64,000 nucleotides of DNA from Mobula hypostoma (Eukaryota), in the NCBI RefSeq assembly GCF_963921235.1, contig NC_086097.1, forward strand, positions 83,020,001 to 83,084,000, given 5' to 3'. How positions within the stretch are numbered: position 1 is the first letter of the stretch; each line of letters opens with the position of its first letter. The notes under the pieces are model-generated. The model made no database searches and had not been told where the DNA came from. It was given only the letters and a program-made list of their open reading frames with translations. The translations under genes were made by a program, and so were the position numbers. Shown here one piece after another: positions 1 to 64,000 of the stretch.

Positions 1-258
1 GCACCAGATACAGTAGATGACCCCAACAGACTCACAAGAGAAGTGTCACCTCACCTGGAAGGACTGTTTAGGGCCCTGCATGGTAGTGAGGGAGGAGGTG
101 TAGCACTTGTTCCGTTTGCAAGGATAAGTGGCAGGAGGGAGATCAGTGGCTAAGGGATGAATGGACAAGGGAGGTGCATAGGGAGCAATCGCTGCAAAAG
201 CGGAAAGTGGGAGTGGGAAAAATGTGCTTAGTGGTGGGATCCTCTTGGAGATGGCCTT
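1..258 (-). mobile_element. Penelope-like element fragment (linker/GIY-YIG region), cut by window edge
   Basis: Minus-strand peptide TDLPPATYPCKRNKCYT..SSLTTMQGPKQSFQVR closely matches the Penelope copy at 52083-52856 in this window. Confidence 0.85.
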
Positions 259-424
259 CATCCACTGGAAATGGTTCTTCAACCAAATTCCTTAGTGGAT
301 GTGATGAGGAATTAAAAAATTTTTGCCAAATGTTAGCCCCAAGGTTCCCCTCACCTGACGTACAAACTCCTGGTATTTCCACTCAAGATTCCAATTTTTT
401 CTCAAGTTAGTAGTTGCTACCTTC

Positions 425-700
425 TCAGTTGGTAGCGTTCTGAGGGAAGCTGAACTGTTACAGGAGCTGACTTTAAAACACAGCCATATCTGGTCTCTCA
501 GGTGAGCATAAAATCCAATGGAGCTATTTTAAAAGAGAATAGGCATATTTGTTTCCGGCAACCCACTAATTATTCTTCAGCTAATGCTATTAAACCAGTC
601 ATCAGTATTTTTATGTTACTGTGGAGTTTAAATATTAGTTCTCACAAATACGTTATAGGATACAAAGTACATTGGGATGTATTGACTCCATAAAGATGTT
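425..700 (+). mobile_element. Old Deu-domain-type SINE relic (SacSINE1/AmnSINE1-like)
   Basis: Resembles the Deu SINE body as recalled (ctctcaggtg...aaaatccaatggagctatttt...); heavily diverged. Confidence 0.4.
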
Positions 701-760
701 GAACATCATTAATTCCCAGGTCAGGACTTTACCATTGTTTCTCCGTATCTAACTATCTGA

Positions 761-828
761 TAGTCATAGTCATAGTCATAGTCATACTTTATTGATTCCA
801 AGGGAAATTGGTTTTCGTTACAGTTGCA
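761..828 (-). mobile_element. Extreme 3' end of a LINE (Rex1/Babar-type) with (CTATGA)n tail
   Basis: Minus strand reads aatcaataaagtatgactatgactatgacta; the same end occurs on the plus strand at ~24678-24722. Confidence 0.6.
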
Positions 829-3427
829 AGAAAAGTAAGAAAACTATACGGAGTAACTGTAACAGGCTGCATGCATGACCGGCGCATGCGCACATAAAAC
901 GACCAGTCCAGCAATTAGTTGTAATGAATATCAGACACTGTTATCTCCCACGTTCTCTCCTTTCAGCAAAAAAGTACTTGAAACACCAACAGACCGATTT
1001 ACTCATTGCACAAGGAAATTGCAAAAGATGTTCCTGAGAACTTTATTTCACTTTTGACTCTGTTACAAATGCTATAGATATTACAGGATTTCAAGCAATT
1101 CATGCATTTAACAAGTACAGCCAGAGAGAAAGAAGTAAGGATTTGATGATGGAACTGGATGAAGAAGGAAGGGAAGAAGCTGATTTGAAATATCAACAGT
1201 TCTATAATGTGCTGGGATAAATGGTTTTATATATTACATCTGCTGCTCCCCTTTGTGCACCCTACTTTTTTTGCATCCTCAAAGAATTCTTGCAAATTTG
1301 ACAAAAGGTGGCTTGCTTTTCACTAAACTCTGCTTGATTGCCCTATGGCTTTCCAAACACCCGGCCATTACTTCCATAATAATGGATTCCAGCAATTCAC
1401 AGTCATATATTTTAGGTTGATTGCCCAAAATATACCATAGGCTCAAATATGTTTTCTGCTTTCTGCCTCTCCTTTCCTGAACTGACCTGTCGTTTATCTG
1501 ATTACTGTTTATGGGATATGGTCAGCCAAAAGAATGACTGCTATATTTAAGTTATGCTTAAGAGAAAAAATGCTTTAAAAGCATGCTGCTGGGTAAATTA
1601 TTTTCGGTAGGGTATTAGGACGTTGGGTATTATGTAAACAAAATACTTATGAATGATCTGTGATGATTGAGTCCATTTTTTCATCCTTTTGAGGAAACAA
1701 TTTGCTCATTTAGGTAAAACAAAATCTCCAACTACTGAGTGAAAAGGATTATACCACAGCAACAGTAAGTGAGTAGTTGTAGATGATCTGCACTTTGATG
1801 GAGAACTGAATCTAACAGACATATTATTTCCCATACAACATGAATGTACAAGTAATTAGCTGATATATAACTAAAATCTCTAGGTATGAGAAGCCATCAT
1901 GAAAATACAGGCAAAATGTTCTACTTTTTATCAGAATGTGGAATTTGCATAGTTGTTTTCTCAGCAGAATATTGCAAAACTGGTTTGGCAGTAACAGCAC
2001 AACACATGTAGTGAGTCTTTTTGACCCTTAAGACTGACTTACAATATCTACATATTATCACTGACAATGTATTGATGTTTTTAGAGGGCAATATTAGGGC
2101 AGAAATCAGTTTTAAAATTCATAATTTTCTTGAACTGTATACAGAAAAAATTTTATTATGTGAAATTTATTATTAAAAACTCTGGTGACATTAAATATTA
2201 ATCACAATTTAAGCATGCATGTACTAAATATTATTTCAGAACAGTGATTATTTTGAGTGCACAGGATGAAACTAGAATGTTTAATTTATGATCATTATTT
2301 CATTGAGTCAGTAATTTGCATAATGGAAGTAATTGATTATCATGTCAATGGTTTGTCACATTAGAAAACCAGCGGGTGTTTTGTTGCTTAAGGTAATCAA
2401 TAAGATGGAAATGGACCGGCAAGTCTTACTGAAAGAAAACATCGTGTTTTTGTGGGAATGCCCAATGAAGAATAATTTAGTGATTACGCTAACACCTCAT
2501 TTAACCGAGTGCCTAATGAAATGGACAGAAACCCAAGTGTAATGTGTTTGCCTTGGGCTTCTTGGACTGGAAGGGGATATAAAATAGTTCCTAGTGATAT
2601 TCTTTGTTTCTGCAAACTCAGCCAAACCCACTGATAGTGACCTCTCTGCAGCCAACATTCCCTAGCAACAAGCTTATAATACCACTCAACCAGATGAATT
2701 GGATGGGTCACGTCAACTGCATGCCCGAGGTCAGGTGGTTGATTCTGAGCTCTTTCCATGGCGACCAGTTCCCAGGAGGAAGAGAAAAATATATATGAAG
2801 GATTTTCTCAAAATCCCCTTCAAAATAGCTATCATTTGCAACAACTGCAGGAAATCTGTGGCCCAATGCCCAGAAAACTGTTGGAGCATCAAATGGGAAG
2901 GCATTGGGCACATAGTTTCTCCATCAGGAGCCAACAGTGGAAATACACAACATTCCAATCAACCCACCCTCCTGTCGCATCAAGTTCCACACACCCGACT
3001 GTGTAAATATCTGCATAGAACTCATCCAAACTCACCGTGCTACAATTGTCAACCCCAAGGGACTGCCTGGAGAAGCTACTTTTTCAAAATAAAATCAAGT
3101 ATATATATTTCACATTACTAGTTCACCCATATGGAACTGATTTTCCACATGTCATAATTAACATATGTTTTGAATAAGTGTTTGCACACCCTACAGCTCA
3201 ATTAGTTCCAATTAGTGGTAACTACCTTAACTTAAAACAAAGTATCCCATTGAAAGGCTATGAAAGCCTTTGAGGAACACAGTGTGCACAGACACACAAT
3301 AAAATTGGTTTGAGGGATTAGGTTTCTCAGAAGAGTGTATACTTAGACATATTTCCAATCATGTAATGTGTTTCACATCTTTTTCAGAAAATCCCTAAGC
3401 AGTTTACAATTTATTAAGGACTTGTGA

Positions 3428-3690
3428 AATGCAGTTACTTTTGTAATTTAGGAAATGCATGTCTGTAAGCAAGCAGAAGCTCCCCACAAACCACAATTTA
3501 ATAATGGCCAGACTTTCTTCCAATAAAGAAACGAGGGATAGATGTTGTCTATGACAGGATAAATAACTGTTCTACACTTCCTCAAATACTGCAAAAGGAT
3601 CCATCACGTTCATCTCAGAGCAGGTGGGGACTATGTTTTAATATCACATTCAGTAGATAACAACACCCACACACATCACTCTCCCAATTC
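3428..3690 (-). mobile_element. Deu-type SINE relic, interrupted by the Rex1/Babar insertion (resumes ~6315-6345)
   Basis: Similarity to the Deu SINE body as recalled (gtaatttaggaaatgca...cccacaaac...ataatggccaga); the matching continuation lies beyond the LINE. Confidence 0.45.
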
Positions 3691-4180
3691 AGAATCAGGT
3701 TTATTATCACCAGCATGTGATGTGAAATTTGTTAACTTAGCAGCAGCAGTTCAATGCAATACATAATCTAGCAGAGAAAAAAAATATAAAAAATAAATAA
3801 ACAAGTAAATCAATTATGTATATTGAATAGATTAAAAGAATGTGCAAAAACAGAAATACTGTATATTTTTTAAAAAAGTGAGGTAGTGTCCAAAGATTCA
3901 ATGTTGATTTAAGAATCAGATGACAGAGTGGAAGAAGCTGTTCCTGAATCGCTGAGTGTGTGGCTTTAGGCTTCTGTACCTCCTACCTGATGGTAACAGT
4001 GAGAAAAGGGCATGTCCTGGGTGCTGGAGGTCCTTAATAATGGATGCTGCCTTTCTGAGACGCCGCTCCCTAAAAATGTCCTGGGTCCTGGGTACATTGT
4101 GGGTTAGTACCCAAGATGGAGCTGACTAGATCTACAACCTTCTTCAGCTTCTTTCAGTCCTGTGCAGTAGCCCCTCCATA

Positions 4181-5266
4181 TCAGACAGTGATGCAGCCTG
4201 TCAGAATGCTCTCCATGGGAAAACCATAGAAGCTTTTGAGTTTATTTGTTGACATGCCAAATCTCTTCAAACTCCTAATAAAGTATAGCTGCTGTCTTGC
4301 CTTCATTATAACTACGTCAATATGTTGGGACCAGGTTAGATCCTCAGAGATATTGACACCCAGGACCTTGAAACTGCTCACTCTCTCCACTTCTGATCTC
4401 TCTATGAGGATTGGAATGTGTTCCTTCGTCTTGCCCTTCCTGATGTCCACAATCAGCTCTTTCATCTTACTGACATTGAGTGCCAGGTTGTTGCTGCGGC
4501 ACCACTCCACTAGTTGGCATATCTCACTCCTGTACGCCCTCTCGTCACCACCTGAGATTCTACCAGCAATAGTTGTATTGTCAGCAAATTTATAGATGGT
4601 ATTTGAGCTATGCCTAGCCACACAGTCATGTGTGTATAGAGAGTAGAGCAGTGGGCTAAGCACACACCCCTGAGGTGCGCCAGTGTTGATCGTCAGCGAG
4701 GAGGATACGTTATCACCAGTCCGCACAGATTGTGATCTTCTGGTTAGGAAGTAGAGGATCCAATTGCAGAGGGAGGTACAGAGGCCCAGGTTCTGCAACT
4801 TCCCAATCAGGATTGTGGAAATGATGGTCTTAAACGCTGAGCTATAGTCGATGAACAACATCCTGGCATAGGTGTTTGTGTTGTCCAGATGGTCTAAAGC
4901 CGTGTGGAGAGCCATTGAGATTGCATCTGCCGTTGACCTATCATGGCGAAAGGCAAATTGCAATGGATCCAGGTCCTTGCTGAGGCAGGAGTTCAGTCTA
5001 GCCATGACCAACCTCTCAAAGCATTTCATCACTGTCGATGTGAGTGCTACCAGGCGATAGTCATTAAGGCAGCCCACATTATTCTTCTTAGGCACTGGTA
5101 TAATTGTTACCTTTTTGAAGCAAGTGGGAACTTCTGCCCGTAGCAGTGAGAGGTTGAAAATGTCCTTGAATACTCCCACTAGTTGGTTGGCACAGGTCTT
5201 CAGAGCCTTACCAGGTACTCCATCAGGACCTTCCACCTTGTGAGGATTCACTCTCTTTAAAGACAT
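4181..5266 (-). pseudogene. Rex1/Babar ORF2 reverse transcriptase domain (catalytic FADD read as FADN)
   Basis: Motifs [55 protein letters not shown]. Confidence 0.9.
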
Positions 5267-5658
5267 CCAATATCAGCCTCTGAGACTGAGATCACAGGAT
5301 CATCAGATGCAGCAGGGATCTTCACAGCTGTAGTTATATTCTCCCTTTCAAAGCGTGCATAGAAGGCGTTGAGTTCATCTAGTAGTGAAACATTGCTGCC
5401 AGTCAAGCTATTGGGTTTCACTTTGTAGGAAGTAATGTCTTGCAAACCCTGCCAGAGTTGCTGTGCACCCGACGTCACCTCCAACCTCATTCGAAGTTGT
5501 CTCTTCGCCCTTGAAATAGCCCTCCGCAAATCATACCTGGTTTTCTAGTACAGGCCTGGGTCACCAGACTTGAATGCCACAGATATAGCCTTCAGCAGAT
5601 GACATGCCTCCTGGTTCATCCATGGCTTTTGGTTTGGGATCCAGTCTACCGATTCAAA

Positions 5659-6165
5659 TCAGTCCTGCAGGTGCTCCTGTGCTTCACTTGTCCATACCTT
5701 CTTGGTCCTCACTACCGGTGCTGCAGTCTTCAGTCTCTGCCTATACTCAGGGAGTAGAAGTACAGCCAGGTGATCAGACTTCCCGAAGTGAGGGCGTGGA
5801 ATAGCACTGTAGGCATTCTTGATGGTGGTGTAGCAATGGTCCAGTGTGTTGTTTCCTCTGGTATTGCAAGTGACCTGTTGATGGTAGTTGCTTAGAGATT
5901 TTTTCAGACTGGCCTGGTTAAAATCTCCCAAAACGATGGTGAAGGCATTAGGGTGCGCTGTTTCGGGCATGCTGATCCTATTGCTCAGATCATCTAGAGC
6001 CTGCTTGACATTGGCATGAGGTGGAATGCAAACTGCTACCAAAATGACCCCAGAGAACTCCCGTGGTACGTAAAAAGGACGGCACTTAACTGCTGGATAT
6101 TCCAGGTCTGGTGAGCAGAATTGGGACAGCACTTGTATATTTGTGCACCTAGAAGAGTTGATCAT
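5659..6165 (-). pseudogene. Rex1/Babar ORF2 apurinic-like endonuclease fragment
   Basis: Motifs IVLGDFN, TRGNNTLDHCY, GKSDHLAV. Confidence 0.85.
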
Positions 6166-6879
6166 GAGGCATACTCCTCCACCTCTGCTTTCAAGAGACC
6201 CTATAGATCTATCCTGACAGTGTATAGTAAACCCGTCGATCTGAATCGCTGCATCTGGTATAGAAGGGGTTAACCAGGATTCCAGGAAACAAAGGACACA
6301 CGTGGTCCCAATTCCACTCTAAAGCATCAGATCAGATTCTTAACCCGGAATTTGTTCTAAGAATTCTGCCGATTAAACTACAGCTGTGAGATTTTTTTTC
6401 TTCTCTGATATTGTACCTTATATAAACTGAATAAAAAATTTAGTAGGTTAATTCCACAAAAAATTGTGAGATTGTGCTATGTGCTTAGGTGTATCCAGCA
6501 TATTATTAATCCACATTTCATACATGTCCATCCTACACCAGCCTAATCAACAGTAACATGAAGAATAAATACAGGAGACATAATCTCCAGCCAAGCTGCT
6601 AAGTCTATGTCTATGGACACTAAGTCAGATTCTTCACTGCACTCATGTGGAGAAGTGAGCCACTCAATTCATGATGCTGGTCGGAAGAGGCAGTTCATAC
6701 TCCTAAAATGAGCTGTTAGTCGAAGCGGTCAAGAAAATCCAAAACAAAATTTGGAAAAGGAGCTCTTTCTTTCTGGGTCTAGTTTTTTAAACCGGCATTC
6801 TAAAATTCATTTGAGACTTTGGCTGAGCTGAGCCTAATTACAGTGGGTATATCTGGCTGAGTATTGAGCACTGGTGCTA

Positions 6880-8670
6880 ATCAACTGGCTGGAATGTTCC
6901 CTGATACCTTTCACCTCTCCCTTCAGTAGTCTAATGTACCCACCCACTCCGTAAGGCTTCAATTGTACTGGTGCCTAAGAAGAACATGGTAACCTGCCTC
7001 AGTGGTTAGCACCCAGTTGCACTTACATCCACTGTAAAGTGCTTTGAGAGTTAGTGATGAAACAGATCAACTCCTGCCTGAGGGATGACTTGGGTCTGCT
7101 TCAATTTGCCTACCGCCACAACAGGTCCACAGCAGTTGCCATTTCATTGGCTCTACACTCAACCCAGGAACACTTGGGCAGTGAAGATGCATACATTAGA
7201 ATGCTCTTCATTGACTACAGCTTTGTGTTCAACACTATCATCCCCTCAAAACTCATCAATAGATTCCAAGACCTGGGCCTCAGTGCCTCCTTGTGTAACT
7301 GGATCCTTGATTTCCTCAATTGCAGACCCCAGTCAGTTCGAATTGGCAGCAATATCTCTTCCACTATCACCATCAGCACAGGTGCATCACAGGCCTGTGT
7401 GCTTAGCCCCCTGCTTCACACACTTTACACCTAGGAACATGAGCCTACATTCAGCTCCAATGCCATATTTGGGTTTGTTGATGATGCCACTGTCAATGGT
7501 CAAATTAAAGATAGTGACAACACAGTTTAGCATATAGGAGGGAAATTGAAAATCTGCCTGAATATGCCACAACAACAACCTCTCACTTAATGTCAACACA
7601 ACCAAAGAGCTGATTATTTAGTACAGGTGGAGAAAACTGGAGGTCCATGAGCCAGTTATCATTAGGGGATCAAAAATGGTAAAGGTCAGCAACTTTAAAG
7701 TGCTCGGTGCCCTCATTCCAGAGGTCTGTCCTGGAGTCAGCACACAAGTGCCATTACAAACACAAGCTTGCAAAGATTTGGCAGGCAATCTAAAACTTTG
7801 ACGGTGGTGAGTATACTGACTTGGTGTATCAAGGCCTGGTATGGAAACACCAATGCCCTTGAATGGAAATGCCTACAAAAAGTAGTGATTACAGTCCAGT
7901 GCATCACCTATCAAATATTGAAAAGCTTAGATAGAGTGGATGTGGTGAGGGTGTTTTCTACAGTGGGTGAGTCTAGGACCGGAGGTCACAGCCTCAGAAT
8001 AGAGGGATGTCCATTTAGAACAGAGTGAGGAGGAATGTCATTAGCCAGAGGGTGGTGAGTCTGTGCAGGCCAAGTCATTAAATACATTTAAAGTGGAGGT
8101 TGATAGATTCTTGATTAGTCAGGGTAACAAAAGTTACTGTGAGAGGGCAGAATGGGGTTGAGAGGGATAATAAATCAGCCATGATGGAATGGTGGAATAG
8201 ACTCAATGGGCTGAACGACCTACTTCTGCTCCTATGTCTTATGATCACGAGGAGTGCTGTTGCAGGAAAGCAGCATCCAGGCCATGCTCTCTTCTTGCTG
8301 CTGCCATCAGGAAGGAGGTACAGGAGCCTCAAACCCACACTACCAGGTCAGGAGCAGTTATTATCCCTCAAGCATTAGGCTCCTGAACCAGAGTGGATAA
8401 GTTCACTCAACCCAACATTGAACTGATTCCACAACCTATAGATTCTCTTTCAAACACTCTACAACTCATGTTTTCAATACTTATTTATTTATTTTTTTCT
8501 TTATTGTATTTGCATAATTTGTTAACCTTTGCACATTGGTTGTTTGTCTGTCTTTGTTACGTGTTGTTCTTCGTTGATTATATTGTGTTTCTTTGCACTT
8601 ACTATGAATGCCCGCAAGAAAATGAACCTCAGGGTAGTACGTGGTGACATACATGTACTTTGATAATAAT
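6880..8670 (+). mobile_element. Decayed Rex1/Babar LINE fragment with a nested CR1 3' piece
   Basis: ORF 7054-7434 (LQFAYRHNRST, LFIDYS, GASQACVLSPLL); Rex-type 3' UTR resumes at ~8249 and ends near tgataataat. Confidence 0.85.
7908..8243 (+). mobile_element. CR1 3' fragment nested in Rex1/Babar
   Basis: YQILKSLDRVDV..GESRTGGHSLRIEG matches the CR1 ORF2 C-terminus at 37425-38060; ends ctacttctgctcctatgtcttatg; atcac on both sides. Confidence 0.8.
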
Positions 8671-9074
8671 TTAAAAAGAAAATATTTGCTTCCATTCTCA
8701 GTATGTTGACTTGCTAATGGGATTCCAAGTGACAAGGGGCAGTGACTCCCCAAGCCACCAGGATCGGTCTGTGCGAGTCAGGAAGTCAAGGCCAGAGGTG
8801 CTCTGTGACCGAAGGTCAAAGATCCCACAGGTCCAGTCTCAAAGGTCAAACCCATGATCAGCGGTTGATACTCACAGGTCAGTGAAATCTGAAGGACAAA
8901 GCCAAAGGTCAAAGTCCAGACCTTGGAGAGACTGGAGATCGAAAGCCTGAAAGGTCAAAGACCAGATCTGGTGAGTCCAGAGGTAGAGGACAAATCCGAG
9001 TTAGAGCCTGGAGGTTGGAGGCCCAATGTCTGCTATCCTGGGAGTGGAGGATAGAGACTGGAAGCTGCGAGATT

Positions 9075-9333
9075 GACAGACTTTGATGTTGATGTTTTAA
9101 TTTGTTTTGTCCTGTTGTTGTTGTTGTTGGTGCCGGTGTTGTGTTATGTTGTGCTGTTGTTGTGTTAAACATTGTGGGCATGCTATGCTGTGCTGGAATG
9201 CGTGGTGACATGTGTGGGCTGCCCCCTGCGTATCCTTGGGTACGTTAGTTGTCAACATAAACAACGCATTTTACCATATGTTTCGATGTACATGTGACAA
9301 GTAAATAAATAAATCTGAATCTGAATCTGAATC
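9075..9333 (+). mobile_element. LINE-type 3' UTR with (TCTGAA)n tail
   Basis: T/G-rich UTR followed by aataaataaatctgaatctgaatctgaatc. Confidence 0.55.
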
Positions 9334-12300
9334 ACTTTACAATTTCTCCTTGAAACAAGCATTACATTGATTGTTGATTGCAGGTTAAGACAAGTTCTTT
9401 TGCATGACTTATGAAAGCAGAGAAGCAGATTTTAAATCAGAACAGTAAGGTGAGTTGGCTATCAGGTGACATTTGTTAAGAAGGAGTGAAAGAGCTCTGT
9501 TTTTGCCATTATCAGCCTCTTTGACTCCTTTTAGCCCATTATAGAATGTGTCCCAAATGACCTTCCCTGTGGTAGGTATTCCAATGGTATTGGGAAGCAA
9601 TGCTCAAACAAGGTATGCTTAAAAGTGAAAAACAAGGATATTGTCCCTTGACATTCATCCACAAAAAATGAGAAACTTGCCAGGTTTAAATTCCTGTGCA
9701 TACACCTGCATTCAAATGGAATACTGAGTACCTGCCATGCAGACATGGTTTCTGAGTACGATATTTTTCATTTGGGGGTAGTCCCATAGTATGCACGCAA
9801 GCTTCATTTCCATAATTAAATAAAATTGCTGCTTTGTGTAGAGTTCCATTTCTCTGATGCCTGATTATTGATTCGTGGTTCTTCCTCAATATTTCACAAA
9901 GAGGCAAGTGTTTCCGCTCAGAAACTACGGTGTTGGTTTTGTATCTTCAACATTAGTAAATACAGAACTGAATTAACTGAAATATTTTGTCTGTTTCTTG
10001 ACTGTTGTTTGTTATCGTTCATTGGTAGTGTAGTTCTCTGCACCTGCTGATACTCCAGCTTCTAGTTCATGAACACATTTTTCTTTAGGTGTAGAAAGTT
10101 CCTCAGAAAAAGCCTCATGTTTGCAACTAATTATGCAACTAATCTTTTTAGCAATATTTTCATCAAGAAGCCTTCGCTGCTGGAATCCATCGTTAACATA
10201 TCAATTTTGTACAAAAACCTCTTATAACCTAACCCCTGATCAGTCACCCAAAACATATATACCATGAAACCAGATGCTTTTGGTATGTGTCAGAAATTCA
10301 GGAATGCTAATGCAAGCTGTGAGGCTTTTAAGTGGCAGTCAAAAGCTGACAGTTGTATTAAAACTTAGACCAAAGTCTTGGGGTCATAATGAAAGAACTT
10401 ATGCAGAGAAGTGAGGAGGTGAGTACGTTAATCATAGTTTTTAAAATTACGTCATAAATAAACATGGAATGCACTTGCACAAATACATGCTGACATTGCT
10501 TTCTCCTGATAGGACATTCATTACGATATTTATGGTCCCATTCTTAGAAAGAACCTCAAATTAAAATAGCGTAATTTAACAGTCACTTTGTGACCAGCAC
10601 TTCACTACATGTGTTCTAGATCAGTATCAAAGCCTCTTTAAGAAGCCTATTCCCCTGTAAACAAAAAAAAATCTCCTATAAATGGGAGTCAAAGGACACT
10701 ATGAAGTTGACTTGTAATCATATCTGGAAGGCTTAGCTTCAATCTGAAGCTTTTAGTGAGCAGACTCTTGCAGCGTCATGCAGAGAGGTTGTGAGGGGGT
10801 AATTGCCTGTTTATTAAATTTTGGATTACCAGACTGTTCAGGGCCACAGAGGATCATAATGTTATATTCGCAACAATGCTGAAGTTGCAGAATTATTTAA
10901 TTGCCACCTTTGGACTTCCAAACCTCGTAAATGTAGATATGACAATTTTTATTTGTTTCAATGCAGTACTCATGAAATACTGAATTAAAGTATACTGGGT
11001 GTTCATGCACTGAGAATAATCACACCTCAATTTCTCAGTCCATTAAACCAAAAGACAAATTGCTTACTTAATGCTGAATCTGCTGATGCTGCCTTAGCAG
11101 CTTTTGCTGTTATTGCTAAGTGTGAATCCAGAGGTTGCAGTTTAATGCATGGGATGGAGAGAGGGGATAAACACAAACAATGGCAGAGCCGTGCCATGAG
11201 GAACGCCACAGTTGCTGTAAACTTGAAATAAAACAGAATTTTGGAACTAGCCAACAGGTCAAGCAATATGGAGATAAAAACAGTTAATGTTGGAGGTTGA
11301 TGACCTTTGATCCAAACTTGTCCAGTTATGTTACAAACTGGAAAAACTAGTTATCTGAAGTTGTCAAATTAAAATATCCCCTCTCCCTCCTTTCCTCATC
11401 CTCTCACCTTCTCTACAGTTTAAAATCAATTTGTTTTGTCTCTTCCTCAATTTTGATGCAGGATCTTCAGCCTGAAACATTTTTGTATTTTCACAGATGC
11501 TGAATGTTTTCTGGTTTTATTCAGGTTGATGGCAGTGGCACCTTTATTTTGATTTCACCTTTCTTTAAATTCTAAATTGATCTAGTTAATTTAATTCACC
11601 CACTGTTAAGGTGGGATTATACTTCCTATTTTGCTATTTTACATCCTGACCACTAAATCAGGTACCGAAATCCAAGTGCGCCTGATGCTATGTGCCTGTG
11701 ATACTACCGCGAGTAGGTTTTTCATTGCACCTGTGCATATGAGAATAAACTGAACTTCAGTGAAAAGACAAAGTCACCCTCATCAAGTTCTGATGAACAG
11801 TCTTCAGGCTGAAATATTGACTCTGTTTCTCTTCCCACAGATGCCACCTGACCCACTGAGTATTTCCAGCATTTTCTGTTTTTGTTTAAAGTAAATAAGG
11901 TGTTGCTGTATCCTGCCACGGTGCCACACACGGTGCTCCTTCTTCCAAGACTGTCACTCGGGATCGAGGAAAACTTGCTTTCACTTCAGTTCCCTAAATC
12001 CTGAAGTGTTTATGAATCCAAAGATTGTGTCATAGGTGGGGCAGGTAGTATGGGAGATAGTACACATTTTCTGCCATTTTTCCTCAATTCTGCATACGCA
12101 AGGTTCTGCAGTAAATCTTTAATTTTATTTTGAAGCTATCAAATTAAACTGTAGTTTTGTCTCTCTTTCCAGCAAGCATGTTTCATAATTAACAGTGTGG
12201 ATAATGCAGATCAGATTAAAATGTTAGCCCTAATCAGCAAATATATTTTGATAACCTCAGGACATTTCCTCTATGAGATGATGGACTTGTATGTTTTTGC

Positions 12301-12925
12301 TTTTGCTTTTAATATCAATGGAGAGAAAGGGAAGGCCAATTTATTCTTTATGATAACGTTTCCTTCACTTACAATCAACTTTACAAATTCTGCTGAGACA
12401 TGAAAAATGTATATCTTGGAAAACACACCATAGTGCCACTGAAACACAGTGGACTAAATCATATCCAAGGTAGATTAAGGGGGACTCTTGTTCTTTCAGG
12501 AGGCTGAGAGTCTTTTGAACTCTTTGTCAAAAGGCCATAGAAGCAGAGTCTTGGAATACTTCCGAGGCAGCGAAAGAGAGATGAATGCTTGATAAACAAA
12601 GGACATGGAAGATTACTGTAGGTTTGAGGAATACAGTTTTATAATCAGTTTTAATCAGTGGTGGAGCTGGCTTTAAGAGACATGTAAAGTAGGAAGAATG
12701 TTTCCATGGTGGGGGGGTGGGGGTAATCCAAGATCAGAGGTTACAGCCTCAGGATGTAGGATTTGGATTGCAATGAGGTGAAATTTCTTCACTCAAAGAT
12801 GGCAAAATTGTGCAATTGTTAAGCCATAATCAATTAATTTATTCAAAGGAGAGTTAGGTGCTATTATAAAGGATAAGAAGATTTACGGTTATGAGAAATA
12901 AAAACAGGAAAAATGATTTTGCACT

Positions 12926-13607
12926 ATTAGATTAGATTATGAGGACACGCAGTTCTCTTTTATTGTCATTTAGTAATGCATGCATTAAGAAATGATACAA
13001 TGCTCCTCCAGTGTGATATCACAGAAACACAAGACAGACCAAGAATGAAAAACTGACAAAAAACGCATAATTATAACGTATAGTTACAACAGGGCAAGCA
13101 ATACTGTAATTTGATGAAGAACAGACCATGGGCATGGTAAAAAATGTCTCAAAGTCTCTCGAAAGTCCCTACATCTCACGCAGGCAGTAGAAGGAAGAAA
13201 ACTCTCCCTGTCATGAGCTTCCAGTGCTGCAAACTTGCTGATGCAGCATCCTGGAAGCACCCAACCACAGTCCGACACTCAGTCCGTCCGAAAACTTCGA
13301 GCCTCCGACCAGCCTTCCGACACCAAGCACCGAGCACCATCTCTGCCGAGCGCTTCGACCCCAGCTCCAGCCGCCAGCAACAGGCAAAGCCGAGGATTTG
13401 AGGCCTTCCCCTCCAGTGATTCTCGATCGCACAGTAGCAGTGGCAGCGAACCGGGCATTTCAGAAGTTTCTCCAGATGTTCCTCCGTGCTTCTCACGTCT
13501 GTCTCCATCAAATCAGGATTGTGCATGGCCCCTATTTAACAGATACGATATCATTTCACCGGAGAGACCGCGTGCGCTGCGTTGCGCCGCCATCTTCTCC
13601 TCCCTCC
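12926..13607 (-). mobile_element. Non-autonomous, non-coding LINE-derived element with (TAATC)n tail, inserted in an old CR1 3' end
   Basis: Minus-strand 5' end ggagggaggagaagatggcggc; 3' end gacaataaaagag...cataatctaatctaat; CpG-rich body; CR1-like 3' UTR on both flanks. Confidence 0.7.
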
Positions 13608-13771
13608 TTTTAGACATGATTATAATGAATTGCCGAGCAGGGTTTAACAGCTGAGAGGCCCCCTCCTGCTCCTCTGTTCTATATTTTTAATTAGTATTTC
13701 TGTGTGTACGTCGACTATAGTTAAATCGATGGGTGTCGATCAGCAGGGGAGCCAGAGCTGGGTCTTTGTGT

Positions 13772-15552
13772 TGTTACGTACCCCGTAACTGGGTTGCCAA
13801 ACCAGCAGAAATGGACCACTCAGTTGGAGTCTTGATTACTGGAACTAAGAAAGTTTTATTAAAGAAATAAGCAACACAGTACTCTAATAGTCAGGATATA
13901 AATGCAACAGGTTAGCAATGAATAAACACACATGTACACAGAACTAGGATAATAGGGTCAATCAAGCTCTATCACAGTCTAGGGGTAAAATGATCAATCA
14001 CAAGTGACAGAGTTCAGTTCGCAGTAATCACTGTTGTGCCGTTGGAGAGAGAGAGAGAGAGAGAATGAATGAATATTCAAATCGGATTCCAAACAGACCT
14101 TCGATATTCCTCTGTTACGTACCCCGTAACTGGGTTGCCAAACCAGCAGAAATGGATCACTCAGTTGGAGTCTGGAGTATTAGAACTAAGAAAGTTTTAT
14201 TAAAGAAACAAGCAACACAGTAATCGAAAGGATAATAAATGCAACAATTCAACAATGATAACCACACATGTGCACAGAATTCAGATAACAGCATCAATCA
14301 AGCTCTATCGTTGTCTAGGGGTAAATGACCAATTTCAAAATTACTCAAAGTTCAGTCCAGTTTGTAGTTCAGTTCGCAGTAATCGTTGTCATGGCGATGG
14401 ACAAGGTGGGGAAGAGAGACATAGAATAGGAACAACTCATTATTCAGCACAGCTTCACTCACAGACCAGCGAGATGGCTCACAAACAGCATTTGGGCGGG
14501 TCCTTGGTGATGTCACCTGAGGTCACCGACTGTGACCCCTCCTCCAGATGCGGTCGATCCTCTGCAGTGAACCCGGCACCCAGGCAAGGGCGGACACACA
14601 CCGGGTTCCCGCTGATCGTACCTTTCCACCCTGTGCGTTGTCCGGTACTTCTCACCACTCGTGAGAGGCGCACCGCTTCCAGGGTCTCGTTACCTCGGGT
14701 GGCGTGTGTGTCTGTCTTAGCGAACCTGTCCCTTTTTATCCCCCTGCTGGGGTATCGCCTGTCCATCACTTCAAACAGTTCAGGGTTCAAAGGGGGGAGC
14801 CGCTCCAGACAGCTCTTCCTCCCACATCCCTTCATTACACATCTCCAGACGCTGCTCCATTGTTCCTTATCTCTCCTTCCCCTGAGGGCAGGTGGCAGAC
14901 CAACTGCTGATGCCACTGATGCTAGCCCAGGCCAGCAAACATCTTAATTTTATGTGTATTCTCGTAACACCTCGCAGTCAGCTTTCAGGCGAGCCCTTTG
15001 TAATGTCTTCTGAGGTCACCGACTGTGACCCCTCCGTTCTAGATACGGTCGCTCCTCGGCGGTGAACCCAGCACCCAGGCAAGGGCGGACACACACACCA
15101 GGTTCCCGCCAACCGTATCTTTCCACCCTGTGCGTCTATGGCTGGTCCCACGACCAGCCCTCCAAAACTTCCACTGACTTGTGGGGGTGCACCGCTTCCA
15201 GGGTCTCGTTACCTCGTGGTGTCATGAGGGGTGTCTGTTGCCTTAGCGAAACTGTCCCTTTTTATCCCCCCCTGTTGGGGTATCACCTGTCCATCAGACT
15301 TCAAACAGTTCAGGGTTCAAAGCAGCCGATCTTGACAATACTCAGACCGGTGTCTCCTTCCGTTAAACTCTCTCGTCTCCTCCCGTTAAACTCTCTCGTC
15401 TCCTCATTAACATTTCCAAATGCTGCTCCATTGTCTTACTTATCTCTCTCTCCTGAAGACAGGTGGCAGATCAACTGATGATCCCACTTGTGATAGCACA
15501 GGACAGTTAACATCTTAGTCTATGTGTACTTTTGTAACCCTCTTTTGTCACA
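13772..15552 (-). repeat. 3' LTR, interrupted by a solo LTR at 14113-14969
   Basis: Colinear with 19429-20331 once the nested insertion is removed; abuts the PPT. Confidence 0.95.
14113..14969 (-). mobile_element. Solo LTR of a sister subfamily nested in the 3' LTR
   Basis: Termini tgttacg...cgtaaca; 4-bp TSD cctc (14109-14112, 14970-14973); homologous to, but diverged from, the host LTR. Confidence 0.92.
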
Positions 15553-15564
15553 CCCCTCCCCTTT
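15553..15564 (-). other. Polypurine tract
   Basis: Minus strand aaaggggagggg immediately precedes the TG start of the 3' LTR. Confidence 0.9.
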
Positions 15565-15669
15565 AAGAATTTTTACCGGGGTAAAAATTATAAGCATGAA
15601 TACATTATTAGATACACACAAATATACATCTTCATCAGCTATTTAGCTAATACAGAGAATTTTAAGTTG

Positions 15670-17019
15670 TCAACACCTTGACAGACAGTCAGCAATCACA
15701 TTTTCCATTCCTTTTATATGTGTAATTTTTATATCAAATTCCTGTAGCACCAGACTCCAACTTAGCAATCTTTTGTTTTTATCTTTCATAGTAGCCAAAA
15801 ACACTAATGGGTTATGGTCAGTGTAAATTACCAGTGGTTTCCATGCCGGGCAAATATAAACTTCAAAATGTTGTAATGCTAGTATGATGGCCAGTAACTC
15901 CTTTTCCACAATGGAATAATTTCTCTGATGGATATTAAATTTCTTAGAAAAGTAAGCGACTGGGTGCTCAACCCCCTCTTTGTCTGTCTGCAACAGCACC
16001 GGCCCGGCAGCTTCGTCGCTAGCATCTGTTGCTAGGGAGAAGGGTTTTGAAAAATCAGGCGCATTTAGCACAGGATTGTGACACAGAATCGCCTTCAGAC
16101 TCTCAAAGGCTTGTTGACAAAGGTCGTTCCACACAAACTTCGCATTCTTTGGCAAAAGCTTAGTGAGAGGGAGGGTAATATCCACAAAGTTTTTGCAAAA
16201 CTTCCTATAGTACCCCACCATCCCCAAGAACCTTCTCAGGGCTCTCTTGTCTGTTGGGGTGGGGACCTCTGAGATAGCCCGCACCTTGGCCTGCATCGGA
16301 GCCAGCTGCCCCTGTCCTACCACAAATCCCAGATAAGTGACCTTTGCGTGGCTGAACTCACTTTTTGTGAGGTTTACTGTCAGGTTGGCTTCGGACAGCC
16401 GTTTAAACAGCTCCTCTACTGCCACAATGTGCTCCTCCCACGTGTCACTCCAGACCACTAAATCATCAATATACGCTTCTGTGTTCCTTAATCCTTTTAT
16501 TACTGAATTAATCATCCTCTGGAAGGTCCCTGGGGCATTTTTCATGCCAAAAGGTAGAACATTATACTCATATAAACTGGAGGGAGTGACAAATGCCGAG
16601 ATTTCTCTAGCCCGGTCAGTTAAAAGAACACACCAGTACTCTTTCAGCAAATCCATCTTTGTGATGTACGTAGCTCTCCCCACTTTATCGATGCAATCCT
16701 CTACCCTTGGGATGGGGTAAGCATCAGTTTTCGTGATAGCGTTCACCTTTCTGTAATCTGTTCAGAATCGGATGCTCCCATCGGCTTTCGGAACAACCAC
16801 ACAGGGGGACGCCCATTCCGACTTGGATGGCCTAATAATATCTGTGGCTAGCATGTGTTCAATCTCTTTCTCCACTAGCTTGCCTTTCTCCAAGTTCATC
16901 CTATAGGGATGTTGTTTAATAGGCTGGTCTGAGGTGACCACAACATCATGCACCGTCCCTTTGCATCGCCTTGGGACATCGGGACATATATCTGCGTGCC
17001 AGTTAATTAGCCTTATCAA
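15670..17019 (-). pseudogene. Gypsy pol: reverse transcriptase and RNase H (frame-disrupted; ORFs 16762-17019 and 15670-16746)
   Basis: PIKQHPYR, WASPCVVVPKADGSIRF, LPFGMKNAPGTFQR, YIDD, FLGMVGYYRKF, TDAS, EKELLAI, TDHNPL, NVIADCLSR. Confidence 0.95.
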
Positions 17020-17028
17020 TGGCCTGCT

Positions 17029-18597
17029 TTATTCAGGGGTTAGGTGAGAGACCTTATCAGCAAAATTAGCCAGAACAATAGAGTTCTCCAATTGGGTCGG
17101 CACCATACTCATCTTTTCAAGATGGGTTTTCCCCGTATCATTCGACACCCCAGTCTCATTAATTTCCATGATAACACCAACCAGGTCTGTTCTCTGATCG
17201 TGGTGGGCTTTTAACATGTTAATAGCCTCTAACTGTGTTAACTCACGTCTGCAATAGTCGATAACATCCTTCCTCCTGTGCAACCAGTAAAACTCTTTCA
17301 TGATTCCGCCGACTATTTCCCTCCCTCCAAAATGTCCACCGAGCTGTATCTTGTGGGCCAGGTTAAGAATCTCATCCCCATAAATTTTTGGCACCATCCC
17401 CCATTCCTCATCTGCGGGTACAGTACTTGGTCTCCCCTTCTTCCTTAGCACTCCCTCCTCCACACAATAGCCTACTGGCTCCCTTTTCACTGCTGCTTTA
17501 GAGAGAGCTGTCTCCGCCGAAACCATCAACTCCTGCCTCTGTACAAATTCCTTCCTGGCTAATGCTAAGTCTGCCTCAGCTCCCTCACTTCCTCCTGTTT
17601 CACTACACTCCTTCTTTTCACTTTCTACCTCCTCCTGGTACAAGGCTGGTAGAAACGTCTCAGCTAAATTTACTTCGGCAGTCTTTCTGGACACACGCCG
17701 AGTCACTGCGCAAACAGGATGAACCTGTGAGTCCATGGGCGGGGCCTCAATGCTGGCAGGCTGACCTGTCAATCTCACTGCCGAGAACACAATTCCCCCG
17801 GCTAGGTCATTACCGAGCAAGACTTCCACGCCTTTCATTGGTAATTCGGGCCTCACCCCGATCGTGACCGGTCCAGAGACCAAGTTGCTTTGTAGGTGTA
17901 TCTGGTGCAAAGGGACTGCCTCAGTCCCTTTTCCAATGCCTTTTATGACCCTGACTTTCCCAGTCTTGGTCTCTGAACTAAAGTCTAACACCCCCTTTAA
18001 TATCAATGACTGACACGCTCCCGCGTCTCTCCAGATCCGCACTGGAACTGGGTTTAACCCCTCCTTCACTGACACCAATCCGGCCGAGATAAACCTCTCG
18101 CGCCCTTCCTGAACTTTGTCAGACCTTTCCTCTTCTAGCGGTTTGTTTACCAGCTCAATACAGCCAGTCAAAATCGCCGTTTTTCCTTCCCCCGTCTCCT
18201 TCTTTGGGGCAAAGCACCTGGACACAAAGTGTCCGACTTTCCCACAATTATAACAGACGACCCCAGGAGACCTCCTACCAGACTGCTCCCGGTCTACCTT
18301 ATCCTTCTCATTAGTCTCCGGCTTACTTTCTGACTTTTCTGGCGGACTCTCCCCGCCTTCCTGACTACCCTTCTGGTAGCCCTTACTCGGGGCAAACTTC
18401 ATTTTATGCGTCAACGCGTACTCATCCACTAACTTAGCAGTTGCGGCTAACGTGGCTGCCTTTTTCTCATCTAGGTAGGGTCTCATACCTTCGCGGACAC
18501 AACCTTTAAACTGCTCAATCAGGATCAGCTGTAGCAGTCTGCCATAATCCCCATTTACCCCCTTCGAGGCACACCAATGCTCACAATATGTCTGCAT
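17029..18597 (-). pseudogene. Gag C-terminus (SCAN-like end, CCHC knuckle), aspartic protease and integrase remnant
   Basis: LLQLILIEQF; CYNCGKVGHFVSRC; RDAGACQS (degenerate DTGA) and VLLGNDL; AHKIQLGGHFG...FYW...YCRR followed directly by INMLKAH. Confidence 0.88.
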
Positions 18598-18611
18598 CTC
18601 ACGGGCAAACT

Positions 18612-19330
18612 CTAAATATGTTTCCTCGCATTCCAGAACCTCCGCCGGTATGCCTCCGGGACCAACTCATAAATCCTGAGGATGGCCTCTTTCACCACCT
18701 CATACCTCTGGGCATCTTCCGCAGACAAAGCTGAATAAGCTTGTTGTGCTTTTCCTTTAAGTACACTCTGAAGCAAAACAGCCCACTTATCCCTCGGCCA
18801 GTCCCGACTTGCAGCAACTTTTTCGAAATGGAGAAAGTACCGATCCACATTGGTATCGTCAAATGGGGGAACCAGCCTAACGTCCTGGGTCGCCCTGAAC
18901 CCTCCGCCTTGGTTCGGCATGGGCCCCTGCTCTGCCATCATCTTTAACCTCTCCAGCTCGAATTCCCTTTCCCTCTGCCTCTTTTCTTGCTCCAACTGCC
19001 TCTCTCTCTCTCTCTCTCCTGCCGTTCTAACTGTTTTTCTTCGTGTTCTAGCTGCCGTACCTGGAACTCGTGCTCGAGTCTCAGTTTTTCAATCTGCACC
19101 TGTACTGCATCTCCACCAGGTTTTCCCATAGATACCACCTCCAGCTCCCCTTGGGGAAACACACCTTTAGATACATAGTGCTCTACGATAGCTCTGTGTA
19201 TCTCCGCTCTCCTCATTATCGACTTCCCCTTAACAAGATTCAACCGTTTGGCCACAGCTGCCAATTCCGCTTTCCTGGCATCCTCTAATGCATCTAAGGT
19301 CGGCGCCTTTAGAAATTCCTCAATCTCCAT
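18612..19330 (-). pseudogene. Gag N-terminus (frameshifted at the AG microsatellite ~19000-19017)
   Basis: Coiled-coil region, then VPPFDDTNVDRYFLHFEKVA..WPRDKWAVLLQSVLKGKAQQAY..ELVPEAYRRRF, typical of Gmr1-like Gag. Confidence 0.85.
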
Positions 19331-19406
19331 TTCTGCTGTTTGCCTCTTCTTTCTATCAGGAATTTTAACCCAATCAATTTACCCCATCCCAAATTTAGCG
19401 TTCAAG

Positions 19407-19424
19407 ATCCCGGATGGGCCCCCA
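19407..19424 (-). other. Primer-binding site for tRNA-Pro
   Basis: Minus strand TGGGGGCCCATCCGGGAT versus the canonical Pro PBS TGGGGGCTCGTCCGGGAT (16/18), 4 nt inside the 5' LTR. Confidence 0.9.
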
Positions 19425-19428
19425 GTTA

Positions 19429-20331
19429 TGTTACGTACCCCGTAACTGGGTTGCCAAACCAGCAGAAATGGACCACTCAGTTGGAGTCTGGATTACTGAA
19501 ACTAAGAAAGTTTTATTAAAGAAATAAGCAACACAGTACTCTAATAGTAAGGATATAAATGCAGCAGGTTAGCAATGAATAAACACACATGTACACAGAA
19601 CTAGGATAATAGAGTCAATCAAGCTCTATCGCAGTCTAGGGGTAAAATGATCAATCACAAGTGACAGAGTTCAGTTTAGTTCAGTTCGCAGTAATCACTG
19701 TTGTGCCGTTGGAGAGGGAGAGAGAGAAAGAATGAATATTCAAATCGGATTCCAAACAGACCTTTGATATTCCTTGCAGTCAGCTTTCGGGCGAGCCCTT
19801 TGTAATGTCTTCTGAGGTCACCGACTGTGACCCCTCCGTTCCAGATATGGTCACTCCTCGGCGGTGAACCCGGCACCCAGGCAAGGGCGGACACACACAC
19901 CAGGTTCCCGCCGACTGTCTCTTTCTACCCTGTGCGTCTATGGCTGGTCCCACGACCAGCCCTCCAAAACTCCCACCGACTTGTGGGGGCGCACCGCTTC
20001 CAGGGTCTCGTTACCTCGTGGTGTCGTGAGTGGTGTCTGTTGCCTTAGCGAACCTGTCCCTTTTTATCCCCCCCTGTTGGGGTATCGCCTGTCCATCAGA
20101 CTTCAAACAGTTCAGGGCTCAAAGCAGCCGGTCTTCACAATACAGAGACCGGTGTCTCCTTCCGTTAAACTCTCTCGTCTCCTCATTAACATTTCCAAAT
20201 GCTGCTCCATTGTCTTACTTATCTCTCTCTCCTGAAGACAGGTGGCAGATCAACTGATGATCCCACTTGTGATAGCACAGGGCAGTTAACATCTTAGTCT
20301 ATGTGTACTTTTGTAACCCTCTTTTGTCACA
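19429..20331 (-). repeat. 5' LTR (903 bp)
   Basis: tgttacg...tgtcaca, adjacent to the PBS; minus-strand AATAAA near 19510. Confidence 0.95.
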
Positions 20332-21217
20332 GTGTTCACAAGAGATGAAAAATGTTGTGGCAGTGTTCACTTCTACAACAATGGAAGTCGATTCTGTTTC
20401 CCTGAATCCATAGTTTCTCAGCAGTTAATCACTTTATGGAATTAGAGGAAATTGCGCACTGAAGAAAGAGACTTCTCTCTGGAAACTCCATTGTTCCTGT
20501 GCACAACAAAGGAAAATGAGGAGGAAAGAATGTAAGTAGGCAATTCCTGACTTGCAATTCCTGATTTACCACAGAAGAAGTTTCATTACTTTATTTGAGC
20601 CAGAGAACAAGAAGATTATATTTTCTACTTAATGTTGAATGGGAACAGGCAGGCTGATGAAATGCTGTGACAAATGAGATCTACTGAAGGCAATGTCTTC
20701 ACTGTAACAGTGGTGAGAACATCAGCACGTAATTTTGCATCTGTTCCATTTTTGCAGATAATTAGTCAACAGTTATTTGCTGCACTGGGAACAAGGCTGC
20801 TAATCTGTGCTCATTCAATCCAGCATAAAATGCAACAAAGCAAAGAAAGATAGAGAGAATTTCTTCATGTTGGTTGGACGGAGATGATTGCCTCATGCAA
20901 TGATGTCACTCATCTTGATAAAAGTCCTATCTCAAAGTCCAACAACATCAAGATCAGGAAGGGATACCAATCAACCATATCGTGCAGTCAAAACATAGAA
21001 CTCAGGAGTAACTGTAACATACTTGTTCTCACTACAATCAGGTGATGGGATATCAAAGTATCTGCTTCAGTCTTAGCTGACGACACTTTATCCAGTCTAA
21101 GGATGAGAGGTAGAATTTTGGTTTAATAAGGCCTGAGAGTTCAAGCAGAGGCAACCAGTATTCATCAAGTTTGCTGGTGAACGCAGCAGGCCAGGCAGCA
21201 TCTCTAGGAAGAGGTAC

Positions 21218-21253
21218 AGTCAACGTTTCAGGCTGAGACCCTTCGTCAGGACT
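21218..21253 (-). ncRNA. Minimal type I hammerhead ribozyme motif
   Basis: AGUC CUGACGA AGG GUCUCAG CCU GAAAC GUU GACU: core CUGANGA/GAAA, stem I AGUC/GACU, stem II AGG/CCU, NUH triplet GUU. Confidence 0.75.
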
Positions 21254-21271
21254 AACTGGAACAGAACAGTT

Positions 21272-21307
21272 AGTCCTGCTGAAGGGTCTCGTCCTGAAAC
21301 GTCGACT
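21272..21307 (+). ncRNA. Minimal hammerhead motif with a core mutation (CUGCUGA)
   Basis: AGUC CUGCUGA AGG GUCUCGU CCU GAAAC GUC GACU. Confidence 0.55.
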
Positions 21308-24029
21308 GTACCTCTTCCTAGAGGTGCTGCCTGGCCTGCTGCGTTCACCAGCAACTTTGATGCGTGTTGCTTGAATTTCCAGCATCTGCAGAATTGCTCG
21401 TGTTTACGCAATCAGTATTCAAACAAGTTTTGTTTCCGTTGAGGCCTGAAAGTGTGATTTAATAGGTGTTTCTGTGGTATATTACAAAGGAAGTAGGCTT
21501 CTCAAGCATAAAGAGCTAAAGAAGATGAAAGGGAGAGAAAGACCAATGCCCTGGACATGAGAATAGTCAGAGGTGTGTTCCAGTTACTGTTCTGCTCATC
21601 ATTTAAGCTTGGTGGGTCTCAGATTGCAACCTTCTGACTCTGACCTTCCTGAGCTGGTCCCATTTGCCTGGTGTTGGCGCATATCCCTCTAAAGCTTTCC
21701 TCGCCAAGAACCTGTCCTAATGTTGTTTAAACATTGTAATTGTGTCTACCACTAACACTTCCTTTGGCAAGCTCGTTCCATTTACCCACCACACTCTATG
21801 TGGAAGAAATATTGCCTCTCATGTCCTCCTGAATTATGTAGGACTTCAAGACCCAAAAGCACACAAACTGATCACTCAAACCAGAAAATTCCTCTCCACG
21901 CTAGCCTCCTCCCGCCCCCTTCACTTTACCCCGTCAGCATATCCTGCCACTTCTGGCAGCTTAGTGTGTAAAAAAAGCCTTTGAGCAGTTAAAAAAAAAA
22001 GAAAAGAAATTGACAATAGATTGACAAACAGAAACAGGGAACAATAGAAAAATGGATAAGAGATAGAAAATATCCCAGTGGAGATAGATCATATTTGTGT
22101 GATTCGTTCTTTTTTTCATGTTGGGTGTTTAATGTTTTCTTTGAATGGGTTCCATAGTGTTTCTTTGTTTCGTGGTTGTCTGTGGGAAGATGAATCTCAG
22201 GGTTGTATACCAGATACATATTTTGGTTGTATACTGCCTACATTCATTGATAATAAATGTACTTTGAATTTTAAAATGATCAGATGGCATTGTGTCCAAT
22301 TTTTAGCTGAAGTTCAAACTAAAATAATCTGAAAATTATGTGAAAAAAGGATTCTATTCATCTTTTTTTCAGGTTCCACCATTTGGACTCTAGTGATGTT
22401 CATATTCTGTTCCAGATACCATACCAATCCTATGATACCATTTTTTCAATGAGACTACAATCAAGGTAATCCCTTGACAATGGCTGGGTCACAGCAAACA
22501 ACTGTCACTGTTTTCAGTTACAAATTCATACAGTTACAAAGTGAATAGCAATTGTTCCATGTATAAATCATGTACCAAAACAACAGGGCAACAGATATCT
22601 TCCTTCAAGTCAAGCAAGAAATGAACATGTTCCTAAACAGCAGTTAAGTATACCAAGAATTTGCTTTGACCAAGTTTTGTCATGTTTTGCTTTTATTTAC
22701 TGAAGACCTTTCTTATTATGATTGCATTTTTCTGGAAACATGAAGAGAGGAAATAGAGTCAGACAAAGTCTAGCCAAAAATAAAATACACAATAGAATCC
22801 TTCCAGCTAAATATTGAAAGTATATGAGCAATTGGATCAAGAGTGACCTGAAGCAGAAGGTAGGAATGATGACTCACACTTGTATGTAATGGAAAATGGC
22901 TTATTCATTCATTAGTCCATACTAAACTTAGTGTATTCTGCACTGCAAGACTGAAGAACGATTTAGAACAGGAAATATGTCTTGTCACACCCTAAAACAG
23001 ACCTAAACTACTTGAAACTTCTTCATGGAGGGTTCCCAGTTTAATACTGGTGAGATTCAAACCTGAGACAATTCAGCAGCTATTTGAAGTTCATGTTATA
23101 AATGAGATTGGCATTTAGTGTACATTTTTGCGCAATGTGAACGTAGGTGGTATTAACCATTATATTTGTAATGATACTATACTTCAAAACTGTTGTGTTA
23201 CGACAATTCAAAGAAGCACAAATATACATACAGCATATATAGAAAATTCATCTAGGGTTCCAAATAATTGGTAATATTAGAATCTACAGGACTTTAAAGT
23301 ATAGCTTTGCTCTTCATATCAGTAGGATCTTAATATTTCAGTTGAGTCTATAAATGTTTCTGTGCATGTGTTTTGCTAGATCAAGGCATGGAATGTCTGG
23401 AAAGGATTTGTTGGCAACTCGCCTTCACAAGATTTCTGATTTAAAAGGGATAAACTACTAACTGGAACAACTAAAAGAAATTAGGTTTAATAAGCTGGTA
23501 GAGTTAGTCAATTAAGCACTTGTCCATTGCTTTCCAAAAAGATGTTAAATGAATGGTGAAGGTTTTGGCAAATTCTGATACATTACAATCAGATAACTGA
23601 GGGTGACAAAGTCAGCAGACTGATAATTTCTGCAACTTGTTCCCTTACGATCCATAAAAGATCAGTGGATTTCATAGAAAACTTGGGAAATTGTAGGAAT
23701 ATTGAACCAAGAATTGACTTTTTAATCTGCAGGCCTATGCACTGAGATAATGGCTGGCCTGTGATCTAAATCTGTGTACCTGTTATTTCCCTTCGATTAT
23801 AAAAATATTAATAATGTCAGATTCAAAATCTAAACTTGACCTCGTGTGAACTTTTACTTACAAAAATTTACCTTGTTCTGTGTGTTGAGATGTCTCTGCA
23901 TCTCTTGTGGGAAAAGCCTTACTGTAATTGTTAGATAATATCTTACAGTAAGGGACCTTCTGACTTGCCACGATAATTTTCTCCCCATCTTTCTCCTTAC
24001 TATCTTAGAATCAAAATCAAGTAACCTTG

Positions 24030-24168
24030 TATTACAAACAAGAGAAAATCTGCAGATGCTGGGAATCCAAGCAACACACACAAAATGCAGGAGGAACTCA
24101 GCAGGCCAGGCAGCATCTATGGAAAAGAATACTGTTGACATTTTGGGCCGAAACCCTTCAGCAGGACT
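24030..24168 (-). mobile_element. Penelope-terminus relic with a degenerate hammerhead
   Basis: cagcaggccaggcagcatcta...ttgacattttgggccgaaacccttcagcaggact, homologous to the 21165-21407 arms. Confidence 0.75.
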
Positions 24169-26019
24169 CTATATTAACCTTATATTAACCTGTTTAACCT
24201 TTCAAAATGCAGAGGATACTCTTCTCATGGTTTAGCATTAAGTTTTCAGTTATCGTTCTAATAAAAGCCACAAAAATGCTGAAAATGTGCAGCAGATCAG
24301 GCAGCATGAGAAAGTTAAAGTTTGAACTCAAAAACCCTTCATAAGAACTGAAAAATTAAAATAAGATTAATTTTGAATTACATTAGAGTCTGTATTCAAA
24401 ATTATGAAGGCCAACATCTCATTAGCCTTTTAAAATATTTTCACCATCCTGTATTTATGCTCCTCCTGCCTGCTATGTCCTGCCATTTCATGCCCAGCTT
24501 TTCACCATTTAGATAACTTTCAGTTTTCTCCTTCTTCAATACAAACTGGATGACATCACTGATGCAGAAATCCATTTTTACCATTTTTGATGGTTGTCTT
24601 AATCTGTGAACAATTCTATGATACAATGTTCTCATCTACATTGCTTACACCAGGGGCTGCCAATCCCTACCATTAACCAATTTCCCCCGGGATCAATAAA
24701 GTATGACTATGACTATGACTAACAGTGGGGTCCATGGACCGCAGGTTGAAAGCCCATGGCTCACCCTGCTTCTTATGTTATCACTCAACTTATTCTGTGT
24801 GTTTTTTTATCATGAATTGTTCATAAATACTACTGACTATTGCTGCACCCTAATCACAGATCGAAAGGAAAGATCGTCAGTCATATCTCGTCAATTAAGA
24901 TGTTTTCCCATTTTCTCTACTATCTGCCTTCTGACTCACAATTGCCTCGAAGTACACAACATGTGACTTCAGCTCATACTATCGCAAGAGAAACTTCAAA
25001 TTCCTTCTAGGAATCCACAAAATGAATATCGATAGACATTTCACAATCCACTAATGTAATCAAATCTTCAAAGAATTTTCAAATGATATATCACAGCTGA
25101 ATTCCAGAAGGAGGAAGATTCAAAGATGTTACTCAACAGAGTTAAAATGGATATTGCATTTAATGAATGAGAAATAAGCCACTTTTCCTAGCAGCCCATT
25201 CAGTTGGGTGTCATCCACTGGGGGTGTTATTATTCGATGAAACAGGAGTGAAATTGCATGTTGGAAATGGGTTCTCTTATAGAAACTACCATTTTAAAAT
25301 GTAGCTGAGGAAACATGAGGAAGACAAATGGATCTGGCTGAAATCAGATTATTTAAGGTGGAGTTAGTAAGTTGAAGCAAGTCTCTAAATGTTGGTATGT
25401 TTTAAAATATGAAAACAAATTCTTTAGAGTCTCACACCTGGAAATCAAGATCAAAGAGAGTTTCTTTAGAAAATCATTTCCCTCAGAAGAAAGATTTCCT
25501 GAGTTTATTTATTTGGAACATCAAGTAAAGAAATAATTACTTGTCTTCTCTGGTGAGCAGAATATTTTTTGGAATGGATGAAACTATGCTGCTCTTCCAA
25601 TGAAAAACATTCTTCACTTTTATGATCAGATATAGAGACATTCATAAAAAGCGATACTCTTGTTGCACCAAGAAGTCCCTTTCCTTCGACTGTGGCAAAC
25701 ATTGTTCCGATGTTTATACTGCACTGCGTTATGCCTGGATATTATGAAGGAAGGAGAGTAGTTGTCCAAGTCAGAATGTTGACCAGCCTGTCACTATAAT
25801 TGATCTAATCTTCCTTCCCTGACGTAAAGATCATGAGCCTGGAGTTGTGTTGGCAGAGTAATACATGTAGTGAGTAGTCTTTACTTCATTCATAATATGC
25901 CAGCACGAGATGGGGTGGATGTGAGTCTAAAGTAAATTCCTCTAGAATGGGGGTTGAAATCCTTGAGGGGTTTTCTAACGTCACCCTTCCAGCGCAATGA
26001 ACATACGGATACCTTCATA

Positions 26020-26295
26020 TTTATTTACTTAGGGATACAGCGTGGAATGAGGCATTCCAGTCCTTCGAGCCACGGCACCCCTGAAACCCTTGATAACCAC
26101 AATTTAATCCTAACCTAATCACAGGACAATTTACTTACCCGGTATGTCTCGAGACTGTGGGAGGAAACTGAAGCACCCAGGCATTCCATGGGGAGGTCAC
26201 TTTAACTCCTTACAGGTGGTGCTGGAATTGAACGCCGAACTCCAGTGCCCTGAGCTGTAATAATGTCAGCTAACCGCTATGTTACTGTGGTGCAG
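26020..26295 (-). mobile_element. tRNA-headed V-SINE (HE1-like)
   Basis: Reverse complement of the core gtttcctcccacagtc and of a head (acagtaacatagcggttagc...ttcaattcc) similar to 30917-31200. Confidence 0.7.
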
Positions 26296-27457
26296 TTCAA
26301 ACCATCAAGAATCATATTCTTAGTGGTTTGAACTATGCTGAAGCTCCTATGTTTGTAATTTGAACCACTCTCCGTGTCATACGATGTCTCTGTCCAGCCT
26401 TTGCAAGCAGGTTACTGACCTGTTCAGTTTTGTCAAGACTCAGAATAGTTGTGATTCACAGAATGGTTAACAGTGAGGATTCCAGCAATAAGAATTCCTT
26501 TGATATCAATAAGTTATCTTGGTATAGTTGAGATTTTTCATATTGGAAATGGTACTTAGCTGTCACTTATGTGGTAGGGAATTAACTGCTGTTTGTCAAG
26601 GTGCTAATGGATAGTGGCATGATTGGCTTTGGAGGAGCTGTGTGTATAATTTAATACTGCCAACAGATCCCCTTCTTATAAACACAGAGATCATTGATAA
26701 ATAGGCAAAGGTGGTTCAGATGAGGATACATTCCTTTGGAATGTTTGCTGCAGTAACTTGGTGAGGTGGTGGTTGACTTCCAACTACGTGGACTTAAAAT
26801 TTCTCCTCACAGGGCATTCCTGAGATACTTAACATTTTAAATGAAGTGTTTGCCTTTTTATTCAATGGAAAAAAATTCACCGGTGCGTAGCAAGTAATGA
26901 AATCAGTGTAACTTACAGTAAATCAAGACCTTTTCCGACCCAAAGCAAGTTATACTATGTATGCAAAATAACAGGTCAATATTGAAATCATGACATAGTG
27001 TCTATAATCTGATAGAGATATCTAAATTGACCAGTTGTACTCCCATTTACAGATCTGAATGTCGTAACAGGTTTTTTCATGAGCTTATTTCAGTAAATGG
27101 AAGCTAAATTCTATTTATTCTGTAAACAACCATGAAAATTGCAAAGGGGGAGCTAAATCTGCCAATAATTCCAGTGCAGACAGCGTGCTAACTTTATGCT
27201 GACTGCTACTTAACATGATATTGGAGTGAAGCCAGCACAGATCAATTGTCTGCACGTCTCGCTACGGGTCACAACACTTTGTGTGGGCATCTCATAATGT
27301 TACCCTGCACTTCTTAAAGTGGAAATCCATTGCAGGTTTTGAACTGCTCTCATCTGAATGAGATTCAGGTGGAATTGTTCCCTGAAGAGCTTTTGTGGTA
27401 ACAGCCTTGTCTTGGGAGCCTTCCCCCTCCTCTGCTTCTATCTCCTGGCAGACTGTC

Positions 27458-28400
27458 GGAATCAGAATCAGAGCCAGTTTTAATATCATTGACATATATC
27501 ATAAAATCTGTTGTTTGAGGCAGCAGTATATTGCGATACATAATCATTTAAAAAAACTATAAATTGTGATACAAAAACAATTAAATAAGTAGTGCAAAAG
27601 AGAGGAAAAAATAGTGAGGTATTCATGGATTTATTGTCCATTCAGAAATCTGATGACAGAGGGAAAGAAGCTGTTTCTGAAATGTTGTGTGTATGTCTTC
27701 AGACTCCTCTACCTCCTCCAGGATGGTAGCAATGAGAGGGGGGCATGCCCTGGGTGATGTGAGACCTTAATGATGGATGCTGCCTTTTTGAGGTATCGAC
27801 TTTTGAAGGTATTCTCAATGACGGGCAGACTAGTGTCCATGATGGAGCTGGTTGTGTTTAGTACTTTCTGCAGCTTTTTCCAATCCTGTGCAGTGGCCCC
27901 TCCATACCTGATAGTGATGCAAACAGTTAGAATGTAAATCTGTAGAATTTTGAGAGTGGCTTTGGTAACATACCGTCTCCTCAAACTCCAAATTAAATAT
28001 AACTACCGTTGTGCCTTCTTTGTAATTGCATCAATGTGTTGGGTCTAGGATAGATTTTAAACTGCTCACTCTTTCCACCACTGATCCCTCGATGTGTGTG
28101 TTCCCTCGACTTTCCCTTAATGAAGTCTACAATCAATTACATGGTCTTGCTAATGTTGAGTGCATAGTTGTTGTTATGACAGCACTCACCCAGCTGATCT
28201 ATCTCACTCCTGTATGCCTCCTCATCACAATCCGAAATTCTGCCAACAATAGTTGTGTCATTGGCAGCTTTAGAGATGGCATTTGACCTGCGCCTAGTCA
28301 TACAGTCATGGGTGTAGAGAGGGTAGAGCAGTGGGTTAAGCAGCCTTAAGGTGCACCAGTTTTGATTGTCAGCAAGGAAAAGATACTATTTCCAATCCAT
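27458..28400 (-). mobile_element. Rex1/Babar 3' fragment, decayed
   Basis: ORF 27709-27984 (YGGATAQDWKKLQKV...HPGHAPLSLLPS); (TGATTC)n tail; similar to 3691-4700. Confidence 0.85.
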
Positions 28401-30916
28401 ACAGTCCTGTGCTCCCTCAATTCACTAGCCCATCTGAAGTGCATTGTAAGAAATATTGTACACGTCTTTCATTGTCTGATGGCAACTGGATTGTGCAAAA
28501 AGGCTTGACCTCAGACAAATTTCTTCTCAGCATTCCCACCATTCCTACAAAACACTAGAAGTACCAAAATTCATGGAATCATTGCAAAAGCCAACTGAAA
28601 TCAATTATCAACTAACGTAACAATATTTAGTGAGATATTCAATAAGCACCTATAGAAGCTTCTTCACTTGATGAAAGCATGTTCCTCTACAGGGGATTTA
28701 GTAGGCTAGTAGGCTCTCAGTCACCTTAAGCCATGGGGATTAATGGTGTCAGTTGCATGAATATGCCAACTCTATGGTAATTGTTCAAAAAAATCATTGC
28801 TAAGCATCACACACTAGTATTCAGCAACACACAAAATACTGGAGGAATTCAACAGCTCAGGCAGATAAGGGTCTGGATCCAAAACATTAACTGTTCATTT
28901 GTGTGTTGCTCAAGATTTCCAGCATCTGCAGAATCTCTCGTGTGTTCCATGCACAGACCTTTAATTGCCAAACTATGTCATCTCCTCTCCCTTATAAAGA
29001 GCAAAGTTTTACACAGGAATTCTACATTTTAAGACTAAACAATATTAATGTAAAATGTAATGAAAATAAATTAAATGGACGTCTGTACTCACCATCACAT
29101 GAAGTGCCAAATCTTCAAAGACAATGTTGTTTCACATCATCCTACAACTTCAATGCTCTTATGTAGGAATGTAAATCAATTGAAAATGTCTTTTCACATT
29201 TATATTGAATGGGAAGTAAATGAGACATCCTTGAGAAACGGCGCACACACTTCTCTATGATTTGCTTTTTTTTGTCAAATTCTTCACTTTTATCACTAGC
29301 ATTGGCCCTGTGATATTGCACCCTGAAATCTTTAAGGAAAGCCAGTCATATAAAGTGTGATCAAAGTCGTCAAGCGTCAATCCATGTACCATCTGGCACC
29401 TTTCAACACATTTATCACTGCTTGAGTTCAGGAAGAACTCTTTAAATCATGAAATGCAAAGTTTGATTTTGTCAATTGTTGAGGAATCAATGTTGAATTC
29501 TGTTATGTATTTCCTCTTTCTGTTCCAATATTAGACCTTTGTCTGGAATATTTCTCTCCAGTGAAAAGGATAGATGGGAGAAATACGATTCAGCTTATGA
29601 AGCACAACCAGAATCAACTCCCACTTGTAAACTCACATAAAGGACTAAGGAGAGGGGTGAGGACTGACAAGGTGTAGCCAGTGGGAGTCTGTAGGTCAAC
29701 AAAACTGCTTTAGAGCCTGGTGTGCCAAATTCAAATTTACATTATTGAAAAGATTAATTTATTTTATATCCTTGGGAATTTTCAGATGTTGCTTGAGAAG
29801 TCCAGAGCATAAATAGTAGATAAATGAGAGACTACTGTAGCTAGGATGTGCAGCTCTAAAATGATGTGGCACGAGTATTCTTCATTATTCCAAGTAGTTT
29901 GATCCAGATGTATGCTAACTGCCTCACCAATATGACATTCAGTATAATTCTTGCTATTAATAGACCATTAGATGCTCTTTTGGAATCATAGTGGTGCCAA
30001 ATGCAATCAACCAATCAAAAAGCATCAAGATCTAGACCTGAAATTTTCAACCTGCATCTTTTGTTCATGGCTAAAAATCAATGTAAATACAAAAATTAAA
30101 TGTCACAGGAATCATAATCTGCAATCAGGTGCAATATATGTTAATATAATCTGATGTCACACGTAAGCACTAATCATAACGTCCTGGTTAATGTACTACA
30201 GAATTGTGGACTCCCAAAATATTCATTCTTCCCAAATAGAAGGTATACTGTAGATTGCCAAGCCTGTATGCATAGATTTTCTTATACAGAAACTGCATTG
30301 TAAATACATAGAATCTCCATTGTAAAGTGTATTTACAATTCATATAAAGGCAGGTAATGTAGGAAATATTCAGCGGATCAAGGAGCCTCTGTAAAGAGAG
30401 AAACAGAGCTGACATTTCATCCAAACTAGGCAGTCAGAAAACAAGCATGTCTTAAAGAAGAGAAAAGTTTCAGAGAAGGGAGAAGGTGGAGATGGTGTAC
30501 AATAGTTGAAGACCAAGAGAGATAGTGATGTAAGCAATGGTTGTGCTGGCTGAGAGGGTGTGATGAAGGTTTGTGAATTGTAGATGATCCCACTGAAGGG
30601 GATGTAAATAGAACAAGGTGAATGGATGGAAAGGAGAAAGAAGAAGTGAAACAATGCTGAACTATGAGATACACTACAGTTGCTGGTGGTCTGAAATAAT
30701 AGACAATATCAGGAATGCCCAGGAAGACAGTATCTGTAAAAGTGGAAAAGCAGAGTTACTGTTACAGATTGAGCATTTCCAGTATTTTCTAGCTATATTG
30801 TTGAATTCTAATTCAGTGCCGACTCTTCCACACACAACAAAGAGAACTACAAAGAGCTGCAATAGACTGACGTAATTTTAAAACTGGAAGTTTCTTAAGA
30901 TCAACATCATCAAAAT

Positions 30917-31200
30917 GGACGGCATGGTAGCGTAGTGGTTAGCACAACCCTTCACAGTGCAGGCGACTCGGGTTCAATTCCCGCTGCTGCCTGTCAGGGG
31001 CTTGTACATTCTCCCCGTGACCGCGTGGGTTTCCTCCAGGTGATCTGGTTTCCTCCCACAGTCTGAAAATATACCAGTTGGTAGGATGATTGGTCATTGT
31101 AAATTGTCCTGTGATTAGGTTAGTATTAAATTGGAGGATTGCTGGGCAGTGTAGCTCGAAGGGCCAGAAGGATTATTCAGCATTGCAGGTCAGTAAATAA
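30917..31200 (+). mobile_element. tRNA-headed V-SINE (HE1-like)
   Basis: A box tagcgtagtgg, B box ggttcaattcc, V-core ttctccccgtgaccgcgtgggtttcctcc...gtttcctcccacagtc, CR1-like tail. Confidence 0.85.
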
Positions 31201-31949
31201 ATATAATATAATATAACATAATCTGAAAGGGAATTCAGTAAAGTCCCTGTTTGTCACTGAGGTCGCAAACTGAGCTCTTGTACACCAGTGTGAATGGATC
31301 ATATAGCCGAACGGCAGTGGTTACCAAGTGTGTTGAAGATTTTTGAGGAAATTTACCTTCCTTAGCAGGCCTGGAAGTTCACAAACTGAATCCAATGTTC
31401 CTTTATTTCAAGCAGAAATTACTCATAAGGCTAACTTAACCTGGGTTAGATCGCTCTTGAGATCATTTGTGGATGAAATAGCATCGACTGGGAAAAATTG
31501 CCATGGCTACTTCCACAAGGAATTCACCTTTACAACTTTCCAACACCTTTCCGACATAAGTCAAGCACCTAATGAAGTTGCACGTCCTGCTTCTTGCCAC
31601 CAAAAATGAGAACTTTTGGGTGCAGCCTCTGAATTTCATTGAACAGTCACTGGCAAATTAAAAGGTATCCATTTTCACATTGATATCTTGGTCTTGGCAC
31701 CTGCTGACCCCCGTTTGCAATTCTCAGGGCACTCATCACTGTTTGTACCATCATTGATCACACCTGTTTTATATGATGGATATTAGTGTTAATATTCTGG
31801 CATGCTGATTATTCAGCCCGTTGTATTGGCATGGGACCACTCATGGCACGGAGCTTTATCACGGCAGGTAGTGCCCACACATACAGTATAGAAAATCACC
31901 ATTTCCTCCCTCTTCCCATGTTTTCATGGTGCTGACTTTAAGGGAGCCG

Positions 31950-32662
31950 GGGTGGGATGCACACTCTGCCCTCATCAACAGAGCTGCTGTGGAGATGGTC
32001 AACAGCTTCAGGTTGCTTGCCATTCACATTACCTGCAATCTCACCTAGTTCTTTTACATGGATATGGTGATCAATAGGGCATATCACTATTTAGACTTCT
32101 TTAGGCATTTGAGAAGATTTGGTATGGCCACAAGATTTCTGCGAACTTCTACGGATGAACAATATAAAATAGGCTGACGGGTTGCACTTCATTTTTTTAT
32201 GGCAGCTGCACTGTTTTCGTAAACTCAACTCTACAGGCTTGTCACTTTCCACCAGCCAGTCCATCTTCATGGGGTGTTCTGTGAAGGCTGGAAGTATCAC
32301 CAAGGTACCCTGGCCATTCTCTTTTCTCTGTTCAATGATCTAGGTGAAGACGGAAGAGTTGGAACATCCAGATTTAAGAACCGTTTCTTCTCCACTGTTA
32401 CCCGACTTCTGAGCCAATCACTTCTTTCACATCACCTTCCCAGTGGTGCTACCTCAATCTCATTATTTTAACTCTACCTCTTAGATTTCCATTATTACCA
32501 TTTTGTCACTTCTTTTTGCACCAGAGCCTATCTTCTACTCTGCTCTTCAGCACTCACCATGGTATTTACTTCTGTTAGTTTACAATGTATGTTATTCACA
32601 CTGTCAGCTTCATGCAGCCTGGTGTAGATGACAATCTGATCTGACTGATCTAATCTAATCTA
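31950..32662 (+). mobile_element. Highly decayed Rex1/Babar 3' fragment
   Basis: Remnant of the ORF2 C-terminus (gtggagatggtcaacagcttcagg; tttaagaaccgtttcttc) and a (TCTAA/TCTGA)n tail. Confidence 0.6.
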
Positions 32663-32954
32663 ACATAATCTAACCCATGAAAACTGTGTCATCTTTTATC
32701 TGACTGTCCTGTGAAAGTTTCTTGAAAGGTTTGAATCCTTCTCAGCGATCAGGATGGCAGATGGGGAACTTTTGACGCAGCTCTCATTGGGAACTACACA
32801 GCTCCTGCTTTAGTTCATAACCTGGTGCGAACCACCATGTTGCTTCTTCCCAGGTATTTTGAGCCAACTTCACAGTTATGTGTGGGGCCCATGATTTGTC
32901 CCTTTGCTATACTTAGTACACTTTTAACACCAATAAAAAAGCCAATGACAATTC

Positions 32955-33250
32955 AGGGTGGCACAGTGACAGAGCTAGTGGAGCCACAGCCTTACAGCTC
33001 CAAAAACCCAGGTTCAATCCTTCCCTGCACATTTTCGCTATGAATGCATATGTTTACCCTAGGTGCTCTGGTTTCATTCCACATCTCAGTTAGGTGGGTT
33101 AATCAACTGTAATTATCCCATATGTAGAATCTGGGTGGAGATGATGGGAATGCCAAGAGAATAAAATGGGCTTAGTGTAAGTTTGGTGTAATGGATGGTG
33201 ACAGTCAGGGTGGACTTGGTAGACCAAGATTTTCTGTGTTGTAATTCTTT
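32955..33250 (+). mobile_element. Decayed V-SINE
   Basis: gggtggcacagtg...ccaggttcaatcc head; ggtgctctggtttcattccacatc core. Confidence 0.65.
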
Positions 33251-34237
33251 ATGAGTATGGCTCTATGACAGCACTTTCTAGGCACGTGCATATTAAAGTG
33301 AAAGGCCTCCACTTTTATTTGGATTCGCAGAAGGACCACATCTATTTCAAACAGTGGTTCTGAATTCCAAAACCTTTTTACTTTATATCTAATAATCATA
33401 CGGCACCTCTGAAACATTAAAATCAGAAAGTATACTTACATCTGGATTGAAACCTTACTGTCTGTTTTTGTAAACTGATCAGTAACTGGGAGGGAAACAT
33501 TAGAGCCCTTATAATTAGTCATACTTTCAATTATAGAAGCAGGTGAAATGGAATCAGCAAGTTCATGGGTTGGGAGGTACCTTAGCAAGTGTGTGATGGT
33601 TGTGACACTGCTGTTTAATGACTACCTTAAATTTTCTGAAGTGCTACTACACATGATATCATACATACATATTATTTACGTTGTAACATTTTATTAAGAT
33701 GAAATATGTGTGTATAATATACTATCAGCCTGCTGTGTATTTTCAACTGAAGCAAACCTTTTGTACACCAAATTCTTGCCAGAGTCACGGTGCAGCAGAA
33801 AATACTAGGTAGTGCAATCCATTTGGAGCCATGACACCAAGTTGGATTGATTTAGTTCAAGTGTTGGGTTTTAAGTAAATTTTCCAAATTTGTTCCACTT
33901 TTCCTCATTTTACCTTCAATATTTCCAAATTTACTGCTTGTGTCATTATCATTTCGAGTATACCTTTCTCATCATCATGCTCACACATAGGGGAATAAAA
34001 AGTACACTTTAAATATTAGCTTTATACTAGTTAGCAACAACCTTCAAAAATTTAGATGTGTTGTTAAATTACCTTTGTTAATTTTACATTATGTTTACTG
34101 AACTGTTTTACTGATAAATTATGACAGAGAGAATTATGCAGAGAGATCGTTTCATGCTTACTAATTTATTTTGTAAAACCTGTGGACCATCTTGAAGATA
34201 TGGAATGAGCATCATTGATAGAAATAAATTATAAGAT

Positions 34238-35190
34238 TTACATAGAACATAAAACAGTACAGCACATTACAGGCCTTTTGGCTCACAATGTTGTGCTGAC
34301 CTTTTAACCTACTCCAAGATCAATCAAATCTTCCCACCCCTATAGCCCTCTATTTTGCTTTCATCCATATCTAAGAATCTTTTAAACATCACTAATGTTT
34401 CTGCCTTGACCACCACTCCTGGCAACTCCTTCCACGTGCTTTCCACTCTCTGTGTGGGAAAAAAAGCTACCTCTGATATTCCCTCTAAACTTTCCTCCAA
34501 ACACTTGGCAACTCAAAAAAGGCACTGGCAGTCCAGTCTATCTATGTCTCTTATCATCTTATATATCTCTATCAAGTCACCTCTCAACCTCCTTCATTCC
34601 TAAGAGCAAAACCCTACCTCACTCACTATTTCCACAAAAGGCATGTTCTCTAATCCAAGCAATGTTCTGGTAAATTTCCTCTGCACCGTCTCTAAAGCTT
34701 CCACATCTTTCCTATAATGAGACGATGAGAACTGAACACAATAATCCAAGTGTGGTCCAACCAGAGTTTTATAGAGCTGCAACATTATCTCCCAGCCAAC
34801 ACACCATATGCCTTCTTAATTATGCTATCAACTTGCACGGCAACTTTCAGGGATAGAAGCAAGTGACCTCAAGATCCCTCTGGTCTTTTACATTGCTAAG
34901 AATCCTGTCATTAACTCTGTATTGTGCCTTCCAAAGTGTATCACTTCATACTTTTCCAGATTGAGCCTCATCTACCATTTCTCAGCCCAGATCTTCATTG
35001 TTTCAATGTCCCATTGTAACCTATGACAGTTTTCTATACTATCCACCAACGTTTGTGTCATCTGCAAACTTACTTGCCAACTCTTCCACTTCCTCATCTA
35101 AGTTACTTTAAAAATTACAAACAGAACAGATTCCTGCTGATCACCACTAGTATTGGACTTCCAGGCAGAATATCCTCCATCTAATACCAC
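34238..35190 (-). mobile_element. CR1 3' fragment, decayed
   Basis: MLQLYKTLVGPHLDYCVQFSSSHYRKDV; 3' end catagaacataaaacagtacagcac on the plus strand. Confidence 0.85.
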
Positions 35191-37039
35191 CCAAATTGGT
35201 AGAAGAAATTTACCTGACTACCTATAGTAATCCTCCTCCAACATATGGGAATAACTTCAGTTGCGGGCAACAAATTAGAAATGTTCTTAGGATAAATCAT
35301 GCATTTTCAAATAATCATCCACAAACCATGAGTTTTGGGAATGTTTCACTCATATTTTATATGGGCAAGGTACCTTATTTTTATCCTTGACAGATTCACA
35401 CAGGCAACATCGTGATATCTAGGTCAGTCGTCTCGAAGGCTCAAGTCACTGTTTAGACTACGTTCAATTGGACTAAATCCAATCTACTATTTACATTGCA
35501 CCTATTCTGTAAACTAGAACCTGTCCAACAGAGTATCAAATGGCAAGTCAGATAAACACATTGGCATGTTCTGTGGGATAAGAAGTGAGCAAGTATTTTA
35601 ATCTGGTTTCATACACAAGCTCTATTTGTATATACTTGGATCCAAACTTCTTTCAAGCCGGCAAAAGGTTTTCTTTTCTCTAAATTAGTTTTGAGTTGCT
35701 CAGCAAATGTTATTGATAAGAGAAAATTAGCAAAACAAGGTAAACAAGTATCAGGTTTTGGGGTAAAAAGGTGATATACGAAGACATCACGGATGATTGA
35801 ATGAAGATGTCATAAATGGGAAATAATTATTAAGTATCCCTATTAGGTATCATTTTTTTTAAACAATGAATATGATATCCATGATTTAATTTTTTTGGCA
35901 GTTTGGATTTGGTTTTGAATGACAGGAGTGAAACTTTATAATTTAAAGGTGTATTTCTGATAAATCATTTAATTATGATTCCAAATGAGCAGGAGGAATT
36001 ACGTATTTTCTTCATGAAATTAGAAGTTATGTACAATCATCATTGACTGCAAATTTTATTGATTGTTGATTCATAACCTGATATCTCATTACGTAGAAAA
36101 TTGTAATGCTATAGTACCAACCATATGATTCAGTATCACAGTATCATATGTATTTTAGCTATCTCTATTAACTGTTAATGGGCTTTGAAGTGCTTTGCAT
36201 GCAAGTCCTTCAAATGAGACACAGAAATTTTCCAGTATTCTCTGCGATATTTAATTGCACATAGCTTCAGGTTGTTATTAAGTTTAAATAAAAACACTAT
36301 ATTGACTGGCATAAAATTTGCCTCATGAAATATGGCATTTAGCTCAGAGAGAATAAGGTAAGTGAGATGTTTTACAGAAATTTTACCTGGAAGTCTGGCA
36401 GGTTGCCTCCCGGACATTTATCTACTGTACATGGAGGACCGTGCCAATGAATATAAATTGAGGTTAGGCCATAGGAAGGTGCAGATTAAATGCAGTGAAT
36501 GATCTCTTCATTTTCAAAGTTTATTAATGTGTCAGCTGCTAAACTGACGAATATTGACAGTGGCTGTTTTGTTTTCTCAGAAATCAGTCACTAATGACAT
36601 CATCTTGTTAAACCCATCAGCTTCTCCAACTGATATTTGATTGATCATCATTTGGAATTTGAACATTTCCAGGCTGGGCAGCAAATCGGTTTTGCAGATT
36701 TAATAGCAACATGTTTTTCAGATATTGCAGAGGGATGTAAAGGTTCTAGTACGTAACTGTTCTGTTTGGCCAGTTAACCAGTTTGTCCTCTTGGCCCTGG
36801 CATCCTTTATTTTGTTTCAGAAGTGTATTATATTTCTTTGGCTGACTGGTCATTGCACATAACTTCTTTTTCTCTATGCTGTGCAGCTTAGTGAAGGGCT
36901 TTGACTGCTACTTTATGCTTATGAGGATAGTATTTTCCTTGGGATCTATGGCAGAAGAAGTTAACATTTCCTTAGTGCCTCCCTTCATGGATACAAATTG
37001 TTAGATAGGTTAGTAAATCAAGTTTCTATCATGAATAAG

Positions 37040-38830
37040 GAATTTTTAAAAAATGAAGTATTCATCTAGAAATTTCTATCAAGAACTTAATGATAAATCC
37101 CAAGGACCAAAGATGCAAATATTAACATTCCATCCAGACTTTTGCAAGAGGTGGCTTTAAAAGTAGTGAATTATTAGTCATCATCTTCTGAACTTCTGTA
37201 TATATTCTGGAACTGGTATTGCTATTTTAAGAGTCGCAAATGTGACACTACTATTTAAGAGCCCGAAAAAAAAACAGAAAACTGCCCTGTTCATTCAATA
37301 TCGGAGATAAGGAAATATTGAAGTCTTTAGAAACATAGAAACATAGAAAATAGGTGCAGGAGTAGGCCATTCGGCCCTTCGAGCCTGCACCGCCATTTAT
37401 TATGATCATGGCTGATCATCCAACTCAGAACCCCGCCCCAGCCTTCCCTCCATACCCCCTGACCCCCGTAGCCACAAGGGTCATATCTAACTCCCTCTTA
37501 AATATAGCCAATGAACTGGCCTCAACTGTTTCCTGTGGCAGAGAATTCCACAGATTCACCACTCTCTGTGTGAAGAAGTTTTTCCTAATCTCGGTCCTAA
37601 AAAGATTCCCCTCAATCCTCAAACTGTGGCCCCTCGTTCTGGACTTCCCCAACATCGGGAACAATCTTCCTGCATCTAGCCTGTCCAATCCCTTTAGGAT
37701 CTTATACGTTTCAATCAGATCCCCCCTCAATCTTCTAAATTCCAACGAGTACAAGCCCAGTTCATCCAGTCTTTCTTCATATGAAAGTCCTGCCATCCCA
37801 GGAATCAATCTGGTGAACCTTCTTTGTACTCCCTCTAAGGCAAGGATGTCTTTCCTCAGATTAGGGGACCAAAACTGCACACAATACTCCAGGTGTGGTC
37901 TCACCAAGGCCTTGTACAACTGCAGTAGTACCTCCCTGCTCCTGTACTCGAATCCTCTCGCTATAAATGCCAGCATACCATTCGCCTTTTTCACTGCCTG
38001 CTGTAACTGCATGCCCACTTTCAATGACTGGTGTATAATGACACCCAGGTCTCGTTGCACCTCCCCTTTTCCTAATCGGCCACCATTCAGATAATAATCT
38101 GTTTTCCTATTTTTGCCACCAAAGTGGATAACTTCACATTTATCACATTAAATGAAGGATGTAGTAATAGAATTCCAGGAGAAGAATAATATAATTGAGC
38201 AGAGTCAACATGGATTTATGAAAGGGAAATCAAGTTTCACTGATATACTGGAATGTTTAGAAGGTGTGACAATTAGAAAAGTTTGAGGGACCAACTGAAT
38301 GTGGCAATGTTCAGAGGGCCTTCAATGAGGCCTTCAAGGTTAGAGAGCATGGAATTGGAAAGTTATATAATAAGAATTAATTATTGGGAAGAAAGCAAAA
38401 TGGTGGGGATAAATTGATTGTTCTTGGATTGGCAGACTTACGTAGGATTTTGAGTACAGGGAAGTATGTAAGGAAACCTCAATAGGATATAGACATGCTA
38501 AGTGAGTGGCCAAGAATATGGAAAATAACGTGGAAAAATCTGAAGTCATCCACCAGTGCACGGAACAGAAAAGCAGAGCATTAGTTAAATATGACAAATG
38601 AGTTGTGCTGATGTTCAAATGCATGTTTGTAAATGTTTTATGGTGAAGGCCAGGATGCAGGTGCTGTGAATAATTAAATGAGTGAGCTATGTTATTATAT
38701 GAGGATTTGAATACAAGAGGAAGGAAGTTTGGTAAAAGGAATATTTGGTCTCTTTCCCTAAGAAAAGATGCACTTGCCATAAAAGGGAGTGCAGAAGGGA
38801 TTTAGCAGAATGGTTTCAGGAAAGTTGCAT
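37040..38830 (+). mobile_element. Old, highly decayed CR1 ORF2 fragment split by a younger CR1
   Basis: Remnants gataaatcccaaggacc, gcaaatgtgacactactatttaag, agagtcaacatggatttatgaaagggaaatca resemble 48560-48890. Confidence 0.65.
37328..38147 (-). mobile_element. Young 5'-truncated CR1
   Basis: Open ORF2 C-terminus 37425-38060 (LYKALVRPHLEYCVQFWSP, RRLRGDLIETYK, FFTQRVVNLWNSLP); (TTTCTATG)n tail. Confidence 0.92.
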
Positions 38831-39167
38831 TTGCTGAATGAAGAGAGATTAAGTAGAGATTGTGGCACTAAAGATAGTTTGTTAAAGTAGGGGATGAGTT
38901 TACACAATTAACCTCTTTTATCTATAAATGATTTGACTCTAGAAGCAGAAAAAATCCAAAATTTATGGATGGCAAAATTAAAAAAGGTTAATTAACCTGA
39001 GGAGGACAGTAACACAAAATCTTAATAAGCTTATAAATGGCAAATTAATTTCACTTTAGCAAAGTTGAAATTTTTGACAGAAGGAAAAGGAGGCAGTATA
39101 CTCTTCAGAAAATGAGAATAAGGAAGCTAGTAAAGTATAGGGATGGAGGGCTATAAATTTTTTCATC

Positions 39168-39410
39168 TGTGCCATACTCTGCCAGAGCCTCGGCGACCAC
39201 TTTTCAAGTGGTTGTCTTGGAGGAAAGGTTCTGTGAGTGGTCTCCCACGTCCTTCTCACAGCACAGTTTTTTTTTTAATGAGGCCGAGCTGCAAGTTTGA
39301 CACTTAACCCGGCACGGATGGAAAGCGTGCCCGGAAGCGGCCCGACTGGATTCAAACTCGGGAACCTTTGCTCTGGAGTCCGGCGCTGATATCACTGCGC
39401 CACCAGTCGG
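39168..39410 (-). mobile_element. tRNA-derived SINE of a different family
   Basis: Minus-strand A box tggcgcagtga and B box gagtttgaatcc; CpG-rich body unrelated to the V-SINE copies. Confidence 0.65.
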
Positions 39411-39797
39411 AGTATAGATACACTGGTTATTATAAGCTGCAGCACAGGCCAATTCAGATATAAAAGTGGAAACAATACCATGGGGTTCATTCATTGAGGG
39501 ATGCAATTGAAATGTATATTTAACTGGTAGACGGTATTGATTAGTCTGCACTTTATATACTCTACGGTATTCTGGTCTAGATTTGGTGCGAACAAGATTT
39601 ATCACATGATACTAATACTGAGAAGCTGTGCTCATCAAGAAAAATAGAACATTTTTTTTCTCTGTGGAAATGAGAAGACTGAGTAATAACTTGATGGTAA
39701 TGTCTCGGGCTGTAATAGATATTGATTTAACATATAGACAGTCCTTGGATCTGCAGAAGGACCACAGGTATATGGCAATCAGCTGCCATTTTGAAGT

Positions 39798-39954
39798 TGA
39801 AACATAGAAACATAGAAAATAGGTGCAGGAGTAGGCCATTCAGCCCTTCGATCCTGCACCGCCACTCAGTACGATCATGGCTGATCATCCAACTCAGAAC
39901 CCTGTACCAGCTTTCCCTCCATACGCCCTGATCCCTTTAGCAACAAGGGCCATA
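39798..39954 (-). mobile_element. Very short CR1 3' end with TSD
   Basis: Near-identical to 37330-37485; 7-bp direct repeat ttgaagt at 39791-39797 and 39955-39961. Confidence 0.85.
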
Positions 39955-40879
39955 TTGAAGTGCAATGGAATCCTGGTTCTAATCACATATAGAAGATAAA
40001 CAGTCCTAAATCTTTTAGAGGTTATAGAAGAAGTCTCTTTAGCCAATAATGGTTATAGTGAGGAACTTATCACCACAAAGAGTGATGTAGAGGAACAGCA
40101 TAGAGGGTTTTAGGAAAAAGTTGGATAACATTGTGAAGTATGTTGGTACAGAAGGTTATGCTGATAGGTTTGGATGAACTTGGAAGGTTGGCAAGGAAAT
40201 TACCACAGGGCAGTTAGACTGACTGCTCTGTTTCAATGACCCCCTCAGACAAAGGCATTCAGTCCAGTCAATCACGTGCAATATCGACGGGTTCTTAATA
40301 AGTTTTGTATGTCTTAGCCGAGTTACTAAAGGAAGTACAAAACTGATTCCACAGACAGTACGTGTCTTTAACAGTGATGTCACAGTCTCCTTTAAATGCT
40401 TTATTCAAACAGTGTAGATCATATTATCTAATTGGACATAAAAGAAAATAACATTAACTGCTATACAGCTGTCAATGCACTTTCCCCCTCTAGTTACAGT
40501 CATTAATTTATCGGTTATAATCCTGGTTGAGAATCATTAACTAGCAAAAGTTCTTCACAGATAAAAATAATCAAAGCTCTCACCGACAATAGCATTGATC
40601 AGATCTCCTAACAAAGTGTTTTATGAACTTGTTACCTTTATCACCCTAACATGTGTATTGAAGGCAAGAATCTTCAGCCACGGTCTCATCATCTGACAAC
40701 TATTTCAATTTATGTTGTTTTTGACTTAGAGTGAAATGCCCATGGCTAATGTATGAGACTCCATAATATGACTGGAATTAAGATAATGATAAACATGTCC
40801 AGTTGCATTGGCCAAGACACGTTGTTCACATGCCTAACTAAATTTCCAGAGCTTTCAACTGTGGCAACTGGTGGTTGGA

Positions 40880-42170
40880 TACTGTAATGGAAACAAAGTA
40901 GACAACCAGTACCTTCTCCCAGAGTGGCAGTGGCGTTAACAGAGAACATCTATTTAGGGTAAGTGGAGGAAACTTTAGGGGTTTTTACACAGAGAGTGAT
41001 GGGAACCTGGAACATACTGCCAGGGGTGGTGGTAATAGCTGATTTAACCATTTAAAAGAACAAAAGAATAGGTACGTAGATGTAAAAGAAATGGAGGGTT
41101 ATGGGGTGTGTAGGAGGGAAGGGAAAGGTTGTCACAACATCATCCTTCTATGAGCTACATATATGAGTTTGTAGAGTCATAGAGTTGCAGATCTGTACAG
41201 CACAAAAACAGGCCCTTCGGCCCTACTCATCCATACTAACCAAAGTGCCTACCTGAGTCAGTCCCATTTTCTTATGTTTAGATAATATCCTCCTGAAGGT
41301 TTCTTATATCTGTACATGCAGCTGTCCAAATGTCTTTTAACTATTGTAATTGTACCTACCTCTAACACTTTTTCTGCCAGCTTGTTACAGACACCCACCT
41401 CTCTCTGTGTGAAAGTGTTGCCCTTCAGGTTCCCCTCTCACCTACAAATTATGCTCTCTAGTTTTAGACTCCCCTACTCATGAAGACTGTGACATTCCAG
41501 CTATCTGTGTTCCTCACGATTTAGTAAACATCAAAGGTCAGCCTTCAGCTTCCTACATTCATGGAAACTAGTCCCAGTCTATCCAGTCTCGCCTTATAAC
41601 TCAGTCCTCCATACCTAGCAAGTCCATGAAGACATGAACACTGTCCCATTAATCCTCCTTTTTGCATGATTTATTTATTTTTTGTTAGTTATAGGATTTT
41701 TATATATTTGAACTGTACCGTTGCCACAAAAAAAAGATTCATCTCATTTAAGTCAGTGACAATAAATCTGATTCCATTTCTGATTCTGTCATTCTTGTGA
41801 ATATCTTTTTTTCCCCCTGACTCACCATCTTGATCACATTCTGTCTATAGTTAGACAGTCAGGACTATACACAATATCTCAAGCTGATGTTAGTAATGTT
41901 ACAGATGCAGCATTACATCCCAAATCTTGTACTCAGCACTTCGATTGATGAAGGCAAGTGTGCCATACGCATCCATTGCCACCCTGCCTAGTTGTGTTGC
42001 AAGTATTTGCACTCCAAAACTTCCTGGGACTACTGCCATTCACTGTGAATGTCTGATTACGGGTTTATGCAGCATTCGGAAAGCTGATGGTGGCTGGGAA
42101 GAAACTGTTCCTGAAATATTGAGTGTGGTTCAGACTCCTGCACCTTCCTCCCAATGGTAGTAACCAAAAC
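40880..42170. mobile_element. Cluster of decayed CR1 and Rex1/Babar 3' fragments on both strands
   Basis: CR1 3' motifs (tttacacagagagtgatggg; cagcacaaaaacaggcccttcggccc) and a Rex tail gacaataaatctgattc. Confidence 0.65.
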
Positions 42171-42898
42171 AATTTGGTTGCTCATGTCATCTTGATTCCA
42201 AAACAGTGTCCACAATCATATGCATCCAGAAATGGGCTCTGGTAGCTTCAGAAAACCAGTGACAGCCATGACCAATTCAAAGCAATGCAGACTTTAAAAC
42301 GTCCTGTGGGAAGTATTTTGGTGGATTAATAACCATCCACATGAAAAAGATATTTGCCAGCTTTTTGACGATAAGTTCCTTTCACTCTCCTTTGCTGTCA
42401 CAGTACAGCCTAGGATTGTAGATCGGAAGGTGTGAAATGAGTTAATAAATAAATATGACATCACACTTCCCATCCAGGAGAACTCTCTCTCCTTGGTGTA
42501 TTCATACATTAATAAGATGCAATTCATCTGATAGAGCCAGTATTTTTATTTGCTCCCAAATATAGAACTTGATTTGAGGCCATTTTCACTAACAAGTCCA
42601 AATTAATGTCACTTAACATCTTTGCAAGGTAAATGGGATGTCTTTTTTAAGAATGATTCTGCAGAAATTCAGACTAGATAGAATCATAGAATAACAGAAA
42701 TCTACGATCTCAACCGAACAACTTTTAGCAATGCAATATTAGCTCAAAACACACAGTGCTTCAGGTTCTGGAGTGAAGCAAACCTCCAAGCTCTTCACTC
42801 AGAATCAATAGTTACAACATATAAACAATGGGAAGGGTAACCATAAGCCAATCTAGCTATTTCCAGATTATCTGTATGTTAGAAAGACACTTCCAACT

Positions 42899-44890
42899 CT
42901 TCTTCTTCTTCTTCTTCTTCTTCGTCGTTTTATGGCGGTTGGCAACCAGTTTTCAGTGCATTACCGCCACCTGCTAGACTTGTGGTGTTCCAACCAAATA
43001 CATCCTGGAGTTCTCTACTTTAGACAATATGGTTCAGCCTGCAGTTCTCTATTAGCTTCACTCTGTAGTTGCAATTCCTCGTGAATGCTTAATGCACTCA
43101 ATAGATAATGCAGCAAACTGCTATTCTGCTATTCAAACTAATTATGTCACATGTTTTTGTGTAGTTGCATTACCTCAATTACATTGATTTCATCAACATC
43201 ACTTGTAAGACTAAAATAGTCTTGTTAAAGAATAGTAATTATCGCACGTTGTACTTTTAAAATTGCTGTTTTTCCAAGTCTATCTGCTATCTACAGACGC
43301 CACACTCTATCTGCTTTTTCATGTTTTCCTTTTCTTTGATTGTAGCCTGCAGTTGTTTACTGAGACCTCAGAGTTCTTCTTCATTTGCTTCCATGTTTTC
43401 ATTTTACAATCTGAATGTAGATAATTCACTTTGCAACAACTTTCTTTTCCTTTTGTATCCTTGTAATAATTTCCTCCATTTTACAATCTCTTTCCAACTC
43501 ACCGTTGTTCTTGTCGGGTACCTCTTTGTTGTTGGATTTCTGCACACTTACCCTGGGCTTCAACCATAAAATCTGAGGATTTTCCTTAAAGTCTGAAACA
43601 TTTCTTAAATTCTTGACCATTTACGACAAACATACTGCCATCTCCCCTGCCTGTGAACTGCTGGATCCTCCATTCAGCGTTTCTTTGACTTTTTCCCACC
43701 TAATTCCTTTAATACCAAGATACTTTTCTGCAGACTTGATGATAATTTTAATGTTCTCAGTTCTTTTGCTTGTTTGCGCTGAACAATTAATTGCATCCTC
43801 CATAAAAAGCATGAACTCCTTTCTACTCATTAATAGTGTATCCTTATTTTTCTTATTACAGCTCTCACAATTCACCAGTTTATTATTCCCTGTATTTGTT
43901 TGCCTGACAGCCTTTTTTTCAGCAAATTCTTTCACTGCCTCTGCATAACTGATTCCTTGAGTTACTTTTACATATTGTATCTCAGCCGCCTTCTTGCTAT
44001 AAATGCACCCTCGATAAGCTGCGCTGTGTTCCTCGCCACAATTGCAGCATTTCAGCCTAGCTCCCGCTTCACATTTCCCATATTCATGTTCTCCAGCGCA
44101 TCTCCCACACCCTTTGTTTTCCTCTGCAGACTGCCGCAATGTGCCCGAATTTCTGACATTTATAGCATCTTAAAGAAGGTGGTATATATATTCTAACTGC
44201 ATAACACATATGCCCTAAGTAAACGTTAGTCGGTAATCTCTCGTCATCAAAGCTAATCATTACCGATTAACTATCACACTTTTTCCCATTTCTTGTAACT
44301 TTCAAACATTTGGCCTCAATAATTTTTGCTCCTTTTATGTTCTGTTTAATCTCACCCATAGTATCTTTTGTTGGTATTCCCGAAATAACTCCTTTAGTCC
44401 ACTTTCTATTGGTGGGTATTGAGCATTGTACTTCTTTGCCATCTATTTTACATAATCTTATCACTTTGCCTTGCTGAGCACTATCCCGACAAATCACTAA
44501 TAACGATCCATTTCATAAAATCTTTGCTCCTTTAATCTCGCCTATAATTTTGTTGAGCATCTTCGTCAAACGAATCGGGTTCCAGTCACCAAAAGACGCC
44601 CCGTCTTCACTTAGTTTTATAATTGCTTTAATCTCATCTTCTTTCCATTGTTTTGCTGTCCTGCTTTGATCATCCGCTGACTCCTCAGAGTTTGATATCC
44701 CGTAGCTGTGCTTTCTTTTCTTCCTCTTTCCATTCCGTTCCTCTTCCCCGCCGACCTCCATCTCTAGTTCACTTCCACTTTCACCAAAAACTTTCTTCAA
44801 CAGCTTGGCTCTTTCCTTGATGTTCTCTCTCTCTCCACCATTTTCCAGTCACAACTCGACTCTCTTTCCACAACCAGCAGCCCTGCTCAC
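42899..44890 (-). mobile_element. Non-autonomous Nimb/I-group-like non-LTR element: ORF1, non-RT cargo, (AAG)n tail
   Basis: Three-knuckle gag-like ORF1; 3' end ggcggtaatgcac...ttgccaaccgccataaaacgacgaagaagaag; no APE/RT motifs between ORF1 and the tail. Confidence 0.75.
43621..44800 (-). pseudogene. Gag-like ORF1 nucleic-acid-binding protein (disrupted; pieces 44513-44800, 44267-44497, 43621-44139)
   Basis: KGVISGIP RRM-like segment; knuckles CYKCQKFGHIAAVC, CGRCAGEHEYGKC, CCNCGEEHSAAYRGC; ISYAEAVK. Confidence 0.85.
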
Positions 44891-44944
44891 TTCTATTGCT
44901 TGAGGCAAGGTAGACAATTTAATTAATTTATTTATTGATTAATT

Positions 44945-45185
44945 GATTGATTAATTCGAGCTGCACCACCCAGCAACCCCCAATTTAACCCTAGCCTAAC
45001 CACAGGGCAATTTACAATCAGCTACTTTGGGCTGTCGGAGGAAACTGGACCAGCCAGAGGAAACCCTCACATTCCACAGGGAGGACTTACAGACTCCCTA
45101 CAGATGACATCAGGACTGAACGCCAAACTGCAACACCACAAGCTGTAATGGTGCACGCTAACCACTGTGTTACCGTGGCACAGTG
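44945..45185 (-). mobile_element. V-SINE copy
   Basis: Homologous to 26020-26295 (ggaggaaactgga...gctgtaatggtgcacgctaaccactgtgttaccgtg). Confidence 0.7.
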
Positions 45186-46088
45186 CAATTGCTTGAAGCT
45201 ATCACCATAGAATAGAAAAAAATAAAAAGGAACGTCTATTTTCTGGGCACTTTTGGAAGGGAGTCAAAGGAGGGGAGTACAATCGTAAATTGACAAGCCT
45301 TTTACACTAACTATCCAATAAAATTAGATTTGGTGAAATCCAACACTTATTTTAAAAAATACTTGTACTTCTATGTTTGTTAATTTTTTGGCAAAATAGT
45401 AAAACTGTAAAATATAACGTACTTGTTACAAACACCTGTTAGGGTGCATTCTCCAGTTACCTTATAAGGTAACCATAGCCTTCAGCCAGGAGCAGATGCA
45501 ATCAGGTGGTTCTCAACCTTCACGGAGTGTTTCAACCCTTAACCATGACACTATCCAGTTGGTGGGCTGGCAGTGGTGGCCAAATCACTGCCCATCTGTT
45601 CCTGGCTTCCAGCTCCCCTCCTTTTGCCTACTCCGAATTCAACAAGAGGCTCATTCTGACTCTTCCCCCATCTACGAGCAGCTTGTTTTTTCCTTTCGTC
45701 CAGGCTCAGATCTGACAACAATCGCCATGCTGGTTTGGCTGGGAAACCTCTGCAGCCGATTTCCACAGGGAACAACCATGCCTGCCATCCCTTGTCTTTA
45801 CACTCCTGCACTAAGGGCTGGTACTTCAAGGCCTTTCTCTCGTGGGCCTCTTTCCATCCCTCCTCCCTCCTCCCACGGCACAGTCAACCAGAATTATTTT
45901 CTTGCTTCAGTCGAAGCAAGCAGCTGAGAAGGAGTGAAGAAATCGGGTAGAAAAAGTCATTTTTTTTTTAAACACTGCTCGGGGAGAAGGGTCTGCACTG
46001 TAGTGCGCAAAGGTTTAAAAAGCAGACCAACATATACAGTGGCCATCGTTGTAGCAGCCATCGTCAGAGTGGACTGAGTCAGAGTGGG

Positions 46089-47118
46089 ATGGCTTTGGCT
46101 CAAACAGGCTTCGGCGAGAACAGGCAGAGGCCAGGGTATGTTCCGGTAAGTTTTTTGTTCAGATTGTTTAGTGCAGTGAGAATGCCAGGCAGGATGTTGG
46201 AATGCTCCTCTTGCAGGATGTGGGAAGTCAGGGAGCCCTCCGGTGTCCCTGACAATGACACCTGCAAGAAGTGCATCCAGCTGCAGCTCCTGACAAACCG
46301 CGTTAGGGAACTGGAGCAGGAGCTGGATGACCTGCGGGTCATTCGGGAGAATGAGGAGATTATAGATAGTAGCTACAGGGAGGTAGTTACACCAAAGGAG
46401 CAGAGGACAGGAAATTGGGTCACTGTCAGGCGAGGGAAGAGGAAAGGGCAGGCAGAGCAGGGTTCCCCTGTGGCCATTCACCTCAACAACAAGTATACCG
46501 CATTGGATACTATTGGGGGGGGATGACTTACCTGGGACTAGCTGCAGTAGCCGGATCTCTGGCACTGAGTCTGGCTCTGCAGTGCAGAAGGGAGGGGGGA
46601 GAAAGAGGAGAGCGGTAGTAATAGGGGACTCGATAGTTAGAGGTGCAGATAGAAGGTTCTGTGGTCATGACAGAGAATCCAGGATGGTTTGTTGCCTCCC
46701 AGGTGCCAGGGTCAAGGATGTCTCTGATCGATTGCATGACATTCTGAAGTGGGAGGGTGACCAGCCAGATGTCGTGGTGCACATCGGTACCAATGACATA
46801 GCAAGGAAGAGTGAAGAGGTCCTGGACATTGAGTATAGAGAGCTTGGTAGGGAGTTGAAAAGCAGGACCTCAATGGTGGTAATCTCAGGATTGCTACCTG
46901 TGCTAGGTGCCAATGAGGGTAGGAATAGGATGCTCTGGAGGAGGAACAAGTGGATGAGGAACTGGTGTAGGGGGCAGGGTTTCAGATTTCAGGATCATTG
47001 GGACCTCTTCTGGGGCAGGTGGGACCTGTACAAGAGAGACGGGTTACACTTGAACCACAGGGGGACCAATATCCTTTCAGGGAGGTTTGTTAGTGCTATT
47101 GGGGAGGCTTTAAACTAG
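46089..47118 (+). pseudogene. CR1 ORF1: zinc finger, coiled coil and SGNH esterase-like domain (frameshift in the G8 run ~46515-46522)
   Basis: CSSC...CKKC, LTNRVRELEQELDDL, VIGDSIVRG, LPGA, VHIGTND, DGLHL. Confidence 0.9.
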
Positions 47119-47120
47119 AT

Positions 47121-49718
47121 TTGCAGGGGGATGGGAACCAAAGTGCCAGAGCTGACAGTGTGGCTGGGGTGAAAATAAATGATGTTGAAAGTTTAAGCAA
47201 ATCCGCTGATAGAAAGGTTGTGAGCGGTGGTAAAAATCTTCTGAGGTGTATACATTTCAATGCTAGGAGTATTACGGGGAAGGCGGATGAGTTGAGGGCG
47301 TGGATTGACACGTGGAATTATGATGTTGTAGCAATTAGTGAAACTTGGCTACAGGAGGGGCAGGACTGGCAGCTTAATATTCCAGGGTTCCGATGTTTCA
47401 GATGTGATCGAGGCAGAGGAATGAAAGGTGGGGGAGTAGCATTGCTTGTTAGGGAAAATATTACAGCAGTGCTCAAGCAGGACAGATTAGAGGGCTTGTC
47501 TACTGAGTCCTTATGGGTGGAGCTGAGAAACAGGAAAGGTATGGCCACGTTAGTGGGATTGTATTACAGACCACCCAAAAGTCAACGAGACTTGGAAGAG
47601 CAAATCTGCAGAGAGATAGCAGGCAACTGCAGGAAACATAAAGTTGCGGTGGTAGGGGATTTTAATTTTCCATACATTGATTGGGACTCCCATACTGTTA
47701 GGGGTCTAGATGGTTTAGAGTTTGTAAAATGTGTTCAGGAAAGTTTTCTAAATCAATATATAGAGGGACCAACTAGAGGGGATACAATATTGGATCTCCG
47801 GTTAGGTAACGAATTAGGGCAAGTGACTGAAGTCTGTGTAGGTTCAAAGTATGATCACTTTGGTTTCAGTGATCATAACACCATTAGTTTCAATTTGATC
47901 ATGGACAAGGATAGATCTGATCCTAGGGTTGAGGTTCTGAACAGGAAGAAGGCCAAATTTGAAGAAATGAGAAAGGATCTAAAAAGCGTGGATTGGGACA
48001 GGTTGTTCTCTGGCAAAGATGTGATTGGTAGGTGGGAAGCCTTCAAAGGGGAAATTTTGAGAGTGCAGAGTTTGTATGTTCCTGTCAGGATTAAAGGCAA
48101 ATTGAATAGGAATAAGGAACCTTGGTTCTCAAGGGATATTGCAACTCTGATAAAGAAGAAGAGGCAGTTGTATGAAATGTATAGGAAACAGGGAGTAAAT
48201 CAGGTGCTTGAGGAGTATAAGAAGTGCAAGAAAATACTTAAGAAAGAAATCAGGAGGGCTAAAAGAAGACATGAGATTGCCTTGGCAGTCAAAGTGAAGG
48301 ATAATCCAAAGAGCTTTTACAAGTATATTAAGAGCAAAAGGATTGTAAGGGATAAAATTGGTCCTCTTGAAGATCAGAGTGGTCGGCTTTGTGCGGAACC
48401 AAAGGAAATGGGGGAGATCTTAAATAGGTTTTTTGCGTCTGTATTTACTAAGGAAGCTGGCATGAAATCTATGGAATTGAGGGAATCAAGTAGTGAGACC
48501 ATGGAAACTGTACAGATTGAAAAGGAGGAGGTGCTTGCTGTCTTGAGGAAAATTAAAGTGGATAAATCCCCGGGACCTGACAGAGTGTTCTCTTGGACCT
48601 TGAAGGAGACTAGTGTTGAAATTGCAGGGGCCCTAGCAGAAATATTTAAAATGTCGCTGTCTACAGGTGAGGTGCCGGAGGATTGGAGAGTGGCTCATGT
48701 TGTTCCGTTGTTTAAAAAAGGATCGAAAAGTAATCCGGGAAACTATAGGCTGGTGAGTTTAACGTCAGTAGTAGGTAAGTTATTGGAGGGAGTACTAAGA
48801 GACAGAATCTACAAGCATTTGGATAGACAGGGGCTTATTAGGGAGAGTCAACATGGCTTTGTGCGTGGTAGGTCATGTTTGACCAATCTGTTGGAGTTTT
48901 TCGAGGAGGTTACCAGGAAAGTGGATGAAGGGAAGGCAGTGGATATTGTCTACATGGACTTCAGTAAGGCCTTTGACAAGGTTCCGCATGGGAGGTTAGT
49001 TAGGAAAATTCAGTCGCTAGGTATACATGGAGAGGTGGTAAATTGGATTAGACATTGGCTCGATGGAAGAAGCCAGAGAGTGGTGGTAGAGAATTGCTTC
49101 TCTGAGTGGAGGCCTGTGACTAGTGGTGTGACACAGGGATCAGTGCTGGGTCCATTGTTATTTGTCATCTATATCAATGATCTGGATGATAATGTGGTAA
49201 ATTGGATCAGCAAGTTTGCTGATGATACAAAGATTGGAGGTGTAGTAGACAGTGAGGAAGGTTTTCAGAGCCTGCAGAGGGACTTGGACCAGCTGGAAAA
49301 ATGGGCTGAAAAATGGCAGATGGAGTTTAATACTGACAAGTGTGAGGTAGTGCACGTTGGAAGGACAAACCAACGTAGAACATACAGGGTTAATGGTAAG
49401 GCACTGAGGAGTGCGGTGGAACAGAGGGATCTGGGAATACAGATACAAAATTCCCTAAACGTGTCGTCACAGGTAGATAGGGTCGTAAAGAGAGCTTTTG
49501 GTACATTGGCCTTTATTAATCCAAGTATTGAGTATAAGAGCTGGAATGTTATGCTGAGGTTGTATAAGGCATTGGTGAGGCCAGATCTGGAGTATTGTGT
49601 TCAGTTTTGGTCACCAAATTACAGGAAGGATATAAATAAGGTTGAAAGAGTGCAGAGAAGGTTTACAAGGATGTTGCCGGGACTAGAGAAACTAATGCAA
49701 GCAGGCTTTTTCCACTGA
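47121..49718 (+). CDS. CR1 ORF2 (APE endonuclease and RT), 865 aa open; C-terminus lost to an internal deletion/frameshift
   Basis: NARS, ISETW, GDFN, SDH; PGPD, SQHGF, YMDFSKAFDKV, QGSVLGP, FADDTK. Confidence 0.93.
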   Translation: MQGDGNQSARADSVAGVKINDVESLSKSADRKVVSGGKNLLRCIHFNARSITGKADELRAWIDTWNYDVVAISETWLQEGQDWQLNIPGFRCFRCDRGRGMKGGGVALLVRENITAVLKQDRLEGLSTESLWVELRNRKGMATLVGLYYRPPKSQRDLEEQICREIAGNCRKHKVAVVGDFNFPYIDWDSHTVRGLDGLEFVKCVQESFLNQYIEGPTRGDTILDLRLGNELGQVTEVCVGSKYDHFGFSDHNTISFNLIMDKDRSDPRVEVLNRKKAKFEEMRKDLKSVDWDRLFSGKDVIGRWEAFKGEILRVQSLYVPVRIKGKLNRNKEPWFSRDIATLIKKKRQLYEMYRKQGVNQVLEEYKKCKKILKKEIRRAKRRHEIALAVKVKDNPKSFYKYIKSKRIVRDKIGPLEDQSGRLCAEPKEMGEILNRFFASVFTKEAGMKSMELRESSSETMETVQIEKEEVLAVLRKIKVDKSPGPDRVFSWTLKETSVEIAGALAEIFKMSLSTGEVPEDWRVAHVVPLFKKGSKSNPGNYRLVSLTSVVGKLLEGVLRDRIYKHLDRQGLIRESQHGFVRGRSCLTNLLEFFEEVTRKVDEGKAVDIVYMDFSKAFDKVPHGRLVRKIQSLGIHGEVVNWIRHWLDGRSQRVVVENCFSEWRPVTSGVTQGSVLGPLLFVIYINDLDDNVVNWISKFADDTKIGGVVDSEEGFQSLQRDLDQLEKWAEKWQMEFNTDKCEVVHVGRTNQRRTYRVNGKALRSAVEQRDLGIQIQNSLNVSSQVDRVVKRAFGTLAFINPSIEYKSWNVMLRLYKALVRPDLEYCVQFWSPNYRKDINKVERVQRRFTRMLPGLEKLMQAGFFH

Positions 49719-51754
49719 GGCAAGGGGAGAAAAAAACCAGAGGACACGGGTTAAGGGTGAGGGGGGAAAAGTTTAAAGGGAACATTAGTGGGGGCTTCTT
49801 CGCACAGAGAGTGGTGGGAGTATGGAATGAGCTGCCAGACGAGGTGGTAAATGCGGGTTCTTTTTTAATATTTAAGAATAAATTGGACAGATACATGGAT
49901 GGGAGTTGTATGGAGGGATATGGTTCGTGTGCAGGTCAGTGGGACTAGGCAGAAAATGGTTCAGCACAGCCAAGAAGGGCCAAAGGGCCTGTTTCTGTGC
50001 TGTAGTTTCTATGGTTCTATGGTTCTATGGTTCGGTTGACCACAGTACAATGTCCGGGTATAGGATTGTGTGCACCACATCCGGGAACTGCAGCCTCCTT
50101 CCCACATCAACCCTCATCTCCCAGGACCTGGCCATTAGCAGCAGATTGGGCTTTGGTTGTTTTGGTTACAAAAGGCCTGGCTCCCTCTTTGATGAAGGTG
50201 ACGGCCTTCCTCAAATCTGTGCCAGCCGTCCTCTTCTTGCATCTCTCCCGCTCTAGTGTGTCAGCAAGAGCCAGAAGCACCTTATCATGGCGCCACCTAT
50301 ACCATCCTTGAGTTAGAGCTGTTTTACACCCGGACAGTATATGAGCCAGTGTCCCCTTTTGACCACAGAGCTTACAGTTCATGTCCTCTCTCATCCCCCA
50401 TGTGTACAGATGTAATGGTGTCATACACGGATCGCAAGAGGAAAGAAATACGGAAGGGCTCCAGTCTCCATAACTCTACCCATGAGATCTTGCGCTTAGG
50501 CAGATCCCATTTTGTCCAGGCACCCTGGGACCCTTGTTCCACTGCCTTTGACATCGCTTCTCTTCCTCACGGATCCGTACTTCTGCCTGTATCATGTCTC
50601 ACCTCTTCCTTATGCTTGTGTTTCCCCACTTCTGGAAGTGAACAGAGCCGAGGCCTTGCTGCCCACTGCAGGGTTTGCCGAGGATATCTCGCAGCTTCAG
50701 AGAACACACTGCCTCCTCCACAGCTGTGATGGCTGCCCACTTGCACCCAGATCTGGTTGTAACGCCTGCTTGCTTTACCAAGACGTCATTGGAATCTCTC
50801 AAGCTTAATAAGGCTCTGCATTTTGCCACCTTGAATTCTTTCACAACAGATGACAAAGGAAGCTGCAATTGCCCAGAACGAATGTAGAGGCCCGCTGAAG
50901 AGAAGCTTGGGGGAAATCCCAACCATCTCCGCAGGTGCTTGTTGGTTTTCCTCTCAATGCCCTCTACGGCAGTCATGGGGAACTCATAAAGTGTGAAGAT
51001 CCTGGGCAGAATACTGGGCAGAATGTCATATTGGTACAGCCAGGTTTGAATTTACCAGGAAGTCCAGATTTGTTGATCTTTTTCAGCCATTCGTCTGTCT
51101 GTTTCACAGCATTGGCCCCATCTGTCAGTGACACATTAAACTACTTCCCCAAGCATTTTGTCAGGTTATCTTCGATGGAAGGGATGTCCTCACCCTGAAC
51201 TTGGAGCCTAAACTTGCTAGTAACTTTGCCCTTTCTGATCACCATGCACCTGGACTTCTTGGCCTTGAAGGACATCCTCGCCCAAGTGGCTGCATTACCC
51301 AGGGTTTCCAATACCCATCTTGCTTGGAAATGTGACACAGTTGTTATAGTGATGTCGTCCATGAACCCTCATACAGCCGGCTGAACAATGCCTGACTCCA
51401 ACATCGGGCCGCGGGTTACACTTCTGCTGCTGGTAATAGGAGGTTCCCATTCCCATAATAAACAGGATGGGGAGATGGTGCACCCTGTTGGAATCCCCTT
51501 CTGGAGGTCCTGCCAACTAGTTGTGAAATGGGCAGATGTAAATCTGAGTTTGAATCCTCCTAGGTAGCTGGTGATCGTGTCTCGAATAGCCACGGGGATG
51601 TAGTAGTGGTCAAGTCCTTCTAGGATGAGGTCATGTGGAATAGACCCATAGGCATTCGCGAGGTCTAACCAGACAACTGTTACAACAGGAAATGTTACAC
51701 ATGAAAGTTGCTGGTGAACGCAGCAGGCCAGGCAGCATCTCTAGGAAGAGGTGC

Positions 51755-51790
51755 AGTCGACGTTTCAGGCCGAGACCCTTCGTCAGGACT
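51755..51790 (-). ncRNA. Minimal type I hammerhead ribozyme motif, intact core
   Basis: AGUC CUGACGA AGG GUCUCGG CCU GAAAC GUC GACU: stem I AGUC/GACU, stem II AGG/CCU, palindromic ACGU in place of stem III, GUC triplet. Confidence 0.82.
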
Positions 51791-52082
51791 AACTGAAGGA
51801 AGAGTGAGTAAGGGATTTGAAAGTTGGAGGGGGAGGGGGAGATCCAAAATGATAGGAGAAGACAGGAGGGGGAGGGATAGAGCCAAGAGCTGGACAGGTG
51901 ATAGGCAAAAGGGATACGAGAGGATCACGGGACAGGAGGTCCGGGAAGAAAGACAAGGCGGGGGGACCCAGAGGATGGGCAAGAGGTATATTCAGAGGGA
52001 CAGAGGGAGAAAAAGGAGAGTGAGAGAAAGAATGTGTGCATAAAAATAAGTAACAGATGGGGTACGAGGGGGAGGTGGGGCC

Positions 52083-52510
52083 TTAGCGGAAGTTAGAGAA
52101 GTCGATGTTCATGCCATCAGGTTGGAGGCTACCCAGACGGAATATAAGGTGTTGCTCCTCCAACCTGAGTGTGGCTTCATCTTTACAGTAGAGGAGGCCG
52201 TGGATAGACATGTCAGAATGGGAATGGGATGTGGAATTAAAATGTGTGGCCACTGGGAGATCCTGCTTTCTCTGGCGGACAGAACGTAGATGTTCAGCAA
52301 AGCGGTCTCCCAGTCTGCGTCGGGTCTCGCCAATATATAAAAGGCCACATCGGGAGCACCGGACGCAGTATATCACCCCAGTCGACTCACAGGTGAAGTG
52401 TTGCCTCACCTGGAAGGACTGTTTGGGGCCCTGAATGGTGGTAAGGGAGGAAGTGTAAGGGCATGTGTAGCACTTGTTCCGCTTACACGGATAAGTGCCA
52501 GGAGGGAGAT
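52083..52510 (-). pseudogene. Penelope GIY-YIG endonuclease domain (C-terminal part of ORF 52083-52856)
   Basis: CKRNKCYTC, VIY..YIG, RRLGDRFAEH, RLEEQHLI, PDGMN. Confidence 0.9.
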
Positions 52511-55500
52511 CAGTGGGGAGGGATGGGGGGGGACGAATGGACAAGGGAGTTGCGTAGGGAGCGATCCCTGCAGAATGCAGAGAGAGGGGTGGAGGGAAAG
52601 ATGTGCTTAGTGGTGGGATCCCGTTGGAGGTGGCGGAAGTTACGGAGAATAATATGTTGGACCCGGAGGCTGGTGGGGTGGTAGGTGAGGACCAGGGGAA
52701 CCCTATTCCTAGTGGGGTGGTAGGAGGATGGACTGAGAGCAGGTGTACATGAAATGGGGGAGATGCGTTTAAGAGCAGAGTTGATAGTGGAGGAAGGGAA
52801 GCCCCTTTCTTTAAAAAAGGAAAACATCTCCCTCGTCCTAGAGTGAAAAGCCTCATCCTGAGAGCAGATGCGGCGGAGACGGAGGAATTGCGAGAAGGGG
52901 ATGGCGTTTTTGCAAGAGACAGGGTGAGAAGAGGAATAGTTCAGATAGCTGTGAGAGTCAGTAGGCTTATAGTAGACATCAGTGGATAAGCTGTCTCCAG
53001 AGACAGAGACAGAAAGATCTAGAAAGGGGAGGGAGGTGTCGGAAATGGACCAGGTAAACTTAAGGGCAGGGTGAAAGTTGGAGGCAAAGTTAATACAGTC
53101 AATGAGTTCTGCATGCATGCAGGAAGCAGCGCCAATGCAGTCGTCGATGTAGCGAAGGAAAAGTGGGGGACAGATACCAGAATAGGCACGGAACATAGAT
53201 TGTTCCACAAACCCAACAAAAAGGCAGGCATAGCTAGGACCCATATGGGTGCCCATAGCTACACTTTTTAGGTTACCTTTTTTCTGCTTGGCCTCATGGA
53301 TCAAATGGCTGATGATTGAGATGTGCTCCAGACACCCTGAAAAGCCTGGAATGCCGCCTTTCTGGATGAATGTGTTGATATAGCGGTTCTGTGTCATATA
53401 AGAAGTCAGCCTTCTTGCGAGCACAGAAAAGAAAATCTTACATTCCACATCCAGGAGAGAAATTGTCATAAACTGGGCAATTGTGGAAGAATCCTCTTCC
53501 TTTGGAATAAAGCATCCCTCTACCAATTTCCAACTTGATGGAATAGTACCTTTGGCCCAGATCTTCTCATGACCTTCCACAGCCTTCGAAGAAGTTATTG
53601 GCATTTCTTATACACCTTATAAGGTATGCCGCTTGGGCCTGGGGCAGCTGATGCTTTAGCTTTCCGGATGACGTCCTGGATTTCCTGCCATGTAGGCTCT
53701 TTCACATTCAGCTCAATTGATGGTTTTTCCAGTCTACGCACAGCCCGATTAGTTCCTAGTCCCTGACCCCTCCGTGGGTCGCTGTGTGCCTCCCGCAGGA
53801 ACTCCTCTACCTCTGGCTTCGAGCTGGATAGTATAACAGATCTTTGTTGGCCGAGAAGAGTCCTGGTGAAGCTGAATGGATCTCTCACAAACTGCGCTCG
53901 CCTTTTCTCTTTCTTTCTTCTTTGCTATCACAGATGTTCCGCCCTCCGGAGTTTGCACAGCTTTTCCCACAGCATACGGTTAAATCCTTGATACCTTCTT
54001 TTTCAGCCAGTGAGCTGGTTTTAAACCTCTTGCTGAGCGCCTTTAATTCGACTCTCAAGCGACGAACCTCTCTTTCCCTCCTATTTGGTTGCCGCGATAA
54101 CTCCAGCTGGCTTCTCCGCTCCATTGGGCCAAATCGTTCCTTAGCTAGATTGTACGCTATGACTGTGAGTGAGTCGATCTTTCTGTGTACTGGACTTGCT
54201 AAGGCAACTTCCAGGATGCCGTCTAGATCAGCATCGAACTGCATCCAGGAGACTCAAGTGCGGAGAGATCTTCAGCTCTGTGGGGTGCTTCCTGGCTGGA
54301 ATTCTCCTTCGTCTCACCGGAAACCAAGTCCGTGCACTGCACTTGGGTCACCATTGATCCACATCTAGACCTGTTCTGGTGTATCATGAGCCCTCTGAGC
54401 ATATTATTCACTAACAAATAGTTTCAAGTATAAAATTGTTTTTTTTCCTCTGTCATCGTTTACTTAATTATCAAAAGGCAAAAATGGGCATGAATTTTCA
54501 ATCCAAGAAAAGTGATTTCTTGAGCTGGAACTATCAAAGTGGGATCAATTTATCTGCCACTCGCACACCAGAGATTATATCAGTTTTCCATGTGAATGAT
54601 CCATCTTTGCACAAATGCTGATGGATGCAATATTTCACTGCTGTTGCTGTGTCATATTACAATATATAAAATAGCTTAAAATGACAGTGTGGAATTTAAA
54701 TGAGGAGGGATGAGGCAGGATGCAGCATAACTGTAAGTGCCCATTGCTACCTTTGTCATTATTGATGAGTTTTTCAAGGTGGCAGGGTCCAGTTAGATCA
54801 AAAATGGTCTTGTTTGCTTCAACGTCGAAAGTTTGATATGTTTATGGCGTCAATGTGACTTCATCAAAGCCGTCATAAATTGGCCCCTCTGCCTCTCTGG
54901 GCAATTCCCTGCTTTACAAACTCCCAACTTGGAGTCAGATGACATCTGAATGTTTGCAGAAGGTGCAGGATTGATGGCATATGCACATCTAGTCCATTGT
55001 ACATTGTGCTCATTTGAAAATAGTTCAGCAAAGGTCCTGCATGAAAGTGACACAAGTCCTCGCTCTAAGCTGTTTCATTTTCAAATAGGCAAGAGCTGGC
55101 TGTCAACCATATGTTGGCAGGGAATCTATAGGCACTGGTATGTCAGTCAATAAACTGAAGGCAGGGCAGAATTTGCAACCAAATATAGTACAAACTATAT
55201 ACTTTACAGCAAATATTTATTCACTTGTACATGTACAAATAAAGTGCCACAACAGACAGTCTACAGAATGTGTTTATAGAAAGTCCACTAACTACTGCGT
55301 ACAGAACTCCTGACTGAGAGTGCAAGAGTTGTATTTGTAAAAGGGAAATGAATTCTCCTAAAAAATGTGATTAGTTAAACAGAGTATTTAAAAATTCAAT
55401 TGCAGTCACTTACAACAATAAACTGTAGGTGCAAATGACTGGGGAATGGTGCAAACACTACCCTGGCAGGGGAATGCTCTCTCGCTGGACACACATGTGA

Positions 55501-55529
55501 TCTGGAGTGTATTGATTTGTTACTGGCTC

Positions 55530-57695
55530 ATTGTTCATTATTGTTACATGTACTGAGCTGTTCTATGTGCTGCCCATTTTATTGCAAAAGGTCACTGAGG
55601 TAATTCGAGGTAAAAACAATAACACAATGCAGAATAAAATGTTACTGTTTCAGAGAAAGTGCAGTGCAGGGAGACAATAAGGTGCAATTCCATCTTATCA
55701 TACTAGGGGACCATTCAATAGTCTTGTAACAGTGGTATTGAAGCTGTCCTTGAGCCTTGTAGTACATGCTTTCAGGCTTTTGCATCTTCTACCTGATGGG
55801 AAGGATGGGAAAAAGAGAGGATGTTCAGAGTGGGTGGGGTCTTTGATTATGTTGGCTCTCTTACCAAGGCAGCAAGAGATGTAGATAGAGTCCATGGAAG
55901 ACAGACTAGTTTCCAAGATGTGCTGGCCTGTGTCCACAACTCACCTCAGTTTCTTGTGCACATGGCAGGGGCTATTGCCATTATCAGCTGTGATGCATTC
56001 AGATAGGATGCTTTCAATGGTGCATCGTTAAGAATTGAAGAGGGTCAAAGAGGACATGCCAAATTTCTTCAGCCTTCTGAGGAAGTAGAAGCACTGTGAG
56101 CTTTCTTGACTATTGACTAAACATGTTTGGTATAGAGCAGGCTCTTGCTGATGTTCATTCCAAGGAACTTGAAGCTCAAAACACTCTGAACCTCAGCACT
56201 GCAAACAGGACCACGTGTACCCCCTCTCCACTTCCTGAATTCAATGACCAGGTGCTTTGTTTTGCTTACATTCAGGGAAAGGTTGTGTTCAAGGCAACAA
56301 CACTCCTTCCAGCCCTCCCATTCAACTCTATTTGAGATATGGCCCACTATGGGAGCATCATCTGCAAAGTTGGAGGTAGAGTTAGAGCCAAATCCAGCCG
56401 CACAGTCAGAAGTGTACAGGGAACAGTACTGTAATTGCTCAATGGGACACTAGTGTTGAGAATAATCATGCCAGAGGTGTTGCTGCTAATCCTACCGATT
56501 GTGGCATATTGATCAGAAAGTCATTTATCCCAGTTAGAAACACAGAAACGTAGAAAACATACAGCACAATACAGGCCCTTCGGCCCACAAAGCTGTGCTG
56601 AACATGTCCCTACCTTAGAACTACCTAGGCTTTACCCATAGCCCTCTATTTTTCTAAGCTCCATGTAGCCATCCAGGAGTCTCTTAAAAGACCCTATCAT
56701 TTCCGTCTCCACCACTGCCGTCGGCAGCCCATTCCATGCACTCACCACTCTCTGTGTAAAAAACTTATCCCTGATGTCCCCTCTGTACCTGCTTCCAAGC
56801 CCTCTCATGCTAGCCATTTCAGCCCTGGGGAAAAGCCTCTGACTATCCACATGATCAATGCCTCTCATTATCTTGTACACCTCTATCAGGTCACTTCTCA
56901 TCCTCCGTCGCTCCAAGGAGAAAAGGCCGAGTTCACTCAACCTATTCTCATAAGGCATGCTCCCCAATCCAGACAACATCCTTGTAAATCTCCTCTGCAC
57001 CCTTTCTATGGTTTCCTCATCCTTCCTGTAGTGAGGTGACCAGAATTGAGCACAGTACTCCAAGTGGGGTCCGACCAGCGTCCTATATAGCTGCAACATT
57101 ACCTCTCAGCTCTCAGGCTCGAAGTTGCAAAGGGAGGCATTGAGTCCCATGTCTAGCAGTTTGGAGATGTGTTTGTTTGGAATTATATATTGAAGGCAGA
57201 GCTGTAGTCAATAATCAAAAATCTAACAAAGGTTTCTTTACTGTCCAGAGGCAAGCATAGGGCTAGGGAAGTAGTGTCTGCTGTAGACCTGTTTCAGCAG
57301 CAGACAAATTGCAGTGGGTTGAGGTTGTGCGGGAGGCTGGTGTTAATGCATACTATGACCAGCCTCCCAAAGAACTTCATGATGGTAGATGTCAGAGCTA
57401 CCAGTGGTAGTCGTTAAGGCATGTTAGATACCGGAATGATAATGGTTTTCATAAAGCAGGTGGAACCCTCATATTGTAACAGGAAAATTAAGAATGCCTG
57501 GAAACTTCTCCACCAGCTGATCTGTGCAGGAGTTAAGTTTGCAGCCAGAGACACTGTCTGCGCCAGATTCTTTCCTGGGTTTACTCTCCAGACGACTAGT
57601 TTTACGCCTGCAATGGTAACTGTCGGTTCAGGTACACTGGAAGCTGTGGGGGTGGGTGGTGACATTTCAGTCGTCTTCTGTTCAGAGCATGTATA
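55530..57695 (-). mobile_element. Decayed Rex1/Babar fragment split by a CR1 insertion
   Basis: ORF remnants 55698-55937, 56117-56347 (NLSLNVSKTK) and 57414-57665 are colinear with 3691-5300. Confidence 0.8.
56535..57113 (-). mobile_element. 5'-truncated CR1
   Basis: ORF 56632-57099 (LYRTLVGPHLEYCAQFWSP...FFTQRVVSAWNGLP); tagaaac-type tail. Confidence 0.9.
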
Positions 57696-58459
57696 AGCTC
57701 GCAGTGAGGGGATGCATTGTCATTGGTGATGCTGAGGTTAAACTGTTTATTTATCTCAGCAATTTGATAATTATAGGCACATTGAAAGGTATACGTACAC
57801 TTGGGGAATGAGTTAAGTATGATCCTGAGGATTTTCTCACAAGACTTGACAAGGATTACCTGTTCAGAAAATGGGTATGAAATCAGTTCTGGATTCAGTG
57901 GTTGGCAAGATCCCCATGCCTACTCAATGTCATCCATCTTGTATTGCAAGACAATATTCCTACACATATGCTGCTTTAGGTGTCATTCTATTCCCTTCAC
58001 ACAGTGGGAGGCTCAGTTAAACCAGGAGAAGATGATCCTACATTAATGATGCCTTAGTGGTTTGATCCCATGTTATTGATGAGAAAGGATAATTCACAAG
58101 TGGATGTCTACCAGTCATTCTCTTTCATTCTTGTTCGCTATCATTTCTTGTCACACAGAAAAGACTATAAGTGTTTATAAACCAATTTGCAAAAGATTGA
58201 GCATCTGTTTAAAAATAAAATTTATCCTTTAAAATTTTTGTTTTCATGATCAAATAAGATAGGATGACAGTGGAGCACAGAGTAACAAAAGATTCTAGTT
58301 TGCTGTGACTCTAAATTATTTTTATACTTTATGTAAAGAAATCAAGTAATGGTCTAAATCTCTACTTTTCTCTACTTTTACAGTCCTTTTGATAAACTGA
58401 ATTTTCATCTGCTTCAAAAAATGAATTGACTTCAATGTATTTGAGAGAATTCAAGAGAG

Positions 58460-59560
58460 TGGGACATGGTTGCATAGTGGCTGTTACTGGTCTAGCAATT
58501 TGGAAGCACAGAAAAATGATCTGAGCACTGAAGATCAAGCCCCAGTTGGGGAATTTAAGCTCAGTTAATAAAATGATTTGTAATGTTATTATAAAGAGGT
58601 ATCATTGATGGAAGATCACTAGGTGACAGTGCTTTAAAAGCCCAACAATTTCATTAACACCCTCAGGGAAGGATGTCTTACCTGGACTTGCTGAAATATG
58701 CTCCAAAAACACGGTGATGTAATTGACTCCAATATGACTTGTCCAATTCCATTAAGCAGCTACATGTAAACACAGTAAGAATAAAAAAGCCCAGACCACC
58801 CATTTAGTATTAACTGGGCACCAGATTTGGCCAAGTCAAAAGAAAAATGTTCTATTGAATTAGCTTTGTAACACCTCTGATGTCTAAATCGGGAGAGCCA
58901 TTAAATTGAGAAAGCTGTCCCATAGCATGGTCAGGAAACTGCCTAATATAGTCTTACAACAAAGCCAATACAAACATCCCAGCTGTAATACTAAGTACTG
59001 AAATAGCCATAGCTCTGGGTGAGCTGTTCCAGTAGAGCAGAATACTGGCATCTACTTGACAATGTGTCCTGTCCACAACAATCAGGAGAAATCCACTTTG
59101 CATAATTGCCCTTCCAGCAGTGGGTTAGCAATTATAAACAATAATCACTAGCAGTGCTAACAAGTGGCACTCACGCAGTTCTAACTTAAACAACCGATGC
59201 TCAGTTTATGTTTCACCAGAATCAATATAGATTCAGGTGACATTAAGTCTTGATCCAAATATGAAGAAAGGCGATGAATTCCAACAAAGTGAAAGTGAGT
59301 GCCCTTGACACTGAGGAAGTAATGATCAAGATTGGCATCAAGGAACTTGAGTAAAATTGGAATCAATGGGCAATTAGGAGAAAGCATCCCAATTGCCAGG
59401 GTAATTCCTTGCACGAAAGAAGATGCCTAAGGCTGTTAGAGGTCAATAATTCCAGCACAAGGCATCACCACAAGAACTCCTCAGGTCCATGTCCTCAGTC
59501 CAACCAATGATCTTCTTTTCATCATGGAGGAATTTACTAATGAATACACAATGTTCCATT
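58460..59560 (+). mobile_element. Ancient SINE-like head and CR1-like RT relic
   Basis: Weak remnants (gcatagtggctgttactggtctag; gtgtcctgtccacaacaatcaggagaaatcc; gcccttgacactgagg). Confidence 0.35.
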
Positions 59561-60547
59561 TTGTTCCCTTTAATGGTACTCCTTTCAACAGAGTGAAGTT
59601 AAAATCTTCATACTTCCAATTATTCCATATCTCAGTCACCCTCTGACATTTCCTCCCAACACTACATCCATTTACAACCAACCCCAAACCCCCATGTTCC
59701 AGTTCCCTGACTTTGTTCTTCCTCTGCATTCTCTTCAGCACTCTCTTCAAGTGGCAAAGTCTGCAAATCCCTCAACATTTCTCAAAGTTCAAAGTAAATT
59801 TATTATCTTTTTATATTACCTTGAGATTCATTATCTTGCGGGCATTTACAGGAAAAAATGTAGCACAATAGAATTTTCTGAAAAATTACATATAAACAAA
59901 GACTAACAAAGAACCAATGTGCAAAAGAAGACAAACCGTGCAAATACAAATAATCCTGAGAACAGGAGTTGTAGAGTCTTTGAAAGCAAGTCTGTCAGTC
60001 TCACTGGAATACCCTCCTTGTGTCGTTCTAACTCCTCAGACTTAAAAAACACATGACTATATCCAACAGTTCTGTCACCACTCTTTCTAAGTCTTTCACT
60101 ATGACTTACTGTCTATGTAATTTTAAGGTACGCCCTTTATAACACATTTTGTTTGTTTAAACATAATGTAATTGATAGTTGCTGTTTAACTTGAAGCAAA
60201 GCCCTGGTGTATTTGGTTTGTCTGTGGTTAAGATTTGTTGATCAAAGCTGGAGGAAGTGAAGTCAAATATTGTTGGCTGCTTCTCTGGAAAGAAAGGTAA
60301 ATGGGAGGAAGAAACAGGACAAGGTTCAGCCAAGTCATCTAATATTGGTGAAGAATATATTTTAAAAACCACATGCAATAGGACAGTAAACACCAAAGCA
60401 AAGGGCACATTCCTTCTGAGGTGAAATACTAAAACAGCAGCAGAAGCATGTCAAGAATCCAGCATTAGAGTCTGCCGCAGGAATATGTACCGGAGTAGCT
60501 GGTATGCCTGAAGAGGAGAGCTAATTAGAATCATGGAGTCACAGAGT

Positions 60548-60975
60548 CAGAGGAAAGCAGCATCCATCATTAAGGAATCTCGTCATCTAAGCCATGCTCT
60601 CTCCTCACTGCTGCCAACAGGGAAGAGGTACAAGAGCCTCAGGTCCCACACAACCAGATTCAGGAACAGTTATTACCCCTCAATCATCAAGCTCCTGAAC
60701 CAGAGTGGATAACTTCACACACCCCAACAGTGAGCTGATTCCACAACCTAAGGACTCATGTTCTCAATATTATTTATTACTTAATTAACTTTTATAATTA
60801 TTTTGTTTTTCTCTTCATATTTGCACATTATTATCTTTTGAACATTAGTTGTCTGTCTGTCTTTTGTGTAGTTTTTCAATGATTCTATTGTGTTCTTTTG
60901 TATTTATTGTGAATGCTCACAAGAAAATGAACCTGAGGGTAGTATATGGTGCCATACGTGTACTTTAAAAATAAA
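60548..60975 (+). mobile_element. Rex1/Babar 3' end
   Basis: Close similarity to 8250-8670 (ggaaagcagcatcc...gaaaatgaacctgagggtagta). Confidence 0.85.
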
Positions 60976-61169
60976 TTTACAGCCCCCACCCGCCCCCCCC
61001 AGCCTCTTATACTCCTGGGAAGATATCCCAGTTTATCCAGCTTCTCCTTATAATCCAAGCCCTTCAGTCCAATAACATCCTCATAAGTGATTTGCGCACC
61101 CTCTCTATTAATGAAGTGCTTTGTATAGCAAATTGACCAGAACTGCACACTAAACTCCAAAAGCTAATT

Positions 61170-62568
61170 AACATAGAACAAAGAACAGTGCAGTACAGGA
61201 ACAGGCCATTGGCCCCACAATGTTGTGCTGAAACAACTAAAAAGCAAATCAAAAACACCCAAACACTAATCCCTCCTGCCTACACTATGTCCATATCTCT
61301 CCATCTTCCTTATCTCCATGTGCCTATCCAAACACCTCTTAAAAGTCTCTAATGCATTTGCCTCTACCATCATAGTAGGCAGTGCAGTGCATTCCAGGCA
61401 TCCACGACTCTCTGAGTAAAAAACTTACCCTTCACGTTCCCCTTGAACCTACCCCCCTCACTTTCAATGCATCCCCTCTGCTATTAGACATTTCAATTCT
61501 GGGAAACAGATATTCTCTCTCCACTCAAGCTATGCCAGTCATAATCTTGTAAACCTCTATCAGATCTCCCCTCAGCCTCCGAAGCTCCAGAGAAAACAAG
61601 CCAAGCTTACCCAGCCTCTCATGATGGCACATGCCCTCTAAACCAGGCAGCATCCTGATAAACCTTTTCTGCACCCTCTCCAAAGCCTCAATATCCTTCC
61701 TATAGTGGCATGACCAATACTCCAGATGAGGCCTAACCCAGACATCCCACCCTGAAAAAACTCATTTCAGGGAGGTAGCACCATCAATTTGCGAGAGACT
61801 CCCAGAACTTCCGGGAGAGGTGGGATGTCTGCAATAGAGTAGCTCCTTAGCAGCTAGCCAGCTAGTTTAAATAACGTCCGCTATGCTAATAAATGAATGA
61901 CACCTGTTAAACTCACCTCAACATGGCTTTAACAGTCTTAACCCACCATGGACAATAGAAAAGTCACTGTTACAAACAGTGCAGCGAGCAACACTGTCAT
62001 TATTTTTGACCCCTGTTAGGCAGGGGTACATTTTAGTGTAGTCTAGGGTGACGTACATTTTATATTTTCTTTTTTTGGAACAATCTGCTAAGGCGCTCTC
62101 TCTCTCTCTCTCTCCCCCCCCCCCCCAACGCGCTCGCTCTTGCTCTTATATTGTATATAATTTGTGGGCATCAGGAAGCTACTATCAATATGTGGGAGAC
62201 TCCTGGAACTTCCGGAAGAGTTGGGATGTCTGCTAATCAAAGTTTTATAAAGTTGTAACATAACCTCCTGCCTTTTGAACTCAATTCCTTGACCAATAAA
62301 AACAAGCATTTCATAAGCCTTCTTAACCACTTTATCGACCTGCGTAGCTACTTCAAGGAGCAATGAACTTGGATCCCAAGCTCTCTCTGCTCAGCAACAC
62401 TGCTAAGAATCTTTCCCTTAATGGAGTGCTCTCTCCTTGCATTTGCTCTAGCGTGGTGCAACACCTCACACTTATCTGGGTGAAATTCCATCTGCCATTT
62501 CTCTGCCCATATCTGCAATTGGTCTATATCGTGTTGTATTCTTTGCCAGTTTTCTACACTATCCACAA
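61170..62568 (-). mobile_element. CR1 3' fragment interrupted by a TIR element
   Basis: QLQIWAEKWQMEFHPDKCEVLH, QVDKVVKKAY, MLQLYKTLI; tail acatagaaca. Confidence 0.85.
61739..62232. mobile_element. Non-autonomous DNA transposon (MITE-like) with a duplicated right end
   Basis: TIRs cagacatccca / tgggatgtctg; internal second right end at ~61767-61831; flanks ctaacc (61733-61738) and ctaatc (62233-62238). Confidence 0.85.
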
Positions 62569-63565
62569 CAGTGAACAGAAAAAATTGCATTTGAGAAAGC
62601 TTCATCATCTGACAGTCCAACTGGATGTCACTGGAAGTATGCAGGAGAAAGGACAGGTTTGAGAGCTCTTGGGAAGTAAGCCAATTGAAAATGAGGATGC
62701 AGGCTAAGCCCATTAACTGGCCCTACTGCCCATTATGTCCAACCTGACCGTCAAGCACTCACTTGTAGTTATCCAACACTAATCCCATTATAACAGTTTG
62801 CTCTCCATATCGTAATGTCCTGACTTGCATATCATGTAGATATCTAGGATAAAATATCCATGGGTGATCCTGACCAACGGAGGGCCTCGATTCCATTTAT
62901 TCTTCCTCAATGTTCTACTACTCATTAACGCATCAGGCACAATTTACTCTTGCCATCTGACCTACCAGCCTGCACATTTTTGGAATGTAGGAGGAAGAGC
63001 ATGCAAACTCCACAAAAACAGCACAGGAAATCAGGACTAAACCTGAGTCGGTGGGCTTAGGAGAAACTATAGCAAAAGCATTAAATATTGCTGCAGATTA
63101 GTATTTGTTCAATGTTGACTGCGGGCCAGGAAGAGAGGGAGTACTTACCCCATTCCTTTAAATAAACTACTCCGTGAAATAAACCAATGTCCAGAGATCA
63201 CCACAACCCGCCTTCACTAGTTGACCATAATTACCAGACTGCTGGTGAATATCCAGCAGTTGCCAACCCTCTGTCATTGCTGAGTCCTCCTTGCATTCAT
63301 CCATGCACTGTGGACCCTGGCCCACAATCCCTTGCTAGACACCATTTCTATCCTGCACTTGAACAGACTCTCTCAACTCTCTTCTGTCTTCATTCACTAC
63401 CATAATCCTTAATCATTGCCTTGGTATTTCTCTCTAATCCTCTTTTTTCTACCCTAGTTGTTTCTTTGTCTCTCTCTTTATATATTTCCACTTGCCATTG
63501 ATTTCTTGTGAGAAACTATTCCTAAAAAGTTGATAGTTGTTTCAGTCCACCTTGAAGGTAATTGC

Positions 63566-64000
63566 TAGAACATAGAACATAGAAATCTACAACACATTAA
63601 AGGCCCTGCGGCCCACAATGTTGTGATGACCATGTAACCTACTCTAGAAAATGCCTAGAATTTCCTTACCACATAGCCCTTTACTTTTCTAAGCTCCATG
63701 TACCTATCTAAGAGTCTCTAAAAAGACCCTATTGTATCCACCTCTACCACCATCACTGGAAGTGCATTCTATGCACCCACCACTCTCTGTGTGAAAAACT
63801 TACCTCTGACATCCCCCTTGTACCTTCTTCCAAGCACCTTAAAAGTATGCCCCCTCATGTTAGCCATTTCAGCCCTGGGAAAAAGCCTCTGACTATCCAC
63901 ATGATCAATGCTTCTCGGCATCTTATGCACCTCTATCAGGTCGCCTCTCATCCTCTGTCACTCCAAGGAAAAAAGGCCAAGTTTACTCAATCTATTCTCA
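63566..64000 (-). mobile_element. CR1 3' end, cut by window edge
   Basis: MRGDLIEVHK...FFTQRVVGA; (TTCTATG)n tail; similar to 56535-56950. Confidence 0.9.

Follow-up and report, generated by a model that had tools for sequence, protein, structure and literature searches.

The window, the whole 64,000-nt stretch of DNA that was analysed, contains a hairpin-shaped insert of 243 bp that landed in one piece and is flanked on each side by a copy of its 14-bp target sequence. The features of the insert, together with two copies of the parent family that serve for comparison, are listed below by window position.

21151–21164, plus strand: left target-site duplication (14 bp), of which the final 2 nt show microhomology to the element end; in organism C, where the site is empty, 21150 is followed directly by 21408
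21165–21258, minus strand: inverted tail-less 3′ end piece (pseudo-LTR) of a Penelope-like element, 90/96 identical to 51700–51795
21215–21258, minus strand: minimal type I hammerhead motif from the descriptor scan, with core CUGACGA and a GUU triplet but lacking helix III; cleavage predicted between 21222 and 21221
21259–21266, no strand: junction or loop, 8 nt, matching none of the element's own upstream sequence and forming part of a 5-nt tandem duplication; loose contig ends at 21258
21267–21362, plus strand: direct 3′ end piece (pseudo-LTR), cut at the 5′ position of the left arm (alignment)
21267–21310, plus strand: minimal type I hammerhead motif from the descriptor scan, with an A6C core (CUGCUGA) and a GUC triplet; cleavage predicted between 21303 and 21304
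21363–21407, plus strand: one-sided Penelope tail, ~45 nt, recurring by alignment in window copies at 24036–24077 and 28900–28943; family contigs leave the stretch at 21405–21407
21408–21421, plus strand: right target-site duplication, seen as a direct repeat and from the empty site in C
24036–24168, minus strand: solo end piece with tail and without mirror arm, flanked by its own 13-bp target-site duplication (24022–24034 and 24175–24187)
51700–53265, minus strand: 5′-truncated Penelope-like copy (RT end, CX4CX2C linker, GIY-YIG endonuclease, tail-less 3′ end piece), from ORFs and Pfam

Architecture of the insert and its relatives in the window

The two arms (21163–21258 and 21267–21362) align with 88/96 identity around the 8-nt loop, exactly where a sequence-only reading of this stretch had placed them, and each arm is 90/96 identical to the Penelope-like end at 51700–51795, which bears out the earlier view that both are copies of a Penelope terminus. 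They differ from each other at 8 of 96 sites, none of which shows a compensatory change, and both stop at exactly one common 5′ base. The outer ends of the insert are both 3′ ends of the element, one with and one without tail, and the truncated 5′ ends meet in the centre; the left arm ends within 3–5 nt of the end of the independent tail-less copy at 51700 (alignment). The 45-nt extension lies on the right side only and has no mirror image. A fully palindromic unit had been described from the sequence; its inverted arms stand, but its full symmetry does not, this one-sided tail having been overlooked. The flanking direct repeat contains 1 mismatch in 14; of 63,300 window positions, 5 have such a repeat at a spacing of 252–262, and all but this one lie in low-complexity sequence. 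[quoted passage not shown]

The ORF of the 51700 copy carries RT motifs and a GIY-YIG domain with a CxxC between GIY and YIG; the Pfam match to this domain (E 1.8e-4, 22.1 bits) falls just below the curated cut-off of 22.6. A CX2-5CxxC linker between RT and endonuclease marks Neptune and is also found in Nematis (PMC8557442), and by the motif definitions of that source the parent family appears, from its sequence, to be Neptune- or Nematis-like. The 51700–53265 copy lies within the RT frame of another LINE-like element and breaks it; ~17 extra bases separate the 3′ end of the copy from the point where the host frame resumes.

Three further relatives lie in the window. The solo copy has an A6C hammerhead core at 24153–24168, as does the right arm of the insert. 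A decayed head-to-head remnant at ~28820–28943 has a different centre and consists of an antisense end piece, a short sense hammerhead-like piece and then the tail, all with weak alignment scores. At 11786–11871 (plus strand) there is a diverged end piece (73% over 86 nt) that matches the strict minimal-hammerhead descriptor. No target-site duplications were found around the 51700, 28820 and 11786 copies. No host exons were found either; Pfam, run on 72 of the 95 frames of at least 90 aa, gave only retroelement domains, a search that short exons would escape.

Insertion history and head-to-head junctions of the family

Contigs covering 20953–21552 were examined in 4 of 24 listed public runs, from the source species (A) and relatives; run X1 is possibly the source of the window itself and is not independent support. 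A single 1,366-nt contig of organism C covers 20953–21150 and then continues directly with 21408–21552, so that 257 nt, corresponding to the insert plus one repeat, are absent. Since relative C thus has an empty site with a single 14-mer, the direct repeat is a true target-site duplication, as the sequence-only reading had held, and the empty site fixes both the insert boundaries and the duplication. Insertion after C split off is the simplest reading, precise loss in C being the alternative. The C and A flanks differ at 14 of 343 bases. The arms, with 8/96 differences, are somewhat more diverged than these flanks (binomial P 0.043, Fisher P 0.11; P 0.27 without three CpG-type changes), which is compatible with neutral decay and CpG loss, if slightly on the high side.

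Runs of organisms A and B confirm both outer junctions of the insert, with 5 differences in 422 nt in B. This bears on whether the hairpin could be a later rearrangement, either an inverted duplication or a large internal deletion of a longer head-to-head pair, or else an assembly artefact. Its exact symmetry and non-native loop could reflect repair at a later break, and none of the contigs listed for the examined runs spans the loop. However, besides the confirmed outer junctions, short two-armed forms are common among the family joints described below, and the arms are not one read folded back, because they differ at 8 sites. We consider such a secondary origin highly improbable. No RNA run was listed as containing the locus, and run X23, guessed to be RNA, gave no contig on the locus flanks; neither result has a bearing on expression.

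The family to which the insert belongs is very abundant: 69,530 contigs of run X1 match the region, nearly all of them confined to the arms and tail, whereas the flanks have a depth of ~10.5; matches to the arms also dominate the depth recorded at the loop. Analysis centred on the best-supported 15 of 407 joints. In every one of them the left arm passes into the right arm or the tail, so that all 15 represent head-to-head junctions of other copies. Their second breakpoints are heterogeneous, with 13 different positions among the 15, and 10 of the 15 leave the left arm at 21250–21254; loose ends also cluster at this place, which is the outer edge of hammerhead stem I. None of these best 15 joints is exactly symmetric; asymmetry ranges from −28 to 96 nt, and three lie within 4 nt. 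Because so many differing junctions are seen, two-armed insertions with variable centres are a routine product of the family, and the many different centres fit mirror arms made at each insertion. The solo copy at 24036–24168 and the remnant at ~28820–28943 say the same. Pattern scans for the head-to-head junction in metagenome contigs, and for family motifs in viral, metagenome and prokaryote genome contigs, gave no match; these collections evidently contain no host DNA, and the negative results therefore carry no weight.

A ribozyme cut as the origin of these junctions was rejected, as none of the best 15 of 407 joints breaks at the predicted site. The 5′ ends of family copies cluster at 21252–21253 and 21272, at the outer edge of hammerhead stem I; this places them ~30 nt upstream of the predicted cut rather than at it. 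A separate joint, from 21203 to 21364, has a depth of 866 in run X23 versus 0 in X1 and 6 in X5, and is possibly part of an abundant transcript.

The insert is very probably one extremely 5′-truncated insertion of this very abundant, Neptune- or Nematis-like Penelope element that has since decayed in place. Counting against this are the recurrence of some centres at 8–12 times flank depth, the exact symmetry of the arms, a tail of ~45 nt versus the published 30–40 nt, and the arm divergence. The recurring centres bear most directly on another origin, in which the palindrome formed once elsewhere and, as a non-autonomous fold-back mini-element, was transcribed whole and copied in trans by the Penelope protein, giving a small loop-sharing family. 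Junctions 21250–21299, 21247–21282 and 21212–21285 are each represented by one contig in A, where their depths, as a set, are 8.2, 8.7 and 11.6 times that of the flanks, although depth is not copy number, and several junctions among the best 15 of 407 occur in two or three of organisms A, B and C. The unit also includes the tail region, the place of RT initiation in a related element (PMC11167929), and pseudo-LTRs suffice for mobilization in trans in a rotifer (PMC3846280). Nevertheless, the heterogeneity of the centres and the hot spot at 21250–21254 speak against this origin, and because 10 of the best 15 joints start at the hot spot, identical junctions could recur independently. The unit contains neither a Pol III A or B box nor a poly(A) signal, RT would have to copy through a 96-bp duplex, and the left end coincides with the usual tail-less end of the family, as expected if it was made at insertion. 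We therefore regard such a mini-element as an improbable source of the insert.

A broader proposal is also unlikely, namely that some short head-to-head Penelope insertions here, this insert included, are re-transcribed and re-inserted as whole palindromes with a fixed centre, forming small protein-free families. If it were true, such a family would be a new kind of non-autonomous Penelope derivative, fixed-centre palindromes would parallel MITEs by an RNA route, their ribozymes being silent, and the junctions at 8–12 times depth would be families of this kind.

Hammerhead motifs and folding of the unit

The descriptor for a minimal hammerhead (stem I, CUGANGA, stem II, GAAA, palindromic 15–16, UH) is matched by the minus strand of the insert, whereas the plus strand fails at A6. 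Scanning the window with it gave three strict minimal hammerheads (11790 plus, 51786 minus and 21249 minus); the plus-strand motif of the insert (21276 plus) appears only when one core change is permitted. The minus motif combines a strict core with a GUU triplet, whereas the 51700 copy and the right arm have GUC. A GUU triplet cleaves more slowly than GUC. The proposal of one hammerhead per strand, with that on the minus strand intact, thus holds for the strict minus core, but the plus strand qualifies only with its core change and the supposedly intact motif carries the GUU triplet; the wider claim of a Penelope origin, minimal type I hammerhead motifs and retrotransposition with its own target-site duplication is supported. 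Data on GUU triplets were not found in the available part of PMC1636495. A6C strongly lowers cleavage with Mg2+ yet leaves activity with Mn2+ in two other ribozymes (PMC7151607, PMC3088659), and in one of them the Mg2+ rate fell more than 10,000-fold relative to Mn2+ (PMC7151607). As the solo copy at 24153–24168 has the same A6C core, this change in the insert may be inherited from the template and not a result of decay.

Rfam returned no match in the window at the gathering score. In e-value mode it gave nine sub-threshold matches (five to miRNA hairpin models and four weak ones), none of them to a hammerhead family, and these were rejected as generic hairpin matches. The absence of an Rfam hammerhead match fits a motif without helix III.

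Folding of the whole unit gave −194 kcal/mol (z −23.4), and none of 200 shuffled sequences was as stable. Relative to this rod, forcing stems I and II costs 55.9 kcal/mol on the plus strand and 53.7 kcal/mol on the minus strand. Because the arms stand head to head, the antisense arm is transcribed first on either strand; with this arm present, the probability of stem I is at most 1e-30 at all four motif-containing prefix lengths per strand (equilibrium folding, not kinetic). Only a transcript that starts at the loop would free the motif, with predicted probabilities for stems I and II of ~0.8 on the minus and ~0.07 on the plus strand. A read-through transcript would form a 96-bp rod in which both ribozymes are hidden, and the unit would therefore neither self-cleave nor need to. 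We infer that the hammerhead motifs of the insert are passengers of the end piece.

These folding results run counter to the idea, raised from the sequence, that, on either polarity, the RNA of the unit could alternate between a rod-like and a self-cleaving structure in the manner of retrozymes or viroid-like RNAs. There is indeed one hammerhead motif per strand, a minus transcript from the loop would probably form both stems, and A6C hammerheads stay active with Mn2+ (PMC7151607). The rod is nonetheless favoured by 54–56 kcal/mol, the antisense arm is made first on both strands, and the >10,000-fold loss of Mg2+ rate relative to Mn2+ seen for A6C in one ribozyme counts against the model as well. 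Minimal hammerheads show no cleavage as monomers and little as dimers (PMC4209133), and no second same-strand motif is present here. With only one cut per strand and no tandem ribozymes on the same strand, no unit-length or circular RNA would be released, and for the same lack of tandem ribozymes the likeness to retrozymes and viroids fails. A switching RNA of this kind is therefore very unlikely.

Comparison with retrozymes leads in the same direction. The insert does resemble animal non-LTR retrozymes (PMC7761336; bioRxiv 10.64898/2026.07.22.740005), which are non-coding, 150–300 bp long, carry a type I hammerhead and are related to Penelope pseudo-LTRs. Those elements, however, have head-to-tail repeats, same-strand ribozymes and circular RNA, whereas the insert is head to head with one motif per strand; it lacks the two or more head-to-tail units, each with a complete type I hammerhead, that define animal retrozymes (bioRxiv 10.64898/2026.07.22.740005). 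Plant LTR retrozymes are defined by direct LTRs, type III hammerheads, a PBS, a PPT and a 4-bp duplication (PMC7761336), and differ from the inverted arms, type I motifs and 14-bp duplication found here. The motifs resemble the minimal hammerheads of metazoan Penelope elements (PMC4209133), which are of type I without helix III and share the extra nucleotide before stem II, the palindromic ACGU and the pairing on opposite strands. In Schistosoma, dual minimal hammerheads lie on opposite strands ~100–700 bp apart (PMC4209133); the cores in the insert, unlike those pairs, are only ~27 nt apart, one being A6C and the other having the GUU triplet.

Proposed priming of the two arms

Direct and inverted pseudo-LTRs, an optional tail and a target-site duplication are the typical structure of Penelope insertions (PMC3846280; likewise PMC8557442, PMC8969392), and the insert is a tidy case of this known landing pattern, not a new viroid-like element. 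It resembles Pen2a_Av (PMC3846280) and the insertions in Fig. 2 of PMC8557442 in its head-to-head inverted end piece, one-sided tail, short duplication and 5′ truncation. Unlike them, it contains no coding sequence, and its tail (~45 vs 30–40 nt) and duplication (14 vs 8–10 bp) are longer. Poseidon of Anolis (PAc; PMC11167929) likewise has two 3′ ends that differ by a tail, with a hammerhead ~80–130 nt upstream of them; in contrast to PAc, the parent of the insert has the CX2-5CxxC linker of Neptune and Nematis. Reconstitution of inverted PAc insertions was not found in the available part of PMC11167929. The literature covered, which was largely non-subscription and included PMC6155905, gave neither a fixed-centre palindromic Penelope family nor the family of the insert in sharks or rays; the supplements of PMC4209133 could contain closer cases.

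A mechanism is proposed where the RT/GIY-YIG protein of the element would nick both target strands 14 bp apart, reverse transcription would start at the tail-end start site and stop after ~140 nt, and the two cDNA ends would finally be joined with 8 extra bases. The mirror arm most likely would arise in the same event, when the second nick primes at the inner start site and gives the tail-less end. Each nick would then prime one short cDNA, from the outer or the inner start site, and this would account for the outward 3′ ends, the one-sided tail, the 14-bp duplication and the head-to-head join. In vitro, a Penelope protein nicks and extends both target strands, and its reverse transcription begins at two neighbouring internal sites whose spacing equals the tail (PMC11167929); this protein is a predicted dimer, and ribozyme cleavage is dispensable (PMC11167929).

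Alternatively, the first cDNA may self-prime by folding back, as put forward in the Discussion of PMC3846280. Fold-back is favoured by the exact symmetry of the arms and by the 5-nt tandem duplication at the loop, which has a counterpart in 73 of 3,555 control 18-mers. This test is weak, as the arm itself determines part of the duplication. Two-nick priming is favoured by the left end, which matches the tail-less end of the family, and by a core difference between the arms that was possibly inherited. We lean slightly towards two-nick priming for the mirror arm, with fold-back only a little less probable.

The insert as found is ordinary, a real, well-bounded and decayed micro-insertion of a known kind. 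Its value lies in recording a Penelope integration cleanly, with the empty site retained by relative C. Published accounts have yet to settle the origin of the inverted arm and the one-sided tail (PMC8557442, the Discussion of PMC3846280, PMC11167929). A genome with hundreds of short two-armed insertions could discriminate between two-nick priming and cDNA fold-back through subfamily markers in the arms and their stop points.

The window also contains two other retroelements. An LTR retrotransposon at ~13772–20331, which we take to be Gmr1-like, has Pfam matches to SCAN, zinc-knuckle and integrase zinc-finger domains upstream of its RT/RNase H. At 46387–49715 on the plus strand lies a LINE whose GDSL/SGNH esterase frame overlaps the start of its endonuclease-RT frame.
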